Assembly (NCBI GenBank): GCA_934129895.1
Contig: CAKOWY010000001.1
Coordinates: 272,788 to 336,787, forward strand
Source: an uncultured Clostridia bacterium
GTDB lineage: Bacteria; Bacillota; Clostridia; TANB77; CAG-508
Reading direction: 5' to 3'
Length of the DNA: 64,000 bases
The position numbers were made by a program, and so were the translations under genes. Below, one piece after another: positions 1 through 64,000 of the stretch. Numbering within the stretch: the first letter of the stretch is position 1; every line of letters starts with the position of its first letter. Under the pieces are notes generated by a model that ran no database searches, had not been told where the DNA came from, and saw only the letters and a list, made by a program, of their open reading frames with translations.

Positions 1-245
1 TGATATATACTATTACATTCATTTATCAAGATTTTTATTATCCATGTTTTAAAATATTGATTATTTTTTAATTTTTTTATTGACGAATATGTTTTTATTA
101 TCGTTTCTTGAACAGCTTCATTTATATCATCATCAGATTTCAGTCTTAATTTTGCTATTTTATATAATTCGCTTTGCATATTTGTTATCAAAACTGTAAA
201 CGCCTGATTATCACCTTTTTTTGCTTTTTCTATTATTTCCTCCAT
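1..245 (-). CDS. sigma-70 family RNA polymerase sigma factor, N-terminal part (gene continues beyond window start)
   Basis: Minus-strand ATG at 243-245 with GGAGG (complement of 256-260) about 10 nt upstream. Translation MEEIIEKAKKGDNQAFTVLITNMQSELYKIAKLRLKSDDDINEAVQETIIKTYSSIKKL resembles sigma-70 region 2. It is absent from the ORF track because it is truncated by the window edge. Confidence 0.45.
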   Translation of the reverse strand, partial: MEEIIEKAKKGDNQAFTVLITNMQSELYKIAKLRLKSDDDINEAVQETIIKTYSSIKKLKNNQYFKTWIIKILINECNSIY

Positions 246-368
246 AAATAATTTTCCTCCTTAGGTATGTACATACACTTTTTACATCTATTAGACTTCT
301 ATTATATTATAATTAGTTTCATTTTACACAAAAAAAGTTATTCATTTTTTCAAATGAATAACTTTTTT

Positions 369-875
369 CTAATCTTCAAAATATGTACTTACTCCTTGTA
401 ATCCTTCAAAATTGTTTTGTCTTAATATTTCATAAGCTATAATACATACTGAATTTGATAAATTTAATGAACGCAATACTGGTCTCATTGGTATTCTAAT
501 TGTATTTTGAATATATTTTTGTAATAAATCTTCTGGTAATCCTTTTGTTTCTTTTCCAAATAGTACAAATATCTCTTCATCTTTAAATTGGCTATAATCT
601 ACATCTGTATAACAATGTTCTGCTTTTGTTGTTGCAAAAAACATGTTATGTTCTTCTGGTTTGTATTTTTCTAAAAATTGGTCTAGACTATCATGCTTTT
701 CTATTTCTAATTTATCCCAATAATCAAGTCCTGCTCTTTTTAAGTATTTATCATCTAAACTAAATCCTAATGGATATACTAAATGTAATTTTGCTCCTGT
801 AATTGCACAAGTTCTTGCTATATTTCCTGTATTTTGTGGTATTTCTGGTTCTACCATTACAATATTTAATTTCAT
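369..875 (-). CDS. trmL: tRNA (cytidine/uridine-2'-O)-methyltransferase TrmL (SpoU/TrmH family)
   Basis: KLNIVMVEPEIPQNTGNIARTCAITGAKLHLV matches the TrmL N-terminus. The ATG at 873-875 has an AAAGGA RBS, whereas the track ORF start at 908 is a GTG extension. Confidence 0.8.
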   Translation of the reverse strand: MKLNIVMVEPEIPQNTGNIARTCAITGAKLHLVYPLGFSLDDKYLKRAGLDYWDKLEIEKHDSLDQFLEKYKPEEHNMFFATTKAEHCYTDVDYSQFKDEEIFVLFGKETKGLPEDLLQKYIQNTIRIPMRPVLRSLNLSNSVCIIAYEILRQNNFEGLQGVSTYFED

Positions 876-913
876 GATTTTTTTCCTTTCATCTACATAC
901 ATTTTCACATAAT

Positions 914-938
914 AAAAAAACGCCCTTCAAAGCGTTTC
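914..938 (-). terminator. Rho-independent terminator after rpmB
   Basis: AAACGC/GCGTTT stem (918-923 and 932-937) followed on the minus strand by a TTTTTTTATT run, directly 3' of the rpmB stop at 941. Confidence 0.55.
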
Positions 939-940
939 TA

Positions 941-1141
941 TTATTGTGCTCTTTTAACTTTTCCGTTTTTTAAACATTTTGCACATACATGAATTCTTTT
1001 TATTTCTCCATCAACATCAGCTTTAACTGTTCTTAAGTTTGGCTTCCATGTACGTGGAGCTCTTTTACTTATATGAGAACGAGTTATGCTTAATTTATTT
1101 CCATGGATAGCTGTTTTTTCACAAATTTCACATTTTGCCAT
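941..1141 (-). CDS. rpmB: 50S ribosomal protein L28
   Basis: MAKCEICEKTAIHGNKLSITRSHISKRAPRTWKPNLR... is a canonical L28 sequence. The ATG is the 5th codon of the track ORF. Confidence 0.9.
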   Translation of the reverse strand: MAKCEICEKTAIHGNKLSITRSHISKRAPRTWKPNLRTVKADVDGEIKRIHVCAKCLKNGKVKRAQ

Positions 1142-1248
1142 AATAAATAGCACCTCCTAATTTTTCTGTTTTAAATTCGACTACGATTTAGTTTATCACA
1201 TATTTCAAAAAAATACAAGTATTTCTACTAAATTTTTTTAAAATATGT

Positions 1249-1563
1249 TTAGTGTTTACTGCTTAATTCAATTATTTTGTTCATATCGTCATCTTCAGCA
1301 GCTTTATTTTTTCTAATTTGTCCACATTTTTTGCATTTGAATATTATAACATATCCTTTTTTGGAATTAATTTCAAGACCTATTGGTTCTAATATTCCAT
1401 GACATTTTTCTGCTCTGTCTCCAGGATTTATATCTAAATGTTTAGAATGCAAACAGTAAGGACAGTGGTTTCTGCAGGTATACCCTAGTTTTGGAACCAC
1501 TCTTCCACAATTTTCACAAATAAATTCTTCGTCTATTTTTGTAAATTTACTTGATTGTAACAT
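1249..1563 (-). CDS. RNHCP domain-containing Cys-rich small protein
   Basis: Contains the literal RNHCP motif (GYTCRNHCPYCLHSKH) and further CxxC pairs (CENCGR, CKKCGQ), consistent with a zinc-ribbon-like protein. Confidence 0.6.
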   Translation of the reverse strand: MLQSSKFTKIDEEFICENCGRVVPKLGYTCRNHCPYCLHSKHLDINPGDRAEKCHGILEPIGLEINSKKGYVIIFKCKKCGQIRKNKAAEDDDMNKIIELSSKH

Positions 1564-1581
1564 TTTTTACTCCTTTATGTT

Positions 1582-3216
1582 TTACCCTTTAAAGTCTCCT
1601 CCACCTAAAAATTCTTTTAATAAAGAATGTGATGGTACTATATCCTTTGGTATTGACTCAAAATATTTTAATATTTCTATTAGTCTTTGTGCTTCTGCAT
1701 ATTCTTTTTCATCTCTTGTTATTTTTTGTAATAATGGTATTGCTTCGTCTTTTAAAACTCCTAATTCATATATTAATGATGTATTAAATATGCTATCAGC
1801 TTCTTCTTGGAATGGGAATATGTTCTTTTCTTCTCCTCTATTTACATTATTCCATGAAGATATTGTATTTTGTGCTGTATATGCTCTAAATTGATTATCT
1901 CTTACCATTCTTCTTATTAATCTTGTATCTGTTGTTGATATTCTGTTAAATGCATCCATATTTAAAACCGTTAATGCACTTATGTAAATTTTATATTTTT
2001 GATCACTTGGAATTTTCTCTGTTAATTTATCATTTAAGCAATGTATTCCTTCTATAACTAATACTTCATCTTCTGCTAATTTTATTTTATTTCCATTATA
2101 TCTTTTTGTTCCTACTTTAAAGTCAAACTCAGGCATTTCAACTTCTTTACCATTTAGTAAATCTAATAGTTGTTGATTAAATAATTCTGTATCTATTGCT
2201 TCTATACATTCAAAGTCATATTCTCCTTTTTCATTTCTTGGAGTTTGCTCTCTTTCAACAAAATAATTATCTACTGATATTGTTACAGGCTTTAATCCAT
2301 TTATTCTTAGTTCTAATCCTAGTCTTTGAGCAAATGTTGTCTTTCCTGATGATGATGGCCCTGCTATTAATATCATTTTTACACCTTTTTTTGCTGCTAT
2401 TTTATCTGCTATTTGTGCAATTTTCTTTTCATGTAATGCTTCTGATAATAAAATTAATTCTTTAATTTTGTTTTCTTTTACTGTTTTATTTAATCTATAT
2501 ACTGTTCCTACATTTAATACTTTATAAATAGTTTCATATTCGTGTAATGCCCATAATAATTTCTTTGTTTCTTTAAATTCTGGTAATTTTAATGGTTCTG
2601 CAGAACTTGGATATCTTAATAAAAATCCTTTATAATATTTCTTTAATTCAAATATTTTAGCTACTCCAGTATGTGTTGCTATTACTCCATAGAAATAATT
2701 AAAATAATCATCACAATAATACATATTAATTTTATCATTAGTAATTAAGTCTAGTTGTAATCTACCTTTTCCTGTATTATTTTCTTCGTAAAATTTTTCT
2801 GCTTCTTTTCTTGACATTACATTTTTTTCTATTTTTAAATCTTCATCAACTATTCTTTTCATTTCTTTTTCAAGATTTGATAACATTTCTTCTGTTATTT
2901 CCATATTTTCCAAATTGCAGTACATAGCATTTGATAATTGGTAATTTACTGTTACATGTGCTTCTGGATATAGTTTCCAAAAAGCCATTCCCATAATATA
3001 TGTTAGTGTTCTAATATATATTTTCATTCCTTCTTTTGATGAAATATTTATTAATTCTAATTTTCCATCTTCATTTAATTTTTCATCTAAGTTTTTATAT
3101 TCATTATTAAAAATTGCTCCTACAACAGGATATTGGCTTTCTTCTATTTGTTTTTCTGCTATCTCTGATATTTTTGTGTTTTCTCTTGCTTTTACTATTA
3201 TTTTATCTTCTTCCAT
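1582..3216 (-). CDS. uridine kinase-like / nucleoside kinase family ATPase with N-terminal TGS-like domain
   Basis: P-loop GPSSSGKTTFAQRL followed by a uridine-kinase-like core (VLVIEGIHCLNDKLT). The ATG at 3214-3216 has an AAAGGA RBS, whereas the track start at 3234 is a TTG. Confidence 0.7.
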   Translation of the reverse strand: MEEDKIIVKARENTKISEIAEKQIEESQYPVVGAIFNNEYKNLDEKLNEDGKLELINISSKEGMKIYIRTLTYIMGMAFWKLYPEAHVTVNYQLSNAMYCNLENMEITEEMLSNLEKEMKRIVDEDLKIEKNVMSRKEAEKFYEENNTGKGRLQLDLITNDKINMYYCDDYFNYFYGVIATHTGVAKIFELKKYYKGFLLRYPSSAEPLKLPEFKETKKLLWALHEYETIYKVLNVGTVYRLNKTVKENKIKELILLSEALHEKKIAQIADKIAAKKGVKMILIAGPSSSGKTTFAQRLGLELRINGLKPVTISVDNYFVEREQTPRNEKGEYDFECIEAIDTELFNQQLLDLLNGKEVEMPEFDFKVGTKRYNGNKIKLAEDEVLVIEGIHCLNDKLTEKIPSDQKYKIYISALTVLNMDAFNRISTTDTRLIRRMVRDNQFRAYTAQNTISSWNNVNRGEEKNIFPFQEEADSIFNTSLIYELGVLKDEAIPLLQKITRDEKEYAEAQRLIEILKYFESIPKDIVPSHSLLKEFLGGGDFKG

Positions 3217-3291
3217 ATTCTTTTGTCCTTTCAAATATATTTATATTTTTAACATATTACATTTTATAGTATTTTATTCCATAAGTCAATC

Positions 3292-6200
3292 TTAATATGA
3301 GCAATTTTCTTTTCCTACGATTTCTTGAAAAATTTTTAAAATCTCTTCTGTTAAATAAATTGCACCACATGGCTTTAATTCATTATTTATTTTTATTGCT
3401 ACAGCTATATTGTTTTTTTCACCATTAAAAAATTTAATTGCTCCTCTTAATTTCTCTTTTTCTTCTTCTGTTGAATTTGTAATATCTATTATCAAGTGTT
3501 TTGGTCTTTGAATTTCTATATTTTGTAAATTTAAATTTTTCTTTTCATTATAATTTTCACTAAAATTCTCTCCAAAATTTTTTATCTCTTGTGCTATTAT
3601 TTTTGTGTTTTCATCTTCTCTAATGCTTAATCTTCCTTTTATAATTATAATGTTCTCTTCTAAAAGTTTATCTTGACATCTTAAAAATGTTGGTTCAAAT
3701 ATTATTATTTCTGCAGATCCATTCAAGTCTTCAATTGTAACAAATGCCATTATTTTATTATTTTTAGTATATTTCTTTTTTACAGATGTTATTAATCCTG
3801 CAATTCTTACTTCTTGTCCATCTTCATATTCTAGCTTTTCTTGAACTTTTCCCTCGTCATTTTCTTCTGAAGAATTCTGTTCATCAATTTCTTTCAATTC
3901 TTTTGATGATATATTTGTTAATTGTTTTATTTGTTCTTTTATCTTTTCTAGTGGATGTCCTGATATATAAATTCCAAGCATTTCTTTTTCCATTGATAAT
4001 TTTTCTTTTTCGCTCATTTCTTCTTGCTCTGAAAATTGATATTTTATTTCTTTTAAATTGTTTTCTTCTTGTTCTCCGCCTAAGTCAAACATTGATACTT
4101 GACCATTCATTCCTTTTTTATTGTAACTTTGTGCCATATCCATTATTGCTTCATAAGATGCTAATAATGTTGCTCTTGTTTCTGGGAACTCATCAAATGT
4201 TCCTGCTTTTATTAAGCTTTCTACACATTTTTTGTTTACTGCTTCTCCTTCAACTCTTTCACAAAAGTCTGTAAATCCTTCAAATCTTCCATGTTCTTTC
4301 CTGTCTTTTATTATATTATCTATTGGTTGTAATCCTACATTTTTTATACTACCTAATCCAAAACGTATTTGTCCTATTTGATTATTCTTATCTTGATTTT
4401 CATCGAATTCTACTGTAAATTTTGAACTACTACTGTTTATATCTGGTTTTAATATCTTTATTCCTATTCTTCTACATTCATCTATATATTCAGGAACTTT
4501 GTCTAAGTTTCCTAAAAAACTATTTAACATTGATGCCATAAATTCTGCTGGATAATATGCTTTTAAATATGCTGTTCTATATGCAACTACTGCATAACAT
4601 GCTGCATGTGATTTGTTAAATGCATATTTTGCAAATTCTGCCATTTCATCAAATATCTTATTTGCTGATTCAGCATCAATTCCATTTCTTACACAACCAG
4701 GTACGACTATATTTCCATTTTCGTCTACTTGACCATTTATAAATACTTCTCTTTCTTTTGCCATTACATCAAGTTTCTTTTTTCCCATGGCTCTACGTAC
4801 CAAGTCTGCTCTTCCTAATGAATATCCTGCTAAATCTCTTACTATTTGCATTACTTGTTCTTGATATACCATACATCCATAAGTTACATTTAATATTGGC
4901 TCTAAACTTGGATGTGTGTATTCATTGTGTCCTGGATTTTGTTTTCCTCTTATATATCTTGGAATTTGATCCATTGGTCCAGGTCTATATAATGAAACTC
5001 CTGCTATTAAATCTTCTAAACAGTCTGGTTTTAATTCTTTCATGAAGTTTGTCATCCCTTGTGATTCAAACTGGAATATTCCTGATGTATTACCTTCTTG
5101 CCATAATTTATATACTTTAGGGTCTGACATATCTTTGTCAAATTCTACATCTATTCCTCTATTTTGTTTTACAAGATTTATTGTGTCTTGAATAACTGTT
5201 AATGTCCTTAACCCTAAAAAATCCATTTTTAGAAGTCCAAGTTCTTCTAGTGTTGTCATTATATATTGTGTAGAAATTTGTCCATCTCTTACATATAATG
5301 GAACATAAGTATCTACTGGATCTTTTGTTATTACAACACCACAAGCATGTGTTGATGCTTGTCTTGGCATTCCTTCTAATGACATTGCAATTTCTAATAA
5401 TTTATGTACTTGTGGATCTGTATCATATAATTCTTTTAACTCTCTATTTTGTTCTAGTGCTTTTGGAATTGTTATATGTATTTCATTTGGTATCATTTTT
5501 GCTAATTTATCTGCTTCTGAATAAGGATAATCTAATACTCTTGCAACATCTCTTATTACCATTTTAGCTGCCATTGTTCCAAATGTTATTATCTGTGATA
5601 CATGATCATGTCCATATTTTCTTGATACATAATCTATTACATCTTGTCTATGTTCATAACAAAAATCAACATCAAAATCTGGCATACTTACTCTTTCTGG
5701 ATTTAAAAATCTTTCAAATAATAATCCATATTTCATTGGATCTATATCTGTTATTCCAATTGCATAAGCAAGTATTGAACCTGCTCCAGATCCTCTTCCA
5801 GGTCCTACTGGTATTCCTTGACTTTTTGCATAATGTATAAAATCCCATACTATTAAGTAATAATCAACATATCCCATTTTCTTGATTACACCAATTTCAT
5901 ATTCTGCTCTTTTTATAATTTCTTCTGATGGATTTTCTCCATATCTTTCTTTTATTCCATCATCACATAGTTTTTTTAAGAAATCATAATGTGTTGGATA
6001 TTCTGGTGGAACATCATAATTAGGTAATATTGTATGTCCAAATTCAAATTCTACATTACATTTATCTGCAATTTTCACTGTGTTTTCTATTGCATCTGGA
6101 AATGCTGAAAAATATTCGCTCATTTCTTCTGGTGATTTTACATATAATTCATCTGTATCAAATTTCATTCTGTCTTCATCACTCATTCTTTTTCCTGTTT

Positions 6201-6867
6201 GAATACATAATAAAATTTCATGACTATATGAATCTTCTCTTTTTAAATAATGTGCATCATTTGTTGCTACTAATGGTATGTCTAATTTTCTTGCCAATTG
6301 TACAAGTTTTTGATTTGCTAATACTTGTTCTCTTATTCCATTATTTTGTATTTCTATATAATAATCTTCTCCAAATACTCTTTTATGCCATAATGCTATT
6401 TCTTCTGCTTTTTCTATTTGACCATTTAATAGTGCTTGATTTACTGCACCTGCTAAACATGCACTTAAACATATTATTCCTTCATGATATTTTTCTAATA
6501 CTTCTAAATCTATTCTTGGTTTATAATAATATCCTTCTGTAAAGCCTATTGATACTAATTTACTTAAGTTTTTATATCCTTGATTATTTTTAGCTAATAA
6601 TATTAAATGATAATATTGTTTGTCTATTGGTTCTTTATCAAATCTTGAACGTGGTGCAACATATACTTCACAACCTATTATTGGTTTTATTCCTTCTTTT
6701 TTACATGCTTTATAAAAATCAATAGCACCATACATTACTCCATGGTCTGTTATTGCCATTGCTTTCATTCCTAATTCTTTTGCTCTTACTGGTAAATCTT
6801 TTATTCTGTTTGCTCCATCTAATAGGCTAAATTCACTATGTATATGTAAATGTACAAATTCTGCCAT
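3292..6867 (-). CDS. dnaE: DNA polymerase III alpha subunit (DnaE-type, PHP + pol core + OB)
   Basis: The N-terminal PHP domain MAEFVHLHIHSEFSLLDGA...ITDHG is present and the 1191-aa length fits DnaE. A GGAGG RBS precedes the ATG at 6865-6867. Confidence 0.9.
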   Translation of the reverse strand: MAEFVHLHIHSEFSLLDGANRIKDLPVRAKELGMKAMAITDHGVMYGAIDFYKACKKEGIKPIIGCEVYVAPRSRFDKEPIDKQYYHLILLAKNNQGYKNLSKLVSIGFTEGYYYKPRIDLEVLEKYHEGIICLSACLAGAVNQALLNGQIEKAEEIALWHKRVFGEDYYIEIQNNGIREQVLANQKLVQLARKLDIPLVATNDAHYLKREDSYSHEILLCIQTGKRMSDEDRMKFDTDELYVKSPEEMSEYFSAFPDAIENTVKIADKCNVEFEFGHTILPNYDVPPEYPTHYDFLKKLCDDGIKERYGENPSEEIIKRAEYEIGVIKKMGYVDYYLIVWDFIHYAKSQGIPVGPGRGSGAGSILAYAIGITDIDPMKYGLLFERFLNPERVSMPDFDVDFCYEHRQDVIDYVSRKYGHDHVSQIITFGTMAAKMVIRDVARVLDYPYSEADKLAKMIPNEIHITIPKALEQNRELKELYDTDPQVHKLLEIAMSLEGMPRQASTHACGVVITKDPVDTYVPLYVRDGQISTQYIMTTLEELGLLKMDFLGLRTLTVIQDTINLVKQNRGIDVEFDKDMSDPKVYKLWQEGNTSGIFQFESQGMTNFMKELKPDCLEDLIAGVSLYRPGPMDQIPRYIRGKQNPGHNEYTHPSLEPILNVTYGCMVYQEQVMQIVRDLAGYSLGRADLVRRAMGKKKLDVMAKEREVFINGQVDENGNIVVPGCVRNGIDAESANKIFDEMAEFAKYAFNKSHAACYAVVAYRTAYLKAYYPAEFMASMLNSFLGNLDKVPEYIDECRRIGIKILKPDINSSSSKFTVEFDENQDKNNQIGQIRFGLGSIKNVGLQPIDNIIKDRKEHGRFEGFTDFCERVEGEAVNKKCVESLIKAGTFDEFPETRATLLASYEAIMDMAQSYNKKGMNGQVSMFDLGGEQEENNLKEIKYQFSEQEEMSEKEKLSMEKEMLGIYISGHPLEKIKEQIKQLTNISSKELKEIDEQNSSEENDEGKVQEKLEYEDGQEVRIAGLITSVKKKYTKNNKIMAFVTIEDLNGSAEIIIFEPTFLRCQDKLLEENIIIIKGRLSIREDENTKIIAQEIKNFGENFSENYNEKKNLNLQNIEIQRPKHLIIDITNSTEEEKEKLRGAIKFFNGEKNNIAVAIKINNELKPCGAIYLTEEILKIFQEIVGKENCSY

Positions 6868-7157
6868 TTTTTTCTGCCTCCTTGTTCTTAAAATTCTCCT
6901 ATTTTCGTTCTTATATTATCACAAAAAGGCTTATTTTTCAACATAAAAAATTTTTTATATTTTTGAATATATTTTTATTTTCTGTTAATACTATCTTAGT
7001 AAGAGGTGATATCTTTGACAAATATCAATTGTACTTTAGATTGTATTTATCAAATAGATGGAAATTGCTCTTATGATATTATTTCAAATTCAATAATATG
7101 TCCAAATTCTGAATGTTCATATTATTGTAAAATAAAGTAATTTTATTTATTACTTGA

Positions 7158-7206
7158 TAAAAGGTCTAATTTTAAAGTAGTTAAAATTGGACCTTTTATT
7201 TTTTAT
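7158..7206 (-). terminator. hairpin terminator downstream of spoIIP (possibly bidirectional)
   Basis: AAAAGGTCTAATTTTAA / TTAAAATTGGACCTTTT stem with an AGTAG loop. It has a strong T-run on the plus side and a weaker U-run on the minus side, and lies 3' of the spoIIP stop at 7212. Confidence 0.45.
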
Positions 7207-7211
7207 GTAAT

Positions 7212-8354
7212 TTATTTTAATGCTTCATCAAATATTTTTGATAAATACTTCATACTATTTAAGCATTGCTCTAATGTATTTCCTGTTGCCCCAACTTCAA
7301 TTATACATGCTGCTTTTCCTAAATGTTGATTATATCTTGAATTTCGTACTATAATTGGCTTAAATAATCCTGGATACATCTCATTTGCTTTTTTTTGAAT
7401 TTGTATTGCAAATTGTAAATTGTTTTCCCAATTTGGATGATATAATCCTCCTCCATTTGTTCCTATTACAAACATCATTTTTGCTGCTACATCTTCTCCT
7501 ATTTTTACACTTGGATCATAATTACTTTTACTTCCAATTGCATCTCTATGTAAATCTATAATTATATCACTATTATTTTTTTTTAATACATTTTCTACTG
7601 TTTGCAAAGATCTTTTATATGACCCTGTATATGCAGGATAATCATGATATGTCTTATCATGATATACATTAAATTTACGTTCTATAAGATATTTTTCAAG
7701 CTCATCTCCAACTCTTGCAACTGAATAATTTAAATCGATTGTCCTAAAATTTCCGGTTTGCTCATAATTATATGCTTCACTTGGAGTATAACTTTCACAA
7801 GTATGTGTGTGAAAGATCACTATATTTTTTTTATTTATTTCTAATGTATTTGATAATATTTCTTCATTTATTTCATAACTTGTTTCATTTTTTATTTTTA
7901 CTCCTGCTATTTCTAAATTTGAACTTTCTTTTATTGGATTTTGCGTTACAGTTTCTATTTTTACTTCTTCTATATTAGTGTTTTCTTCATCTTGTGGTTC
8001 TGTAATATTTGATTCTACATTTTCTGAAATTTCTATATTATTTTCTTCTTGACTTTTCTCTACTGCTTTCATTTTTGATAATTCTACTCTTAAAATTCTT
8101 TCCGAAAAATTTTTTTCTTTTTCTTCTCCATCTTCTTTTATTTTTGTATTAGAATCTTTATTAATATTTGAAATAGCAGGAATTTCTATATCTAAACAAC
8201 TAATAAATTTTTCTGATATATATGATAATTTTATTCCATCATTTCTTATGTTATTAGCTATTTGTGCTAAATAAAATGTAATAATCGTTAGTATTAATAC
8301 CACTGCTATTCTTTTTAATGAACTTTTAGCATTTATTATTGTAACATTGAACAT
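7212..8354 (-). CDS. spoIIP: stage II sporulation protein P (SpoIIP, engulfment amidase/peptidase)
   Basis: The conserved C-terminal domain IVIFHTHTCESY...IIIDLHRDAIG...CIIEVGATGNT matches SpoIIP. An N-terminal TM anchor is present. Confidence 0.8.
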   Translation of the reverse strand: MFNVTIINAKSSLKRIAVVLILTIITFYLAQIANNIRNDGIKLSYISEKFISCLDIEIPAISNINKDSNTKIKEDGEEKEKNFSERILRVELSKMKAVEKSQEENNIEISENVESNITEPQDEENTNIEEVKIETVTQNPIKESSNLEIAGVKIKNETSYEINEEILSNTLEINKKNIVIFHTHTCESYTPSEAYNYEQTGNFRTIDLNYSVARVGDELEKYLIERKFNVYHDKTYHDYPAYTGSYKRSLQTVENVLKKNNSDIIIDLHRDAIGSKSNYDPSVKIGEDVAAKMMFVIGTNGGGLYHPNWENNLQFAIQIQKKANEMYPGLFKPIIVRNSRYNQHLGKAACIIEVGATGNTLEQCLNSMKYLSKIFDEALK

Positions 8355-8475
8355 ATAATATACTATAAACCTTTCTTTTATTTTTTGTTCCTATATATAT
8401 TATATGTTTTACATATTTTTTTAGAACTTTAACAGTAAAAATTCCTGCCACTAATTTGTGTACAGGAATTTTTTT

Positions 8476-9636
8476 CTATTTTTCTTTTGTTGGAACTTTT
8501 ATTACTACTTCAGTACCTTTTCCAACTTCACTTTTTATATCAATGCTTCCACCATTTCTATCTAATAAATCTTTGGCTATTGAAAGACCTAATCCTGTAC
8601 CACCCATTTCTCTACTACGAGCTTTGTCAACACGATAAAATCTTTCAAAAATTCTAGTTAAGTCTTCTTCTGGAATTCCTATTCCATTATCAAAAACCTT
8701 TATATATGCATCATTATAAACAAATCCTACATATATTTTAATTTCTCCACCTTCTTTTGTATATTTGATGCTATTTGTCATTATATTTAAAACAACTCTT
8801 TCAATATCATCTTTATCTGCATATACAAGTGGAACATCTGCTGTTACAAAACAATTTACACTATGATTTTTTCTTTTTATTTCTATTGCAAGCTTGTCCT
8901 GACATTTTTTAACAAGTTCTCCTAAATCAAATTGCTCTTTTTTTACAACATTTCTATTATTATCATTTTTTGAAAGTGTAAGTAAATCTGTTACTAATTT
9001 TGCCATTCTTCTTGCTTCTGATGCAATAACATTTAAGAATTTGCTTTGTGTTTCTTTATCATATTCTTCTTCTAATAATGTATCTGCATATCCCATAATT
9101 GATGTTATTGGTGTTTTTAATTCATGTGATACATCTGCAATAAATTCTTTTCTCATATTATCCAATTTTACATGTTCTGTTATATCTTGCAATACTGCTA
9201 TAACACCAACTGTTTTATCATTATCTTTTTTAAATGGTGCAAAATATACATTTAAAAATCTATCATCTATGCTTATTCTCTCTTCTGTATTAGTCCAGTT
9301 TTCAAGATATATAATTTTTTCAAGATTTATATGCAATCTGCCAAATATATCATCAAATGTTTTATCATTTGTTGATATATTCATCATTTGTTTTGCTGCT
9401 GGATTTATTAAAATAACAACTCCATTTCTATCAAATGCTATAATTCCATCTGTCATGTGTAAAAAGACACTATTATTTATATCTAAATCATCATTTGTAA
9501 CTCCAGAACCTTTTATTAATCTTGTCTTTGGAAATAACATTTTTCGTTTTAAATATTTTTTCATTAAGATTTCACTTATAATTAGTATTATTATATCTAT
9601 TAAAACTATTAGTATTATAAATTTGTAATTTTCCAA
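8476..9636 (-). CDS. sensor histidine kinase (TM + PAS + HisKA + HATPase_c), no adjacent response regulator
   Basis: It has an H-box (ADVSHELKTPITSIMGYADTL), a G-box (GGTGLGLSIAKDLL) and an N-terminal TM segment. Its ATG is 2 nt downstream of the murG stop, so it is likely co-transcribed with murG. Confidence 0.8.
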   Translation of the reverse strand: MENYKFIILIVLIDIIILIISEILMKKYLKRKMLFPKTRLIKGSGVTNDDLDINNSVFLHMTDGIIAFDRNGVVILINPAAKQMMNISTNDKTFDDIFGRLHINLEKIIYLENWTNTEERISIDDRFLNVYFAPFKKDNDKTVGVIAVLQDITEHVKLDNMRKEFIADVSHELKTPITSIMGYADTLLEEEYDKETQSKFLNVIASEARRMAKLVTDLLTLSKNDNNRNVVKKEQFDLGELVKKCQDKLAIEIKRKNHSVNCFVTADVPLVYADKDDIERVVLNIMTNSIKYTKEGGEIKIYVGFVYNDAYIKVFDNGIGIPEEDLTRIFERFYRVDKARSREMGGTGLGLSIAKDLLDRNGGSIDIKSEVGKGTEVVIKVPTKEK

Positions 9637-9638
9637 TT

Positions 9639-10763
9639 TTATTTTCCACCTTTTACTATTTTTTTAATCTCTGTATATATTTTTTCTTGTACATTTTTTA
9701 CTGATTTAGTAGATGCTTTTTCTCCCATTTCTTTCATTTTTTCTTTGTTTGAAGCTATTTCTATTATTTCTTTATTTAATATGTCTTTTTCTAATTTATC
9801 ATTTAATATAATTTGTGCTGCACCTATTTTTTGTAATACCTCTGCATTTCTTAATTGATGATCTTGGCTTACATTTGGAAGTGGTATTAATATTGATGGC
9901 TTTTCTAAATTTGAAATTTCTGTTATTGTCATTGCCCCACTTCTTGCTACTATTATATCTGAAATATTCATTATTTCTTCCATATTATAAATATATGGAA
10001 GAATTTTTGCATTTTCCACTTTTTCTATATCTATTGAAGATTTTTTTAATTCTTCTTTTACAATATCATATTGTTTTGGTCCAGTTGCCCAAACTATTTG
10101 GTATTTCTGATTTAGTTTTTCTTTTAATATTCCAATAACTGCCTCATTTATCTTTTGAGCTCCTTGACTTCCTCCAAATATCAAAACAATTGGTGAACTT
10201 TCTGTTAATCCTAATTCATCTAGAATTTTATTTTTTTGTTCACTTGAAAATTCTCGTTTTTGGATTTTTACTGGTGTTCCTGTAAAAACAATTTTTTTGG
10301 CATTATGTATTCTTTCTCTTGCTTCTTCAAATGATATTAATACAACATCCGCTTTTTTAGCAAGAAATTTTACTGCTTTTCCAGGAAAAGCATTACTTTC
10401 ATGTAATGCTACTGGTATATTTTCTTTTTTTGCAGCCCATACTACTGGTCCACAAATATATCCTCCTGCTCCTATTACTACATCTGGTTTAAATTCTTTT
10501 ATGATTTTTCTTGCTTTTGATGTTGCTTTTAATGTTTCACACATTTTTTTCATATTATCAATTGAAATTTTTTTACTTAATCCATAAGCTTCTATTGTTT
10601 TTAATTTATATCCAGCACGAGGTACTAAATCATTTTCTAAACCTCGTGTTGTTCCAATAAAAATTATTTCTGAATCTTTTTCTTCTTCTTTTATTTTATT
10701 CGCTATAGCTAAACCTGGATTTATATGTCCTCCTGTTCCAGCTGCTGCAACAATAACTCTCAT
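9639..10763 (-). CDS. murG: UDP-N-acetylglucosamine--N-acetylmuramyl-(pentapeptide) pyrophosphoryl-undecaprenol GlcNAc transferase
   Basis: MRVIVAAAGTGGHINPGLAIA is the MurG N-terminal signature, and the whole protein follows the GT28 architecture. Confidence 0.9.
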   Translation of the reverse strand: MRVIVAAAGTGGHINPGLAIANKIKEEEKDSEIIFIGTTRGLENDLVPRAGYKLKTIEAYGLSKKISIDNMKKMCETLKATSKARKIIKEFKPDVVIGAGGYICGPVVWAAKKENIPVALHESNAFPGKAVKFLAKKADVVLISFEEARERIHNAKKIVFTGTPVKIQKREFSSEQKNKILDELGLTESSPIVLIFGGSQGAQKINEAVIGILKEKLNQKYQIVWATGPKQYDIVKEELKKSSIDIEKVENAKILPYIYNMEEIMNISDIIVARSGAMTITEISNLEKPSILIPLPNVSQDHQLRNAEVLQKIGAAQIILNDKLEKDILNKEIIEIASNKEKMKEMGEKASTKSVKNVQEKIYTEIKKIVKGGK

Positions 10764-10785
10764 TTTTATTTTCCTCTTTTCTAAT

Positions 10786-11961
10786 TTATTGCTTTAAACT
10801 AGCTCTAGAAATATTAAGCAGTACTCCCATTTCGCAAAGCAATAAGAATAATGCCGTTCCTCCATAACTGAAAAATGGTAATTGCATTCCTGTTACAGGC
10901 ATTGATGATGTTACTACTGCAACATTTATTAATACCTGAACTCCTACTAAAGCTGTTATTCCAATTGCAACCAAACTTCCAAACATATCTGGAGCTTTCA
11001 TTGCAATTAGTACACCTCTCCAAATAAATATTGCAAATAATAAAAATACTACTAAACATCCAACAAATCCTAATTCTTCTGCTAATACTGCAAAAATAAA
11101 GTCGTTATGTGGTTCTGAAAGATATAAATATTTTTGTTTACTTTCACCTAATCCAACTCCAAATAATCCTCCTGAGCCTATTGCATATAAACTTTGAATT
11201 ATTTGCCAACCACTATCTGTAGCATCTTTCCAAGGATCTGTGAATGTTATTACTCTTGTTACTATATATTGGAATTTATTTCTAAATGTTTCACTCACAA
11301 AATAAAGAACTGTAGCAATTCCTCCACCAGTGCCTCCAACTACTAAACCAGAGACAAGAAACTGCCAAAATTTACATCCTGCCATTATCATCATAATGCA
11401 ACAAACTATTATTATTACAAGTGATGTACTAACATGTGGTTCTAATAGTAATAGTCCTATTATTGGAATTAAGAACAATAAATTATATACAATTCCCTTC
11501 CAAAACTTTCCTAATATTTCTCTATTTTTTACAAGCATTTCTGCATAAAATATTATTATTAAAAATTTTACAATTTCAGACGGCTGAAATGAAAATATCT
11601 TTAAATCTATCCATCTTTTTGCACCATGACTGTCACTTCCAAATAAAAAAACTGCACATAATAATATTATTGACACAATATAAGCAATTTTGTAAAATTT
11701 TTGATAAATTCTATAATCTATTTTGGATATAAACCACATCATAAAAATTCCTGCAATAGCAAAACCTAATTGCTTTACAAAAAATTTATAACTAGTTCCA
11801 TATTTTTGTGCAGATGATGGTGCGCTTGCAGAAAGTACCATTATTAATCCTATAGAAAGTAATATTAAAATTGTTATTAACAATGTGAAATCTACAGAAT
11901 TATTCAAAAAACTAGAAAATCCTTTTACTTCCTGTTTATTTGTTTCTTTCTTTCTTGCCAT
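10786..11961 (-). CDS. SEDS-family peptidoglycan glycosyltransferase (FtsW/SpoVE/RodA)
   Basis: It is a polytopic SEDS protein sitting between mraY and murG, which in B. subtilis is the spoVE/ftsW position. Confidence 0.8.
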   Translation of the reverse strand: MARKKETNKQEVKGFSSFLNNSVDFTLLITILILLSIGLIMVLSASAPSSAQKYGTSYKFFVKQLGFAIAGIFMMWFISKIDYRIYQKFYKIAYIVSIILLCAVFLFGSDSHGAKRWIDLKIFSFQPSEIVKFLIIIFYAEMLVKNREILGKFWKGIVYNLLFLIPIIGLLLLEPHVSTSLVIIIVCCIMMIMAGCKFWQFLVSGLVVGGTGGGIATVLYFVSETFRNKFQYIVTRVITFTDPWKDATDSGWQIIQSLYAIGSGGLFGVGLGESKQKYLYLSEPHNDFIFAVLAEELGFVGCLVVFLLFAIFIWRGVLIAMKAPDMFGSLVAIGITALVGVQVLINVAVVTSSMPVTGMQLPFFSYGGTALFLLLCEMGVLLNISRASLKQ

Positions 11962-11996
11962 TTAAGCACATTTCCTTTCTTATGTTTAATAACTTT

Positions 11997-12983
11997 TTAT
12001 ATAATCTTTAGTCCAATTATACAAGCTAATAATGTTATTATACTAAATGTCATTACAACTTGATTTTCTCTCCATCCTGATAATTCAAAATGATGATGAA
12101 GTGGTGCCATTTTAAATACTCTTTTTCCTGTTTTCTTGAATACTGCAACTTGAATAATTACTGATAATGTTTCCAAAACTGGTATAATTGCAATAATTAA
12201 TAATAATAATGGCATTTTTAAGTATAATGCAATTCCAGATACAACACCTCCTAAAAACAGTGAGCCTGTATCTCCCATAAATGCTTTTGCAGGATATATA
12301 TTAAACATTAAAAATCCTAATGTTGCGCCTATAACTATTGCACCAAACACTACTATTTCTTTTATTCCAAACATTGTTGCTATAATTGTTAAACATGTAA
12401 TTATAATTGTACTTACACTTGATGATAATCCATCTATTCCATCTGTTAAGTTTATTGCATTTGTTGTTGCAAGTATTACTATAATTGCAAATGGTATATA
12501 TAACCATATTGGCATTGTTACATATTTATTAGCAAATGGTATATATGTTTCTGTCCCTATTTTTAGTCCCCATACTAAATATGCTACAAATGCAATTGAT
12601 ATTATAAGTAGTCCTAACATTTTTAGCTTTGGTTTTAATCCTTCTGTACTTTTTAGTACTAATTTTTTGAAATCGTCTATAAATCCTATAATTCCAAATC
12701 CTGTTGTTAAACATAATATTGGAATTAAATGTTTTGCAAGATTTGCATCTTTCACTTTATAATACATATAAGCTACTATTGTTATAATTATTATACCTAA
12801 CATTATAATAATTCCACCCATTGTTGGTGTTCCTTGTTTTTTTAAATGTGATTGTGGTCCATCTGTTCTTTCTATTTGACCTACTTTTAGTTTTCTTAAT
12901 ATTGGTACTATTATTAATCCAAGCAGTACTGTTACTGCAAATGTTCCTAATAGCATTTTTGTTTGAAAATCCACTTTTATCAA
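11997..12983 (-). CDS. mraY: phospho-N-acetylmuramoyl-pentapeptide transferase
   Basis: The MraY motifs NLTDGIDGL and HHHFE are present, with about 10 TM segments. Confidence 0.9.
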   Translation of the reverse strand: MIKVDFQTKMLLGTFAVTVLLGLIIVPILRKLKVGQIERTDGPQSHLKKQGTPTMGGIIIMLGIIIITIVAYMYYKVKDANLAKHLIPILCLTTGFGIIGFIDDFKKLVLKSTEGLKPKLKMLGLLIISIAFVAYLVWGLKIGTETYIPFANKYVTMPIWLYIPFAIIVILATTNAINLTDGIDGLSSSVSTIIITCLTIIATMFGIKEIVVFGAIVIGATLGFLMFNIYPAKAFMGDTGSLFLGGVVSGIALYLKMPLLLLIIAIIPVLETLSVIIQVAVFKKTGKRVFKMAPLHHHFELSGWRENQVVMTFSIITLLACIIGLKII

Positions 12984-13000
12984 CCTTTCTTCTGTTTTAT

Positions 13001-14464
13001 TTATCCTATAATTTCTTTTACTATTATTCTTTCGTCAAATGGATATTTTGTTCCATTTATTTCTTGATATGGTTCATGACCTTTTCCTGCAAGTACTATT
13101 ATATCTAGTTTGTTTGCCATTTCTATTGCTTCTTTTATTGCTTCTTTTCTGTCTACTACTACTTTATATTTTCCGTTTGTTTTTTTCATTCCTTCTTCAA
13201 TTTCTTTTACTATTTCTTCAGGCTCTTCTGTACGAGGATTATCTGTTGTTATAAATGTAAAGTCTGCTATTTTTCCTGATATTTCTCCCATTAATGGTCT
13301 TTTTCCTTTATCTCTATCTCCTCCACATCCAAATACAGATATTACTCTTCCTCTTGTATAGCTTTTTACTGCTGATAATATATTTTGTAAACTTTCTGGT
13401 GAATGTGCATAATCTATCATTATTGGTATTTCTTTTTTATTTGGTACCATTTCAGATCTTCCTGGTACTTTTATTTCTGCTAATGCTTCTATTACTTTGT
13501 CTGATGCTATTCCTAATTTTTTTGCTACACATATTGCTGCAAGTGCATTATATACACTAAATCTACCTGGAATATCTACTTTTACTCTTTCATTTCTGTC
13601 AGATACTTTTACTCTAAAATCTACATAAGAATTTGTTATTGTTATGTCTTTTGCTAATACTTCACAATAATTGTCTATTCCGTAAGTCATTATATTATTT
13701 TCTGGTAATAATCTTGGTATTTTTGATACTTGTAAATCATCAACATTTATTATTCCATTGTCACACATTTTGAATAGTTTTAATTTTGATTCAAAATAGT
13801 CTTTCATATCTGGATGTTCTTTTTCACTAATATGATCTTCTGAAAAGTTTGTAAATACTACTATATCAAAATTGCATCCATCTACTCTATGTAGTTTTAA
13901 GCTTTGTGATGATACTTCCATTACTACATATTCAACACCTACTTCTACCATTTGTGCAAATGTTTTTTGTAATTCTATACTTTCTGGTGTTGTTCTTGCA
14001 CTTTCTGATATCATTTTTCCGTTTATATATGTTGCTATTGTTCCTATTAATCCAACTTTATGTCCTGCTTTTTCTAATATTTCTTTAATCATATATGTTG
14101 TTGTTGTTTTTCCTTTTGTTCCTGTTACTCCTATTAATTTGAATTTTCTTGATGGATTTCCGTAGAAATTGCAACTACATATTGCTAATGCTTCTCTTGT
14201 GTCTTTTGCCATAATTATTGTTACATCTGCTGGTAATTTAATTTTTTTCAAGTCACAGCCTTCTTGAACCATTACTACTTTTGCTCCTGCTTCTATTGCA
14301 TTGTTTATATAGTCATGACCGTCTACACTATAACCTTTTATTGCTATAAACATATATCCTTCTTTTATGTTTTTTGAGTTACTTTCTAGTCCTGTTATGT
14401 CTAAGTCAAGGTTTCCTTTTGCTTTTAGTCCTTCTAATCCTACTAATATTTTCTTTAATTCCAT
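13001..14464 (-). CDS. murE: UDP-N-acetylmuramoyl-L-alanyl-D-glutamate--2,6-diaminopimelate ligase
   Basis: It has a Mur ligase P-loop (GVTGTKGKTTTTYMI) and a DNPR motif. The ATG at 14462-14464 has an AAAGGAG RBS, whereas the track start at 14521 is probably over-extended. Confidence 0.85.
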   Translation of the reverse strand: MELKKILVGLEGLKAKGNLDLDITGLESNSKNIKEGYMFIAIKGYSVDGHDYINNAIEAGAKVVMVQEGCDLKKIKLPADVTIIMAKDTREALAICSCNFYGNPSRKFKLIGVTGTKGKTTTTYMIKEILEKAGHKVGLIGTIATYINGKMISESARTTPESIELQKTFAQMVEVGVEYVVMEVSSQSLKLHRVDGCNFDIVVFTNFSEDHISEKEHPDMKDYFESKLKLFKMCDNGIINVDDLQVSKIPRLLPENNIMTYGIDNYCEVLAKDITITNSYVDFRVKVSDRNERVKVDIPGRFSVYNALAAICVAKKLGIASDKVIEALAEIKVPGRSEMVPNKKEIPIMIDYAHSPESLQNILSAVKSYTRGRVISVFGCGGDRDKGKRPLMGEISGKIADFTFITTDNPRTEEPEEIVKEIEEGMKKTNGKYKVVVDRKEAIKEAIEMANKLDIIVLAGKGHEPYQEINGTKYPFDERIIVKEIIG

Positions 14465-14585
14465 ATTTTTCTCCTTTTGCCTACTCTTTTTTATAGGCTC
14501 TAATATAAGGGATTTTGTCAATTGCCATTCCTCCCATTATCGCATACATTATATAACTATTTTTTTATTTTGTATAGTAAATTCT

Positions 14586-14626
14586 AAAAAATCACTTAAT
14601 AAATTTTATTAAGTGATTTTTTGTTT
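14586..14626 (-). terminator. Rho-independent terminator after the oxidoreductase operon
   Basis: Near-perfect palindrome AAAAAATCACTTAATAAA/TTTATTAAGTGATTTTTT flanked by A and T runs, 10 nt 3' of the beta-subunit stop. Confidence 0.6.
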
Positions 14627-14635
14627 TATTCATTA

Positions 14636-15586
14636 TTATTTATTAGTAATTTCTTCTAATTCCAAAAGTTCATTCCATCTCTTATCAACTTCTTTTTGGA
14701 ATTCTTCTATCATCCACTCATTTCCAGGTTTAAACATGTGTTTAAAACGTTTTTGTGGACGTAAGAATTCTTCTACTGGTAATTTTTTTGCTGGTTTATA
14801 TGTTATATGATATTTTCCATCAACAACTTCATATAATGGCCAATAACATGTATCTGCAGCTAATTTATTGATTTTCATTAAATCTTCTGTTGCATATCCC
14901 CAACCTCTTGGACATGGTGCCATAACATTTAAAAATGCTGGTCCTTTTGTATAAATTGCTTTTTCAGATTTTTCATATAAATCTTTAAAATTTGTCATCG
15001 CAAGTGTTTGTGCAACATAAGGAATATGGTGATCTGCCATGATTTTTGTTAAATCTTTTCTTATTTGCATCTTTCCAGGAATAACTTTTCCTGCTGGTGA
15101 TGTTGTTGTGTCAGCAAATTTTGGAGTTGCTGATGATCTTTGAATTCCTGTGTTCATATATGCTCCATTATCATAACATACATAAACCATATCATGTCCT
15201 CTTTCCATTGCTCCTGATAAACTTTGTAAACCTATATCATAAGTTCCACCATCTCCACCAAATGCTATAAATTTTGTGTCTTTATCTTGTGGTAATTTTC
15301 CTTGTTTTTTTAAGGCTTTATATGCCGCTTCTGCACCAGAACATGTTGCACCAGCATTTTCAAATGCTGTGTGTATAAATGAATCTGTCCATGCTGTATA
15401 TGGATATATAAATGTTGATACTTCCATACATCCAGTTGCATTTGCTATAACAGCATGATCTTCTGGTTTTAATGCTCTTAATACCATTCTTGCTACTACT
15501 GGGGCTCCACATCCTGCACACATTCTGTGTCCTTCTGTGAATCTTGATGGCTTTTCTGCCATTATCTTCTTTAAATCATAAGCCAT
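14636..15586 (-). CDS. 2-oxoacid:ferredoxin oxidoreductase beta subunit (TPP-binding; PorB/VorB-like)
   Basis: The TPP-binding signature GDGG is present. It shows the Cys cluster CAGCGAP and is typical of POR/VOR beta subunits. Confidence 0.8.
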   Translation of the reverse strand: MAYDLKKIMAEKPSRFTEGHRMCAGCGAPVVARMVLRALKPEDHAVIANATGCMEVSTFIYPYTAWTDSFIHTAFENAGATCSGAEAAYKALKKQGKLPQDKDTKFIAFGGDGGTYDIGLQSLSGAMERGHDMVYVCYDNGAYMNTGIQRSSATPKFADTTTSPAGKVIPGKMQIRKDLTKIMADHHIPYVAQTLAMTNFKDLYEKSEKAIYTKGPAFLNVMAPCPRGWGYATEDLMKINKLAADTCYWPLYEVVDGKYHITYKPAKKLPVEEFLRPQKRFKHMFKPGNEWMIEEFQKEVDKRWNELLELEEITNK

Positions 15587-15587
15587 T

Positions 15588-16778
15588 TTATTCTTCCCCC
15601 TTTCTTAGTCCTAAATATCTATATGGATTTCCTGTCTCTCCTGTTTTTACTATTTCTTGTAAATCTTTATATACAGATTCTATTTGCATTGTTGTTGTAT
15701 CTCTTCCACCAATTCCATAAATATAATTTACCATTGGTACTTGTTTTTTATTAACATACATTGCTGATGTTACATCTTCAAATAATGCTCCACCTGCTGC
15801 ATTTAATGAATCTGCTTTATCAAGTATTGCTACTGCTTTTAATCCTTGTAATGCTTCTGCAATTTCTTCTGCTGGGAATGGTCTAAACATTCTTAATTTT
15901 AATAATCCTGCTTTTACACCTTTTTCTCTTAATTCATCAACAACTGCTTTTGTTGTTCCTGCTGTTGAATTCATACATACTATTGCTATTTCTGCATCAT
16001 CTAATTTATATTTTTCAAAGAATTCATATTTTCTTCCTGTCCATTTTTCAAATTCTTCTGCAACTTCTTTTATTACTTTTTTAGCATTTTTCATTGCTTC
16101 TGCTTGTTGAGCCTTATGTTCAAATAAATATGCTTGCAAATCTAATGGTCCAATTGCTATTGGCTCTTTATCATTTAATAAATAATGTTCTGGTTTATAT
16201 TGTCCAACAAATTTCTTTACTTCTTCATCATTTTCTAATTCAATATTTTCAATTGAATGTGATGTAATAAATCCATCTTGGCATACCATTACTGGTAATT
16301 GAACATCTTTATGTTCTGCAATTCTATGTGCCATTAACATATTATCATAAGCTTCTTGGTTATTTTCTGAAAATAACATTATCCATCCAGCATCTCTTAC
16401 TCCCATTGCATCTGAATGATCATTATGGATATTTAATGGTCCTGAAACTGCTCTATTTACTAATGCCATTACTATTGGTAATCTTAAACTTGATGCTATA
16501 TATATCATTTCCCACATTAATGATAATCCGTTTGCAGATGTAGCTGTCATTGCTCTTGCTCCAGCAGCTTCTGCACCAATTGTTGCAGACATTGCACTAT
16601 GTTCACTTTCAACTGCAACAAATTCTGTATCTACTTCTCCATTTGATACAAATGTTGAAAAATATTGTGGTATTTCTGTAGATGGTGTAATTGGGAATGC
16701 TGCAACTACATCTGGATTTATTTGTTTCATTGCTATTGCTGTTGCTTCATTTCCGCTTAATCTTTCTCTTATACTCAT
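15588..16778 (-). CDS. 2-oxoacid:ferredoxin oxidoreductase alpha subunit (PorA/VorA-like)
   Basis: It has the pyruvate-flavodoxin/ferredoxin oxidoreductase N-terminal domain. Only a 1-nt gap separates it from the beta-subunit gene. Confidence 0.8.
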   Translation of the reverse strand: MSIRERLSGNEATAIAMKQINPDVVAAFPITPSTEIPQYFSTFVSNGEVDTEFVAVESEHSAMSATIGAEAAGARAMTATSANGLSLMWEMIYIASSLRLPIVMALVNRAVSGPLNIHNDHSDAMGVRDAGWIMLFSENNQEAYDNMLMAHRIAEHKDVQLPVMVCQDGFITSHSIENIELENDEEVKKFVGQYKPEHYLLNDKEPIAIGPLDLQAYLFEHKAQQAEAMKNAKKVIKEVAEEFEKWTGRKYEFFEKYKLDDAEIAIVCMNSTAGTTKAVVDELREKGVKAGLLKLRMFRPFPAEEIAEALQGLKAVAILDKADSLNAAGGALFEDVTSAMYVNKKQVPMVNYIYGIGGRDTTTMQIESVYKDLQEIVKTGETGNPYRYLGLRKGEE

Positions 16779-16812
16779 TTTTTTATTTCCTTTCTAAATT
16801 TTGATTTTTTTA

Positions 16813-17103
16813 TTATTCAACTTTCATTTCTATTGCTTTAAATGGACATACTTGTGCACATACTCCACATCCTTTACAATAGTCAAAATCTGTTTCTGTT
16901 CTTTTACAATCTTTTCCTACTGGTATTGAATTATCTGGACATACTGCAAAACATAATCCACATTGTTTACACTTTTCTTCATACCATACAGGTTTCATAC
17001 TTCTCCAGTCACCTGTTTTAAATTCTCTTGCATTTCCTGCACAATATATGTTTCCACCAATTGTTAAGTCTTTCATTGGTGTTTCTTTGTTTATTTCTGT
17101 CAT
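16813..17103 (-). CDS. 2-oxoacid:ferredoxin oxidoreductase delta subunit (2x[4Fe-4S] ferredoxin)
   Basis: It carries two CxxCxxCxxxCP motifs (CKQCGLCFAVCP and CKGCGVCAQVCP). Confidence 0.8.
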   Translation of the reverse strand: MTEINKETPMKDLTIGGNIYCAGNAREFKTGDWRSMKPVWYEEKCKQCGLCFAVCPDNSIPVGKDCKRTETDFDYCKGCGVCAQVCPFKAIEMKVE

Positions 17104-17125
17104 CTTTCAGCCCTCCTTTTTTATT

Positions 17126-17707
17126 TTATTGGATTTTTGTTACTTCTTTTAATGCTAATTCTAATGCTTTCATATTTCCTTCTATAACTTCTGGCTTTTT
17201 AGCAAATTTGTGTTTGAATGAACCTTTCATATCTTCTAAAAATGCTTCATCACTCATTATTCCTGTTACTTTTACAATTGCTGCAAGCATTGGTGTATTA
17301 GGAAAATATTTTCCTAATGTTTCTTCTGACACTTTTCTTGCATCTATTGTATAAATATTTCCATCATATCCATTTAATTTTTCTTTTAAATATTCTGGTG
17401 ATTTTGTAGTATTTATTACTATTGCTCCTTCTTTTTTTAGCCCTGCAGTTACTGGTACACTTTCTAGTAATGTATCGTCTACAACTACTACATAATTTGG
17501 CTCATATATATTACTATGTATTGTTATTGGTTTATCACTTATTCTATTATAGGCTGTTATTGGTGCTCCCATTCTTTCTGGTCCATATTCTGGAAATCCT
17601 TGAATGTATTTTCCTGTATTAAATGCTGCATCAGCAAGTAATAATGATGCTGTTTTTGCTCCTTGTCCGCCTCTACCATGCCATCTAATTTCTATTAAAT
17701 TGTTCAT
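17126..17707 (-). CDS. 2-oxoacid:ferredoxin oxidoreductase gamma subunit
   Basis: It has the POR gamma-subunit family pattern (IRWHGRGGQG...ITAYNRIS), and an AGGAGG RBS is present. Confidence 0.8.
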   Translation of the reverse strand: MNNLIEIRWHGRGGQGAKTASLLLADAAFNTGKYIQGFPEYGPERMGAPITAYNRISDKPITIHSNIYEPNYVVVVDDTLLESVPVTAGLKKEGAIVINTTKSPEYLKEKLNGYDGNIYTIDARKVSEETLGKYFPNTPMLAAIVKVTGIMSDEAFLEDMKGSFKHKFAKKPEVIEGNMKALELALKEVTKIQ

Positions 17708-17745
17708 GTTTTTCCTCCTTTAATTTCTATATTATATATAGAATT

Positions 17746-17774
17746 TACTTCATAAAGTATATTCTCTTTTACAT
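17746..17774 (-). promoter_or_regulatory. putative sigma-A promoter of the oxidoreductase operon
   Basis: On the minus strand it reads TTGACA-N17-TATACT, with the -35 at 17769-17774 and the -10 at 17746-17751, about 40 nt upstream of the gamma-subunit start. Confidence 0.4.
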
Positions 17775-17894
17775 TTATTGTCAAGTTAATTTTACGACCA
17801 AAAGGTCAAAAAAATAAACAAAAAACCATTATTCTAACAGTTTCTTGTCTACTACTTCGGTCATATTAAATACAACTAATTTATTTTTTATTAG

Positions 17895-18539
17895 TTATTG
17901 TAATGCTTTTATTTCTTCTCTTAATTCTGCTATTCTCCCTTTTCTACTTTTTATTTGTTCACTTATCCTTTCTATTTCAACCATAAAACAAACTTCATCT
18001 TGTGAGCTTTCGTAAAATTCTGCGTTTTTTTCAAAGAATATGTCTATAACTCTTCCTATATTTAAATCTTTTAAACCGTTATCATATACTAATCCACGTA
18101 CATTAGAATATTCAACCAACTGATAAAAAAAACAATATTTAGGTCCTTTGCACCTCTTTTTTAAGTATTGTTTGTCACAACCTACATTTTTTTTACCATA
18201 ATCACATTTTATTTCTTCTATGTTTATATATAAATCTAATGGATTACATATACGTGAATTTTTTCGCAAAACTTCGTCAAGAGATAATCTCATACTTGTT
18301 ATTCCTTCTTGCATTCCACAAGGAGGAATTAATAAAAGTTCCTGTTTATTTTCTTCATCTGCCAATCTCCATTCTATACTGCCATTTGTTTCCGGACATT
18401 TTAATTCCAAATTTTTATGTTGCTTTAAAATTTCATATAAACTTATCCTTGGCTCAATTTTAGAACAAAACGGACATAGAAAACTAGATATATCAAATGC
18501 CCTTATGAATACTCTTTCTGAATTAAGAATATCATTCAT
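17895..18539 (-). CDS. hypothetical Cys-rich protein with C-terminal coiled coil (paralogue of the next gene)
   Basis: MNDILNSERVFIRAFDISSFLCPFCSKI... is followed by further Cys pairs and a C-terminal RIAELREEIKALQ segment. It has an AAAGAGGA RBS, and its ATG overlaps the upstream gene's stop by 8 nt. Confidence 0.6.
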   Translation of the reverse strand: MNDILNSERVFIRAFDISSFLCPFCSKIEPRISLYEILKQHKNLELKCPETNGSIEWRLADEENKQELLLIPPCGMQEGITSMRLSLDEVLRKNSRICNPLDLYINIEEIKCDYGKKNVGCDKQYLKKRCKGPKYCFFYQLVEYSNVRGLVYDNGLKDLNIGRVIDIFFEKNAEFYESSQDEVCFMVEIERISEQIKSRKGRIAELREEIKALQ

Positions 18540-19341
18540 TATCTGAATCCTCTTTCATAAATATGATATTTCTCTTACTCGAATATTTTTTCATAGGTTG
18601 TATTATTGGTTGTTCTGTAGGAACTTTATCTTTTTGACTTTGATTAGATACCTTCTTTCTTTTGGTCGAAGTTGATGACTTTTTACTTTTTGGGCTTTTA
18701 GCAACACTAGTTTTTTGAATCTCCTCTTTTTGAACTTGTTTAGACTCATCTACTTGTGAATTGATCTTTTCTTTTTCTTGAGCTTCCTTTTTTAATATTG
18801 CTAATTGACTCTCTAATTCTTGTTCTTCTATCTTTAATCTTTCTTCCTCTTTTCTTAATCTTTCAAGATAAAAAGTAGTTGAACATTGTTTATATTCTTC
18901 TGGATCAAATTCAAATGCCAATTGTATTGTTCTTGGTGATTTACAATACTTTCGATTTGCACAATTGTATTTATCACATTTTAAAGCTTTAGGAATAAGA
19001 TATACTCTTGGTTCATCTGGTGCTTCTTTGATATCATATCCAGATTGATATACTGATAAACAACAATTTTTAAAGCAAATTTTTGCATAAATACATGGCA
19101 AAAATAAGCCTGCTCCTTCTGAATAAGCTAATTTTATTACTAGATAAACTCCAGCTTCATACTCCTCCTCTGAAATTTCATCACAACTCAAATAAATTTT
19201 AAATTCATTGTAACGATCTGAAATATAACGTGAACTGTACTGCCCTTCAATTGAACTTATTCTTGAATTCCAATCATGCCATTTTCCACAGTAAGGACAT
19301 AAAAATCGCTTGATTTTGCAATTCAATAAACTTATATTCAT
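18532..19341 (-). CDS. hypothetical Cys-rich protein with coiled coil and Lys/Ser-rich tail (paralogue of the previous gene)
   Basis: It most likely starts at the ATG at 19339-19341 (MNISLLNCKIKRFLCPYCGKW), which has a GGAGG RBS. The track start at 19407 is a TTG. It shares with its neighbour the MN..L....FLCP(Y/F)C(G/S)K N-terminus and the same domain order. Confidence 0.6.
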   Translation of the reverse strand: MNISLLNCKIKRFLCPYCGKWHDWNSRISSIEGQYSSRYISDRYNEFKIYLSCDEISEEEYEAGVYLVIKLAYSEGAGLFLPCIYAKICFKNCCLSVYQSGYDIKEAPDEPRVYLIPKALKCDKYNCANRKYCKSPRTIQLAFEFDPEEYKQCSTTFYLERLRKEEERLKIEEQELESQLAILKKEAQEKEKINSQVDESKQVQKEEIQKTSVAKSPKSKKSSTSTKRKKVSNQSQKDKVPTEQPIIQPMKKYSSKRNIIFMKEDSDNE

Positions 19342-19515
19342 TCTGCTTCCTCCATAACTAATATTTCTCATTTGTAAAGTATCATCTAAGCTACTTATCT
19401 CAGACAATTCTTACATTTTTTCAGCGCATGTTATATTACAATTTTGATATTTTGCAAATCTATTATGTTTATTCAAAAAATAAAGATAAGTTATAAAACT
19501 TTTGATTTTACTAAC

Positions 19516-20556
19516 TTATCTACTTTCATCTTTTTTTCCCATATTTTCTAATCTTTGTATCCAATGTTGATTTTCATCTTCCATCTGTATTCCAATTTTA
19601 AATGCTTCTTCTTCATCTCTAATTAAATCACTAGGATTATCTTTCTTTTTACTACAATTAAAACTATTATACATTTCTATAGCTAAACTTTTTAAATCTC
19701 CATATTGATTATTTTTATATTTTAAATGTTTTATATTTTCTCTTACATCTTCAAAAAGACATCTACTAGTATTTGTATGCTCTCTTTTGGTATATACTAA
19801 AAATTCAAATTCTGCTACACTAGATTTTTTAGATATTTTTAATCCTGTTTGATATATATGAAGAATGAAATTGGCTATACCTAAAAATTGTTGTATAGGT
19901 ATTATTTTTGAACTTGAATAAAATCTATATACATTTTTTTTATTTCTTCCATTAGCTTCTATTGTTCTAACAGCTATTATTGAAATATTCCTTCCTTTTT
20001 CTATAACTATTCCATCTTTACAAATATCCATAGGTCCTGATTTTCTTATCAAACTTGATACTTTGTTATTTGAAAATTCAAATTGCGTAACATATTTTTT
20101 TGATTCTAAAACAATATGCCCTATTTCATACCATAATCCATTACTAGAATAATCAAAAACGCTTTTTTTGCTATTTCCAAATGGAAGTGTTTGTATTGCT
20201 TTTTCAATTCTTTCTTCATTAACTTTCTTCCCAGATTCTTGAACTAACAGCATTTTTTCTAAATCTTCATCACTTAGTTTTTGTCCTAGAACTTTTTCTA
20301 AAATAGCACTATATATTTCAAGTTTTCTATTTAATACTTCATTCTTTTTAGCTAGTGCCCTAATTCTTGCTATTTCTAAATTTCTCTCATCAATTGATGC
20401 ATTTATTTCATTAATTTTTTGATTTATTTCTTGCTCCTTTTGTAGTGTTTCTTTTCTTACTTGTTCTTCCGCTTCTCTTCTCAACCTTTCAGAAATCGTC
20501 TCTTCACTTGACACTTGTTTAGAATCTACTTCAGGATAAATTGTTCTTTTTTTCAT
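19516..20556 (-). CDS. hypothetical protein (N-terminal coiled coil, unknown C-domain)
   Basis: An AAAGAGG RBS precedes the ATG. It lies 11 nt downstream of the previous gene's stop. I recognise no domain in it. Confidence 0.55.
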   Translation of the reverse strand: MKKRTIYPEVDSKQVSSEETISERLRREAEEQVRKETLQKEQEINQKINEINASIDERNLEIARIRALAKKNEVLNRKLEIYSAILEKVLGQKLSDEDLEKMLLVQESGKKVNEERIEKAIQTLPFGNSKKSVFDYSSNGLWYEIGHIVLESKKYVTQFEFSNNKVSSLIRKSGPMDICKDGIVIEKGRNISIIAVRTIEANGRNKKNVYRFYSSSKIIPIQQFLGIANFILHIYQTGLKISKKSSVAEFEFLVYTKREHTNTSRCLFEDVRENIKHLKYKNNQYGDLKSLAIEMYNSFNCSKKKDNPSDLIRDEEEAFKIGIQMEDENQHWIQRLENMGKKDESR

Positions 20557-20567
20557 TTTTTACCTCT

Positions 20568-21203
20568 TTATTCCAATTCCATATATTCTGATTCTTCTTC
20601 TTCAATAACTTCCATTAATTGCTCTGACCAAAATTCTAATTCTCCTATATAATAATTTAATATTTTCTCCATAAGCTGCACATTAATTGTATTATAATGT
20701 TTTTGAATTAATTGTTGTATTTGATTAGCTTTTTCTGTTGTTATCGGATATTTTGATAAAAAGTCTACATCATATTCATTTAAAATACGATTTCGTAATA
20801 AATTCACTCTTTCAAACATATCATAATAAATTCCACACTTGTTTCCACATTCTAAATAATACACTATAGTGTCTATAGTCCATCTATTTCTAAGTAATGC
20901 CACAATTGTTCTTTCAGAAGACATTTCATGAGTAAATTTTTTTAATTCTTCCAAAACTTCTGAATTTTTTTCACCATAAGCTTGACTTAATTTATTTTTT
21001 ATTTTTAATTTTGACTTTTTTTTGGCTATCTTCTTTCTATATTTAGCAATTTCTTTTATGAAATCTAAATATTCTCTTGTTTGCTCTTGATCAATATGTT
21101 TTGAAATTGTGTCAACAACTCCTTTTATAATTGCATCATTTTCTGCTAAGATTTTTTCCTCATTTTCAATCTTTTCTTGACTTTCTTTTGATATGCGCTT
21201 CAT
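20568..21203 (-). CDS. hypothetical protein
   Basis: The ORF has a charged N-terminus. The ATG at 21201-21203 has a GAGGGG RBS, so the track start at 21218 is probably over-extended. Confidence 0.5.
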   Translation of the reverse strand: MKRISKESQEKIENEEKILAENDAIIKGVVDTISKHIDQEQTREYLDFIKEIAKYRKKIAKKKSKLKIKNKLSQAYGEKNSEVLEELKKFTHEMSSERTIVALLRNRWTIDTIVYYLECGNKCGIYYDMFERVNLLRNRILNEYDVDFLSKYPITTEKANQIQQLIQKHYNTINVQLMEKILNYYIGELEFWSEQLMEVIEEEESEYMELE

Positions 21204-21332
21204 TTTTGCCCCTCTCATATTTTTAACATAATATCTCTCCAGTTATTTAATTCTTCGTTTATGATTCTATATACATTTATTATTTGAATATTTATATTCT
21301 TATTCATTACAATTTCTGTATTTGTGACTTTT

Positions 21333-21518
21333 TTATTTTGATATGCATATTTTAACATTCCGCTTTGCTCTTAATTCATTTTGAATTTGTTTTATTTCTT
21401 GAAAATCTTCTTTTGTCATTTGTAATATTTCTTTATTAGACATATATTGTGATAATATTTCTATTTTTTCTATATAACCTAAAATTTTTTTATAATTGTT
21501 TATATTTTCTTTTTCCAT
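21333..21518 (-). CDS. small hypothetical protein (61 aa)
   Basis: It is a short ORF with a weak RBS, co-oriented at the head of the hypothetical-protein array. Confidence 0.3.
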   Translation of the reverse strand: MEKENINNYKKILGYIEKIEILSQYMSNKEILQMTKEDFQEIKQIQNELRAKRNVKICISK

Positions 21519-21609
21519 TATTAAAATCTCTTTCCATAATTTTTTATTTTAGGCTTAATTGCCAGCTCAAAAGTAACATAATTATATAACAATAATATAA
21601 AATTGTCAA

Positions 21610-21653
21610 TAAAAAAGCTAAGAGCTACCACAAATCTGTGATAGCTCTTGCTT
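21610..21653 (-). terminator. Rho-independent terminator closing the island operon
   Basis: Imperfect 16-bp stem AAGCTAAGAGCTACCACA / TGTGATAGCTCTTGCTT with an AATC loop. It begins 1 nt after the TAA stop at 21655-21657 and is followed on the minus strand by TTTTTTATT. Confidence 0.6.
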
Positions 21654-21654
21654 T

Positions 21655-22614
21655 TTAGTCTAACGTATCTGCCTGTACGATATTAGCAGGTGTAAAATAT
21701 CTTGCAAATAAATTTCCACCTACTTCATATCCACCCATAGTTGCGTTTATTGCATTAAATTGTAACTCTCTCGAAGCCAGAGATTCAATGATAAAAATTA
21801 CATTTTCAGAAATTAACTTCATTATCATCTCCAATGTCTGAATTGTAAGGGGATTTGTACTAGTACAAATAACAAATACAAACTTAGTATTTGCACTGTA
21901 AAATCTTTGCATTTTTCCAATGATTTTTTTGAATGTTTCGTTCCTTTGACTTCGCATAGATATTGTATAGAGTCTTTTAAGTCCACTCTCCCAATAATTC
22001 ATATATTCATCACTGGGATCACTATAAAGCTCTTGAAGATATGTTAAAATCTCCCTTGCCTCATATTCTATATAACTATCTCTATAATATCCTACATGAT
22101 ATCTATCATCTTTTTCTATCTCATTCATTATAGTTGCTGCAATAAGATTATAGATATCATGTCCAGTGTTTGCAATGTCAACTCGATTGAATAAGACAAC
22201 ATCCTGATTTCTAATATCATATAAGGTTCTATCTACCAGGATATCGGCATTCATTCCAAATACCCCAATCAAACCAGTATTACATTTAGGTCTGTTTATG
22301 AGTGGCTGTACTTTAGCTGTAAGCTGATTTGATCTTCTTGCCGTTCTATCAGAACTTTCTACAGCTCTTGATGCAGTCATGGGAACTACTTCAGAATTTT
22401 CCCTTTGATTTCTGAAATCTTCTGATGATTGTTCATTTCTCCTCTCTTCTCTAGTTGCATAATTACTATTTTCCTGATAACTTTGATAAGATTCAGCATA
22501 ACTGTCTTGTCTTCTTGCTTCGTTTCTTATCTCAGTTTCTTCCTTTTTTGGACTATTTTGAGCAGTAATTTTCTGCCCAGTTTGTTCAAAATATATTTGG
22601 CGCCGTCTTGCCAT
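21655..22614 (-). CDS. hypothetical protein, last gene of island operon (about 100-aa polar disordered N-terminus + uncharacterised C-domain)
   Basis: Its ATG overlaps the upstream TAA (TAATG), and an AAAGGAG RBS is present. The N-terminus is rich in Q/E/R/S/N (QNSPKKEETEIRNEARRQDSYAESYQSYQENSNY...). The C-domain (GLIGVFGMNADILV...KFVFVICTSTNPL) is unassigned. Confidence 0.7.
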   Translation of the reverse strand: MARRRQIYFEQTGQKITAQNSPKKEETEIRNEARRQDSYAESYQSYQENSNYATREERRNEQSSEDFRNQRENSEVVPMTASRAVESSDRTARRSNQLTAKVQPLINRPKCNTGLIGVFGMNADILVDRTLYDIRNQDVVLFNRVDIANTGHDIYNLIAATIMNEIEKDDRYHVGYYRDSYIEYEAREILTYLQELYSDPSDEYMNYWESGLKRLYTISMRSQRNETFKKIIGKMQRFYSANTKFVFVICTSTNPLTIQTLEMIMKLISENVIFIIESLASRELQFNAINATMGGYEVGGNLFARYFTPANIVQADTLD

Positions 22615-24020
22615 TATTTTCTCCTTTCACATTGTGATAAGGAATTTTTCTCCAATAACAAACTCTTTGCCCTGTTTTTCACAGGATCTTTAAATTCGCC
22701 TCTTTCTATTATCTCATAAAACCATCTTTTTGCATCAGCCGTGTAAACATCCAGTACTTTTTTGGCTCTTTCTTGCTCGAATTGACTTCTTGCATTAGTA
22801 ATAACCAATATAACTTTTTCAAATTCTTTAACATACTGGAGTTTTTCTGCAGTATCTGTTCCTGCAATAAAAGCATGTTTTTGACGATAGCTTGCTTTTA
22901 TAATATTTTTAGGAAATTGCATTAAGGCATGACATGCCAAAAAATATTCTCCTAAAATACTTCCTTCAGTCATTTCTCTTTCAGGAGCAGGATAACATGT
23001 TGCAGAAAATATTTGTTCAATTGTCCTCATTCTCCTTTGCTTTACAGTTGCCTCAATCTGATTTGGAAGTTCTGCTGCTTTAGTTCCCTCTACAGGTTCA
23101 TAACTTGCAACTCCAATATCACTGAAATATCCTTTTTCGAGATATTGAACCAAACCTCTAAATTCAGATTCCGTTTCTCCAGGATATCCAACAATTACTT
23201 CTGTTGAAATAATCAAATCAGGACGCAGTCTTTTTAAAGCATTTATCTTTTTATCCACATCTTCAAATAGTGGACGATTCATGCTTTTTAAGATACTTGG
23301 TGAACTATGCTGTATATGCAACATAATTTCAACAATGTTTGCGTTTTGTCCAATGAGTTCAATCACTTCATCAGTTAAACCTGCCGGATGAAACCAACCA
23401 ATAACATATCTGCAATCAGGATAGCCTTTTACAATTCTTGTCATCAGTTCAGCAAATTTTCTTTTTCCATACAAATCAACACCATAATCAGATGTTTCTT
23501 GTGCACCTGTAATATAAATAGTCGATTCGCTTGGATACATATTGCTAACTTCTTGCAAAATGTCTTGCATGCTTTTACTATGATATTCACCATAAAATTG
23601 AGGATAAACACAATAAGAGCATCTATGATTACAACCAGTCGAAATAATAACTTTGTTTTGTGGAATCCATTGAACATTAATATTGGGTTTATTGAACTTT
23701 GCAAGTACTTCTTCAAAAGATTTTACCTTAATTGGTGCTTCTTCTTTTAACTCTTTCAGTTCTTCTTTGCAAAGTCTTTCCAAACACCCTGTAACGATAA
23801 CTTCAGCATCTTTTTTCTTATTAATGCAAACATCTGCAATAACCTGCATAGAATACAGCTTATTAGGACCAAAAGCACAGGTAAGAATGATTATACAATC
23901 AGCAATCGTATAATCATTTACTACTTCATACCCAACAGTACTTTTAACCCGATTTACCAGTTGATTTGCATTATCAATGTCCATGTGCATGTCATTACAG
24001 AGAATTACCGCAACTTTCAT
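22614..24020 (-). CDS. radical SAM methylthiotransferase-like enzyme (MiaB/RimO/MtaB-type architecture)
   Basis: The N-terminal MTTase-type domain has three Cys (ILCND, ILTCAF, VTGCLERLC). The radical-SAM CxxxCxxC motif is CNHRCSYC. A C-terminal extension of more than 100 aa follows. The ATG overlaps the upstream TAA, and a GGAGG RBS is present. Confidence 0.8.
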   Translation of the reverse strand: MKVAVILCNDMHMDIDNANQLVNRVKSTVGYEVVNDYTIADCIIILTCAFGPNKLYSMQVIADVCINKKKDAEVIVTGCLERLCKEELKELKEEAPIKVKSFEEVLAKFNKPNINVQWIPQNKVIISTGCNHRCSYCVYPQFYGEYHSKSMQDILQEVSNMYPSESTIYITGAQETSDYGVDLYGKRKFAELMTRIVKGYPDCRYVIGWFHPAGLTDEVIELIGQNANIVEIMLHIQHSSPSILKSMNRPLFEDVDKKINALKRLRPDLIISTEVIVGYPGETESEFRGLVQYLEKGYFSDIGVASYEPVEGTKAAELPNQIEATVKQRRMRTIEQIFSATCYPAPEREMTEGSILGEYFLACHALMQFPKNIIKASYRQKHAFIAGTDTAEKLQYVKEFEKVILVITNARSQFEQERAKKVLDVYTADAKRWFYEIIERGEFKDPVKNRAKSLLLEKNSLSQCERRK

Positions 24021-24604
24021 TAATATCCTCCTTCACGCACTTTCGTACGAGAATCTGTAGTTTTGGATTTTGTTTTGGTTTCCTGCTGATATTCTTTGGT
24101 GAACTCTCGATTTGCAACTTTACCAAGTGCATTTTCAAGTGCAAGATATTTTTCACATTTCTTGCCTTTGAGCCCTTTGGGTTCAAACTTTACTTCACCA
24201 TCTTCAGATACAGATACCATCATAAATCCACCACTAGAATCCTGGGGATCTCTAACCTTGTAGCTACCTCCTTCTTGTTTGCTCACACTCAAATGCATCT
24301 TTTTGGCAGTCTTTTTCATCATCTCAATCGCATAATTGCTCATGATTATCGAACCATTATAGCCAATATATCTGGTAACATGACCGTCCCAAAAATCAGC
24401 CGTAATGTTATAATTGCCTGTCATGCTCTTTTCAAGTGCACAATCATATATTCCTGGAAGTTTTACTACATTCTCCTTTAACTGTGCACCTCCATAAAAC
24501 CGACACATTCCTTCGTCAACCATGTTAAGTCCCATGTTCGCCAAAGCTGATCTTGCACACTCCAAATCTCGGATCTCGGTATAAATAGTTGTAAAATGAC
24601 TCAT
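24020..24604 (-). CDS. Ycf35/DUF1257-like protein with Lys/Thr/Glu-rich C-terminal tail
   Basis: The N-terminus MSHFTTIYTEIRDLECARSALANMGLNM matches, from recollection, the MSHF..I.T.I.D...L..AL.DLG start of plastid/cyanobacterial Ycf35 (DUF1257). A TAATG overlap and GGAGG RBS are present. Confidence 0.65.
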   Translation of the reverse strand: MSHFTTIYTEIRDLECARSALANMGLNMVDEGMCRFYGGAQLKENVVKLPGIYDCALEKSMTGNYNITADFWDGHVTRYIGYNGSIIMSNYAIEMMKKTAKKMHLSVSKQEGGSYKVRDPQDSSGGFMMVSVSEDGEVKFEPKGLKGKKCEKYLALENALGKVANREFTKEYQQETKTKSKTTDSRTKVREGGY

Positions 24605-26244
24605 TACTGATTTCCTCCTTCAAAATTGATTGTTCGACCAGTCTTTTTCTTTTTATTAGTAGTGCTTCCTTTGCTTTCTGCACTATCATCTGAATGAATA
24701 TTAGCCCAACGAATATTTTCTTTTTGTGCCCATTCTGTTAATGCTTCTACGGTTTCTTTCATGATTCCTTTAGATGCTGGTTGAAGTACTTCCATCTGAT
24801 TTAAAATATCGTTTGTATTCAATTCTCTTGCATTATCTGCAAAGGAATTAAACATTGCCGATATCACGGCTTCTTCGATTTCTGCACCTGTGAAACCATC
24901 AGATACCTCAGCCAATTTTTCAACATCAAAGCTTTGAGCATTACGCCCTTTCTTTTCAAGTTGAATACTTACAATTTCTTCTCTTTCTTTTAAATTAGGA
25001 AGACCGACAAAAAAGATTTCATCAAATCGTCCTTTTCTCAAAAGTTCAGGTGGAAGAGATGTAATATTATTGGCAGTTGCAATAACATAAACTGCAGATT
25101 CTTTTTCCTGCATCCATGTAAGAATACTTGCAAACATACGGGAAGATACTCCAGAATCGTTTCTACCACCTGCTCCAGCACCAGCTAAACCTTTTTCAAT
25201 CTCATCAATCCACAACACACAAGGTGACATGGCTTCTGCCGTCTGAAGGGCTTTTCTGGTATTGGCTTCTGTATCACCAACATAGCTTCCAAAAAGTTTT
25301 CCAAGATCACATTTAATGAGCGGAACACTCCAAGTATTTGCCAATGCTTTGGCTGCCAAGCTCTTTCCGCATCCAGGAATACCTACAAGCAATACTCCCT
25401 TAGGGTTAGGTAAACCATATTTTTTTGCCTTATCTGAATATGCCAGAATACGCTTCTGGGTATATTCCTTAAAGTTTTGCATTCCTCCCACTTTAGTAGA
25501 ATCATGATTGTTCCAAAACTCAAGCAAACCATCTTTACAAATTATTTGTGCCTTAACTTCCGAAACAATCTCTAAATCAAGAGCCCGCTTTTTTGAAAAA
25601 GACGTTGATATTGCATTTTCAGCCTGATTTAACGTCAATCCCAGTAAAATCTCTGCTGCCTTTTCTGTTATAGACGAAATCTTTTCAAGTTCACTTGCCT
25701 TCAAATTGTCCTTGAATCTTTCAACCATATCATTAATGAGCTCTACAAAATCTTCTTTTTTAGGGAGCTCTAAATCAATGGAAACTGTAGATTCTTCCCA
25801 ATCTTTAGGCACGTCAAATTGATTGCTAATAAAGATAAAACAACATCCAATTTCATTTGCTTTTTCAAATGCTTCTTTTGCTGCTCGCAAAACCAAAGGC
25901 TGATCAACAAAATGATGGAAATCAAGCATACATAAAATGTATTCTCCTTGCTCATCATTAAGTTTTAAGCCTTCAGTTAATGCTTCTTGAGGATCTGTGA
26001 CATCTGCGTTTTCTTCTACCAGGTAATAATCTTCCATGTCGATATAATTTTTGTCACCACGAATTTGGATTCTGGGATCAACAACCTCCATGATTCCCCT
26101 TGTACAAGACCAATAGTATACCCTTTTTTGATAATGCTGACCTGCTCTTAAACAATCTGCCAAGGCCCGGTTTTCTTCGGGTGTTTGCAGGATAACTGAT
26201 GAGTAACCTGCGCTGATACAACCAGAGATGGATAATTTACTCAT
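24604..26244 (-). CDS. Ycf46-family AAA+ ATPase
   Basis: It has Walker A (GIPGCGKS), Walker B (LWIDEIEK) and the Ycf46-like segments TWMQEKESAVYVIATANN and LLRKGRFDEIFFVGLP. The preferred start is the ATG at 26242-26244 (MSKLSISG), which has a GGAGG RBS. The track start at 26259 lacks an SD. Confidence 0.85.
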   Translation of the reverse strand: MSKLSISGCISAGYSSVILQTPEENRALADCLRAGQHYQKRVYYWSCTRGIMEVVDPRIQIRGDKNYIDMEDYYLVEENADVTDPQEALTEGLKLNDEQGEYILCMLDFHHFVDQPLVLRAAKEAFEKANEIGCCFIFISNQFDVPKDWEESTVSIDLELPKKEDFVELINDMVERFKDNLKASELEKISSITEKAAEILLGLTLNQAENAISTSFSKKRALDLEIVSEVKAQIICKDGLLEFWNNHDSTKVGGMQNFKEYTQKRILAYSDKAKKYGLPNPKGVLLVGIPGCGKSLAAKALANTWSVPLIKCDLGKLFGSYVGDTEANTRKALQTAEAMSPCVLWIDEIEKGLAGAGAGGRNDSGVSSRMFASILTWMQEKESAVYVIATANNITSLPPELLRKGRFDEIFFVGLPNLKEREEIVSIQLEKKGRNAQSFDVEKLAEVSDGFTGAEIEEAVISAMFNSFADNARELNTNDILNQMEVLQPASKGIMKETVEALTEWAQKENIRWANIHSDDSAESKGSTTNKKKKTGRTINFEGGNQ

Positions 26245-26333
26245 AGAATTTTCCTCCATTTTTTATTGTTTGTTATTGAAAAAACTTTGGCTACAAAATA
26301 GTTTTTTTATAACCAATAAATTTTTTCCGTGTA

Positions 26334-26362
26334 ATTATATCACATCCCTTAATTTATGTCAA
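26334..26362 (-). promoter_or_regulatory. consensus sigma-A promoter of the four-gene island operon
   Basis: On the minus strand it reads TTGACA (26357-26362) - 17 nt - TGATATAAT, with the -10 at 26334-26339. It is an extended -10 and lies about 85 nt upstream of the ATPase start. Confidence 0.5.
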
Positions 26363-26403
26363 TTTCTTATGACGTGTTATTAATAAAAAAAGTTTTTATA
26401 TAA

Positions 26404-26448
26404 CCAAAAAGAGAAGGCTACATATAATATGTATACTTCTCTTTTTGG
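26404..26448 (-). terminator. long hairpin after the 240-aa island gene
   Basis: Perfect 13-bp inverted repeat CCAAAAAGAGAAG...CTTCTCTTTTTGG enclosing a second palindrome TACATATAATATGTA. It sits 10 nt 3' of the stop at 26458, and the U-run on the minus strand is displaced by about 10 nt. Confidence 0.45.
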
Positions 26449-26457
26449 AAAATGAAT

Positions 26458-27180
26458 TTAAAATCTTATCGGACCATCTCCAGAATCAACAATGATTATA
26501 AAATCAGTAATCTTATGTTCTACAAACCATCTTAAAATCTCTCGACTTTGCTCATCCACCTTATAATATCCTAATGCACAAAAAACTTTTGTGTCATATT
26601 GTAAAAAGGCCTTTTTCAGTGATTGTATTGCTTCTTCTATATTTTTAGCTTCTTCTCCTATTACTCTCCTTTGATATCTTTCTTTATAACTCATAGGGTA
26701 TTGATAATGAAAACCTAGATTTTGTGCACAATATTGCAAATTATACCTTTGTTCAACGATTTCGATATACCTTAAACGTGAATATGCTGTATCTTCGCAC
26801 CTACTATACACTGATACTAAGCTTTCTGCAATACGCCAAAAGATATTGGAAAAAGATTCCATAGAGATAAAACCCAAGAATACTGTTTGCAAAGAAAAAA
26901 TAGAATTCGATATTCTGGCTGTACTATCTCTAAATTTTTTTATTTCAGAATAAGCATTTTCTCCGTAAACATTTATTATATTCGTCTTAGGATTCTCTTC
27001 TCTAAATAATTGTGTTGCCACTTTTTCGAACCCGCGATCTCTTACTAATTGAATCCCCTCGTTTCTTTGAACTTTAGAGTTTTCTTCATTTGGTTCTTCT
27101 TCACTTTTTAAAAATACAAATTCGCTATCTTTGCGTACCAAGATTTCTCCATTGTTTTCTGCATAAATTTTCCGTCTCAT
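26458..27180 (-). CDS. hypothetical protein (first gene of island, own promoter and terminator)
   Basis: The ATG at 27178-27180 (MRRKIYAENNGE) has a GGAGG RBS, whereas the track start at 27201 is a TTG. I recognise no domain; the C-terminus ends ...ITDFIIIVDSGDGPIRF. Confidence 0.65.
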   Translation of the reverse strand: MRRKIYAENNGEILVRKDSEFVFLKSEEEPNEENSKVQRNEGIQLVRDRGFEKVATQLFREENPKTNIINVYGENAYSEIKKFRDSTARISNSIFSLQTVFLGFISMESFSNIFWRIAESLVSVYSRCEDTAYSRLRYIEIVEQRYNLQYCAQNLGFHYQYPMSYKERYQRRVIGEEAKNIEEAIQSLKKAFLQYDTKVFCALGYYKVDEQSREILRWFVEHKITDFIIIVDSGDGPIRF

Positions 27181-27263
27181 ACTGTACCTCCATGTTGTCA
27201 ATTATTCATTTTTTACATTCTGTTGAACTGTTTCAGAATCGTTTTTAAACAAAACTTACGTGT

Positions 27264-27292
27264 ATTATATCATTTTTGCAATTTTATGTCAA
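27264..27292 (-). promoter_or_regulatory. consensus sigma-A promoter of the 240-aa island gene (near-duplicate of 26334-26362)
   Basis: It reads TTGACA (27287-27292) - 17 nt - TGATATAAT, with the -10 at 27264-27269. The surrounding sequence cgtgtattatatcat...ttatgtcaatt closely matches the operon promoter. Confidence 0.45.
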
Positions 27293-27300
27293 TTAATCTT

Positions 27301-27801
27301 TTATATTATTGCTGATGAGACATGATATATTGTACATTTTTCTTTTAATAATCTTTTTGCTTCTCTTAATACTTTTTGTTCATCATCTAATAATATTGAA
27401 TGTGTATAACTTTCTTCCCTTTTTTTGATATTTTCCCCTTTTATTATATCTCTATTTTGTGATGAATAATCTCCTATCTCTTTCGTTAAAATTATCCAAT
27501 TATCTTCTTTTATAAATGGTACATATTTTTTTAACCAATTCTTCTTTTCTTCTGTTATTTTATTTGTCTTAGATAATGATAGAATATACATATCAAGATT
27601 CTTTATATTTGACAATTCTTTTAAATTTTGTATTACACATTTTAAAGGTTCAAATTCTTTATATTCTTTTCCCATTTTTTCAGCAATCTCATTTGATTCA
27701 TATATATGATATTCAACTATTGTTCCATCCATATCAATATACATAGCAACTTTTTCATTTGCTTCACATATCTTTTTAACTTTTTCTATAAAATTACTCA
27801 T
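27301..27801 (-). CDS. HAD-superfamily 5'(3')-deoxyribonucleotidase-like protein
   Basis: The HAD motif I is DxDGT-like (MYIDMDGTIVEY) and the length is about 166 aa, as in NT5C-type nucleotidases. An AAAGAGG RBS is present, and the GC content is host-like. Confidence 0.6.
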   Translation of the reverse strand: MSNFIEKVKKICEANEKVAMYIDMDGTIVEYHIYESNEIAEKMGKEYKEFEPLKCVIQNLKELSNIKNLDMYILSLSKTNKITEEKKNWLKKYVPFIKEDNWIILTKEIGDYSSQNRDIIKGENIKKREESYTHSILLDDEQKVLREAKRLLKEKCTIYHVSSAII

Positions 27802-27930
27802 AATTACCTCTTTCTATTAATAAAAAAATTATACCAGACATATTTATATTTTTCAAGTTTTACTTTTCTATTTACATTATTATAAAAATATGATAATATG
27901 TATAAAAGTTCTAATGAAAGGATGTGTACT

Positions 27931-28113
27931 ATGTCTGAAAAAAATAAAAAAATTGAAATAATTACTGATGATAGTTCAAACCTTGTAATTTCACCAGTTT
28001 ATGAACATATTAAAGATGTAAAACCAAAAATAACAGATAAGAAAAATATTATTATCCCAGGTGAAAAGAAAAAAGAAAATGAAGATAATAAAAAAGAAGA
28101 TAGTGAAAATTAA
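27931..28113 (+). CDS. small Lys/Glu-rich hypothetical protein (60 aa)
   Basis: Only plus-strand ORF with an RBS (AAAGGA 9 nt before the ATG at 27931). It is convergent with mreB and low-complexity, so it may be spurious. Confidence 0.3.
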   Translation: MSEKNKKIEIITDDSSNLVISPVYEHIKDVKPKITDKKNIIIPGEKKKENEDNKKEDSEN

Positions 28114-28127
28114 TTCACTATCCTCTT

Positions 28128-29114
28128 TTATTTCATATCTAAATTATCTAATGCTTTACCTGTTCCAAGCGCAACACATGATACTGCATCATCTGCAATC
28201 ATAACATTTATTCCTGTTTTTTCTTGTAATAATTTATCTAATCCATCAATTAGACATCCTCCACCAGTCATATATATTCCTCTATCACTAATATCTGCTG
28301 ATAACTCAGGTGGTGTTTTTTCTAATACTGAATGTACAGCTTCAACTATCTGCATAGCTGGTTCTATAAGTGCCTCTAGCATTTCGCTAGAATATACTAC
28401 AACATTTTTTGGTAATCCTGTTGTTAAATCTCTTCCTCTAATTTCCATGTCTATATCCTTTTCTTTTGGATATACACAACCAATGTTAATTTTCAAGTCT
28501 TCAGCTGTTCTTTCACCTATCATAATATTATGTTTCTTTTTTATATATTTTACTATTGATTCGTCAAACTTATCTCCAGCAACTTTTATTGATGTACTTT
28601 CTACAGAACCTCCTAATGATATTACTGCAATATCTGTAGTTCCTCCACCAATATCAACTACCATGTTTCCACAAGGTTTTGCAATATCTATACCAGCTCC
28701 AATAGCTGCTGCAATTGGCTCTTCTATTAAAAATACTTTTCTTGCTCCTGCTTGTGTAGCTGCATCTATTACTGCTTTTTTTTCAACTTCAGTAACTCTT
28801 GATGGAATACATATCATTGTTCTTGGTGCAAATATTGATTTTCCATTAACTTTATTTATAAAATATTTCAACATTTTTTCTGTTACTGTATAGTCTGATA
28901 TAACCCCTTCTCTTAATGGTCTTGTTGCTACAATATTACCTGGAGTTCTTCCTAACATTCTTCTTGCTTCTTGCCCAACAGCAAGTACCTCTTTTGTATT
29001 ACTATTTACAGCAACTACAGATGGTTCTCTTAATACTACACCTTTTCCTTTTATATACGCAATTACTGTTGCTGTTCCCAAATCAATTCCTATATCTTGC
29101 CCAAAACCAAACAT
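28128..29114 (-). CDS. mreB: rod shape-determining actin homologue MreB/Mbl family
   Basis: GIDLGTATVIAYIKGKGVVLREPSVVAV together with the actin-fold phosphate loops DIGGGTTD identify it. Confidence 0.85.
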   Translation of the reverse strand: MFGFGQDIGIDLGTATVIAYIKGKGVVLREPSVVAVNSNTKEVLAVGQEARRMLGRTPGNIVATRPLREGVISDYTVTEKMLKYFINKVNGKSIFAPRTMICIPSRVTEVEKKAVIDAATQAGARKVFLIEEPIAAAIGAGIDIAKPCGNMVVDIGGGTTDIAVISLGGSVESTSIKVAGDKFDESIVKYIKKKHNIMIGERTAEDLKINIGCVYPKEKDIDMEIRGRDLTTGLPKNVVVYSSEMLEALIEPAMQIVEAVHSVLEKTPPELSADISDRGIYMTGGGCLIDGLDKLLQEKTGINVMIADDAVSCVALGTGKALDNLDMK

Positions 29115-29208
29115 AATTAATCTAATCCTTCCACTAAAAATTTTCTAACTTTATATTCCCTATTATTTTATGTTCATTTTTATCAATTATATTCATCTTT
29201 TGAACATT

Positions 29209-29589
29209 TTAATTTAATTTTAAGTTCATTATTACAACTCCTGCAATTATCAATGCTGCTCCACCTATATTTAATCCTGTAATTTGTTCTTTTAATATTA
29301 ACCATGATGCAAGTACTATCATTACTTGTGATATTCCATTACATATTGGAGAAATAAAACTTAAACTTTCAAACATCATTATAATTCTTGTATATAACAA
29401 GAAACTAACAATGTAACATATAAAACCTAGTAAGCTAACCCAACTTATTGAAAATCCAAATTCTCCGCCACCTACTGTTATTTTCCCTGCATTTCCACCT
29501 TTTTTCATTAAAATTAATCCTGATACTGTAAATATTAAATACATTACTATCATTAAGTATTTCATTATTTCTTTACTCCTTATTTTCAT
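29209..29589 (-). CDS. small 4-TM EamA/SMR-like membrane protein (GtrA/ArnE-like lipid-linked sugar flippase candidate)
   Basis: It is 126 aa with four hydrophobic segments, and its start overlaps the stop of the GT2 gene upstream. Confidence 0.55.
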   Translation of the reverse strand: MKIRSKEIMKYLMIVMYLIFTVSGLILMKKGGNAGKITVGGGEFGFSISWVSLLGFICYIVSFLLYTRIIMMFESLSFISPICNGISQVMIVLASWLILKEQITGLNIGGAALIIAGVVIMNLKLN

Positions 29590-30539
29590 TATTTTATCCT
29601 TCCATCTTTTTCTGTTTCTTTAACAATATATATAGGACGTTTTTTTACTTCTAAATATGTTTTTGATAAATACTGTCCTATAATTCCAATTGTAAACAAT
29701 TGAATTCCACTAACAAATACTGTTATGCATGCCATTGATGGCCATCCTGGTGTTGGATCTCCATACACAAGGGTTTTTACTATTATAAATATAATTGCTA
29801 TAAATGCAACTATACAAAATATCAAACCTATTATTGATGAAAATATCAATGGTGTAGTTGAAAATGCAGTTATTCCTTCTAATGCATATTTAAACAATTT
29901 CCAAAAAGACCATTTAGTTTCTCCTGCAACTCTTTCTACATTTTCATATTCAATCCATTTTGTATCAAAACCTACAAAACTAAATAATCCTTTTGAATAT
30001 CTATTGTATTCTTTTAATGATATTATTGCATCAACTACTTGTCTTTTCATAAGTCGATAATCTCTTGCACCATCAACCATTTCTATGTCTGACATTTTAT
30101 TTATTATTTTATAAAACATTCTTGCAAAAAAACTTCTAATTGGTGGTTCTCCTTTTCTAGTAACTCTACGAGTTCCAACAGAATCATATCCTTCGTTTTT
30201 TATTGCATCATACATCTGTTTTAATAATGCTGGTGGATCTTGTAAATCAGCATCCATTAATGTTACATAATCTCCTTCTGCTGCTTCTAGTCCAGCATAC
30301 ATTGCTGCTTCTTTTCCAAAGTTTCTTGAAAATGAAACATATCTTACTTTATTATCTTTACTATTCAATTCTTTCATTATTTTTAATGTGTTATCTTTTG
30401 AACCATCGTTTACAAATATATATTCAAATTCAGCAATTCCTTCAAAATCTTGTTTTCTAACTCTTTCCATTTCTTCATAAAATAATGGTAAAGCTTTTTC
30501 TTCATTATAACAAGATACTACTACAGATATTTTTTCCAT
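29589..30539 (-). CDS. polyprenyl-phosphate glycosyltransferase (GT2, GtrB/ArnC-like, C-terminal 2 TM)
   Basis: It has the GT2 signatures VVVSCYNEEK and DGSKD plus a DADLQD motif, and two TM segments at the C-terminus. Confidence 0.8.
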   Translation of the reverse strand: MEKISVVVSCYNEEKALPLFYEEMERVRKQDFEGIAEFEYIFVNDGSKDNTLKIMKELNSKDNKVRYVSFSRNFGKEAAMYAGLEAAEGDYVTLMDADLQDPPALLKQMYDAIKNEGYDSVGTRRVTRKGEPPIRSFFARMFYKIINKMSDIEMVDGARDYRLMKRQVVDAIISLKEYNRYSKGLFSFVGFDTKWIEYENVERVAGETKWSFWKLFKYALEGITAFSTTPLIFSSIIGLIFCIVAFIAIIFIIVKTLVYGDPTPGWPSMACITVFVSGIQLFTIGIIGQYLSKTYLEVKKRPIYIVKETEKDGRIK

Positions 30540-30541
30540 TT

Positions 30542-32044
30542 TTATCCCTTTCTATTATTTATTAGTATATTACTATTATAAAATTTCGATGTTTTTCTTA
30601 ATTCGCCATCAACATATTCTTTTCCGTATTTTTCAAGTAATGTTTTTTCATTTGAAAATAAATTTGTTCCTAATCCTAATCTTTCTCCTTCAATCTTAAC
30701 TCCCAATGCTGCTAATGTTGTAGGATATAAATCCATAGTACTAAATTGTCTATTTTTTGTATTATCAGTATTGCTAGATGAATTCATAAATAAATTTATA
30801 ACTGTTTTTTCATATTCACTATTTTCATCTATTTCAAAAAAATCCTTTTGCATTGATAAATGGTCACCTGATATAACAATTGTTGTGTTTTCATAAAAAT
30901 CTTGTTCTTGAATCCATTTTACAAATTCTGCAACTTTTTTACTAGAACATGCTATTACATTTTTGTATTGTTCATCAAACTTATTATCACAATCTTCACA
31001 CAAATATCCCTCTTGAAAATGTGTATCTACAGTTAACATTGTAAAATTAAATGGTTCGTCTTGCTTTGATATTGTTTCTAATTTTTCTTTTGCCATTTCA
31101 AACAATATATTATCATTAAATCCCCACCAAACTCTTTCGTTTATTTTACCTTCTTTTTCTGCTGTATTTACATCATATATCTCATAATTTCCATGTTGTT
31201 GGTAGAAATTTTTTCTCCCTGCATATCCAGCTTCTGACCCCATTAAAATATAATTTTTATACCCATTATCTTCAAGAACTTGTCCTATAGTATAAGCTCC
31301 ATCTAGAAATTTGCTGTATTGATCTAGTGAATTTTGTTCAATTCCTATTTTTAATGGTATTCCTGCACTTTGTGCTGTCATTGCTCCAACTGTCCATGTT
31401 GCACCATATAATGCATAAGCTCCTCCTAATTTGTCTGTATTAGAAAAACTTATGTTTTCTTTCGCTAATTTTGAAAGCTCTGGCATTAAATTTTGCTTAG
31501 ATAATCCTCCATCTTCTTGTGAATAATATGTTGATTCCATTGATTCCAAATATATGTATATCAAGTTTTTCTTTTTTTCTGGAAATTCTATTTTTGCTGT
31601 TTTGGGATCTACATATTCATTTTCTATAAATTTTGAATTATTCATTTGATTTGATATGTATTCTTTTATATCTGTAGCTTTTACAACCTTATTAATACTT
31701 ATCAATAATATAAATAATGATAACATTATTGTAATTACTGCTGTTTTTTTCTTATTTGATGTTTGAATATTTATTTTTTCTTTTAATTTTATATCTTTTG
31801 CATTAGGATATATTAGTATAATTGATAATATTATTGTTGATAATATTATTTTCCATAAACATGTATTTAAATATTCATATACTAATGTTGTATCTGCTCC
31901 TTCAATTGGCACTTTTAACTGAAATATGATTTCTTCTAATTTTAATTCATTAAAACTATTATACAACCAGTCAATTGAAATTGATAATGCAATTCCTATT
32001 AATAAACACACTATTATTATTACGCCAATTATCTTTTTCTTCAT
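30542..32044 (-). CDS. LTA synthase family / sulfatase-like phosphoglycerol transferase
   Basis: N-terminal TM segments are followed by an alkaline-phosphatase-like sulfatase domain (TVDTHFQEGY). Confidence 0.7.
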   Translation of the reverse strand: MKKKIIGVIIIVCLLIGIALSISIDWLYNSFNELKLEEIIFQLKVPIEGADTTLVYEYLNTCLWKIILSTIILSIILIYPNAKDIKLKEKINIQTSNKKKTAVITIMLSLFILLISINKVVKATDIKEYISNQMNNSKFIENEYVDPKTAKIEFPEKKKNLIYIYLESMESTYYSQEDGGLSKQNLMPELSKLAKENISFSNTDKLGGAYALYGATWTVGAMTAQSAGIPLKIGIEQNSLDQYSKFLDGAYTIGQVLEDNGYKNYILMGSEAGYAGRKNFYQQHGNYEIYDVNTAEKEGKINERVWWGFNDNILFEMAKEKLETISKQDEPFNFTMLTVDTHFQEGYLCEDCDNKFDEQYKNVIACSSKKVAEFVKWIQEQDFYENTTIVISGDHLSMQKDFFEIDENSEYEKTVINLFMNSSSNTDNTKNRQFSTMDLYPTTLAALGVKIEGERLGLGTNLFSNEKTLLEKYGKEYVDGELRKTSKFYNSNILINNRKG

Positions 32045-32047
32045 TTT

Positions 32048-33064
32048 TTACCTCATCTTGTTCATCTTGTTTTGTATATATTTCCATGAATCATTACACA
32101 TATCTTGTAATGTTTTATTAGCTTCCCATCCTAATTCATTTTTTGCTTTTTTTGGATCTGAATAACATGTTGCAATATCTCCTGGTCTACGATCAACTAT
32201 TTTATAATTAATTGCTTTTCCTGTTGTTTTTTCAAATGCTTTGACCATATCTAATACACTGTATCCTATTCCTGTTCCTAAATTATATATATATATTCCC
32301 TTTTGTTCTTTTTCTAATTTTTCTAATGCTTTAATATGTCCTTTTGCTAAATCAACTACATGTATATAGTCTCTTACTCCTGTTCCATCTGGTGTATTAT
32401 AATCATTTCCAAATACTGATAATTGTTCTAATTCTCCTGATGCAACTCTAACTATATAAGGCATTAAATTATTTGGTATTCCTTGTGGCTCTTCTCCTAT
32501 CAATCCACTTTCATGTGCTCCAACTGGATTAAAATATCTTAATATCGCAATATCCCACTCATTATCTGAATTATATAAATCTTTTAATATTTGCTCAATA
32601 AATAATTTTGTTGTTCCATAAGGATTTGTTGTTCCACCTGTTTTACATTCTTCTGTAATTGGTATTATTTCAGGATCTCCATATACTGTTGCTGATGAAC
32701 TAAATATAAATTTCTTTACATTATATTTTTTCATTGTTTCTAATAATGTTATCGCTCCTGATATATTATTTTCATAATATTCTAATGGTTTTTTTACTGA
32801 TTCTCCAACAGCTTTATATCCAGCAAAATTCATTACTGCTTCTATTTTATTTTCTTCAAATACTTTTTCAAGTTCTTTTTTATTTAAATAATCTATTTTA
32901 TAAAATTTAAAGTCTTTTTTTGTTATTTTCTTGATGCTCTCTAATACTTCTGGCTTACTATTTGAAAAATTGTCCAGAACTACTACATCTCTTCCTTCAT
33001 TTAATAATTCTACTACTGTGTGGCTACCTATATATCCAGCTCCACCTGTTACTAATATTGACAT
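32048..33064 (-). CDS. galE: UDP-glucose 4-epimerase
   Basis: It has the Rossmann motif [11 protein letters not shown] and the catalytic YGTTK motif. The ATG at 33062-33064 has a GGAGG RBS. Confidence 0.8.
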
Positions 33065-33149
33065 ATTTTCCTCCTTATAAGACAAAATAACTGTTTTTTT
33101 GTCGCTGTTAGTATATCACTAAAACTATATATTTTCAATAGTTTAATTC

Positions 33150-35117
33150 TTAAAAATATCTTTTGTAACAAATATTTAAATCTATATTTCCAGTTATACC
33201 AGCAATTTTTCCTTTATCTGTATATTGCCACATATCATATCCTTTTGAATATTTAAATATATCATCTGGAAGTTGCCCATTACTTTCGCCATAATCTGCA
33301 ATCCATATATTATAATCTTCTGGTAATTTATTTATATCTAAATAATTTGCTAACCAATATGAATATGAGTATACTCCGACTTCATATCCAGCTGATTTCA
33401 TTGTATTGCAAAATGCTATAGTTATTTTAGTTATTGTTTCTTTATCTATATTTTTCTGTGTTTCGTCTTCTATATCAAAAAATATAGGTAATTCAAATTT
33501 TGTTTGATTACTATTTTTTAAATATTTTATTGTTTCTTCTGCTTCTTTTTTAGCTCCTTCAACATCTTTTGCATAAGAATATATGTAAGCTCCTAATGGA
33601 ATTTTTTTGTTTTTGGTTTCTTTATAATTTCTCTTAAATTGATCATCTTCTATAAATTTCTTTTGATCTTCACTATACCATCCTATTCTTGCTATCATAA
33701 AATCAATTTTTTTACTTGCAACAACTTTATTATAATCAATTTTATTTTGCCATTTTGATACATCTACTCCAATATAATATCTTTTATAATGTGGTACTAT
33801 TCTGATTTCTATTGCTTCTATTTTTAAATTTCGTCCTGTTGTACCAGCACTTTCACCATCTATATACCACTCTGTCCATCCTATATCTTGGACATGTACT
33901 CTATATTCTACAGTATATTCATCTAAATTTTCCAATTTTATTTTTATTGCTTCTATTTTTAGTCCTTTATTTAATATTCCTGCTTTTTCATCAGCATTTA
34001 CCCAGCTCATCCACCCTATATCCTGTACATGAACCATATATTTTATTTTTTCATTTTCTTTTGCATTTATTAATTCCATACTTATTGCTTCTAATTTTCT
34101 ATTTTGCCCTGTAGTACCTGCTGTTTCACCATTTTTTAGAATTTTGTTTTCTTCTGGTACATTTCCTTCAAGATAAGCATAATATTCAATTCCAATTTTA
34201 TCTGAATTATTATTTTCTTTTTCTATTATCATTATTTGTATTGCCTCTATTTTTTCAGTAGCTGATATTTTTCCAGCAATTGCACCATTTTCTACCCAAT
34301 TCATCCAACCTTCATTTTCAACATGAACTCTATATTTAACTGTATATTTATTGGTTCCTTCTATTTTTATTCTTATTCCAAATAATCTCAAATTTTTTCC
34401 TGTCGTTCCTGTTTGTTCTCCGTTTTTTACCCAATTTTGCCAACCAGCATTTTCTACATAAGTTTTATATTTTATATTTACTCCACTAGGTGCATTGTTT
34501 AATTTTATTTTCAATGCTTCTGTTTTTAAATTTTCCCCAATTGTTCCTGAAATATCATATTCTGTTTTTTCTGCTTGCCAACCTATGTCTTGTACATGAG
34601 AACTATAAGTTACAGAAATATTGTTATTATTTTTTTTAGAAACAATTCTAATTTCTATTGCTTCTATTTTTAAGCCATCACCTAAATTTCCTGAAATTTT
34701 GCCATCGCTTACCCATTCTGTCCAACCAATATCTTGTACATGTGTCCTATATTCAATAGAATATTCACTTGTGTTTTCTAACCAAATTTTAATTGCTTCC
34801 ATTCTTAAATTTTTTCCTGTTGTTCCTGTTTGTTCTCCATTAGAAACTGTTTTTTGCCATCCTTTTCCTTGAATATAAGTTGTATATTTTATATTTATTC
34901 CATTACTATTTTTTAGTTTTATATTTAATGCTTCAACTTTTAAATTTTTTCCTGTTGTCCCTGCTTGTTTACCTTCAGTAACATATTCTTGCCATCCTAT
35001 ATCTTGTACATGTGTACGATATTCTACTTCTGGCTTTACTGAAGCTGCCCTTACATCTACTTTTAATACAAAAATATATAATATAATTAATAATATTATT
35101 CCAATTGTTTTTTTCAT
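33150..35117 (-). CDS. secreted ChW-repeat protein with C-terminal GH25 muramidase domain
   Basis: A signal peptide is followed by about 9 repeats of YxxHVQDIGWxxW...AGTTGxxLxxEAIxIxL (ChW-type). The C-terminal GVDVSKWQ...DIED...WIADYG segment is a GH25 lysozyme. Confidence 0.8.
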   Translation of the reverse strand: MKKTIGIILLIILYIFVLKVDVRAASVKPEVEYRTHVQDIGWQEYVTEGKQAGTTGKNLKVEALNIKLKNSNGINIKYTTYIQGKGWQKTVSNGEQTGTTGKNLRMEAIKIWLENTSEYSIEYRTHVQDIGWTEWVSDGKISGNLGDGLKIEAIEIRIVSKKNNNNISVTYSSHVQDIGWQAEKTEYDISGTIGENLKTEALKIKLNNAPSGVNIKYKTYVENAGWQNWVKNGEQTGTTGKNLRLFGIRIKIEGTNKYTVKYRVHVENEGWMNWVENGAIAGKISATEKIEAIQIMIIEKENNNSDKIGIEYYAYLEGNVPEENKILKNGETAGTTGQNRKLEAISMELINAKENEKIKYMVHVQDIGWMSWVNADEKAGILNKGLKIEAIKIKLENLDEYTVEYRVHVQDIGWTEWYIDGESAGTTGRNLKIEAIEIRIVPHYKRYYIGVDVSKWQNKIDYNKVVASKKIDFMIARIGWYSEDQKKFIEDDQFKRNYKETKNKKIPLGAYIYSYAKDVEGAKKEAEETIKYLKNSNQTKFELPIFFDIEDETQKNIDKETITKITIAFCNTMKSAGYEVGVYSYSYWLANYLDINKLPEDYNIWIADYGESNGQLPDDIFKYSKGYDMWQYTDKGKIAGITGNIDLNICYKRYF

Positions 35118-35199
35118 TTTATCACTTCCCTTAGTATATATTATAAACGCCAAAAAAGGATTTTTCAACCATTATTAAAAAATCCTTTCCTAGTAATTT

Positions 35200-36243
35200 T
35201 TACCATTTAATATCTATTTTCAATTTATCAATGAAAAATCTATATATTCTTATATATACCATTGGCATATTCCATTTATATAATAATGAAATTCCCCATA
35301 ATCCAAAATGCTTAAATCCTTTTTTGATAGAATATGTAAATTTTAAAAATGGATTTTTTCGCCATGTTCCAAAATTTTCGTCCAAATATTTTATTGTTTC
35401 TTTTACCATCTTTTTTATTTCTATATTTGGATCATAAGATGCTCTATACATAACAGAAACTCCTAAGTGTATAAATGCCATCAAATCTAATATATATTTC
35501 ATCTCATCATATTTTCCAGAGTTTTTATAAAATTCTTTTACCTCTAGTAAATACTTCTTTAAATTATTAACATCCTTTTCATTTATAGTATGAATTTGTG
35601 AATCATATCTTAAATAATAATGATACAATACATCTGGCACAAATGCAATCTTTTCTATTCTAGTATATGCTTCCATTAAAAACATCGTATCATTAAAACC
35701 TCTAAAGCTCAAAAACCTTAAATCTTTTATTTTTTCTCTACGATATATTTTATTCCAAGGAGCTGGGTTAATAAAAACTATAAAATCATCTTTTGGATCT
35801 ATTTTTTTTACTGTACGACCAAATCCAGTCATGTCTGTGCCAACTACTTTGTTTGTTGCTAAATCAATTCTTTCAAATGCACAAACTGCGAAGTCTGCAT
35901 CATTCTTTTTAGCTGCATTATATAACTTTTCTGCCCATTCTTTTTCTACATAATCATCTGTATCAACAAATGTTACGTATTCTCCTTTTGCTCTTTCTAA
36001 TCCGTAATTTCTAGTTGTAAATTCTCCACCATTTGGTTTATGAAATGCTTTTACTTTATTAGGATATTTTTTTTCATATTCATCTATTATTTGTGGTGCA
36101 GAATCTGTTGAGCCGTCATCTACACATAATATTTCTATATCTTCTAATGTTTGATTAACAAGAGCATCTAAACATCTTGGTAAATATTTTTCCAAATTGT
36201 ATACTAATGCTACTATTGATAATTTTATGTTTTTCTCTTCCAT
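35200..36243 (-). CDS. glycosyltransferase family 2
   Basis: The GT2 signatures LSIVALVYNLEKYL and VDDGSTDS are present. Confidence 0.75.
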   Translation of the reverse strand: MEEKNIKLSIVALVYNLEKYLPRCLDALVNQTLEDIEILCVDDGSTDSAPQIIDEYEKKYPNKVKAFHKPNGGEFTTRNYGLERAKGEYVTFVDTDDYVEKEWAEKLYNAAKKNDADFAVCAFERIDLATNKVVGTDMTGFGRTVKKIDPKDDFIVFINPAPWNKIYRREKIKDLRFLSFRGFNDTMFLMEAYTRIEKIAFVPDVLYHYYLRYDSQIHTINEKDVNNLKKYLLEVKEFYKNSGKYDEMKYILDLMAFIHLGVSVMYRASYDPNIEIKKMVKETIKYLDENFGTWRKNPFLKFTYSIKKGFKHFGLWGISLLYKWNMPMVYIRIYRFFIDKLKIDIKW

Positions 36244-36244
36244 T

Positions 36245-36610
36245 TTATTTCTCCAATTTTTTTGTTCTCTCTAATTCATCTATTCTCGCTTTTAACATAG
36301 AAACTTCTTGTATTAATAGAACATTCTTTTTTTGCTCTTGTGAAATTAATGTTGTTAAATTAAATATTAAATATAATATTATAAATATAGCTACACTAAA
36401 TATCATATTTATAGGCATCTCAAATCCTATCATTTTTGAAAAATTTTCTACAAGTCCTGGTATGCACAATGCAACAATTAATAATATTCCTATAATTGAC
36501 CAAAATATTAAATATCCAATTCTCATATTTTTTCTTTTCACAGCTTTAAGTATACTGAAAATGTATATTAATAAAACAAGAATTAAAACAATTTTTAATG
36601 ACATTTGCAT
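36245..36610 (-). CDS. DUF2304-like small membrane protein
   Basis: Two or three TM segments precede a C-terminal coiled coil. It is overlapped by the upstream GT2 stop, an arrangement common with GT2 partners. Confidence 0.55.
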   Translation of the reverse strand: MQMSLKIVLILVLLIYIFSILKAVKRKNMRIGYLIFWSIIGILLIVALCIPGLVENFSKMIGFEMPINMIFSVAIFIILYLIFNLTTLISQEQKKNVLLIQEVSMLKARIDELERTKKLEK

Positions 36611-37341
36611 TATTTTTTTCCTCCTTTTTTCTTAAAGCTTATACTATCAACTATTATTGCTAATACTACTTTAACCATATAATCAACTGTTTTCCATAAT
36701 CTTATTGATGAAACTCCTCCAGTTCTTTCGTTCATACTTACTGGTACTTCTTCTACTTTATAATTACTTACTAATAAACATACTGTTGACTCTGGCTCTG
36801 GATATTCTGTTGGGTAATTATGAGCAAATTCTTCTATTACTTTTTTATTTGTTGCTCTAAATCCAGATGTTGGATCTGTAATTCTTACACCACAACAGAT
36901 TTTTATAAACATTGAGATTATATTTGCCCCTAATCTTCTCATAAATGTTGATTGGAATTTGCTTGATGATTTGTCTAAATATCTTGTTCCAATACACATA
37001 TCAACTTGTCCATCAATTAAAGGTTCGCATATTTTTATCACATAATTGATATCATGTTGTCCATCTCCATCAAACTGAACTGCAATATCATAATTATTTT
37101 CGTGAGCATATTTGTATCCTGTTTGAACAGCTCCTCCAATTCCTAAATTATTAATCAAATTTATATGATTTAAATTATTTTCTTCTAGTATTTTTAATGT
37201 ACTATCTTTTGAACCATCATTAATAAATACATAATCTAATTTTTGTTCATTTTTTTCATTATAATTTTTTATAGTATTATATACTTTTAATACATTTTCT
37301 TCTTCGTTATATGCTGGTATTATTAATAATATTTTTTTCAT
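36610..37341 (-). CDS. glycosyltransferase family 2 (dolichyl/polyprenyl-phosphate sugar transferase-like)
   Basis: It has the GT2 signature IIPAYNEEENV...NDGSKD and a DxD-equivalent motif. Confidence 0.8.
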   Translation of the reverse strand: MKKILLIIPAYNEEENVLKVYNTIKNYNEKNEQKLDYVFINDGSKDSTLKILEENNLNHINLINNLGIGGAVQTGYKYAHENNYDIAVQFDGDGQHDINYVIKICEPLIDGQVDMCIGTRYLDKSSSKFQSTFMRRLGANIISMFIKICCGVRITDPTSGFRATNKKVIEEFAHNYPTEYPEPESTVCLLVSNYKVEEVPVSMNERTGGVSSIRLWKTVDYMVKVVLAIIVDSISFKKKGGKK

Positions 37342-37365
37342 TAAACTCCCTCTTCTTTACAAGTT

Positions 37366-39489
37366 TTAATTAACTTTATATATTGATACGCCTTGTTCAT
37401 TATATATTTGTTCAAAATCAACATTTTCTGTATCAAATTCTCTTACATCTCTTGTAGATACTATATATTTAATTCCTAATTCTTTTACTTTTTCTGGTGT
37501 TAAATATAATTTTATACTATCTTCATATAATAATTCTACTTTATTTTGATCTTTGGTTATTTCCATTGTAATATGTGCATATCTATTATAAATTTTCTTA
37601 ATTGATTCATTTTCTGCATTTTCAGTTCCTAATACAGTCTTAAATAAATCAAAATTTGGATATATATTAGTTGAATTCAATACTTTTGCACCACTTGCTA
37701 ATAAATAGTTTGGCATATAAAATATTGTATTGTCTGTAATCCATAAATTATTTTCAGAATCTTCACTTACTATTTTTTGTACTTCTTTTGCTAATGGTTT
37801 ATCTGTTAAAACTGATATTCCTTTTTGAATAGGATTTACTGTAATTCCTGTCATAATTGCCATTCCTGCTAATCCTATTAGTAATATTTTCTTATTTTTT
37901 GGATTGTTCATTGTTAAAATTAAATATAAGAATATTACTAATATTAATCCACAACAATATGATTTTAATGAGCCTAATAAATTAGCTGGTGCTGTTTTTA
38001 ATGCTATACTCATAAATATTACACTTAAAACTATTGCTAATATTTTTGCAATATCATCTTTTTTTATTAATATTGTTTCTTTATTTGTTATTGATAATAA
38101 ATATACTAGTAATAATACTTGTATAAATCCTAATGGAACTGTCAATCTACTTCCTGTTGTTATATATAATAATGTTATTTTTGCAAATAACTCATTTGTT
38201 TTAAATAATGAGAATATTGAAAATACTACAGATAATATTAACAATGGTATAAAAAATCCAAAATGTTTTTTCCTATCTTTATTTCTAATTAAATATATTA
38301 TAGCTAATATCATTGGAATTGGATAAAAAGATATCATTCCAGCTAGCTCACATGGATTATTTACTGAACAATAAGGAAATAAGAAACTATATATATATGA
38401 GAATAATATTCCTATTCCGTTTCCTCCAATTTCAAATCTCATTCCTGGATAATCTGTGTTCATTGTTGCATTCAAAGCATCAGATGACTTATATAAATAT
38501 CTAACTCCTATTGCACCTATTGCTAATATTACAGCAAGAATAATCAATATATCCTTTTTCTGTATTTTGTAAACTTTTCTGTTTTTTATACATAAAGAAA
38601 TAAATACTGCTATATATATGTATATAAATGGTACTTGCCATGCAGGATACATTATAAATACATAAGATATTGCACTTATAAATATACCAAATGCATATAT
38701 AAATTTATATTTTATTTTATCTGTCCTCAAATACTTATCTGCTAATATTAATGCTAACATTCCCCACATTAAAACATCTGTCATGTTCCACCATTGAGTT
38801 GCTGCTGAAAATACAACTAACAACATTCCACATGCTGATATAATTTTTTTCTTATCAGTTATTAGTAAAAAGAATTCATAAGCAACTAATACTAAACAAA
38901 TCCATTTTCCAGCCCATAATACAGCTAGTCCTCTTGAAGCTCCAAATAATAAGAATCCAACATTAAATGGTCTTGCAAGTGTTAAGATATCTAGTACTGC
39001 TGGTGCCACAACAGAAAACATATCTGTCATAGTTCCTCTTAAATTGTTATTATAATATGCAAATCTATTATTTGCATCAAGTGCTTGTGATACAAATATT
39101 GGTGTATTTACAACCCATTCATCTGATCTTATACTTCTATATTTTCCTAATACTGGCTCAAAATATGTACTTCTTGCTTCTCCTTGGAGTATATCATTAT
39201 ATACTCCAATAGATGAACCTGAATATTCGAAAATTACAGCTATTATAAATAAAACTCCAGCAATTTGAAATCTATATTTATGAATAAATTCATAAATATC
39301 TTTTAATTTTAATATAAAGTGTAATGCAATAAACATTAATATTGCACCAACTAAAAATATTCTATCAATAACAATTGTAGTTCTTGTAATTGTATAGATT
39401 GTTGAAAGTGTAAATGAAATTATAAATGCAACTATTATTTTAAATATTGTATAATTTCCTTTTGTCAAAAATTCTTTTATTTTCTTCAT
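37366..39489 (-). CDS. large polytopic membrane protein, putative GT-C-type glycosyltransferase/polymerase
   Basis: The 707-aa protein has 12 or more TM helices followed by a roughly 200-aa C-terminal extracytoplasmic domain, and it sits inside the glycosyltransferase locus. Confidence 0.6.
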   Translation of the reverse strand: MKKIKEFLTKGNYTIFKIIVAFIISFTLSTIYTITRTTIVIDRIFLVGAILMFIALHFILKLKDIYEFIHKYRFQIAGVLFIIAVIFEYSGSSIGVYNDILQGEARSTYFEPVLGKYRSIRSDEWVVNTPIFVSQALDANNRFAYYNNNLRGTMTDMFSVVAPAVLDILTLARPFNVGFLLFGASRGLAVLWAGKWICLVLVAYEFFLLITDKKKIISACGMLLVVFSAATQWWNMTDVLMWGMLALILADKYLRTDKIKYKFIYAFGIFISAISYVFIMYPAWQVPFIYIYIAVFISLCIKNRKVYKIQKKDILIILAVILAIGAIGVRYLYKSSDALNATMNTDYPGMRFEIGGNGIGILFSYIYSFLFPYCSVNNPCELAGMISFYPIPMILAIIYLIRNKDRKKHFGFFIPLLILSVVFSIFSLFKTNELFAKITLLYITTGSRLTVPLGFIQVLLLVYLLSITNKETILIKKDDIAKILAIVLSVIFMSIALKTAPANLLGSLKSYCCGLILVIFLYLILTMNNPKNKKILLIGLAGMAIMTGITVNPIQKGISVLTDKPLAKEVQKIVSEDSENNLWITDNTIFYMPNYLLASGAKVLNSTNIYPNFDLFKTVLGTENAENESIKKIYNRYAHITMEITKDQNKVELLYEDSIKLYLTPEKVKELGIKYIVSTRDVREFDTENVDFEQIYNEQGVSIYKVN

Positions 39490-39509
39490 TTATAGATATT
39501 CCTTCCATA

Positions 39510-41042
39510 TTATTGTACAAAATATGTTATTATTTTTAAAATTGGTATAATGTTAAATAATAAATAAATTGAAAAATATTTTAATTCAATATTTTTTATT
39601 TTTATACTATTTTCTTTTAAGCACATTGCTAATAAGAACAATATATATACTGGAATAAAATATCTTCCTTGTACTCCAGCTATTATTCTAGCACCAACTG
39701 GTGAAAATGTTAAATATAAACCTGTCAATATTAATGCGATTAATATTAGTCCAATAATAATCATTATTATTTTTTGATATTTATCTAAAGTTTTTTTAGT
39801 TTCTTCAAAAAATGGTGTTATAAATAATCCAAAAGTCATTGGAATAATATATAAAGCTGGTATTGATACTTCTAATAGACCTAATGCATTTCCTGTAAAT
39901 CCAAATAAATATGATTCGCCATTAATTTCTAATGATTTTATAAATACTTTAATATAATTAATTGGATTTTTTATTATATATTTTAATTGTTCTATTGCTT
40001 GAACGTTATTTACTATTATATATTCTCTTAAATCAACATATTTTTGTGAAAATACAAACCATCCAACTGATGCACCAATTGATGTAAGTATTGATATTAA
40101 TATTAGTTTGATTTTTTTATTTTTACTTATATTTTTATTTTTTATTAGCAATAAACTCATAAATGTTAGTGGAAAATATACATATTTGCATACAGATAAA
40201 CTCAAAGCTATTATATAATATATTAACCTTTGTTTTAATGTTAAATCACTTTCTTGATACATTAATTTTAAATTATATGATATAAATAATATTGCTAACA
40301 TATTTATAAAAGCATCTGCAGATAATGAACATGCTTGTTGCATTATCATTGGTAAAAACATATAAATTCCAAGCATTAATTTTCCAAATGGTATCATTTT
40401 TATTGAATAATATCCTACTAATATAAATAATATAAAATTTACTAATCTAATTATATAACACATTAGAATTATATTTATATTAAACATTCTTCCTACAAAA
40501 AATCCAATTGCTCCTGTTAAATAATTTATTGGAAAATATGTTTTTGTTATTGTATCAACACTTACTAAATTCTGATAATCTGTTTTTTCTGCCATTAAAT
40601 ATCTACATGCATCAAATTTATTCCAAGATTGAGCTAATTTTAACAATTGCTCTGGTACATATATTTCACCTTTGTTTTCTTCTCCAAGTGGTGTTATAAA
40701 ATTCCCACATGAAAAGTCATAAGCTCTAAATATATGTGCTTCTTCATCAGGAACTTTTACTAAAGGTACTAAAATTGCATACATCATTCCTATTGGTATT
40801 ATGCAAGTTACAAATAATTTAGCAATATCTTTTTTATATTTAACAAAATTATATATTATTATTCCAACTAATAATATAATAAAAATTCCACTCATTACTA
40901 ATGATATTTTAGAAATACTTCCATTTTTATGCTCTGTTTGCAAACTAAATATTGTAACTGCTAATATTAATGCAATTATAAATTCAATTATTGAATTTGA
41001 TTTATTCCAAATTTTATCTTTGTTTTCTTTTAACCAATCCAT
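39510..41042 (-). CDS. polytopic membrane protein (DUF2142-like, GT-C-like candidate)
   Basis: The 510-aa multi-TM protein has a conserved extracytoplasmic acidic motif (KVPDEEAHIFRAYDFSCG) after TM3. Confidence 0.6.
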   Translation of the reverse strand: MDWLKENKDKIWNKSNSIIEFIIALILAVTIFSLQTEHKNGSISKISLVMSGIFIILLVGIIIYNFVKYKKDIAKLFVTCIIPIGMMYAILVPLVKVPDEEAHIFRAYDFSCGNFITPLGEENKGEIYVPEQLLKLAQSWNKFDACRYLMAEKTDYQNLVSVDTITKTYFPINYLTGAIGFFVGRMFNINIILMCYIIRLVNFILFILVGYYSIKMIPFGKLMLGIYMFLPMIMQQACSLSADAFINMLAILFISYNLKLMYQESDLTLKQRLIYYIIALSLSVCKYVYFPLTFMSLLLIKNKNISKNKKIKLILISILTSIGASVGWFVFSQKYVDLREYIIVNNVQAIEQLKYIIKNPINYIKVFIKSLEINGESYLFGFTGNALGLLEVSIPALYIIPMTFGLFITPFFEETKKTLDKYQKIIMIIIGLILIALILTGLYLTFSPVGARIIAGVQGRYFIPVYILFLLAMCLKENSIKIKNIELKYFSIYLLFNIIPILKIITYFVQ

Positions 41043-41051
41043 TATTTTATC

Positions 41052-43304
41052 CTATTCTATTTTTTTATTTTTTCTTGTTAGTTTTCCTTTTATTTTTTTT
41101 GCAATTTTCCAAATCATACTACTTCTCATTTTTTCATATCTATAAACGACATGACCATAAGATGCTTGATATTGGTTGAATTCAAACTCTTTTGATTTGG
41201 CTCTATATTCCATAAAATTGTATATATTCGCAATTTCATTTTTATTTTCTATATTTGAATATAATTTATTATAATATTCTTGCATTTCTTCTACTGTCTT
41301 AAATTTATATTTTTTAAAGTTTTCTTTTTTATTTTTATATTCTTCACTATTATTACTTATTTCTTTAATTTTTTCAAGTATTTTTGTTGAACTTGTATTT
41401 AAATTTATTATCCATCCTAGCTCGTCTTTTTTTACTCTGTCACCAACAGCTCCAATATCATAAGTTAATATTGGAACTTCTGCCATATAACTTTCTGTTA
41501 GTGTATATGAATATGTTTCTGGCCATGTTGCAAACATACAAACTAGATCAATATCATTATCTACAAGTAATTGAGGTAATTCTCCTCTTGTATATTTCCC
41601 ATGATTTATATAATTTTCTCTACTTTTTTCTAATTCTTTATCTTCAGATTTTCCAAATAAATGTATTTTTATATTCGAATTATTATTTTTCTTTACTAAA
41701 TCTTTTAAAATATTGCTACCTTTGTGTATTGCCATTGCCCCAACAAATGCAATATTAAAATCTTTTGATATTCTTTCTTTTCTTTTTGGAATTATTACAT
41801 TTACGCCATGCTCTACTGTTTCTATTTGTAATTCTTTATACACATTGTTAAATATTTTTTTTGTATTATCTGATGGAACAATTATTTTGTCAAATCTTTT
41901 TAATACATCTAAACAAGTTTTTTGCCAGTTATTTAAAATATTACTATTTACTCCATATCTTATATTAAGACATTTGGCACAATCTTTACTTTCATCTTCT
42001 TCACAATACTTTTCTTTATATACCATATTTATTGATGGGCATATCATATATAAATCATGTAAAGTTATAATTGAATATATATTTCTCTTTTTTGCTATGT
42101 CTATTGCATCAAATGTTTGAAATAAGAAATGATGCACATGTAAAATATCTATTTTAAAACTATCAAATATATTTTCTAACATTTCTTTATATGTATTATT
42201 TGTATATGTTATTTGTCCATATTGTTGAATATCTGTTTTATAATTTGCAATTTCTCTAGCATATTTATCTGTATATAAATATAATTTGAATCTTGATAAA
42301 TCACATTTATCTGGAGCAAGTACAAAACTTGCAATATTATTCATTTTATTTGACTGAATTAAATCTTTTATATGTAATGATGTTCCTCCAGTCATTTCCA
42401 TGCTTTCTTCCCATTCATTTACTAAATATAATATTTTCTTTTTATTATATAATATAATATTTAAATTTACATTTTCTTGTATATCTCTTATTGGATTATT
42501 GGCAATAAAATTATCTGTTTTTTGAACATATATAGGATGTTTCTTTCTTAATAATTGCATGTGTTCATCAATCAATGCTGCTCTTGATGCTGTCATATTT
42601 TCTTTTTTAAAGCTTTGTGTTCCTTTATGATATATAAATGTATTATCACATAAAACATTAGTATATCCATGATCCAAAGCTCTGTAACAAAAATCATTTT
42701 CTTCTCCATATCCTTTTCCAAATGTCTTTGCATCAAATAATCCTAATTCATTAATTACGTCTCTTTTTATATACATACAAAAACCATTTCCTGTTGTTAA
42801 TTCTGGATATCTGTTTTTTGAAGATTTTTCTATCATAAGAGCATATTCTTCTAAATTCATATTTTTTGGTAATTCATTATCTACTCCAAAGTTAGGAACT
42901 GAACATATTGTTCCATTATTTGTTAAAGGTGTAACTGTTGCAATATATTGGCTTGAATATGCACAATTTTGAATTTTTTCTATCCAGTTTGCAGTTACTT
43001 CTGTATCACTATTTAATAATATTACATCATTTTCTGAATACTTCATTCCTTTATTTACTGTTCTAACAAATCCCATATTTTTTTCATTATCTAATACAAC
43101 TATTTTTTTGTCTTCATTTTCATTTTTATATTTGTTTAACATTGGCAAGATTTTTTCATCTGGGCTTTTATCATTTATTAAAACCAAAGTATGTTTATTT
43201 AAATCTGTATTTTTTATAATACTTTTTATACACTCTTCTGTAAATTCATAAGCATTATATATCGGTACTATAATATCTATTGTTTTCATATTATTCTCAC
43301 TCAC
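41052..43304 (-). CDS. bifunctional glycosyltransferase (N-terminal GT2 + C-terminal GT1/GT4 domain)
   Basis: The N-terminus has the GT2 signature IIVPIYNAYEF...NDKSPD. A GT4-like fold with an E..G motif region occupies the C-terminal half. Confidence 0.75.
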   Translation of the reverse strand: MSENNMKTIDIIVPIYNAYEFTEECIKSIIKNTDLNKHTLVLINDKSPDEKILPMLNKYKNENEDKKIVVLDNEKNMGFVRTVNKGMKYSENDVILLNSDTEVTANWIEKIQNCAYSSQYIATVTPLTNNGTICSVPNFGVDNELPKNMNLEEYALMIEKSSKNRYPELTTGNGFCMYIKRDVINELGLFDAKTFGKGYGEENDFCYRALDHGYTNVLCDNTFIYHKGTQSFKKENMTASRAALIDEHMQLLRKKHPIYVQKTDNFIANNPIRDIQENVNLNIILYNKKKILYLVNEWEESMEMTGGTSLHIKDLIQSNKMNNIASFVLAPDKCDLSRFKLYLYTDKYAREIANYKTDIQQYGQITYTNNTYKEMLENIFDSFKIDILHVHHFLFQTFDAIDIAKKRNIYSIITLHDLYMICPSINMVYKEKYCEEDESKDCAKCLNIRYGVNSNILNNWQKTCLDVLKRFDKIIVPSDNTKKIFNNVYKELQIETVEHGVNVIIPKRKERISKDFNIAFVGAMAIHKGSNILKDLVKKNNNSNIKIHLFGKSEDKELEKSRENYINHGKYTRGELPQLLVDNDIDLVCMFATWPETYSYTLTESYMAEVPILTYDIGAVGDRVKKDELGWIINLNTSSTKILEKIKEISNNSEEYKNKKENFKKYKFKTVEEMQEYYNKLYSNIENKNEIANIYNFMEYRAKSKEFEFNQYQASYGHVVYRYEKMRSSMIWKIAKKIKGKLTRKNKKIE

Positions 43305-43321
43305 TTTATTAAAAATTCTTT

Positions 43322-45016
43322 TTATATGTTTATACTCAATCCTGTATTGTTTTTACTTAAATTTGGACTAAAATAAATATCTCCTCTTTTATACATATTT
43401 GTCCAATGTTTTTGGAATTTTTCTTCATCAATTTTATCTGTTTGATTTAGTTTTTTTACACATATTGAAATTATTGGATTTATAACAACTTGTTTTTGTT
43501 GTTGTAAGATTTTTAAACATGTATCAATACTTACTGCAAGTTCTTTATATTCTGTTGTAAATCCTTTTATTTTTTCAAATACAGCTTTATCTATCATTGC
43601 ATATTTTACATATACACACATTACATTATGTATTATTAATAATCTTTGCATATATGTTCCAATGTCTTTAGGTGCACCTTTATATAGAAAATCTCCAATT
43701 CCATTCATTCCTAATATAATTCCACTATGTTCCACTTGATTTTGTTCATTATATAATTTTGTACCTACAATTCCTACATTTGGATCTTGGCATATTCCGA
43801 CTAAATCTTCTATATAAGAAGTTTTATCTATGTTTATTAAATTTTCATCAAAAATTATAAAGTATTTTCCTTCAGCTAAAGATACAGCTTTATTATAATC
43901 TTCAAATATATTATTAGTTAGTTTTACTGTTTTATATTTTTCCTCTAATTTTTCATTTGTTATTATTATAATTTCGTAATTCTTATAAGTTGAAATTTTT
44001 ACTTTTTCTATAAGGCTATTTATCTGCTCTTTTGACATATTTGTTCCGTCAATAATTATACTAACTTTATAATTTTCTTTAACAATATATTTTACTTCAT
44101 AACTTCCTGGTGTTAAACCATCTGTTACTTCTACATCTATATCTAAACTTCTTTTTATATGGTCTTTTATAACTTTTTTTCCGATTTCAAATGCATAAGG
44201 TTTTGAGTCTGAATTTTGTGCTGTTGAATTTTTATGTGCTCTCCAATGATATAATACTTTTGGAATATGTATTATATTTTGAGTTAATTCTGAAGCTCTT
44301 GCTACTATATCAAAGTCTTGACTTCCATCATATTCACTTCTAAATCCTCCAAGCTTCTCCATCAATTCTTTTTTAAATACACTAAAATGACAAATATAAT
44401 TTGCACTATTTAATGTATATGGAGAAAAATCTGGTTTAAAAAACACTCCATATCTTGGTCCTTTTAATCTTTCCAACTTATCCTCATCTGAATATATAAA
44501 TTCTACTTCTGGATTTTCATTTATTACTTTTACTATCTCAAACAAAGAAAATGAAGGTAATAAATCGTCATGATCTAAAAGTCCTATATAATCACCTGTT
44601 GCAAGTGTTAGTGCTTCATTTGTATTACCAGAAATTCCTTTATTTTCTCCTATTATTTTATATTTAATTCTACTATCTTTTTTTGGATATTCTTGCATAT
44701 ATTTTATTGGTTCTGGTGAACCATCAGCTAAGCATAACTCCCAATTTGAATATGTTTGATTTTGCAAACTTTGTACTAATTCTGCGAAAAAGTTTTCTGG
44801 TGTATTATATACAGGTACAACAATACTTATTTTAGGATTAATATCAAATTTCGTATTTTTTTGTTTTGCAAGATCTTCTTTATTTGGCTCATTCTTATCT
44901 ATCCATTTCTTATAGATTTTTTCTTCTTCTGTGTATTCTCCAAAAATTCTTGCATATACTTTTTTTGCAAATTCTCTACGTTTTGAACCTTGGGGTAATA
45001 TCTTATTTATATCCAT
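43322..45016 (-). CDS. tandem GT2-domain glycosyltransferase
   Basis: The first GT2 domain is ISIVVPVYNTPENF...LADGS. A second GT2-like domain begins near YKVSIIIDGTNMS. Confidence 0.75.
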   Translation of the reverse strand: MDINKILPQGSKRREFAKKVYARIFGEYTEEEKIYKKWIDKNEPNKEDLAKQKNTKFDINPKISIVVPVYNTPENFFAELVQSLQNQTYSNWELCLADGSPEPIKYMQEYPKKDSRIKYKIIGENKGISGNTNEALTLATGDYIGLLDHDDLLPSFSLFEIVKVINENPEVEFIYSDEDKLERLKGPRYGVFFKPDFSPYTLNSANYICHFSVFKKELMEKLGGFRSEYDGSQDFDIVARASELTQNIIHIPKVLYHWRAHKNSTAQNSDSKPYAFEIGKKVIKDHIKRSLDIDVEVTDGLTPGSYEVKYIVKENYKVSIIIDGTNMSKEQINSLIEKVKISTYKNYEIIIITNEKLEEKYKTVKLTNNIFEDYNKAVSLAEGKYFIIFDENLINIDKTSYIEDLVGICQDPNVGIVGTKLYNEQNQVEHSGIILGMNGIGDFLYKGAPKDIGTYMQRLLIIHNVMCVYVKYAMIDKAVFEKIKGFTTEYKELAVSIDTCLKILQQQKQVVINPIISICVKKLNQTDKIDEEKFQKHWTNMYKRGDIYFSPNLSKNNTGLSINI

Positions 45017-45020
45017 TTTT

Positions 45021-46664
45021 CTACCTCTTCCAAAATAATCTTCTTTTATTTTCTAATTTTTTTATATATTCTCTATTATTTTTGTTTTGTTCTTCAAGAG
45101 ATATTATATATTCTTGTTTTCTTCTATTATCTTCTTCTAATTGTTCTATATATTCTTGTTTTTTCTTATTATCTTCATTTGCATCTTTTAAACAACTTTC
45201 TGCTATTTTTTTATCATTTATTAAATTATCTATACTTGTTATTTTTTTGCAATACATTTTATCAAATATGTCTTTTTCTATTATTTCATCTCTTAATTTT
45301 TTATCTATTTTTTCAAAACAATTTTTGAATTCTAATATTCCTAACTCTTCTAGCAATTTTTCTACATTTATTTTTCTTACTAAATCATAAGAATTTATTA
45401 CTGAACGATAAATTATAAATTCAACTGGTAAATATTCTTTTTCCCATTCTTGATCAAAGAATACAAATTTTTCATTAATATAAAAACAATTTTTAGGAAT
45501 CATATCCCAATATGCTTTTGGTAAATAATTTAATTTTTTCAAAAGTTCTTCTTTTTCTTGGATTTTTACTTTGTTTTTACATATTTCGTACTTTTGAGAA
45601 TTTCTTAATAATAATGTTCTTAATTTATTTAATATTTCTTTTATTTTTTCAAAATCCTTATAATTTTCATCTAAAATTAAATCTAATGTTTTTTCATTTT
45701 TTATCAACTTACTATATAATTTTCCATTTTCTACATAATCAAGAATTTCTATATCTGATTTTTTTAAATCATTTATAATATTTGCCATTCCATTTATATG
45801 ACTAATTGCTTTTGAATTAACAGGTAATTTTTCAACAACATCATCTTTGATTATTGTCATTAATTGATATTCTTGTTTTCTACAATTATTAAATGATATA
45901 TACTTGAATCCTTTATTTACTTCTGCATTTGATGCTTCAATAATATAAGAATTAGCAAAAAATTTTATCAATTCTTTTTCATTTGTTACTATATATTTTA
46001 ATACTTTAATTTCATCAAACAACTTAATCTCATCTTCTGAAATTGCTTGATTATATTTTTCAATTTGACTATCATTTATATTAAAGTTTTCGTTTACTAT
46101 TAATTCTGTTTCTTTATAATTTGGAAAAACATAATATGTATTTATATTTTTTATATTATTTTCTTTTAGTTCTTTTTTTATATGTTCTATTGTTTTTGAT
46201 TTTTCATCATTTCTTTCTACTTTTAATGAGTTGTTTTTTTCTTTTGTTTCACATTTACTCCAATTATTAATTCCTGTAGCATTTTCTCCTATAATTAAAA
46301 TTTTTCCTTCTAAAGATAAAAATTTTACAATTTGAGATATTAAATCAAAATATTTTTCATATCCATAAATAATTATATAATCATATTTACTATTGTCTTC
46401 TATTTCATCTATTTTCTCTACTTGCTTTATTTTCTGTTGATCATCTATAATACTTATTTTTTCACCTATTTGTAAAATATTTTTTTCTTTCTCAAATGGA
46501 TACCATTTTATTATATTACTATTATATATATTTAATTTATTCTCTTCCACCGAAAACTCCTCTCCCCTTAAAATATCTTTATTTTCGCTGTTCCATCTTT
46601 TTCTATATAATGTTGTTTTACTTTTAATTTTTTCATCCACTCTCTTGTTTCTTTTGTTTTCCAA
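45021..46664 (-). CDS. hypothetical protein with C-terminal coiled coil (repeated QEYI motifs)
   Basis: The 547-aa ORF has a C-terminal segment KKQEYIEQLEEDNRRKQEYIISLEEQNKNNREYIKKLE. Its 5' end overlaps the 3' end of the MBL-fold gene by about 97 nt, so the real start is uncertain. Confidence 0.5.
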   Translation of the reverse strand: MENKRNKRVDEKIKSKTTLYRKRWNSENKDILRGEEFSVEENKLNIYNSNIIKWYPFEKEKNILQIGEKISIIDDQQKIKQVEKIDEIEDNSKYDYIIIYGYEKYFDLISQIVKFLSLEGKILIIGENATGINNWSKCETKEKNNSLKVERNDEKSKTIEHIKKELKENNIKNINTYYVFPNYKETELIVNENFNINDSQIEKYNQAISEDEIKLFDEIKVLKYIVTNEKELIKFFANSYIIEASNAEVNKGFKYISFNNCRKQEYQLMTIIKDDVVEKLPVNSKAISHINGMANIINDLKKSDIEILDYVENGKLYSKLIKNEKTLDLILDENYKDFEKIKEILNKLRTLLLRNSQKYEICKNKVKIQEKEELLKKLNYLPKAYWDMIPKNCFYINEKFVFFDQEWEKEYLPVEFIIYRSVINSYDLVRKINVEKLLEELGILEFKNCFEKIDKKLRDEIIEKDIFDKMYCKKITSIDNLINDKKIAESCLKDANEDNKKKQEYIEQLEEDNRRKQEYIISLEEQNKNNREYIKKLENKRRLFWKR

Positions 46665-47464
46665 GGACCTGAGTCTTCTGTTCCATTTATATCATTTCTC
46701 CATAACCAATCTGGTGTTGGCCATAAACAAATTTCAGGTTTTACTATTTTATATAATTCTTCTGTAGCCCCATTTTGACCATGGTGTGCCATTTGAACAA
46801 TATCTGATTTTAAATTTTTTCCTTGATTTTTTATCAATTTTTCACTACTTTCAGCTCCTGTATCTCCTAAAAACAATATTGTTTTATTATTAACTCTTGC
46901 TTTTAGTACCATGCTTGAATTATTTATTGCATTTGTAGTGATTTCTGGATTTTTTATTCCAAGTATACTTACTGTTATATTATCAATTTTAATTTTTTCG
47001 TTAATTTGTGGTTCTACAATTTTGGATTTTAATTCTGGATTATTATCTAAAACATCAAAAAAATCATCTATATCTTCTTTTCGTGATTCTTCATTTTCCA
47101 AATACCAATCTTTATCTTCTATTGAAATATATATTTTTTCTATGTTTATATTTGGATTTTGAGTTATTATTTCAAATGCACCAGCATGATCTGAATGTAT
47201 ATGTGTTATAAACCATGCTTTTACATTTCCACCATTACTAATTATATAATCTTCTAATTGTTGTGCATCACCTTGTGTTCCACCATCAATCAAAACAATT
47301 TCGTTATTTTTTGTTTTTATTGCATATCCCATCATTTGTCTTGATGTTGTTGCTCCAAATTGTGTTAAATATATGTAATTATTTCTTCTTATAATATAAG
47401 CACTTCCTAATATTAGTACTATTACAGATATTATAATTAAAATTTTCTTGACTATTTTTTTCAT
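46568..47464 (-). CDS. MBL-fold metallo-hydrolase (N-terminal TM anchor)
   Basis: It has the HxHxDH motif (ITHIHSDHAG) and further His/Asp ligands. Confidence 0.7.
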   Translation of the reverse strand: MKKIVKKILIIISVIVLILGSAYIIRRNNYIYLTQFGATTSRQMMGYAIKTKNNEIVLIDGGTQGDAQQLEDYIISNGGNVKAWFITHIHSDHAGAFEIITQNPNINIEKIYISIEDKDWYLENEESRKEDIDDFFDVLDNNPELKSKIVEPQINEKIKIDNITVSILGIKNPEITTNAINNSSMVLKARVNNKTILFLGDTGAESSEKLIKNQGKNLKSDIVQMAHHGQNGATEELYKIVKPEICLWPTPDWLWRNDINGTEDSGPWKTKETREWMKKLKVKQHYIEKDGTAKIKIF

Positions 47465-47471
47465 ATATTCC

Positions 47472-48770
47472 TCATTTCTTTGTTACAGTTATTTTCGAAT
47501 CAACTCTTACTAATCCTACACAATCTTTATTTGATGTTATTTCAACTAATAAAGCATCATATTTTCTACTTAATACTTCTAGATCTCCGTTTGCATTAAA
47601 ATGTGTACAACTGAATGATATTGTATATTTGTTTGGAGCTAAATTTAGTTTTTGTCTAAATTCAACAATTGCTGTTTCTCCTTTTTTAAATTCACCTGTT
47701 ACAATTTTTTCAAATGCTGTATTTGTTCCTAAAATATCTAGTCCTTTGAAATCTTTTATTGTCATTGTAAATATTGGTTCTTTAACATCTTCATTAAATT
47801 TGATCTTTGATTTTAAAATTACTTCTTTATCATTTTCTATTGAAGTAATTAAATTATCATTTTCATCAAATATTCCATAATCTATAACATCAGCTTTTCC
47901 GTTTCCATATTCAATAATATTAGGATTTACATCTAAATGATCTTTCCATATTAGATCATTATTATTTTTATCATTATTTATATTTTCGACTACTTTTTCT
48001 GTGTTTTCATCTTTCTTTTTTTCTTCATCTGGAAGTTTTACAATTAATTTTTTGTATTTTTCAACTCCATCTTTTACGCTTCCATCATATATTTTCTTTC
48101 CTGCATCTATTATAATTACTCTTGTGCAATTTCTTATTACGTCATTTACATTATGTGTAACGTATAAAATTGTTTTTCCTCTTTCTTTAAATTGTTCAAA
48201 TTTTTTGAAACATTTTAATTGAAATGCCATATCTCCAACTGATAATACTTCATCAACTATTAAAATATCTGGATCAACATTTATTGCACATGCAAATGCT
48301 AAACGAGCAAACATTCCTGATGAATATGTTTTTACTGGCTGGTACAAATGATCACCAATATCAGCAAAATCAATTATATCTTGTTTAGTAGCTTCTATTT
48401 GTTCTTTAGTAAGTCCCATTACTTGCCCATGTTGATATATGTTTTCCATTCCAGTTAACTCACTATTAAATGCAGCACCTAATTCCAATAAAGAACTTAT
48501 TTTTCCCTTTACTTCTAGTTTTCCTGCTGTAGGTGTTACTACTCCTGTTATCATTTTTAATAATGTTGATTTTCCAGCTCCATTTTTTCCTAATATGCCA
48601 ACAACTTCACCTTTTTTTATTTGTAAATCTAAATTATCTGTTGCTTTAAATACTTGATGTTTATGATAAAAAGGAAATAATGCTTCAAGTAATCTATCTC
48701 TTTTTTTATTAAACATTTTATATTCTTTTACTAATCCTTGTATTTCTATTACATTTTCGCTGTTTTCCAC
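47472..48770 (-). CDS. polysaccharide/teichoic-acid ABC exporter ATP-binding protein (TagH/Wzt-like with C-terminal substrate-binding extension)
   Basis: Walker A (GKNGAGKSTLLK), ABC signature (YSSGM) and Walker B (ILIVDE) are present, with an extra roughly 180-aa C-terminal domain. Confidence 0.8.
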   Translation of the reverse strand: MENSENVIEIQGLVKEYKMFNKKRDRLLEALFPFYHKHQVFKATDNLDLQIKKGEVVGILGKNGAGKSTLLKMITGVVTPTAGKLEVKGKISSLLELGAAFNSELTGMENIYQHGQVMGLTKEQIEATKQDIIDFADIGDHLYQPVKTYSSGMFARLAFACAINVDPDILIVDEVLSVGDMAFQLKCFKKFEQFKERGKTILYVTHNVNDVIRNCTRVIIIDAGKKIYDGSVKDGVEKYKKLIVKLPDEEKKKDENTEKVVENINNDKNNNDLIWKDHLDVNPNIIEYGNGKADVIDYGIFDENDNLITSIENDKEVILKSKIKFNEDVKEPIFTMTIKDFKGLDILGTNTAFEKIVTGEFKKGETAIVEFRQKLNLAPNKYTISFSCTHFNANGDLEVLSRKYDALLVEITSNKDCVGLVRVDSKITVTKK

Positions 48771-48797
48771 GTTGTTCCTCCCTTTATATAATTATTT

Positions 48798-49589
48798 TTA
48801 TAATACATCTGCAAAATCTTTTTTATTTTTCTTAAATACATGATTTCCCCATACATACATAATTACTGTTATTATCCAAAAAACTATTGTATATATTCCA
48901 TGATTTTCTGTTATTATATTTCCTCCCATAAATGCTTGTCTAAATGCTGTTACTAAATAAGAAAAAGGCATACATTGTACTACTTTTAATATTGTTTGAT
49001 GGTTTTCTAATCTAGATACTCCCCAAACAACTGGTGTTGCCCAAAAGAATAATTGCATTAATATTGCTAATAAATTTGAAAGATCAGGTACCAAAGTTGT
49101 TAGTGCTGATGTCAACCTAGTAAATGCTATTACAAATGCATATACTGCTATTACTACATAAATTGCTTGTAATATATTTGGCACATATCCAAACATTGAA
49201 CATACAACTGTAACTACTATTATTAAAAATATTGATACAAATGAACTTCCTATAAGTGAAATAATTGGTATTATATCTATTGGAAAGACAACTTTTTTTA
49301 CCAAATAGCTGTAATTTCTAATAGCTGAACTTGCACTCATTATACTATCATTTAAGCATTGCCATATTGCCATACCAGGCAAATACCATACAATATAAGG
49401 TGATCCTCCATCTCCTTCCATTCCAAATATAAATTGAAATACCACTACATACATCATCATAAATACGAATGGTTGTAAAAATCCCCATACACTTCCTAAA
49501 CTTGTATTAGCAAATCTATTTTTAAAATCACTTTTTCCAAGTTTCCATGCAATTGTTTTATTCTCCCATAATGTTTTTATAAATTCCAT
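48798..49589 (-). CDS. ABC-2 type polysaccharide exporter permease (TagG/Wzm-like)
   Basis: It has 6 TM segments and the ABC-2 family pattern, and it is adjacent to the ATPase gene. Confidence 0.8.
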   Translation of the reverse strand: MEFIKTLWENKTIAWKLGKSDFKNRFANTSLGSVWGFLQPFVFMMMYVVVFQFIFGMEGDGGSPYIVWYLPGMAIWQCLNDSIMSASSAIRNYSYLVKKVVFPIDIIPIISLIGSSFVSIFLIIVVTVVCSMFGYVPNILQAIYVVIAVYAFVIAFTRLTSALTTLVPDLSNLLAILMQLFFWATPVVWGVSRLENHQTILKVVQCMPFSYLVTAFRQAFMGGNIITENHGIYTIVFWIITVIMYVWGNHVFKKNKKDFADVL

Positions 49590-49685
49590 TTTTCTTCCTC
49601 TCTTGCTTCTGTTTATTATTCATGGCATATTATATCATTGTTTTGTTTTTATTTCATTATTTTTCACAAATTTTTTCCTTAATTT

Positions 49686-50471
49686 CTACATAAGATCTAT
49701 TATACTCTGAATTATTTCTTTTTTTGACATTTGTTTCTCTTTATTTTCATTTATAAATATAATCATTTTATTATTATCTTCAAAATATTCATAAGTTTGA
49801 TATTGATCCATTTCTTCAAAATTGTAATCCAATATTTCCCCGGTTACTTCATCAACAATATAAGTTACACTTGAATTTCTTAAAATATATAATCTATCGC
49901 CTTTTATTACTTTTTCTATTTTTTTATCATTTTCATTTTGATTATTTTTGTTTTTTATTTTTAAATATCCATTTTCATTTATTTCATATTCGGAATTTGT
50001 TATTTCTTTTAACATTTCTAATACATTTTGCCTGTCTTTTTCAAAAATCCAAATTCCTGCATATTTTGGATGATTATTTTTTAAAATATCATCAATTTCT
50101 GATAATTTAGGCTCACTATTTTTTATCATTCCTGCAAATGCAACTTTATATTTTACACTTGATTTTATTGTTATAACTTTTGTATTGTCATAACTTTCTT
50201 GTATTTCGTATAATTCTGAATTTCCTGTTTTTCCAGAATCATTTTTTATATTATCTATTTCTGTTTGTTCTTCTTGAGATTCTGTTTGTTCTTGATTTTC
50301 TATTGGAATCTCTTTTTGTTCATCATTTATCTCATCTTGCTGATTTTCTTCAATATTTTCTTTATTATCTTCATTTGTTTTATTTTGTTTTAAATTATTT
50401 ACTGTAACAATTACTATTCCAAGTACTATTATTACAACTATACATACAAAAATTATTATTTTTTTCTTCAT
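49686..50471 (-). CDS. hypothetical membrane-anchored acidic protein
   Basis: An N-terminal TM segment is followed by an E/Q/D-rich low-complexity stretch and an unknown globular C-domain. Confidence 0.5.
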   Translation of the reverse strand: MKKKIIIFVCIVVIIVLGIVIVTVNNLKQNKTNEDNKENIEENQQDEINDEQKEIPIENQEQTESQEEQTEIDNIKNDSGKTGNSELYEIQESYDNTKVITIKSSVKYKVAFAGMIKNSEPKLSEIDDILKNNHPKYAGIWIFEKDRQNVLEMLKEITNSEYEINENGYLKIKNKNNQNENDKKIEKVIKGDRLYILRNSSVTYIVDEVTGEILDYNFEEMDQYQTYEYFEDNNKMIIFINENKEKQMSKKEIIQSIIDLM

Positions 50472-50530
50472 AATTAATAATTAAGGGGGATTGCTTCCAC
50501 TTATTTAGTGAGAACTTTCCCCCATTCCTT

Positions 50531-53026
50531 TCATTTTATTGATTTTAGCATATCTAATGTAGCTGTTATATACCTATTAGAAAATTTCTTATCAACAACA
50601 GATTGATGATCTGTTACTCCTGCTTTTGGTAATTCTATTAATGCTGATTTTGCTGCACCTGCTGATGATCCAAGATATGTTCTTGCCCAGTTTACTAAAT
50701 ATCCTGTTCCATATCTTCCTACACCTGATTTATTATTTTCCGGAAATTGTTTTTCATAATATGAGCATATTTTAACATCTCCAATTAATTGTTGAGTCCA
50801 TCCATGTAAGTCAACTAATATTGTTTGACCATTTTGAGATTTATTCTTTATTAAGAAATCCCTCAAAGCTTTTGCTTCATACGCTTGAAATCCCTTTTCT
50901 CCATTATAATTTCTATCTGATGTATATCTAGTATAATCTTCTCCCACTTGCCAGCATCTATTCATATCAATTCCTTTATTTTGAGGTGCTTCACTGTATA
51001 AAGTTGTTCTTCCTGGTCCATTATTTGTCCATCCATTTTTTAATCCATCTTGATTTACACCAGGGAAAACATATATTGTCCAATTATTATAAATATCATA
51101 GTCTTTATCTGTCATAAGTTTATTATAAAAGTCATTTGCTATATTAACTAATTCTTTACCATCTTTATCCCAAATATCTTCATATCCATGTAAAGCAAAT
51201 ACTGCAAAAAATACATTTTTTCCTTTGCCATATTTTAAATATGGTAATTCACTTCCACCTTTATTTGCAATTTTTTGACCAGATACACCATAAGTTCCTT
51301 CTTCTCGTTCTATTTTAGGACAAATTTCAGTATCAACCATTTGTTGCTCTAGTATTTTACCATCTTCACTTACAACTTGGACTTTTAAATTTACCTTTTC
51401 TAATTTATAAGTACTAAAATCTACAATCATTTCATATCCTGGTTTTGGATTTTTGTCTTGTCCTCCATATCCTTTTATTGTTTCTAATACATCTGCTCTT
51501 TCTGTTCTTTCTAATTTTATATTTTCAATCTTATCATTGACCATTAATTGTATTTTGGCATTTTTTATATCTGTCATTAGCCAGCCTTTTATCTTATATT
51601 GTTCCTGACCTATTTTATCTGGAATCATTGTGTCAACACACATTTTTAATTTATTTTTTATTTTAGGTACAATTTTTATTTCTATCGCTTCTACTTTAAG
51701 ATTTTTACCTGTTGTTCCTGATATTTCTCCATCATTTGCCCATTCTTGCCATCCTCTGTCTTGAATATAAGTCCTATATGTTATTGAATATTGTTCTGTA
51801 CCTTCTAATTTTATTTGAATTGCTTCTACTTTTAAGTTTTTACCTGTTGTTCCTGATTGTTCTCCTGCATTTTTCCAAGTTTTTTCCCAGCCTAAATCTT
51901 GTACATGTGTTTTATAAAGAATTTTTACTCCTTCTGGAATGTTTCTTCCGACTATTTTAATTGCTTCTATCTTTAATTTTTTTCCTGTAACTCCTGCTGT
52001 ATTTCCTTGCTCTTTATAATTTTGCCATCCTATATCTTGCACATGTGCTGAATATCTTACAAAAAACTCATTACTTATCTTCTTTTTTATGGCTTTTATT
52101 TCTATTGCTTCTATTCTTTTATTTTTGCCTGTTGTTCCCGCTTCTTCGCCATCTTTTTTCCAGCTCTGCCATCCTTCTCCTTGTACAAATACTCTATATG
52201 TAATTGAATATTCATCAGAATACTCATCTCCAACTTTTATTTTTATTGCTTCTACTTTAAGATTTTTTCCTGTTGTTCCTGATTGTTCTCCTGAATTTTT
52301 CCAAGTTTTTTCCCAACCTAAATCTTGTACATGTGACTGATATTTTATATTTATGTTCTTTTTTCCATCTTTTAGTTCTATTCTTACGGCTTCGATTTTT
52401 AATCCTTTATTTGCTATTCCAGATGTTTCTCCATCACAATAATATTTTTGCCATCCTATATCTTGTACATGTGATTGATATAACACTGTTGTTTCTGTTT
52501 TAGAAACAATTCTAATTTGAATTGCTTCCATTTTTAAACCTTTTCCAACAGCACCTGCAATTTCTTCATCTTTTTTCCATTCCATCCATCCATAATTTTC
52601 TAGATGAGTTCTATATTCTACTGAATAATTTTCTGTTCCTGTTAATCGGATTTTTATTGCTTCCATTATTTTGTTTTTACCTGTTGTTCCCGCTTCTTCA
52701 CCATTCTTTTTCCATTCTTGCCAACCAATATCTTTAACATATACTTGATATTCAATATTTACATTTTTAGGAGCATCTACTAGTTTTATTTTTATTGCTT
52801 CATTTTTTAGATTTTTACCTGTTGTTCCTGATTCTTGACCATCAATTTTAGAAAATTCTTTTTCCCATCCTAAGTCTTGTACATGTGAATTATATGCAAC
52901 TGAAAATTTTTCTTCGATTTTTTCATTTTTCTTCTCCACTTCAGCTGCACTAACTGTTTGAACAAATGATAATAGCAAAATAACACAACAACTTAATACT
53001 CCAATAACTATTTTTAAATTTCTCAT
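50531..53026 (-). CDS. secreted ChW-repeat protein with C-terminal M14-type zinc carboxypeptidase-like domain (peptidoglycan peptidase candidate)
   Basis: A signal peptide (start at the ATG at 53024-53026) is followed by about 10 ChW-type repeats. The C-domain has the HxxE (FALHGYEDIW), NRCW and DLHGW motifs expected for M14 zinc ligands. Confidence 0.7.
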   Translation of the reverse strand: MRNLKIVIGVLSCCVILLLSFVQTVSAAEVEKKNEKIEEKFSVAYNSHVQDLGWEKEFSKIDGQESGTTGKNLKNEAIKIKLVDAPKNVNIEYQVYVKDIGWQEWKKNGEEAGTTGKNKIMEAIKIRLTGTENYSVEYRTHLENYGWMEWKKDEEIAGAVGKGLKMEAIQIRIVSKTETTVLYQSHVQDIGWQKYYCDGETSGIANKGLKIEAVRIELKDGKKNINIKYQSHVQDLGWEKTWKNSGEQSGTTGKNLKVEAIKIKVGDEYSDEYSITYRVFVQGEGWQSWKKDGEEAGTTGKNKRIEAIEIKAIKKKISNEFFVRYSAHVQDIGWQNYKEQGNTAGVTGKKLKIEAIKIVGRNIPEGVKILYKTHVQDLGWEKTWKNAGEQSGTTGKNLKVEAIQIKLEGTEQYSITYRTYIQDRGWQEWANDGEISGTTGKNLKVEAIEIKIVPKIKNKLKMCVDTMIPDKIGQEQYKIKGWLMTDIKNAKIQLMVNDKIENIKLERTERADVLETIKGYGGQDKNPKPGYEMIVDFSTYKLEKVNLKVQVVSEDGKILEQQMVDTEICPKIEREEGTYGVSGQKIANKGGSELPYLKYGKGKNVFFAVFALHGYEDIWDKDGKELVNIANDFYNKLMTDKDYDIYNNWTIYVFPGVNQDGLKNGWTNNGPGRTTLYSEAPQNKGIDMNRCWQVGEDYTRYTSDRNYNGEKGFQAYEAKALRDFLIKNKSQNGQTILVDLHGWTQQLIGDVKICSYYEKQFPENNKSGVGRYGTGYLVNWARTYLGSSAGAAKSALIELPKAGVTDHQSVVDKKFSNRYITATLDMLKSIK
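51820..51909. repeat. intragenic direct repeat copy A (ChW-module coding)
   Basis: About 90 nt that are roughly 95% identical to 52246-52335 (ttgcttctac...tcctgttgttcctgattgttctcctg.atttttccaagttttttccca.cctaaatcttgtacatgtg). Confidence 0.55.
52246..52335. repeat. intragenic direct repeat copy B (ChW-module coding)
   Basis: It matches 51820-51909. The same core ttttttcctgttgttcctg(a/t)ttgttctcc also recurs in the GH25 gene (for example near 34380 and 34810). Confidence 0.55.
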
Positions 53027-53064
53027 AAAAATCAATCCTTTTCTTTTTTCTTTTGAGACCATTA

Positions 53065-54042
53065 TTATATACTAAATTTAATATACGCTATTAAGGGAAA
53101 ATGAAATAATACAATTTCTCTTATTTCTTTTTTAAATTGATTTTTTCCTCCTAATATTTTAAAATAAGTCCTTACATTAGTATAGATTATTTTATTGTTT
53201 AAAATAGTTTCATAATATTTTTTTGATTTTTCTATAAATTTTTTATCTTCTTCATCTTCAGTATATTTTTCGCACATCAATATTCCATCATAATATGCTC
53301 TATGTATAACATCTTTTCTATATAAGCAAAATGATTTATACCCTTGTCCATTTTTTTCTTTCCATCTTTTTAAATTTTGGCTTAGATTTCTTCCACCAAA
53401 GACATTAGTGTTATGTAACCTATAATCAAATAATGGTTCTTTTATACATGTTATTCCTTTTCCCTCTGAAGCTATAAATGCTGCCAACCAATCATGTGCT
53501 ATTACTTCGTCTTTAAATGGTATCATTTTATCTTTCACATATTTAGTTATTATTTGTGAGCATCCTATTCCAACACATCTTGAAATTGCTAATTTGTCTT
53601 TTTTAAAAACTATTGGAACATTTTTATATTTCAAATAGTTTTCTTTTAAAACAATGCCATTTTCATTTATCTGTCTACAATTACAATATGCCATATCAAC
53701 ATTTTTTTCTTTTAATTGTTTTAAACTTTTTTCTACTTTATCAATATACCATACATCATCATGATCTGAAAACATTATGTATTCTGCATTTGATTGTTTT
53801 AATAAAAATTCAAAATTCTTGTTATAACCTAAATTATGTGGTTGTATAAATAATTTTATTCTACTATCTTTTTGAGCATATTCTTTTAATATTTCAATTA
53901 TATTTGCATTACTTGAATGATCATCACTTATATATAATTTGATATTTTTATGTGTCTGTCTTAATATTGATTCTATTTGCTTTCTCAAATACTTTTCATT
54001 TGTATTATAAGTTGCTAATAATATATCAACTAAATCTTTCAT
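53065..54042 (-). CDS. glycosyltransferase family 2
   Basis: The GT2 signatures ILLATYNTNEKYL and SDDHSS are present. Confidence 0.75.
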   Translation of the reverse strand: MKDLVDILLATYNTNEKYLRKQIESILRQTHKNIKLYISDDHSSNANIIEILKEYAQKDSRIKLFIQPHNLGYNKNFEFLLKQSNAEYIMFSDHDDVWYIDKVEKSLKQLKEKNVDMAYCNCRQINENGIVLKENYLKYKNVPIVFKKDKLAISRCVGIGCSQIITKYVKDKMIPFKDEVIAHDWLAAFIASEGKGITCIKEPLFDYRLHNTNVFGGRNLSQNLKRWKEKNGQGYKSFCLYRKDVIHRAYYDGILMCEKYTEDEEDKKFIEKSKKYYETILNNKIIYTNVRTYFKILGGKNQFKKEIREIVLFHFPLIAYIKFSI

Positions 54043-54066
54043 TTTTCTTCCTTTTCTATAATTAGA

Positions 54067-54783
54067 TTATATTTTATATTCCTTTTCTAGTTTTTCATTA
54101 AAATATAATTTTGTTATAAGTTTTAGTTCATTTAATGATTCATCTTTTAAATTAAATGAAAAAAGCTTTTTGGCTGGTGACATAATAATATATTTTATAG
54201 CTGATACTGTACTTTCTGACATTATTAATGCTCCTTTGTCTTGCTTTCCACAATTTTCACATTTAAATCCATTATCTTTTATACTAAAATATCTAATATT
54301 TTCTGCACTTTTACAATTTACACATTCTTTTATTCTTGGTGTATATCCTAAAAAACATAATAACTTCATTTTAAATATACTAACAATTAATTCAGGATTT
54401 TTATCTGTTTCTGATAAAACATATAATGTATTTAAATACAGTTGTAATATTTTGTAACAATTCTCATTCTCTTCTGTTACATCTCTAATAATTTTTGTTA
54501 TTTCAACAGCACAATTTAGTTTGTCTAAATCTGTTCTTATATTATAAAAAACTTCTATTGTATCACATGAATTTATATTATATGTATTTGCCCCTTTATA
54601 CATCATATAATTGCCAAAGCACAAAAATTGTGTTCCTGCTAGCAATGCACTTTTAGGTCTTCTTGCTCCTTTGGCAACACATGATATTTTTCCAATTCCA
54701 GGTGTTAACATTGTTAGCATTTTATCATAATCACCTAAATTTGTTTCAGAAATTATTATACCACTTGTTTTTATCGTTCCCAT
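54067..54783 (-). CDS. recO: DNA repair protein RecO
   Basis: It has the RecO N-terminal OB region (GIIISETNLGDYDKMLTMLT...GKISCVAKGARR) and a C4 zinc motif (CVNC...CENC). Confidence 0.85.
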   Translation of the reverse strand: MGTIKTSGIIISETNLGDYDKMLTMLTPGIGKISCVAKGARRPKSALLAGTQFLCFGNYMMYKGANTYNINSCDTIEVFYNIRTDLDKLNCAVEITKIIRDVTEENENCYKILQLYLNTLYVLSETDKNPELIVSIFKMKLLCFLGYTPRIKECVNCKSAENIRYFSIKDNGFKCENCGKQDKGALIMSESTVSAIKYIIMSPAKKLFSFNLKDESLNELKLITKLYFNEKLEKEYKI

Positions 54784-54937
54784 TCTGTTCGTCCTTTTGT
54801 ATTTTTTCTATTTCAAAATCTTTTAATTCATTCTTTTTGTATATTTCAGCTTCAGTTCCTTCAAATTGCTTAAGCTCTAAAAAAGTGTTTAAATCTCCAG
54901 TATTTTTAAAAGTTTCCCATGCTATTTTTTTTATCAT
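54746..54937 (-). CDS. YqzL-like small protein
   Basis: IAWETFKNTGDLNTFLELKQFE resembles the YqzL family. It sits in the conserved position between era and recO, and its 3' end overlaps the recO start by 38 nt. Confidence 0.45.
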   Translation of the reverse strand: MIKKIAWETFKNTGDLNTFLELKQFEGTEAEIYKKNELKDFEIEKIQKDEQNGNDKNKWYNNF

Positions 54938-55000
54938 AAGCTCACTTCCTTTAATTCTATCTTCTGCATTTTATTATTTTTTATTCAATTTTGTGAAATA

Positions 55001-55903
55001 TTATTGCAATTTAAATTTTTTTACAATTGCAGTATCATCTTGCCAGTCTTTTTTTACTTTTACCCATGTTTTTAAATTTACTTTTATGCCAAAATTGTTT
55101 TCCATATCAATTCTTGCCGCTTGTCCTATTCTTTTTAACATACTTCCATCTTTTCCAATTATTATTCCTTTATGTGATTCTCTTAAACAATAAATTGTTG
55201 CTTCTATATCATAAAATTCTTCCTTTTTTTGAGTTTTCTTTAATTTCATTTTTTCAACTTCAACATAAATTCCATGTGGTACTTCGTCTTGCAAAAATTT
55301 TAATGCTTTTTCTCTGATTGTTTCTTCTGCAAGTTGTCTCATTGTTTGATCTGTATATTCTTCTGTATCATAATATGCTGGTCCTGGCTTTAAGTTTTTT
55401 TCAATCTCATCTAATATAATATCTCTATATTTGTTTTTTACTGATGATACTGGAATTACAGCTTCAAAATTATATTGTTTTTGATATAAATCAATTAATT
55501 TTAATAAATTTTCTTTTTTTACTAAATCTATTTTGTTTATTATAAGTATTGCCTTTTTATTTGATTCTTTTATTTTTTCTAGGATTCTCATATCTCCTCT
55601 GCCTATTTCTTCACTTGTAGCTTCTATAACAAATAAAATTAAGTCAATTTCACTTATAATTCCAAAAGATGTTTCTATCATGGTTTCATTTAATTTAGTC
55701 TTTGGTTTATGAATTCCAGGAGTATCTATAAATACTATTTGAGAATTTTCTCTATTTACAATTCCTCTTATTGCTGTTCTTGTTGTTTGTACTTTATTTG
55801 CTGTTGCAGCAATTTTTTCTCCTACAAGTAAATTGACTAATGTAGATTTTCCTACATTAGTTCTTCCTAGTATTGCCACAAATCCTGATTTAAATTCTGC
55901 CAT
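55001..55903 (-). CDS. era: GTPase Era
   Basis: The G1 motif GRTNVGKSTL and the G3 motif DTPGIH are present, with a C-terminal KH domain. Confidence 0.9.
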   Translation of the reverse strand: MAEFKSGFVAILGRTNVGKSTLVNLLVGEKIAATANKVQTTRTAIRGIVNRENSQIVFIDTPGIHKPKTKLNETMIETSFGIISEIDLILFVIEATSEEIGRGDMRILEKIKESNKKAILIINKIDLVKKENLLKLIDLYQKQYNFEAVIPVSSVKNKYRDIILDEIEKNLKPGPAYYDTEEYTDQTMRQLAEETIREKALKFLQDEVPHGIYVEVEKMKLKKTQKKEEFYDIEATIYCLRESHKGIIIGKDGSMLKRIGQAARIDMENNFGIKVNLKTWVKVKKDWQDDTAIVKKFKLQ

Positions 55904-58206
55904 TATTTTTCTTCCTCCACCTTTTTTACAGTATATTCTATAACATTTATAGTTTTTATATTCAATTTTGATGCAATATCATCTTCATCCATTTTTGCAA
56001 TACGCACTGTCTTTTTAGACTCAAGTTTTATATCAGCATCCTTTATTTTTCCAATTATCCTTGTATCATTATCCATTCCGATTGGTAATGTCTTGTTTTG
56101 ATTATCAAAATAAACACAATTAGAAAATGCTAATATATTAGAACCTCTTTCAAAATTAATTTTAAATAAGTTTATTTTATTTTTTTCAGATTTTTCTATT
56201 CCATCTAATATTTCATTTTCTGCACATAAATTAAATACATTTATCTCATTTGCATCAATATTTTCTTCTTCTTCTTTCCATAAGTATGCAGAAAGATTCT
56301 CACTTAATGTTATTTTATCAAGTGCATCATTTATTCTCCAATTAATTTGACTTAAATTTGCTCTATAATCTGCTATTTTGTATTGTTTTGCTACACCTAA
56401 TATTTCATATTTATTTTTTGGATGTTCTCTATGTTCTTTATTAGCTAATTTTTTTATTTTTCTTGTATCTTCTTCCAATCCATCAAATATATCTATTGTT
56501 TCGTCTTTATTTATTGCTTTAAAATCTGCTTTTACTTTTTTTAGATATCCATCTAATTCTTTTGGTTCTAATGAATTTGTTCTTATTTTATTTAATGCAA
56601 TTAATTGATCTGTTGTAGTTATATATATTGCATCTAATTCTTCTTTATTTAATTTATTGCGTTGTAATTTATCAATTGTGTTTCCAAATTCTTCAAAATC
56701 TTCGTCATAATCAAAATTTTTAGTATGTGGTTTTACATTTATTTGTTCTTCTTCACCTTCATTTAAAGCTTGAACTTCATCTTTATTACTATATTTCCAA
56801 AATTCAAATATACTCTTTTTATGATTATCTATTTCTTGAATATATGCTGTTGCATTCTCAATTTTTTTGTTTAAATTTACAATTTTTAATTTTAAAGCAT
56901 TTATATCTAATATAATATTTTTTAGATTATTTTCGCTTTCTACTACTTTTTTACCTTTTGCAACTAATTCCTCAAGTTTATATTGTTCTTTTAATATTTC
57001 ATCTATATATTCAATCTCTTGGCTATCTTCATTTTTTTCTGTTTCAACTGCAATTTCATTATTTTCTTTTTCTTCTTTTTTCTTAGTCTTTTTTCCACTA
57101 TATTTAAAGAAATATTTTACTTTTCCGAAAAATGTTTTCTTACATTCCAAAAATACTGATATTTGCTTTTCTTTTGATATATATTCACTTTCTAATTCTT
57201 CTGATTGTTTTTGCAATATATTTAATTTTTCTTTATATTTATTGTATTCTATTACTGACTCTTTTTCTTTTTTAATCATTTCTTTATATTGCAAATTAAT
57301 CCAATCACTTAAAGAATCATATTTTAATATTTCTTCATTATATAAAAATTCAATTGTTCCTTGTTTATCTACTTGAGTATTAAATTTATAACAACTTGGT
57401 AACTCTGTTTGTAATATATATAATGCTTTTACTAGTTTAAAAAATTTACCTGCATCAATTTTACTTGTTAATTTTACTTTATATTCTGATTTTATTTTTT
57501 CTAATACTTCTGTTTGTCCAATAATCTGTAATGATTTTTTTTCTGTTTTATCACTTACTTCATATACTGATGGCCAATTTTCTGTTATTGTATATAAATA
57601 ATTTATTAAACTATCTATTTCTGTCTTATTTAACAATTCTTTTGAGTAGTCCATATTACAAATTGGAACAAATATTTTTCCCGATTTTTTCTTTTCTAAT
57701 TGCTTTTTTAGTATATAGAAAAATGTAGAAAAGTCTCTATCTTCTGTTGGAACCATCATAAAATACTTGTCATTTACTTCTGAATAATATATTTGCCATA
57801 GATAATTACCTGGATATCTTATTTTAAATGGCATTTTTTTGCATAATTCTTGTTGTTCTTCTTCAATTTTCTCAATTTCAGCTATATTCATTTCTTCAAC
57901 CATTTTTATGAATGTTTCATAATTTATCATTTCCTCTTCTGTTTTAGGATCTATATAATAAATTAATGGTTTCGATTTTTTGTATTTTGTTTTTGTACTT
58001 TCCCCTCTATTACAAGGAGTTAACAATATTTCTAATTCTTTTGGAGATATAAATCTATATTGTCTATATTGATTTTCTTCTATTCCAAGATTTGGTCGAA
58101 AATCTATATTTTCAACATACTTTAACGTTCCTGGTATTTTTTCTAAGTCTAATCCTATGTATTCTAGTTTTTTTGTTATTTCATCTGCATTTTTTTTCTT
58201 TTCCAA
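55903..58206 (-). CDS. large hypothetical protein (767 aa, Lys/Glu-rich, central coiled coils)
   Basis: It has an intact ORF, and its stop overlaps the era ATG. I recognise no catalytic motifs in it. Confidence 0.6.
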   Translation of the reverse strand: MEKKKNADEITKKLEYIGLDLEKIPGTLKYVENIDFRPNLGIEENQYRQYRFISPKELEILLTPCNRGESTKTKYKKSKPLIYYIDPKTEEEMINYETFIKMVEEMNIAEIEKIEEEQQELCKKMPFKIRYPGNYLWQIYYSEVNDKYFMMVPTEDRDFSTFFYILKKQLEKKKSGKIFVPICNMDYSKELLNKTEIDSLINYLYTITENWPSVYEVSDKTEKKSLQIIGQTEVLEKIKSEYKVKLTSKIDAGKFFKLVKALYILQTELPSCYKFNTQVDKQGTIEFLYNEEILKYDSLSDWINLQYKEMIKKEKESVIEYNKYKEKLNILQKQSEELESEYISKEKQISVFLECKKTFFGKVKYFFKYSGKKTKKKEEKENNEIAVETEKNEDSQEIEYIDEILKEQYKLEELVAKGKKVVESENNLKNIILDINALKLKIVNLNKKIENATAYIQEIDNHKKSIFEFWKYSNKDEVQALNEGEEEQINVKPHTKNFDYDEDFEEFGNTIDKLQRNKLNKEELDAIYITTTDQLIALNKIRTNSLEPKELDGYLKKVKADFKAINKDETIDIFDGLEEDTRKIKKLANKEHREHPKNKYEILGVAKQYKIADYRANLSQINWRINDALDKITLSENLSAYLWKEEEENIDANEINVFNLCAENEILDGIEKSEKNKINLFKINFERGSNILAFSNCVYFDNQNKTLPIGMDNDTRIIGKIKDADIKLESKKTVRIAKMDEDDIASKLNIKTINVIEYTVKKVEEEK

Positions 58207-58283
58207 AACTAGACTCTCCTTTCACTTTTTATTCTTTTTTATTTTACTATTTTTTTTTGAAAATATCAAGTTTTATAGCAAAA

Positions 58284-58310
58284 AATAGTAAGACATTTCT
58301 TACTATTTTT
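58284..58310 (-). terminator. Rho-independent terminator after the peroxiredoxin gene
   Basis: AATAGTAAGA/TCTTACTATT 10-bp stem with a CATT loop, followed on the minus strand by TTTTTTGC. It lies 20 nt 3' of the stop at 58331. Confidence 0.55.
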
Positions 58311-58330
58311 AACGGTTTTTATCTGTTTTT

Positions 58331-58975
58331 TTATTTGAATTCTAAATACCAATTTAATCTATTTGGTGATTCATTTTTCATTCTTTCTTCTATCTCTAAA
58401 TATGTTTTTGGAGGATATAGTAATGTAGGATCTCCTTCTCTCCAATTAGCTGGTATTACAGTTTGTGATTTTTCTGAATATTGCAATGCTTCTACAATTC
58501 TTATTATTTCTGGAATGTATCTTCCTATATTCAAAGGATATGTAAGTATTACTCTGACAATTCCTTTATCATCTAATATAAAAACACTTCTTACTGTTTC
58601 TGTTGAACTAACATCATTTGATATCATTCCATACTGTCTTGCTATACTACCGTTTCTATCTGCAATTATAGGAAATGGTAATACAATTCCAGTCATGCTA
58701 TATATATTTCTCATCCATTCTAAATGAGAGGGATTACTATCTATGCTTAGTCCTAACAATTCTGTATTTAATTTTTGAAAAAATGGATATGCTTTGGCAA
58801 ATTCTATCATTTCTGTTGTACATACTGGGGTAAAGTCTCCTGGATGAGAAAAAAATATAAGCCATTTTCCTGCATAATTATTTAGTTCAATTTCTCCATA
58901 AGTTGTTACTGCTTTAAAGTTTGGAGCTTTTTGTCCTATTTTTACATTTCCATTCATCATTAATTCATAGTCCAT
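58331..58975 (-). CDS. peroxiredoxin (AhpC/TSA family, 1-Cys Prx6-like)
   Basis: It has the peroxidatic motif FTPVCTTE and WLIFFSHPGDFTPV. The ATG at 58973-58975 has an AAAGGAG RBS, whereas the track start at 59035 would overlap the upstream gene. Confidence 0.8.
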   Translation of the reverse strand: MDYELMMNGNVKIGQKAPNFKAVTTYGEIELNNYAGKWLIFFSHPGDFTPVCTTEMIEFAKAYPFFQKLNTELLGLSIDSNPSHLEWMRNIYSMTGIVLPFPIIADRNGSIARQYGMISNDVSSTETVRSVFILDDKGIVRVILTYPLNIGRYIPEIIRIVEALQYSEKSQTVIPANWREGDPTLLYPPKTYLEIEERMKNESPNRLNWYLEFK

Positions 58976-59027
58976 AAAAAATTCTCCTTTCAAATTATTA
59001 TATTTGAAAGAAGAATTTTTGTTAATT

Positions 59028-61745
59028 TTATTCATCTTTTGCTGTATTTAACTTAAACAATTTTAAAATTTCTACTATAATTACTGGTGAAATAATTAAA
59101 ATTATTGTTTCAATTACATTATCTTTTGGAAGTATTGGAATACTAAATATTGTTCTTAATTGCGGTATAAATAATATTACAACCATCAATAATGCTGATG
59201 CAAGAATTGCTAATATTAATACTCCATTTCCTAATATTCCTGTTTTAAATATTGATTGTTTGTTATCTCTTACATTAAATACATGAATTAGTTCTGAAAA
59301 TGCTAATACTATAAATGCCATTGTTTGCCCAACTTCTATTTTTGTTTGTTCTAATGTTAATCCTTCTATTGCTTGTGTTGTTGATCCTATTCCTATTAAA
59401 TATGCTGCAAGTGTTAATAACCCAATCATTATTCCTTGATAAATAATTCTAAATGTTCTTCCTTTTGTAAATATACCTTCATCTTTCTTTATTGGTTTTC
59501 TGCTCATTATATCTGAATTGGCTGGATCAAATGCTAATGCTAATGCTGGAAATGTATCTGTTACTAAGTTTATCCATAAAATATGTATTGGCATTAAAAC
59601 TTGTATCATTGTTACATCTGATATTCCAAAAAATTGTCCTATTTGTGGTGCAAACAATGTTGCTAATAATAATACTATAACTTCTCCAACATTACATGAA
59701 AGTAAAAATTGAATTACTTTTAGAATATTGTCATATATACGTCTACCTTCTTCAACTGCTGATACTATTGTAGCAAAATTATCATCTGTTAGTATTACAT
59801 CTGCAGCTTCTTTTGCTACTTCTGTTCCAACTTTTCCCATTGCGCAACCAATATCTGCTGTTTTTAATGCTGGACTATCATTTACTCCATCACCTGTCAT
59901 TGCAACAATTTCACCATTAGCTTGCCAAGCTTTTACTATTCTAACTTTATGTTCTGGTGAAACTCTTGCATATACTGAATATTTTCTTATATTCTTTGTT
60001 AAGTCACTATCTGACATTTTATCAAGTTCAGTACCTGTTAATGCTTCACTTTCATCTACCAATATTCCTAATTTTTTTGCAATTGCAATTGCAGTTACCT
60101 TATGATCTCCTGTAATCATAACTGTTTTTATTCCTGCTTTTTTACATTTTTCAACTGCCCTTTTTGCTTCTAATCTTGGTGGATCTATCATTCCAACCAT
60201 TCCAATAAATGTCAAGTTATTTTCTATTGTTTTCATTTCTTCTTTTGATGGTAAATGATCCATTTCTTTATATGCAAATGCTAATACTCTTAATGCTTCT
60301 TTTGCCATTTTTTCATTATTTTCTCTTATCCATTTTGCATAACTATCTAAATTTGTTCTAATTTCCCCTTTGTATAAGAATGAGTTACAACATTTTAATA
60401 ATTCGTCAACTCCACCTTTTGTATATACAATATATTTTCCATTATTTTTATTTACTGTTGTCATCAATTTTCTTTCAGAATCAAATGGAACTTCTTGAAC
60501 TCTTGGATTTTCTCTATATATAGATTTTTCATAATCTAACTTAAATGCCATATCTACTAATGCTGTTTCTGTTGGATCTCCCGCAAGTTGTCCATTTTCT
60601 AGTACTCTTGAATCATTACACAACATGCAATTATATACTAATTTTTTAAAATCTTCAGTTGTATTTATTTTATTTATATCTTGTAATATATCATCACAAA
60701 ATACTTTTTCAACTGTCATTTTGTTTTGTGTCAGTGTTCCTGTTTTATCAGAACATATTACAGTACTACTTCCTAGTGTTTCTACTGCTGGTAATTTTTT
60801 AACTATCGCATTTTTCTTTACCATCTTTTGAACACCTATTGCTAAAACTATTGTTGATACTGCTACAAGTCCTTCTGGTATTACAGCTACAGCAAGTGAT
60901 ACCGCTGTCATAAACATATTTATAATTTCTTTTCCTTGTATTAATCCTATTATAAATATAACTGCACATATAACTATACAAGCTATTCCTAATGTTTTTC
61001 CTAAATTATTTAGTCTTTGCTGTAATGGTGTTTCTTGCTTTTCTGCATTATCTAACATTCCTGCAATTTTTCCAACTTCTGTATCCATTCCTGTATTTAC
61101 TACAATTGCTTTTCCTCTTCCATAAGTTATTAAACTTGATGAAAATAGCATATTTTTTCTATCACCAATTCCAATTTCTGCACCATCTATTTTTTCAGAA
61201 ATCTTCTCTACTGGAACTGATTCTCCTGTTAATGATGATTCTTGAGATTTTAAGTTTACAGCTTCTATTATCCTTAAATCTGCAGCTACATAATCTCCTG
61301 TTTCTATAACAACAACATCACCTGGTACTAATTCTCTTGCTGGTATTACTTGTTCTTTTCCATTTCTTATTACTTTTGAGGCATGACTACTTAATTTTTT
61401 TAATGCTTCTAAAGATTTTTCTGCTTTACTTTCTTGTGCTACTCCTATTACTGCATTTAATAATACTACTATTAATATTATTATTGTGTCTGAAAAACCT
61501 TCTCCTTGTGCTACTCCTACTACTCCTGATACTATTGCTGCTATTATTAATACAATTATTGAAAAATCTTTAAATTGTTCCAAAAATTTTTTTAGTAATG
61601 AATCTTTTTTCTTTTCTTGTAATTCATTTATTCCATATTTTTTTACCTTTTCTTGGACTTGATTAGTGTTCAAACCTTTTTGACAATCTGTTCCTAATTC
61701 TTTTTCTACTTCTTGGCTTGTTTTATTAAACCAATTTTTTTCCAT
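59028..61745 (-). CDS. calcium-translocating P-type ATPase (type IIA/IIB)
   Basis: It has the phosphorylation motif DKTGTLT and the hinge motif TGDGVNDSPALK. A PEGL motif in TM4 (IPEGLVAVSTIVLAIG) is present, and it is 905 aa long. Confidence 0.85.
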   Translation of the reverse strand: MEKNWFNKTSQEVEKELGTDCQKGLNTNQVQEKVKKYGINELQEKKKDSLLKKFLEQFKDFSIIVLIIAAIVSGVVGVAQGEGFSDTIIILIVVLLNAVIGVAQESKAEKSLEALKKLSSHASKVIRNGKEQVIPARELVPGDVVVIETGDYVAADLRIIEAVNLKSQESSLTGESVPVEKISEKIDGAEIGIGDRKNMLFSSSLITYGRGKAIVVNTGMDTEVGKIAGMLDNAEKQETPLQQRLNNLGKTLGIACIVICAVIFIIGLIQGKEIINMFMTAVSLAVAVIPEGLVAVSTIVLAIGVQKMVKKNAIVKKLPAVETLGSSTVICSDKTGTLTQNKMTVEKVFCDDILQDINKINTTEDFKKLVYNCMLCNDSRVLENGQLAGDPTETALVDMAFKLDYEKSIYRENPRVQEVPFDSERKLMTTVNKNNGKYIVYTKGGVDELLKCCNSFLYKGEIRTNLDSYAKWIRENNEKMAKEALRVLAFAYKEMDHLPSKEEMKTIENNLTFIGMVGMIDPPRLEAKRAVEKCKKAGIKTVMITGDHKVTAIAIAKKLGILVDESEALTGTELDKMSDSDLTKNIRKYSVYARVSPEHKVRIVKAWQANGEIVAMTGDGVNDSPALKTADIGCAMGKVGTEVAKEAADVILTDDNFATIVSAVEEGRRIYDNILKVIQFLLSCNVGEVIVLLLATLFAPQIGQFFGISDVTMIQVLMPIHILWINLVTDTFPALALAFDPANSDIMSRKPIKKDEGIFTKGRTFRIIYQGIMIGLLTLAAYLIGIGSTTQAIEGLTLEQTKIEVGQTMAFIVLAFSELIHVFNVRDNKQSIFKTGILGNGVLILAILASALLMVVILFIPQLRTIFSIPILPKDNVIETIILIISPVIIVEILKLFKLNTAKDE

Positions 61746-62007
61746 ACCAATTACCTCTCTTTTCTAATTGTATTTTTTGTCTTTTAACTTTAGTTCTAAA
61801 CTTTACATATAAAATTTATGCTTGTATATAATATTTAGAACCAAATAAAGACTTTTAAAGAAAAAATATAATTAAATTATTATATCCTTTCTTTAAAAGT
61901 CTCGTTTACTCCTTGAAGCTTGTTAACCAGATTCTTATGAATCGCGGTTGTTGATTAACAATTTAAAACTACTCCCTCTTAATATTATAGAATTTTATTT
62001 ATTATTT

Positions 62008-62082
62008 TGGTGACCCGTACGAGAATCGAACTCATGATTCCACCTTGAGAGGGTGGCGTCTTAGCCGCTTGACCAACGGGCC
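62008..62082 (-). tRNA. tRNA-Glu (anticodon CUC)
   Basis: The reverse complement GGCCCGTTGGTCAAGCGGCTAAGACGCCACCCTCTCAAGGTGGAATCATGAGTTCGATTCTCGTACGGGTCACCA folds as a cloverleaf: a 7-bp acceptor stem, a TTCGATT T-loop and a CTCTCAA anticodon loop. Its 5' half is near-identical to Bacillus tRNA-Glu, and the CCA is encoded. Confidence 0.8.
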
Positions 62083-62198
62083 ATTATTTTTAGTACTTAT
62101 TATTTATATCATATTTATTTTAATTCGTCAATTGTTTTTTGTATTTTTTCATATATAAAAAGCCATAAATCGCAAAAAGCAATCTATGGCTTGGGCTG

Positions 62199-62852
62199 TT
62201 AGAATATTACTTCTACATTCTCAAGTACAATTGTTTGAATTTCTTTTATCCGATTATTTTTCGCATAAAGAACTGCTGTGAAACCATCCAGAACAAAATT
62301 ATGACAATCCACAATAATGGGTTTAGGAAACTGTTTACATCTCATATAGTACTCTTTTATTTTTTTATACTTATTGGTACTGGTATCTGTTAAGTCTATT
62401 GTAACTATCAAGTCAGATATTGGTCTTTTGCTAATCCATTCTTCTGGCAAAATGTGTACCCATCTTATTTGAAACATTTTGCTTTGGAAATATTCTCTCC
62501 TAAATTGTGATTGTAGCTTCTCATCTTTTAGGTTCATATAAGCTCTGAACTGTTCTGGCGTCATATCTTCTTTTTTGCCATTACAATTTCTGCAACATGG
62601 AACCATATTTTGAGGAATTGTTGGACCACCCAATGCTTGTGGATATACATGATCTAATGTTATTTTACTCTTTTCAACATGTTTACCACAATAATGGCAT
62701 CTATCATTTCCTTTCAATTTATATGTTATGTCATACATTATATCTTGAAACTTTCCTTGCCGTCCTTTCAATTTCAACACATTTTCTGTTTCAAAAGCAA
62801 TAATTTCTCCTTCTTTTTCAAAAGTATACCCCTTAGGAATTTCAATAATCAT
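62199..62852 (-). CDS. HNH endonuclease-domain protein with a C-terminal domain loosely resembling a ParB/Srx-like fold
   Basis: The HNH motif spans CHYCGK...LDHVYPQALGG...NMVPCCRNCNGKK, with two CxxC pairs, a His and an Asn. The C-terminal PIIVDCHNFVLDGFTAVLYAK segment is loosely similar to the ParB-N IxVD....LxDGhHR motif. Confidence 0.6.
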   Translation of the reverse strand: MIIEIPKGYTFEKEGEIIAFETENVLKLKGRQGKFQDIMYDITYKLKGNDRCHYCGKHVEKSKITLDHVYPQALGGPTIPQNMVPCCRNCNGKKEDMTPEQFRAYMNLKDEKLQSQFRREYFQSKMFQIRWVHILPEEWISKRPISDLIVTIDLTDTSTNKYKKIKEYYMRCKQFPKPIIVDCHNFVLDGFTAVLYAKNNRIKEIQTIVLENVEVIF

Positions 62853-62915
62853 TAAATCTCCTCCTTCTACTTTTGTTGTTTTTATATTATATCATTTTTT
62901 ATTTTTAGTCAAATT

Positions 62916-63623
62916 TTATTCATAAAAATAATCAATAATTCCATTGTATATTCCCCATGCAAGTCTATTTTGATATTCATCTTCTAAAAGCTTTTTTTCT
63001 TCTTCTGGATTAGACAAAAATCCACACTCAACTATTGTTATTGGAATTTCTACGTTTTTTATAATATATATATTGTCAATTGTTTTTGCAATTCTGTTAT
63101 TTTCTTTTGGCATAACATTATTTAAATTATTTTGTATTAATTCTGCTATCTTTTTTCCCTCTTCACTTCCTGCTTTATAAAATGTTTGCCACCCATCATA
63201 TTTCTGTTGTGGTATTTTATTTAAATGTATTGATACAAATAAATCTGCTGAACTTTCATTTCCTATTTTTACTCTATTATGTATGTCAGATATTTTTTTC
63301 TGTTTCAATGTTTTGGCATCTAAATCATATATTGCATTTTCATCTGATCTTGTTAATATTACTGTAGTTCCACTTTGTTCAAGTAAATTTTGCAATTTTA
63401 AAGCAATTTTCAAATTTGTTTCAGCTTCTGTTGTTCCAGAACTACTTTGTGCTCCTTCATCTGGTTTTCCATGTCCTGCATCTATTACTATTGTTTTTCC
63501 TGATACAGGTAATGATACTGTTGGAACCATTTCTTTTTTGTCTGTTATTAATATAAATGTAAATATTGAGACAAATACACTCATTAATAAAAATGTTATT
63601 CTTTTTTTGCTTAATACTATCAT
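62916..63623 (-). CDS. cwlD: N-acetylmuramoyl-L-alanine amidase (Amidase_3; CwlD-like)
   Basis: VIDAGHGKPDEGA...TTVILTRSDEN...VSIHLN is an Amidase_3 zinc-site pattern, and the size (235 aa) and signal anchor fit CwlD. Confidence 0.7.
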   Translation of the reverse strand: MIVLSKKRITFLLMSVFVSIFTFILITDKKEMVPTVSLPVSGKTIVIDAGHGKPDEGAQSSSGTTEAETNLKIALKLQNLLEQSGTTVILTRSDENAIYDLDAKTLKQKKISDIHNRVKIGNESSADLFVSIHLNKIPQQKYDGWQTFYKAGSEEGKKIAELIQNNLNNVMPKENNRIAKTIDNIYIIKNVEIPITIVECGFLSNPEEEKKLLEDEYQNRLAWGIYNGIIDYFYE

Positions 63624-63674
63624 AATAAAAAAACTCCCATACTTTTTTTATTATTGTATGCGAGTCTTTTTTTA

Positions 63675-64000
63675 TTATGAATTTCCATTTTTACATATCT
63701 TGACTTTTATAATTCTTTTGTCTTCATATTCTTCGATTTTAAATGTTAATTCTTCTGTTTCTATTACAGGGTTTTCATTTTCTGTTGGTATTCTTCCTAA
63801 TTCATCTTGTAAATATCCTGATAAAGTATCATAATCTCCTTCTGGAATATGTGAATTTAGGATTTTATTTACATCATATATTGGCAAATTTCCTGATAAT
63901 ATAAATGTTTTATCATCTATTTTCTCATATTCATTTTCTATTTCATCATACTCATCATATATATCTCCAACTATTTCTTCTAATATATCTTCCACTGTAA
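63675..64000 (-). CDS. CorC/HlyC-family (CBS-pair transporter-associated) protein, C-terminal part; gene continues beyond window end
   Basis: LEEIVGDIYDEYDE...transporter-associated C-terminal domain. The ORF is open to the window edge. Confidence 0.55.
   Translation of the reverse strand, partial: TVEDILEEIVGDIYDEYDEIENEYEKIDDKTFILSGNLPIYDVNKILNSHIPEGDYDTLSGYLQDELGRIPTENENPVIETEELTFKIEEYEDKRIIKVKICKNGNS

Follow-up and report, generated by a model that had tools for sequence, protein, structure and literature searches.

A fast-evolving protein with a predicted P-loop fold and a shared terminal peptide in an AAA ATPase and radical-SAM gene cassette of gut Clostridia

We describe here a conserved cassette of gut Clostridia that consists of an AAA ATPase, a DUF1257/DUF2997 protein, a RimO-like radical-SAM enzyme and a fourth gene (the target) whose protein family is without database annotation. 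The target protein opens with a short motif that recurs at the ends of other proteins of the cassette and co-varies with them cassette by cassette. There is, in our judgement, about an even chance that the target is a dedicated, fast-evolving and non-catalytic subunit with a P-loop fold, tethered to the AAA machine through this common docking peptide. The window, i.e. the whole stretch of DNA analysed, comprises 64,000 nucleotides of an uncultured Clostridia bacterium; the features in question are collected in Table 1.

First of all, the target ORF is a genuine and conserved, yet fast-evolving, gene. Its ATG and the stop codon of the radical-SAM gene before it overlap (TAATG), with an AAGGAG ribosome-binding site ahead of the ATG, while dN/dS values of 0.32 for the whole gene, 0.27 for the C-domain and 0.54 for the N-region indicate purifying selection. 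An exhaustive HMMER search retrieved some 35 cluster representatives, all built as tag, linker and C-domain in that order, and this conservation together with purifying selection thus marks a real protein-coding gene instead of a chance ORF. Target homologues are 21–35% identical, as against 47–63% for the accompanying AAA and radical-SAM proteins, which corresponds to evolution about twice as fast. The initial annotation had placed the ORF at exactly 21655-22614, and the three peptide stretches that it quoted are all found in the translation. It had also been unable to name a family, in agreement with our searches, in which the target matched no Pfam, NCBIfam, PHROG or PADLOC entry and a PDB sequence search with two target profiles produced chance matches only. 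A tblastn search against phages gave no match, and word-indexed searches that started from the radical-SAM C-domain or from a broadened family profile brought in almost no new members. Loci of relatives were also sought by degenerate DNA patterns, with the family HMM as a filter on the matches; most of those in genomes, and 25 of 25 in viral contigs, turned out to be chance.

Second, the target has a fixed place in the cassette. Family members lie directly 3' of the radical-SAM gene in loci L004, L009, L011, L018, L021, L033, L047, L048, L051, L058, L059 and L087, and 3' of it in 16 of the 16 metagenome loci that hold DNA beyond that gene; the DUF1257/DUF2997 protein is present in all cassettes. 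The early proposal that the target belongs to the operon was upheld, since each of the homologous cassettes that we examined has the ORF, undamaged, after its radical-SAM gene, an outcome on which that proposal had been staked beforehand. Its description as the terminal gene, on the other hand, holds for the transcription unit of the window, which ends at the terminator, but five more linked genes follow, and the homologue of the target in other lineages overlaps the genes after it. The cassette is flanked by housekeeping genes (MreB, POR, FtsZ, RecA, MetRS and AspRS), on which ground a defence-island or prophage setting was rejected; in two lineages the cassette is a neighbour of mreB or ftsZ. 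Rfam detected no riboswitch or known RNA over 17–28.5 kb, and a Pfam search of the cassette's accessory families gave no match. A literature search on DUF1257/DUF2997 and on radical SAM or methylthiotransferase with AAA+ yielded nothing relevant to the cassette. We can now assign the target family a fold and, probably, a loss of catalysis, together with a constant position in a cassette that is not described in the literature searched.

Table 1. Coordinates of the target, its parts and the neighbouring cassette features within the window.
Feature	Position	Strand	Description
Target gene	21655..22614	minus	319 aa, ATG start; ORF list and translation; tag, linker and probable pseudo-ATPase domain
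Target tag RRRQIYFE (residues 3-10)	22585..22608	minus	One copy of the cassette-wide R-x-[IVL]-x-[F/Y/R]; tag peptide sequence MARRRQIYFEQTGQ
Polar disordered linker, target residues 11-80	22375..22584	minus	pLDDT <50 and composition
Long helix ahead of first strand, target residues 81-107	22294..22374	minus	DSSP on the AlphaFold model
Alpha/beta core, target residues 108-319	21658..22293	minus	Five strand-helix units (AlphaFold model)
Walker-A-like loop G117-V-F-G-M-N-A-D124	22243..22266	minus	No lysine; joins strand 1 (115-119) to helix 1 (123-134)
Intrinsic terminator	21620..21649	minus	13-bp stem and T-run; directly 3' of the target stop codon
Promoter of downstream unit g61-g216-g346-g291-g214	21581..21609	minus	Perfect TTGACA-17-TATAAT, 12/12 match
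g61 (21333-21518) and g216 (20568-21218)	20568..21518	minus	Linked genes
g346	19516..20556	minus	Coiled-coil protein unrelated to target; N-terminal tag KRTIYPE at 20530-20550
g291	18532..19407	minus	Cys-rich protein; C-terminal KRNIIFM at 18556-18576 behind K/S-rich linker
g214, last cassette gene	17895..18539	minus	g291 paralogue in N-terminal Cys motif (hhalign 86%, 27 columns)
Radical-SAM methylthiotransferase-like enzyme	22614..24020	minus	468 aa; UPF0004 and Radical_SAM; translationally coupled to target
DUF1257 (weak) + DUF2997 fusion	24020..24604	minus	194 aa; PF11211 1.6e-10; PF06868 0.0024
AAA ATPase	24604..26259	minus	551 aa, ~270-aa N-domain; PF00004 1.4e-32; phrog_8638 1.6e-126
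Motif copy in AAA C-terminal tail, RTINFE (residues 542-547)	24619..24636	minus	GRTINFE behind polar linker; tail peptide KKTGRTINFEGGNQ
Sigma-70-type promoter of AAA-DUF-rSAM-target unit	26334..26362	minus	Perfect, 12/12 match
g247, divergent target paralogue	26458..27201	minus	Same tag; family HMM 22.7 bits, E 2.4e-8, whole domain aligned

Third, structure prediction identifies the C-domain as an AAA+/STAND-type (ASCE) P-loop NTPase core. The AlphaFold model (me5bed812347a) was built on a 33-sequence alignment and used in place of one from three close sequences alone, which reached a pLDDT of 43.6; in the former, pLDDT exceeds 90 over most of residues 90–320 and is about 93 from residue 90 on. 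Model and Foldseek together support a three-layer alpha/beta core and, as expected of a P-loop domain, a nucleotide loop that joins its strand 1 to helix 1. In the model, a helical insertion (residues 154–238) separates strands 2 and 3, and the chain ends right after strand 5, with no lid domain. Among Foldseek matches RdrA is best (E 3e-5, probability 1.0), followed by ORC2, NLR NB-ARC, MalT, CED-4, ClpX, TRIP13 and RFC; the top matches are AAA+/STAND cores throughout, and neither receiver nor Rossmann proteins rank near them. The globular alpha/beta domain of the initial annotation is retained in this model, but AlphaFold and Foldseek replace its Rossmann-like label by an AAA+/STAND P-loop core. 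No profile of AAA proteins (PF00004 and relatives; Pfam, NCBIfam) matches the target or family members, and homology to the cassette's own AAA domain was rejected at an hhalign probability of 0.05% against the cassette AAA alignment. A receiver-like (flavodoxin) fold was discarded, as no such protein appears in the top 50 Foldseek matches, and so was a role as Fe-S or sulfur carrier, the target being without conserved cysteines; a search of a viral structure library gave no match.

The loop itself follows a family consensus of G-x-F-G-x-N-S-D, in which F119 is invariant and G117, G120 and D124 reach 90% conservation or more. It departs from the Walker A pattern GxxxxGK[ST], none of the 33 aligned members having K or R there, and the expected acidic Walker-B residue at the end of strand 3 is Cys250 in the target and D/E, S or Q across the family. 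Since no member has a lysine at the Walker-A position, the target is most likely a non-catalytic pseudo-ATPase. It seems to us very unlikely that the C-domain is instead an active NTPase, or a nucleotide sensor, with an unconventional phosphate-binding loop. No other element of the family is as well conserved as this loop, D124 and R224 hardly vary, and many members keep an acidic residue at Walker-B and a Ser at the sensor-1 position; against this, the lysine is absent throughout, the Walker-B residue of the target is Cys and that of other members may be Ser or Gln, the lid is missing, and the paralogue g247 lacks the Asp (D124). The lysine-less loop with its invariant Asp could nevertheless bind a ligand. 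ORC2 and the clamp-loader delta subunit have an ATPase fold without working catalytic motifs and serve alongside active AAA+ subunits in a structural or regulatory capacity. Chains of ORC2 take ranks 7–15 among the Foldseek matches of the target, which on the other hand has no sequence relationship to ORC2 or delta, possesses no lid or winged-helix domain and gives no evidence of entering a ring.

The structural matches also bear on a possible role in defence, with the target serving as sensor, specificity subunit or effector in an undescribed anti-phage system centred on the AAA ATPase. The best of them is the RADAR defence ATPase, with STAND/NLR cores next; the rapid evolution of the target relative to its partners, the duplication of paralogues, the variation of accessory genes between lineages and weak IetA-like matches of the AAA ATPase all point the same way. 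The likeness to RdrA (RADAR; PDB 8hra and 8fnt) lies in the AAA+/STAND-type alpha/beta core, at a TM of 0.46 normalised on the full 319 residues including the disordered third. RdrA, however, has about 800–900 residues and pairs with the deaminase RdrB, whereas the target offers no more than the core, some 210 residues with neither Walker-A lysine nor lid, at 9–12% sequence identity, and the cassette holds no RdrB. PADLOC near the target returned generic AAA matches only, and no deaminase domain occurs in the cassette. The PADLOC IetA match of the cassette AAA is limited to the AAA module, the NCBIfam IteA model scores 100.5 bits where the cut-off is 510, and an IetS protease is missing. Target, radical-SAM enzyme and DUF protein are all without a PADLOC match, the flanks are of the housekeeping kind, dN/dS of 0.27–0.54 gives no sign of positive selection, and features of a nuclease, protease, NADase, pore or transmembrane segment were not found. 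We thus regard a defence role as rather improbable, and the term effector in the initial annotation gains nothing from the target itself, in which no catalytic, toxin or membrane feature was detected; the alternative term given there, substrate, may still apply.

The N-terminus of the target is built quite differently from the C-domain: Q, E, R, S and N make up 59% and hydrophobic residues 11% of residues 1–100, as against 29% and 34% of residues 101–319. This composition, together with a pLDDT below 50 over residues 1–73, confirms the polar disordered stretch of about 100 residues noted earlier. Low complexity, as it was also called, is a fitting term for the linker but not for the start, which is a conserved tag common to other cassette proteins. 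In the target family R5 is nearly invariant (family alignment A3) and R-x-[IVL]-x-[F/Y/R] is found in 31 of 33 members. The stretch ahead of the first strand has a median length of 87 residues and ranges from 30 to 127; in one relative (P0002), 62% identical to the target, residues 22–46 are deleted. A Tat signal peptide, which the RR-x-I-Y-F start might recall, is excluded by the 70–100 or so polar residues that follow the tag with no hydrophobic region.

Five cassette proteins carry the motif, the target, g247 and g346 at the N-terminus (opening with RRQIYFE, RRKIYAE and KRTIYPE) and the AAA ATPase and g291 at the C-terminus. R542 of the ATPase is invariant (alignment A5), and g346 homologues in L001, L135 and L140 are also tagged. 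The pattern [RK][RK].IY.E has four six-frame matches in the window, three of which are N-termini of cassette proteins; the fourth, at 40724-40744, was set aside as it lies out of frame within a membrane-protein gene. Furthermore, the peptides vary together within cassettes, RVIRFE occurring with RVIRFQ, RGIRSQ with RRIRSQ and RKIRSV, and RQIYTK with REIHFP, RQIIFP and RNIQFS. In a permutation test, which ignores the relatedness of cassettes and uses registers chosen by eye, 2.4 identical positions were obtained against 1.75 ± 0.17 (p ~1.5e-4). Unrelated cassette families resemble each other in the tag region only, where BLAST aligns some 35 residues at 43–44% identity and where the best local matches of hhalign also fall. 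The DUF1257/DUF2997 protein ends in a basic peptide that is only loosely similar to the motif.

On this basis we infer that the motif acts as a docking peptide, with the binding protein and the role of the target, as adaptor or as client, being inferred likewise. The peptide RRQIYFE would be the docking motif proper, and the polar linker of about 70–100 residues a flexible tether; together they would hold the folded domain on a site that also receives the other bearers of the motif, namely g247 and g346 with their N-termini, g291 with its C-terminus and the AAA protein with its own tail. This site is most likely on the AAA ATPase, of which the target would be an adaptor, a regulatory partner or a client. 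The phrog_8638 AAA ATPases of phages and of a Streptococcus satellite resemble the cassette ATPase over its full length (1.6e-126) and likewise have tails ending in a similar basic and hydrophobic peptide, although their loci lack both a radical-SAM gene and a member of the target family. Neighbours with similar C-terminal peptides adjoin these homologues in two of three loci, an anecdotal sample (TRKVLV with NRKIKI in Javan368; RAVRR with RVVVRR in RcKickapoo). Since the radical-SAM gene is absent there, the AAA protein and not the radical-SAM enzyme is indicated as the binding partner. The ATPase family is widespread and unstudied, and is present also in many phages; a co-varying peptide on five proteins, the ATPase tail included, offers a cheaply testable handle on how such an AAA protein recognizes its partners.

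SspB, an adaptor of ClpX, has a folded domain, a long disordered linker and a short ClpX-binding peptide common to several partners. The target cassette may be organized analogously, with a terminal basic and hydrophobic peptide, a flexible linker, a folded body and the peptide on several partners. The fold is a different one, however, the motif is N-terminal in the target, and the ATPase, which is of the classical AAA type and has no protease associated with it, itself bears a copy of the motif. In encapsulin systems, too, cargo-loading peptides are terminal and sit behind flexible linkers. The peptides might thus be cargo or assembly signals in the style of encapsulins or microcompartments, gathering the tagged proteins into one large structure, given that several unrelated proteins of the cassette begin or end with the motif, set off from the rest by a flexible linker, and that several coiled-coil or Cys-rich cassette proteins are untyped. 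We give this little credence: no shell-like family was found in any cassette protein, there is no universal shell candidate because accessory genes differ between lineages, and the ATPase itself bears the motif.

The radical-SAM enzyme could be another partner for the target. It has the three Cys of UPF0004 and CxxxCxxC (PF00919, PF04055), and C8, C48, C79 and CNHRCSYC, i.e. both Fe-S cluster sets, are conserved across cassettes. Among curated methylthiotransferase models it scores best against RimO (208.8 bits; MtaB 156.7, MiaB 137.9) yet stays below all curated cut-offs (208.8 vs 357; 205 vs 251), and the RimO model is matched over enzyme residues 21–337 only, i.e. model positions 19–356 of 432. 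Pfam detects no TRAM domain, in place of which there is a conserved, family-specific C-terminal domain of about 130 residues. The strict adjacency and translational coupling of the target to this gene would be explained by an enzyme-substrate pair no less well than by docking to the AAA protein.

The target and the other motif-bearing proteins could accordingly be substrates of the enzyme, the motif being a recognition or modification site read by the domain that replaces TRAM. RimO, the closest curated model, is a methylthiotransferase that modifies a protein, both cysteine sets are kept, and the target always comes next after the radical-SAM gene and overlaps its stop codon; neither end of the enzyme itself shows the motif, in contrast to the AAA ATPase. 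By analogy with RimO and ribosomal protein S12 the target might then be the protein substrate, although the cassette enzyme falls short of the cut-offs, is without TRAM, and the target has no similarity to S12. The motif, however, contains no conserved Asp, the target residue of RimO, and the only invariant Asp, D124, is missing from g247. The terminal peptides next to phage and satellite AAA homologues occur with no radical-SAM gene, and an ATPase tail that doubled as a substrate would be odd. We consider this reading unlikely. A broader formulation, to which we attach a similarly low probability, is a machine for protein remodelling and modification, in which the AAA protein and the TRAM-less RimO-like enzyme would act on peptide-wired proteins and the target would be a fast-evolving pseudo-ATPase substrate or specificity subunit. 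The neighbour is in any case a methylthiotransferase-like enzyme with its substrate-binding TRAM domain exchanged, and if its substrate is among these proteins the scope of protein methylthiolation widens; if it modifies those that bear the motif, the reaction would gain a new class besides that on ribosomal protein S12.

Finally, the accessory genes show some arrangements of their own. The likely start of g247 is the ATG at 27180, with the tag at 27157-27177, and this gene has its own promoter (27292-27264) and its own hairpin (26448-26404). Homologues of g61 and g216 lie 3' of the target homologue in L001, L047, L135 and L140. A g291 homologue is found directly downstream of the target homologue in cassettes of the L009/L125 type, and g214 is syntenic in those of the L125 type.

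The open reading frame proposed in the initial annotation exists as described, with an ATG start on the minus strand and 319 amino acids, and is a genuine gene on which purifying selection acts. The start codon shares TAATG with the TAA stop of the preceding gene, AAGGAG serves as ribosome-binding site 8 nt before it, and dN/dS against a 62%-identical relative is 0.32, with 0.27 in the C-domain and 0.54 in the N-region, of which residues 22-46 are deleted in that relative. The polar, disordered character ascribed to the first 100 residues also holds: Q, E, R, S and N make up 59% of them and hydrophobic residues 11%, compared with 29% and 34% in the remainder of the protein (the target hereafter), and the AlphaFold pLDDT stays under 50 in residues 1-73 and exceeds 90 over most of 90-320. 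The C-domain had been left unassigned, and the target indeed has no match in Pfam, NCBIfam, PADLOC or PHROG models, nor in a sequence search of the PDB. A word-indexed search returned two close clusters only; an exhaustive HMMER run using a profile of the C-domain (E ≤ 0.001) recovered 35 representatives, nearly all of 225-325 amino acids (the exceptions are two shorter partial entries), each matching in its C-terminal part and none with a Pfam domain. Genome-derived members all belong to MAGs of Clostridia, Eubacteriales or Clostridiaceae, several metagenome contigs with members bear the label human gut or human metagenome, and the viral contigs and phage records searched contain none. Besides g247 in the same cassette, additional target paralogues occur in the homologous loci L021, L058, L059, L051 and L010 (L-numbers denote loci in other genomes, metagenomes or phages).

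An AlphaFold model from three sequences was useless (pLDDT 43.6); that from 33 sequences has a mean pLDDT of 77, exceeding 90 in the folded part, and predicts a long helix (residues 81-107) and five strand-helix units (strands 115-119, 139-141, 244-252, 272-278 and 312-314), with a helical insertion separating strands 2 and 3 and no further domain beyond strand 5. When this model is compared with the PDB by Foldseek, RdrA of the RADAR system takes ranks 1-6 (E 3e-5, probability 1.0), weaker matches selected from ranks 7-50 are ORC2, NLR NB-ARC domains, MalT, CED-4, ClpX, TRIP13 and RFC, and all the matches listed are AAA+/STAND P-loop cores. The top-conserved family motif, h-I-G-V-F-G-m-N-S-D, falls exactly where strand 1 meets helix 1, in the place of Walker A; across the 33-sequence family alignment F119 is invariant and R5, G117, G120, D124, R224 and L261 are each at least 90% conserved. 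No family member has a lysine at the Walker-A place, and the Walker-B residue, a Cys in the target, varies over the family. Given these fold matches, the missing lysine and the variable Walker B, we thus read the C-domain as a putative pseudo-ATPase, on the basis of one predicted model and one structure search, and with the caveat that its profile shows no similarity to that of the AAA domain in the same cassette. That the conserved loop instead serves an active, atypical NTPase is very unlikely, with neither lysine nor lid present. The target belongs to no named family, since tests for Walker A, Walker B, a lid, AAA profile similarity and membership of RADAR or IetAS all fail. The RdrA match, together with the fast evolution of the target, could point to a defence sensor or effector, but this is unlikely, as PADLOC lends no support, the cassette is flanked by housekeeping genes and the target has no effector domain. 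More plausibly, the target would be a pseudo-enzyme of P-loop fold that works alongside an AAA machine.

Features of the cassette and its surroundings; the cassette genes, all on the minus strand, are transcribed in the order g247 to g214
Feature	Positions	Strand	Remarks
MreB	28128-29114		Flank
HAD/NT5C-like protein	27301-27801	-	166 aa; weak 5'-nucleotidase match
Promoter before g247	27264-27292	-	
g247	26458-27201	-	Divergent target paralogue (22.7 bits, E 2.4e-8; alignment spans whole domain)
Hairpin	26404-26448	-	-22.7 kcal/mol, z = -6.1
Promoter before AAA gene	26334-26362	-	
AAA ATPase	24604-26259	-	PF00004; phrog_8638 1.6e-126
DUF1257/DUF2997 fusion	24020-24604	-	PF11211 1.6e-10; PF06868 0.0024
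Radical-SAM enzyme	22614-24020	-	UPF0004 plus Radical_SAM, no TRAM
Target	21655-22614	-	Present finding
Promoter before g61	21581-21609	-	
g61	21333-21518	-	No family
g216	20568-21218	-	No family
g346	19516-20556	-	No family
g291	18532-19407	-	No family
g214	17895-18539	-	No family
Pyruvate:ferredoxin oxidoreductase	14636-17707		Flank
KKHIYLE	40724-40744	-	Tag-pattern match, regarded as chance
L004, g291 and g214 relatives	8890-10101		Each split into two ORFs
L125, FtsZ	9881-10867		Flank
L138, RecA	11054-12112		Flank
L010, duplicated module	497-4672		

The cassette comprises three transcription units, with three TTGACA-17-TATAAT promoters that each match at 12 of 12 positions, and a 13-bp terminator follows the target stop codon. 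In this layout the target closes its transcription unit and not the cassette, so that the label of terminal gene holds in the former sense only. The three perfect promoters fall inside 6 kb, and in the rest of the 10.7-kb region promoter-like sites are no commoner than in shuffled sequence. The strong hairpin directly 3' of the g247 stop precedes a run rich in U and probably terminates g247 transcription; Rfam gives it just a sub-threshold miRNA-like match. G+C is 0.34-0.37 over the AAA, DUF and radical-SAM genes (22000-26000), compared with about 0.26 for the 64 kb around them; either horizontal acquisition or just a tighter constraint on the proteins could account for this. The HAD/NT5C-like protein just upstream stays with the cassette in L004 and L136, both near-identical relatives, and in no other locus.

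The initial annotation had named absence from homologous cassettes as grounds for discarding the open reading frame. It is in fact kept: a scan of metagenome contigs with CNDMHMD, a pattern specific to the radical-SAM subfamily, yielded 25 loci, and a target-family gene directly follows the radical-SAM gene in all 16 that have DNA 3' of it. The gene order AAA, DUF, radical-SAM, target is conserved in 12 genome or assembly loci, and in L013, L061 and L139 the family member instead lies upstream of the AAA gene. With L004 and L001, the closest relatives, and loci with just a small gene fragment left out, identity to the window protein is 47-63% for the AAA ATPase, 47-62% for the radical-SAM enzyme, 33-59% for the DUF1257/DUF2997 protein and 21-35% for the target. 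Accessory genes depend on lineage: g61/g216/g346, homologues of g291 and g214 in direct overlap with the target homologue, a B plus C pair, or a protein of about 420 aa. None has a Pfam family, and the accessory families are unrelated to one another, the g291-g214 pair excepted. Those two proteins are Cys-rich, have coiled-coil tails and resemble each other at the N-terminus (FLCP[YF]C; hhalign 86%); in the 98%-identical L004 each is broken into two ORFs through frameshifts or assembly errors. The flanks are housekeeping genes that differ per lineage (elsewhere FtsZ in L125-type loci, RecA, an AddA-like helicase, MetRS, AspRS and MnmA), with no prophage or defence-island signature.

Several cassette proteins share a short terminal motif, R-x-[IVL]-x-[F/Y/R]. 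The target begins MARRRQIYFEQ, g247 (from its first ATG) MRRKIYAEN, and g346, unrelated to the target, MKKRTIYPEV; the pattern [RK][RK].IY.E has just four matches in the 128,000 six-frame residues of the window, three of them these N-termini. The fourth lies out of frame within a 510-aa membrane-protein gene. Other cassettes carry lineage-specific versions common to two or three proteins (GRKIRI three times in L010, YSGRKIR twice in L013, MKIQRVIRF twice in each of L021, L058 and L059, NRIIRF twice in L051), and BLAST between otherwise unrelated tagged families aligns solely the N-terminal ~35 residues. Of the 33 target-family members, 31 have the motif, and the polar linker behind it typically runs to ~60-100 residues. 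The AAA ATPase carries it behind a polar linker in its C-terminal tail (...KKKKTGRTINFEGGNQ in the window), where R542 is invariant in the AAA alignment, and the g291 family also has it C-terminally (KRNIIFM in the window; in L125, KRRTLYFQ with the tag KRRHLYIPG on the target homologue). Tail and N-terminal tags co-vary per cassette: RVIRFE with RVIRFQ (L048), RGIRSQ with RRIRSQ and RKIRSV (L011), RQIRFK with RIIRFR and RIIRFH (L051), RQIYTK with REIHFP, RQIIFP and RNIQFS (L135). In a permutation test over 12 cassettes, 2.4 positions are identical against 1.75 ± 0.17 when the pairings are shuffled (p ~1.5e-4, with kinship of the cassettes ignored).

Tethered adaptors, such as SspB on ClpX, combine a short basic/hydrophobic terminal peptide with a long flexible linker, and the peptide is repeated on the partners of one AAA machine. 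Because the cassette proteins have this same layout, we propose that the target may be a non-catalytic subunit, adaptor or client, held by its tag on a docking site that would be common to the motif-bearing proteins; in its working it would most resemble an inactive AAA+-type subunit or a tethered adaptor. The layout also matches cargo peptides, yet there is no shell candidate, and an assembly or cargo signal is highly improbable. In favour of the ATPase as tag binder, two of the three phage or satellite loci examined (Streptococcus satellite Javan368, Mycobacterium phage Bora, Rhodobacter phage RcKickapoo) have an AAA homologue, no radical-SAM gene and a neighbour whose C-terminal peptide is like the ATPase tail (TRKVLV with NRKIKI in Javan368, RAVRR with RVVVRR in RcKickapoo). 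None of the three neighbourhoods holds a radical-SAM gene, a target-family member or a detectable DUF1257/DUF2997 neighbour. Many phages carry full-length homologues of the cassette ATPase (phrog_8638, 106 phage records). In favour of the radical-SAM enzyme, its gene is immediately upstream of the target and translationally coupled to it, neither terminus of the enzyme has a copy of the motif, its substrate-binding TRAM domain is replaced, and among curated models it scores highest with RimO, an enzyme that acts on a protein (208.8 bits, cut-off 357; membership of MiaB/RimO itself fails on TRAM and on the cut-off). The points in its favour would also suit the target being its substrate, a minor but real possibility. 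No paper on the cassette was found in the literature searched, and as a whole it may be a new kind of system. Its unexpected elements, all open to direct testing, are the target family, the network of motifs and the methylthiotransferase that lacks TRAM.

At their C-termini the DUF1257/DUF2997 proteins carry an aromatic motif that varies by lineage (...REGGY, RVGGY or KLGGY where the cassette is like that of the window, ...LKEWS or LTEWS elsewhere), the basic part of which is loosely like the shared motif. In L010 a three-gene module of a pseudo-ATPase, a tagged protein B (~245 aa) and a protein C (~148 aa) is tandemly duplicated, and three of its six proteins begin (G)RKIRI.

Follow-up and report, generated by a model that had tools for sequence, protein, structure and literature searches.

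The four-gene unit that we analysed, in a stretch of 64,000 nucleotides from an uncultured Clostridia bacterium (hereafter the window), is in our judgement a clostridial variant of the Ycf46 ATPase/DUF1257/DUF2997 module, in which an AAA+ ATPase, a protein fusing the two small domains, a RimO-like radical-SAM enzyme and a fourth protein would act together on a macromolecular client; we hold this proposal, mechanism included, with moderate confidence. The module itself is already known, widespread and functionally undefined, and what is new is the fusion of DUF1257 to DUF2997 and their coupling to a RimO-like enzyme. The clostridial variant therewith offers a new handle on the role of the stress-induced cyanobacterial Ycf46 operon. 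The original prediction, made from the letters of the DNA, had recognised a Ycf46-type ATPase followed by a Ycf35-like protein, and its coordinates for both genes, the ATPase motifs that it quoted, the 546-aa start and the N-terminus of the 194-aa protein were all confirmed.

The ATPase and its fusion partner

The ATPase gene (24604..26244, minus strand) encodes 546 aa, a length also found in public gene calls, and starts at ATG 26244 with the ribosome-binding site GGAGGA 7 nt upstream; a mechanically called open reading frame that begins at 26259 (551 aa) overshoots by five codons. The motifs LWIDEIEK, TWMQEKESAVYVIATANN and LLRKGRFDEIFFVGLP are all present, and Pfam finds an AAA domain (residues 289-419, E 1.4e-32) together with AAA_lid_3. 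Matches to Ycf46 span the full length of the protein, N-terminal domain included, as in the "stress-responsive protein Ycf46" of the cyanobacterium Richelia (38% identity over 505 aa, E 7e-117), and Ycf46 is also the name that NCBI and UniRef give to the full-length matches, whereas models of FtsH, Cdc48, PAN and ClpX cover the ATPase core only, with scores far under their cut-offs. Judged by sequence, the ATPase belongs in the Ycf46 group, apart from FtsH and ClpX, as had been predicted.

Two modules can be distinguished. The N-terminal one (approximately residues 10-245 in the 551-aa numbering) is D1-like but degenerate and without a P-loop, and the second, D2, is of the classical AAA type and carries Walker A (GIPGCGKS), Walker B (LWIDE), a pore loop (YVG), sensor-1 (ATAN) and the arginines in RKGRFDE. 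By its sequence, D2 holds every motif required for ATP hydrolysis, and the Walker, sensor and arginine residues are conserved in the family alignment. The AlphaFold2 (AF2) model (pLDDT 83.4) was aligned by Foldseek over about 560 columns with the D1-D2 tiers of p97, NVL and AFG2 (E 5e-22, TMq 0.60); as modelled, the protein has two tiers like p97, with a degenerate D1. With tandem type II AAA+ proteins such as p97/Cdc48/VAT, NVL/Rix7 and AFG2 it thus shares a predicted full-length two-tier D1-D2 fold and a classical D2 with second region of homology and pore loop. It differs from these unfoldases in that D1 has lost its nucleotide-binding motifs, a p97-type N domain is absent, sequence similarity is limited to D2 (residues 257-466), and partners and substrates are unrelated. 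We propose that a hexamer of the ATPase would unfold or remodel a protein client. Threading of the substrate is not guaranteed, since the aromatic position of the pore loop varies across the family (Y, L, F or M).

The next gene (24020..24604, minus strand) shares TAATG overlaps with both of its neighbours and encodes the 194-aa protein, whose N-terminus, MSHFTTIYTEIRDLECARSALANMGLNM, opens with MSHFT. Residues 1 to ~112 (24269..24604) form a DUF1257 domain of the Ycf35 type with a near-invariant M-S-H-F-T start, in keeping with the MSH N-terminus typical of Ycf35 (PMC13060386). The predicted assignment to DUF1257 was not borne out by the direct Pfam match to PF06868 (E 0.0024, 18.5 bits), which lies below the gathering score of 22.2 and so falls short of the significant hit that the prediction had required; it was upheld at the level of profiles, by hhalign against standalone DUF1257 proteins (probability 99.5%, E 2e-22). 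Furthermore, 25 of 28 aligned relatives match PF06868, and a cyanobacterial "DUF1257 domain-containing protein" was recovered by BLASTP (32% identity over 73 aa, E 3e-14), so that on sequence comparison the homology of the N-terminal half to DUF1257 is firm. The prediction had overlooked the C-terminal half, in which residues ~125-175 (24080..24232) form a DUF2997 domain, recognised by Pfam above cut-off (residues 130-173, E 1.6e-10), by hhalign against standalone DUF2997 proteins (probability 98.4%, E 4e-15) and in the alignment, where a single invariant cysteine (C150) and conserved glycines stand out. The protein (AF2 model with pLDDT 83.3 and pTM 0.78) would have a KA1/TBP-like binding fold without a catalytic signature, and we suggest that the fusion protein may serve as adaptor or regulator of the ATPase, with the invariant, exposed Met-Ser-His N-terminus and the DUF2997 cysteine as its likely contact or ligand sites.

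Distribution and origin of the module

Linkage was counted in 80 loci that had been retrieved with the ATPase alone, from a genome scan listing 600 stretches, and the frequencies describe this sample of the matches listed. DUF1257 adjoins the ATPase in 36 of the 80 and DUF2997 in 21, always on the strand of the ATPase and with gaps of up to 1.6 kb and 2.6 kb, respectively; because the family is rare (1061 clusters among 1.84 billion representatives), chance adjacency is negligible. Myxobacterial and archaeal loci are also among the 36, and the trio of ATPase, DUF1257 and DUF2997 was found, separately from the 80-locus set, in Pseudomonas phage SM1; the anticipated linkage across phyla is thus real. 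Less apt was the emphasis on a pairing outside cyanobacteria, since in all 17 cyanobacterial Ycf46 loci among the matches listed a DUF1257 gene with an MSHF N-terminus directly follows the ATPase gene, 54-186 bp downstream. The better counterpart of the clostridial protein is therefore probably the Ycf46-adjacent paralogue rather than Ycf35 proper, which is linked to fed7.

In myxobacteria, archaea, Omnitrophota, KSB1 and phage SM1, DUF1257 and DUF2997 occupy two neighbouring genes, and their fusion is confined, among the matches listed, to Clostridia and Heliobacteria. As domains fused in one lineage and encoded separately elsewhere, they probably work together, by a Rosetta-stone argument from sequence. 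The methylthiotransferase gene at the ATPase locus is confined to Clostridia (again among the matches listed), and Heliobacteria possess the fusion without a radical-SAM gene; the radical-SAM enzyme is therefore an add-on outside the core. No DUF1257 or DUF2997 was detected by HMM search near 41 of 79 Ycf46-like ATPases sampled, for instance in Armatimonadota and most Chloroflexota, so either the ATPase can work without these domains or the HMMs missed diverged copies.

The closest studied relatives are the operons slr0373-slr0374-slr0376 of Synechocystis and Synpcc7942_0416-0418 of Synechococcus, which encode the full-length ATPase homologue and are known only as strongly stress-induced (PMC7496141; bioRxiv 10.1101/2025.07.21.665879); in its arrangement the Synechocystis operon corresponds to the 17 cyanobacterial loci, and slr0376 presumably encodes DUF1257, given the gene order in other cyanobacteria. 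The 17 cyanobacterial loci differ in an upstream gene of ~115 aa, whose product looks by eye like a ribbon-helix-helix plus zinc-ribbon protein, and neither an adjacent DUF2997 nor a radical-SAM gene was found there, whereas the clostridial unit has DUF1257 fused to DUF2997 and is extended by the coupled genes of the RimO-like enzyme and a 319-aa protein. A second relative is the cyanobacterial cluster in which DUF2997 and ycf35 (DUF1257) are neighbours beside the ferredoxin gene fed7 (PMC4284462). This neighbourhood matches the clostridial fusion, and the domain family and MSH N-terminus are shared with Ycf35 of cyanobacteria and plastids (PMC13060386), but the cluster includes a ferredoxin and no ATPase. 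In five loci of other phyla, an unrelated small radical-SAM protein (Fer4_12 + Radical_SAM) lies beside the trio; together with the fed7 clustering, these neighbours tie the module to Fe-S and radical chemistry more than once. Elsewhere the partners vary, with Mre11/Rad50-like nuclease-ATPase pairs in archaea and Hsp70-like and WD40 proteins in Chloroflexota.

A gut Clostridium-like species probably gained the module by horizontal transfer: the synonymous-site G+C (GC3) of its genes is 0.21-0.33 against 0.118 +/- 0.033 in the rest of the window, consistent with the horizontally acquired island predicted at the outset, and ChW repeats near the cassette fit the Clostridium-like host that had been named. 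Such a foreign-looking composition, a conserved core with changing partners, and the placement of the cassette between housekeeping genes at differing sites in different genomes would also suit an anti-phage defence or conflict system, with small sensor or adaptor proteins and an AAA+ ATPase controlling variable effectors, here the radical-SAM enzyme. A STAND-like ATPase adjoins the module in one locus (L069), and the ATPase core matches the PADLOC models of IetA, from the IetAS (Gao "Iet") system (E 2.2e-33; NCBIfam IteA_antiphage, 100.5 bits). We nevertheless consider this reading unlikely. The IetA match reflects the generic ATPase core only (residues 273-513, far below the NCBIfam cut-off of 510), IetA does not share the D1-like module at the N-terminus, and the protease IetS is absent; nor did PADLOC match the fusion protein, the radical-SAM enzyme or any accessory protein. 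The flanks of the cassette hold no known defence genes, no integrase and no att-like repeats, and the exact 194-aa protein, on record in 192 data blocks, has the same immediate neighbours in all three places read. Furthermore, the trio is carried by a lytic-type phage itself (SM1), and in cyanobacteria the module forms a core operon induced by stress (PMC7496141), with ycf46 and ycf35 persisting in plastid genomes.

The radical-SAM enzyme and the transcription unit

All three junctions, between the ATPase, fusion, radical-SAM and 319-aa genes, are TAATG stop/start overlaps. The first pair had been called translationally fused; the genes are instead translationally coupled, and a two-component module is too small a description, with DUF2997 fused and two further genes coupled. 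Upstream, behind the hairpin that trails a 247-aa gene, lies a putative promoter recognised by its consensus match (26334..26362, minus strand; TTGACA, 17 nt spacer, TG-extended TATAAT; 12/12 matches plus the TG extension), and a terminator-like hairpin of 13 pairs with a T run (21620..21649, minus strand) marks the end. Read from these signals, the four genes are one unit between a consensus promoter and a hairpin terminator. The order ATPase, fusion, radical SAM (then the 319-aa gene) is kept in L001-L006 and L009-L012, with differing flanking genes.

A second promoter-like site (21581..21609, minus strand; 12/12 consensus) precedes a downstream unit of five genes (17895..21518, minus strand) that accompanies the core in the closest relatives only. 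They encode 61 aa (21333-21518), 216 aa (20568-21218), 346 aa (19516-20556), 291 aa (18532-19407) and 214 aa (17895-18539), all on the minus strand, and gave no Pfam, PADLOC or informative PHROG matches. The first three families recur in L001-L005 and the last two in L006, and GC3 is close to background (0.10-0.17).

The radical-SAM gene (22614..24020, minus strand) encodes a methylthiotransferase-like enzyme of 468 aa that, like RimO, MiaB and MtaB, combines a UPF0004 domain with three cysteines for the auxiliary cluster (C8, C48, C79) and a radical-SAM core with CxxxCxxC (C130, C134, C137). One could imagine a RiPP-like maturation cluster whose product, either the 61-aa protein or the 194-aa protein itself, would be modified by this enzyme and unfolded or exported by the ATPase. 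The two Fe-S sites, the invariant cysteine and conserved glycines of DUF2997, a conserved 61-78-aa open reading frame adjoining the cassette in L001-L005 and the window, and small NrdG/PflA-activase-like radical-SAM proteins beside DUF2997 in other phyla would accord with it. This seems to us distinctly improbable, as the 61-aa gene lies behind the terminator in a separate transcription unit, is missing from L009-L012 although the radical-SAM gene is kept there, and has a product resembling a plain helical protein; a Pfam search found no leader-peptide recognition domain, protease or transporter, and to our knowledge methylthiotransferase-type radical-SAM enzymes are not RiPP enzymes.

Least credible of all is an ordinary housekeeping RimO/MtaB-type methylthiotransferase simply lying beside a Ycf46-DUF1257 pair, in a cassette without functional unity: the best matches are indeed RimO (TIGR01125, E 1.5e-61) and the general MiaB/RimO family, and the nearest solved structure is RimO 4JC0 (E 1.4e-39, residues 28-333), but the enzyme scores well short of the NCBIfam thresholds for RimO, MiaB and MtaB (208.8 against 357 for RimO; 205 against 251 for the general family), the substrate-binding TRAM domain, absent in a domain search, gives way to an unrelated C-terminal domain of ~130 aa (approximately residues 335-468) conserved only inside this group, and the gene, embedded in the ATPase operon, directly follows the fusion gene in 10 loci (47-64% identity, start and stop codons overlapping or abutting).

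Within the proposed clostridial variant of the Ycf46 module, the methylthiotransferase, with both Fe-S cluster sites and its TRAM domain replaced, might add a methylthio group, or make a related radical modification, to a macromolecule handled by the complex. By analogy with RimO, which is its closest relative and, within the family, the one whose substrate is a protein, the target would more likely be a protein than a tRNA. The 319-aa protein (21655..22614, minus strand) may be a fourth subunit; it has no match in Pfam or the PDB and is of unassigned family, with a disordered N-terminus and a conserved LIGVFG.N.D motif, and its relatives occur in 8 clostridial loci.

The ATPase and its two-domain partner

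The reading frame of the ATPase gene (24604-26244, minus strand) ends at 24604 and could start at 26259 or 26244. Since a GGAGGA ribosome-binding site lies 7 nt 5' of the second ATG (26244) and identical sequences in public gene calls comprise 546 aa, the length and coordinates of the original prediction are right, and every motif quoted there was found. By BLASTP, the protein shares 38 % identity over 505 of its 546 residues with the Richelia 'stress-responsive protein Ycf46' (P0153; E 7e-117), while tblastn alignments to 17 cyanobacterial loci span residues ~11-513, and the full-length homology to Ycf46-named proteins thus includes the N-terminal non-catalytic module. 'Stress-responsive protein Ycf46' or 'Uncharacterized AAA domain-containing protein ycf46' were the NCBI/UniRef names at the three cyanobacterial loci looked up, and PHROG 8638 likewise spans residues 12-535 (E 1.6e-126). 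The NCBIfam models of FtsH, ClpX, PAN and Cdc48, in contrast, match only residues ~257-493 and score 20-118 bits, where the cut-offs are 359-1008; with the IetA model added, coverage is still confined to the core (~257-513) at scores far under the cut-offs. PDB sequence matches are restricted to residues 257-466. The ATPase is thus a member of the Ycf46 family, as had been predicted, and a grouping with FtsH or ClpX was not borne out.

Pfam recognizes one AAA domain (residues 289-419, E 1.4e-32) plus the lid domain, and no protease or zinc-binding domains. In common with the Ycf46 family, the window ATPase contains one classical AAA module that is of the active type and bears Walker A/B motifs, sensor-1 and the SRH arginines. 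The motifs of this D2 module are conserved in the family (Walker A GIPGCGKS, Walker B LWIDE, sensor-1 ATAN, the arginines of RKGRFDE), with G296-K299-S300, D352-E353, N397 and R408/R411 invariant in the ATPase alignment A1; the pore loop reads S-Y-V-G, and its aromatic position varies across the family. The AF2 model (pLDDT 83.4) can be superposed on the tandem D1-D2 modules of p97, NVL, AFG2 and Rix7 over ~560 columns (Foldseek E 5e-22, TMq <=0.60), which makes the N-terminal 245 residues a D1-like AAA module that no longer has a P-loop.

The adjacent gene (24020-24604, minus strand) encodes a 194-aa protein beginning MSHFTTIYTEIRDLECARSALANMGLNM, the N-terminus quoted by the original prediction, which had taken it for DUF1257 (Ycf35). 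This identity stood at the level of profiles, where comparison by hhalign with standalone DUF1257 proteins gave a probability of 99.5 % (E 2e-22, 110 columns), whereas the direct check against Pfam PF06868 stayed under the gathering score (18.5 bits versus 22.2, E 0.0024). When the protein was split and its halves were used in iterated HMM searches of all ORFs from the fetched loci, the N-terminal half retrieved proteins of ~116-135 aa encoded beside the ATPase; PF06868 matched 25 of 28 aligned relatives of this half (best E 1.8e-26). BLASTP against the cyanobacterial 'DUF1257 domain-containing protein' P0183 gave E 3e-14. Residues 1-5 read MSHFT, and M-S-H-F-[ST] at residue 1 is nearly invariant across relatives: M1, S2, H3, F4 and T5 are all invariant in family alignment A3, and in A2 this is true of S, with near-invariant M and H. 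An 'MSH' N-terminus was independently reported as a hallmark of Ycf35 (PMC13060386). Judged from its neighbours, the window protein would be the counterpart of the DUF1257 copy beside Ycf46 rather than of the fed7/DUF2997-linked Ycf35 proper.

The remainder of the protein matches DUF2997 (PF11211; residues 130-173, 41.1 bits versus a cut-off of 24.1, E 1.6e-10), and the same half aligned with standalone DUF2997 proteins at a probability of 98.4 % (hhalign, E 4e-15). The Cys and Gly invariant in standalone DUF2997 are also kept in the fusion family, where G144 and G147 are invariant and C150 occurs in at least 90 %. Together, the profile comparisons, the HMM searches and the MSH N-terminus identify the protein as a DUF1257-DUF2997 fusion. 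Public databases name such proteins 'hypothetical protein' only, e.g. in Heliobacterium mobile. Its AF2 model (pLDDT 83.3, pTM 0.78) consists of a beta-alpha-beta4-alpha domain (residues 3-102), a hairpin (residues 106-118) and a small beta-beta-alpha-alpha-beta-alpha domain (residues 127-181). The DUF1257 profile found nothing significant among PDB sequences, leaving the fusion protein without a solved sequence relative there, and a BFVD fold search with the model returned one unnamed match at E <= 0.001.

A four-gene unit with a RimO-like enzyme

According to the original prediction the ATPase and DUF1257 genes were fused; instead, they are two genes, translationally coupled through a TAATG overlap, with a GGAGG site within the last ATPase codons. 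The idea of a two-gene operon survived insofar as the pair is coupled, but the operon is larger, as TAATG overlaps also join the fusion gene to the radical-SAM gene (22614-24020, minus strand) and the latter to the gene of the 319-aa protein p319 (21655-22614, minus strand), with a GGAGG-type site among the final codons of the preceding gene at each junction. A promoter-like site matching the consensus at 12/12 positions and bearing a TG extension lies 5' of the ATPase gene (26362-26334, minus strand), and a hairpin of 13 bp with a T run (21649-21620, minus strand) closes the unit, directly followed by a second promoter-like site with a 12/12 consensus match (21609-21581, minus strand). Judged by overlaps, promoter-like sites and hairpin, unit 1 comprises the ATPase, the fusion protein, the radical-SAM enzyme and p319. 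Their genes appear to be co-transcribed; they are translationally coupled and keep a conserved order. Behind the second promoter-like site follows unit 2, five minus-strand genes (61, 216, 346, 291 and 214 aa) reaching down to 17895. Its 291- and 214-aa products were considered as paralogues and rejected as such, a CPxC knuckle being their sole common feature.

In three consecutive proteins, the ends ...EGGNQ, ...EGGY and ...ERRK (24020-24045, 24604-24625 and 22614-22640) are shaped by the GGAGG-type ribosome-binding site of the next gene. A reading of the C-terminal 'GG' in EGGY and EGGNQ as a ubiquitin- or Pup-like tag was for this reason rejected, also since the GG tails of the ATPase and the fusion protein are not conserved in the related loci L009-L012.

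The radical-SAM enzyme (468 aa) combines a UPF0004 domain (PF00919, E 6.7e-08) with a Radical_SAM domain (PF04055, E 1.7e-18). The three cysteines of the former (C8, C48 and C79, ligands of the auxiliary [4Fe-4S] cluster) and the CxxxCxxC motif of the latter (C130, C134 and C137) do not vary among seven orthologues, and both features are common to the MiaB/RimO family. The family's TRAM domain, in contrast, is absent, with no Pfam match in the window enzyme. The closest PDB match is RimO 4JC0 (E 1.4e-39, residues 28-333), the alignment ending at residue 333, and the nearest NCBIfam model is also RimO (TIGR01125, E 1.5e-61). Scores nevertheless fell short of the curated cut-offs for RimO (208.8 versus 356.95), for the family model TIGR00089 (205 versus 251), for MtaB (156.7 versus 357) and for MiaB (137.9 versus 355). 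The enzyme may be described as methylthiotransferase-like, failing two family features, namely the TRAM domain and the curated scores. A family-specific C-terminal domain is kept among the seven orthologues; its 134 aa, used as query, recovered two close relatives only and no new architecture. A profile of p319 gave nothing significant against PDB sequences.

Conservation of the module beyond phototrophs

The 'conserved hypothetical' genes ycf46 and ycf35 rank among the oldest of their kind in cyanobacteria and plastids. In model cyanobacteria, stress induces few units as strongly as the Ycf46 operon, for which we know of no biochemical function. In Synechocystis it is the three-gene stress-induced operon slr0373-slr0374-slr0376 and in Synechococcus Synpcc7942_0416-0418 (PMC7496141; bioRxiv 10.1101/2025.07.21.665879), all expression data coming from cyanobacteria. 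The layout of the cyanobacterial loci (~115-aa gene, Ycf46, DUF1257) matches this operon: each of the 17 listed has a ~115-aa gene upstream of Ycf46, presumably the equivalent of slr0373, and by gene order in other cyanobacteria slr0376 would be a DUF1257 protein. The Ycf46-DUF1257 pair is thus already contained in the cyanobacterial stress operon, although undiscussed as such, and the literature on DUF1257 or DUF2997 in the searched library does not describe a linkage to the ATPase. Compared with that operon, the window locus is new in three respects: DUF1257 and DUF2997 are fused, the fusion gene is coupled to that of a RimO-like enzyme without TRAM, and p319 is present. As a side observation, the ~115-aa protein (for instance at ~8500-8900 in L021, L058, L060, L079 and L082; MQxKQKVTLYLPPELHRxLKIRAAVD ... 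CPxC) looks by eye like a ribbon-helix-helix joined to a zinc-ribbon.

A genome scan with one genome per species, queried with an alignment of 23 ATPase family members and hence giving proportions of a sample, revealed at least 80 loci by the ATPase only, aligned over residues ~11-513 at 35-40 % identity. Among the 80 loci listed, DUF1257 was adjacent in 36, DUF2997 in 21 and either in 38, always on the strand of the ATPase and with gaps of <=1.6 kb and <=2.6 kb, respectively. Among the same matches listed, DUF1257 lies 54-186 bp downstream of the ATPase in 17/17 cyanobacterial loci, separate DUF1257 and DUF2997 genes occur in 10 of 16 myxobacterial or 'delta' loci as well as in two archaeal loci and in the Omnitrophota, KSB1 and Thermodesulfobacteriota loci, and the ATPase stands alone in Armatimonadota and most Chloroflexota. 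Pseudomonas phage SM1 (L097, KU245542) carries the ATPase together with one gene each for DUF1257 and DUF2997. The predicted pairing of ATPase and DUF1257 outside cyanobacteria is found in anaerobic gut Firmicutes, archaea and a Pseudomonas phage, and this unit, usually with DUF2997, is conserved far beyond phototrophs, which argues against a photosynthesis-specific role.

The fused form is more narrowly distributed. Metagenomes supplied the homologues of the fusion protein (46-99 % identity), whose contigs preserve the order ATPase, fusion, radical SAM, usually followed by p319 relatives, while the flanks of the cassette vary among loci (a two-component system; NrdD/Ham1 to HrcA/GrpE; LepA; MurD to SRP54). 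The 61-, 216- and 346-aa families of unit 2 recur in the closest loci only, and the 291- and 214-aa families in one locus. In Heliomicrobium, the ATPase is accompanied by a 194-aa fusion, and the radical-SAM gene is missing. In an exhaustive profile search covering 1.84 billion representatives, 1061 clusters scored E <= 0.001; of the top 150, ~18 are full-length fusions and the remainder standalone proteins of ~125 aa, starting at residue 1. Because tblastn of the 194-aa protein against phages gave no match and an IMG/VR scan yielded one contig (L092, with ATPase and fusion and no large radical-SAM gene), the fused form is essentially not phage-borne.

Several neighbourhoods deserve mention in their own right. 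In the 5303-5955 region of phage SM1, SM1_029 is DUF1257-like, its annotated start at 5366 being too far downstream and hiding the MSH, whereas a start at 5303 gives the N-terminus of the family; SM1_030 is DUF2997-like, and both lie ~1.5 kb downstream of the Ycf46-like AAA+ gene SM1_026. A KSB1 MAG (L091:6347-12618) has three tandem Ycf46-like AAA paralogues around its DUF1257 and DUF2997 genes. In two archaeal loci (L015:3100-4338; L028:10530-14615), one of them from a Hodarchaeota MAG, a Mre11-like metallophosphoesterase directly follows the DUF1257-DUF2997-ATPase genes, with a Rad50/SbcC-like ATPase behind it in L028. A Bellilinea MAG (L056) has an Hsp70/actin-like ATPase between the Ycf46-like gene and DUF1257 (9000-10601) and a WD40-repeat protein after a small radical-SAM gene (11781-14030), an arrangement that resembles conflict systems of multicellular bacteria.

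Possible chemistry and origin of the cassette

A small Fer4_12 + Radical_SAM protein (~190 aa) is encoded beside the ATPase, DUF1257 and DUF2997 genes in five loci (L028:14628-15200, L069:8182-8841, L050:5347-5919, L056:11218-11790 and L073:7523-8554) from archaea, Anaerotignum, Bellilinea and Anaeromyxobacter. This protein resembles the NrdG and PflA activases and is unrelated to the clostridial methylthiotransferase-type enzyme. The cyanobacterial DUF2997 and ycf35 genes lie in a cluster with fed7, which encodes a ferredoxin (PMC4284462). With the clostridial enzyme, the small protein of the five loci and fed7, the DUF1257/DUF2997 pair has three different Fe-S partners, and this repeated radical-SAM/ferredoxin neighbourhood points towards a specific, testable chemistry.

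Since DUF1257 and DUF2997 are fused in the clostridial protein, they are predicted to act as one unit. With moderate to low confidence in each step, we propose that a hexamer of the ATPase remodels or unfolds a client protein, that the small fusion protein would serve as its adaptor or regulator, and that the RimO-like enzyme modifies a macromolecule, more likely a protein, within the complex; contact or ligand sites may lie at the invariant Cys of the fusion protein and at its exposed Met-Ser-His N-terminus. Alternatively, the fusion protein could itself serve as substrate or carry sulfur or a metal. For the locus as a whole, a chance neighbourhood, a conflict system or a RiPP-like cluster would be further readings; against defence, matches to PADLOC-DB 2.0 are limited to the ATPase core (IetA and TRIP13 models), and the nine other proteins have no match. 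We regard the locus as a real, conserved module of the Ycf46 type. Taken to its full extent, the adaptor proposal would make the Ycf46-DUF1257-DUF2997 trio an ancient ATP-driven machine of bacteria, archaea and phages, with plastid remnants, that presents a client protein to Fe-S or radical enzymes, the clostridial unfoldase feeding a protein substrate to the TRAM-less RimO-like enzyme. We consider this complete scenario improbable as it stands. If true, it would represent a new ATP-dependent pathway of protein methylthiolation, or a related radical pathway, and would at last assign a biochemical role to Ycf46 and Ycf35. The clostridial locus offers a tractable four-protein system for this old open question.

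The original prediction further placed the genes on a horizontally acquired island. In favour, GC3 is raised throughout unit 1 (ATPase 0.26, fusion 0.33, radical-SAM 0.21, p319 0.22) and in the 247-aa gene upstream of it (0.23), compared with a mean of 0.118 +/- 0.033 for the other 39 window genes; unit 2 (0.10-0.17) is nearer background. No integrase, flanking tRNA or att-like repeat was found around the cassette, the candidate att-like direct repeats there being low-complexity AT-rich chance matches only. Horizontal acquisition by a gut Clostridium-like species is thus plausible from composition. The 247-aa gene (26458-27201, minus strand), for which the related loci contain no homologue, may belong to the acquired stretch; its promoter-like site (12/12 consensus, 27264-27294) is 74 % identical over 31 nt to that of the ATPase. 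The exact 194-aa protein is recorded in 192 data blocks; its immediate neighbours are the same in the three places that were read, one of them a Hadza gut metagenome.

The cassette is flanked by housekeeping genes, with PFOR subunits, MurE, MraY and FtsW on one side and MreB, glycosyltransferases and a ChW-repeat lysozyme on the other. The latter, a 672-aa protein at 33150-35168, combines a GH25 lysozyme domain with nine repeats of the ChW (clostridial hydrophobic W) type and supports a Clostridia-type host. All ORFs judged real genes lie on the minus strand (1-64000) and GC skew is negative throughout, the window being located on one replichore of a genome of ~26 % G+C; its sole tRNA is tRNA-Glu(CTC) at 62008-62082.
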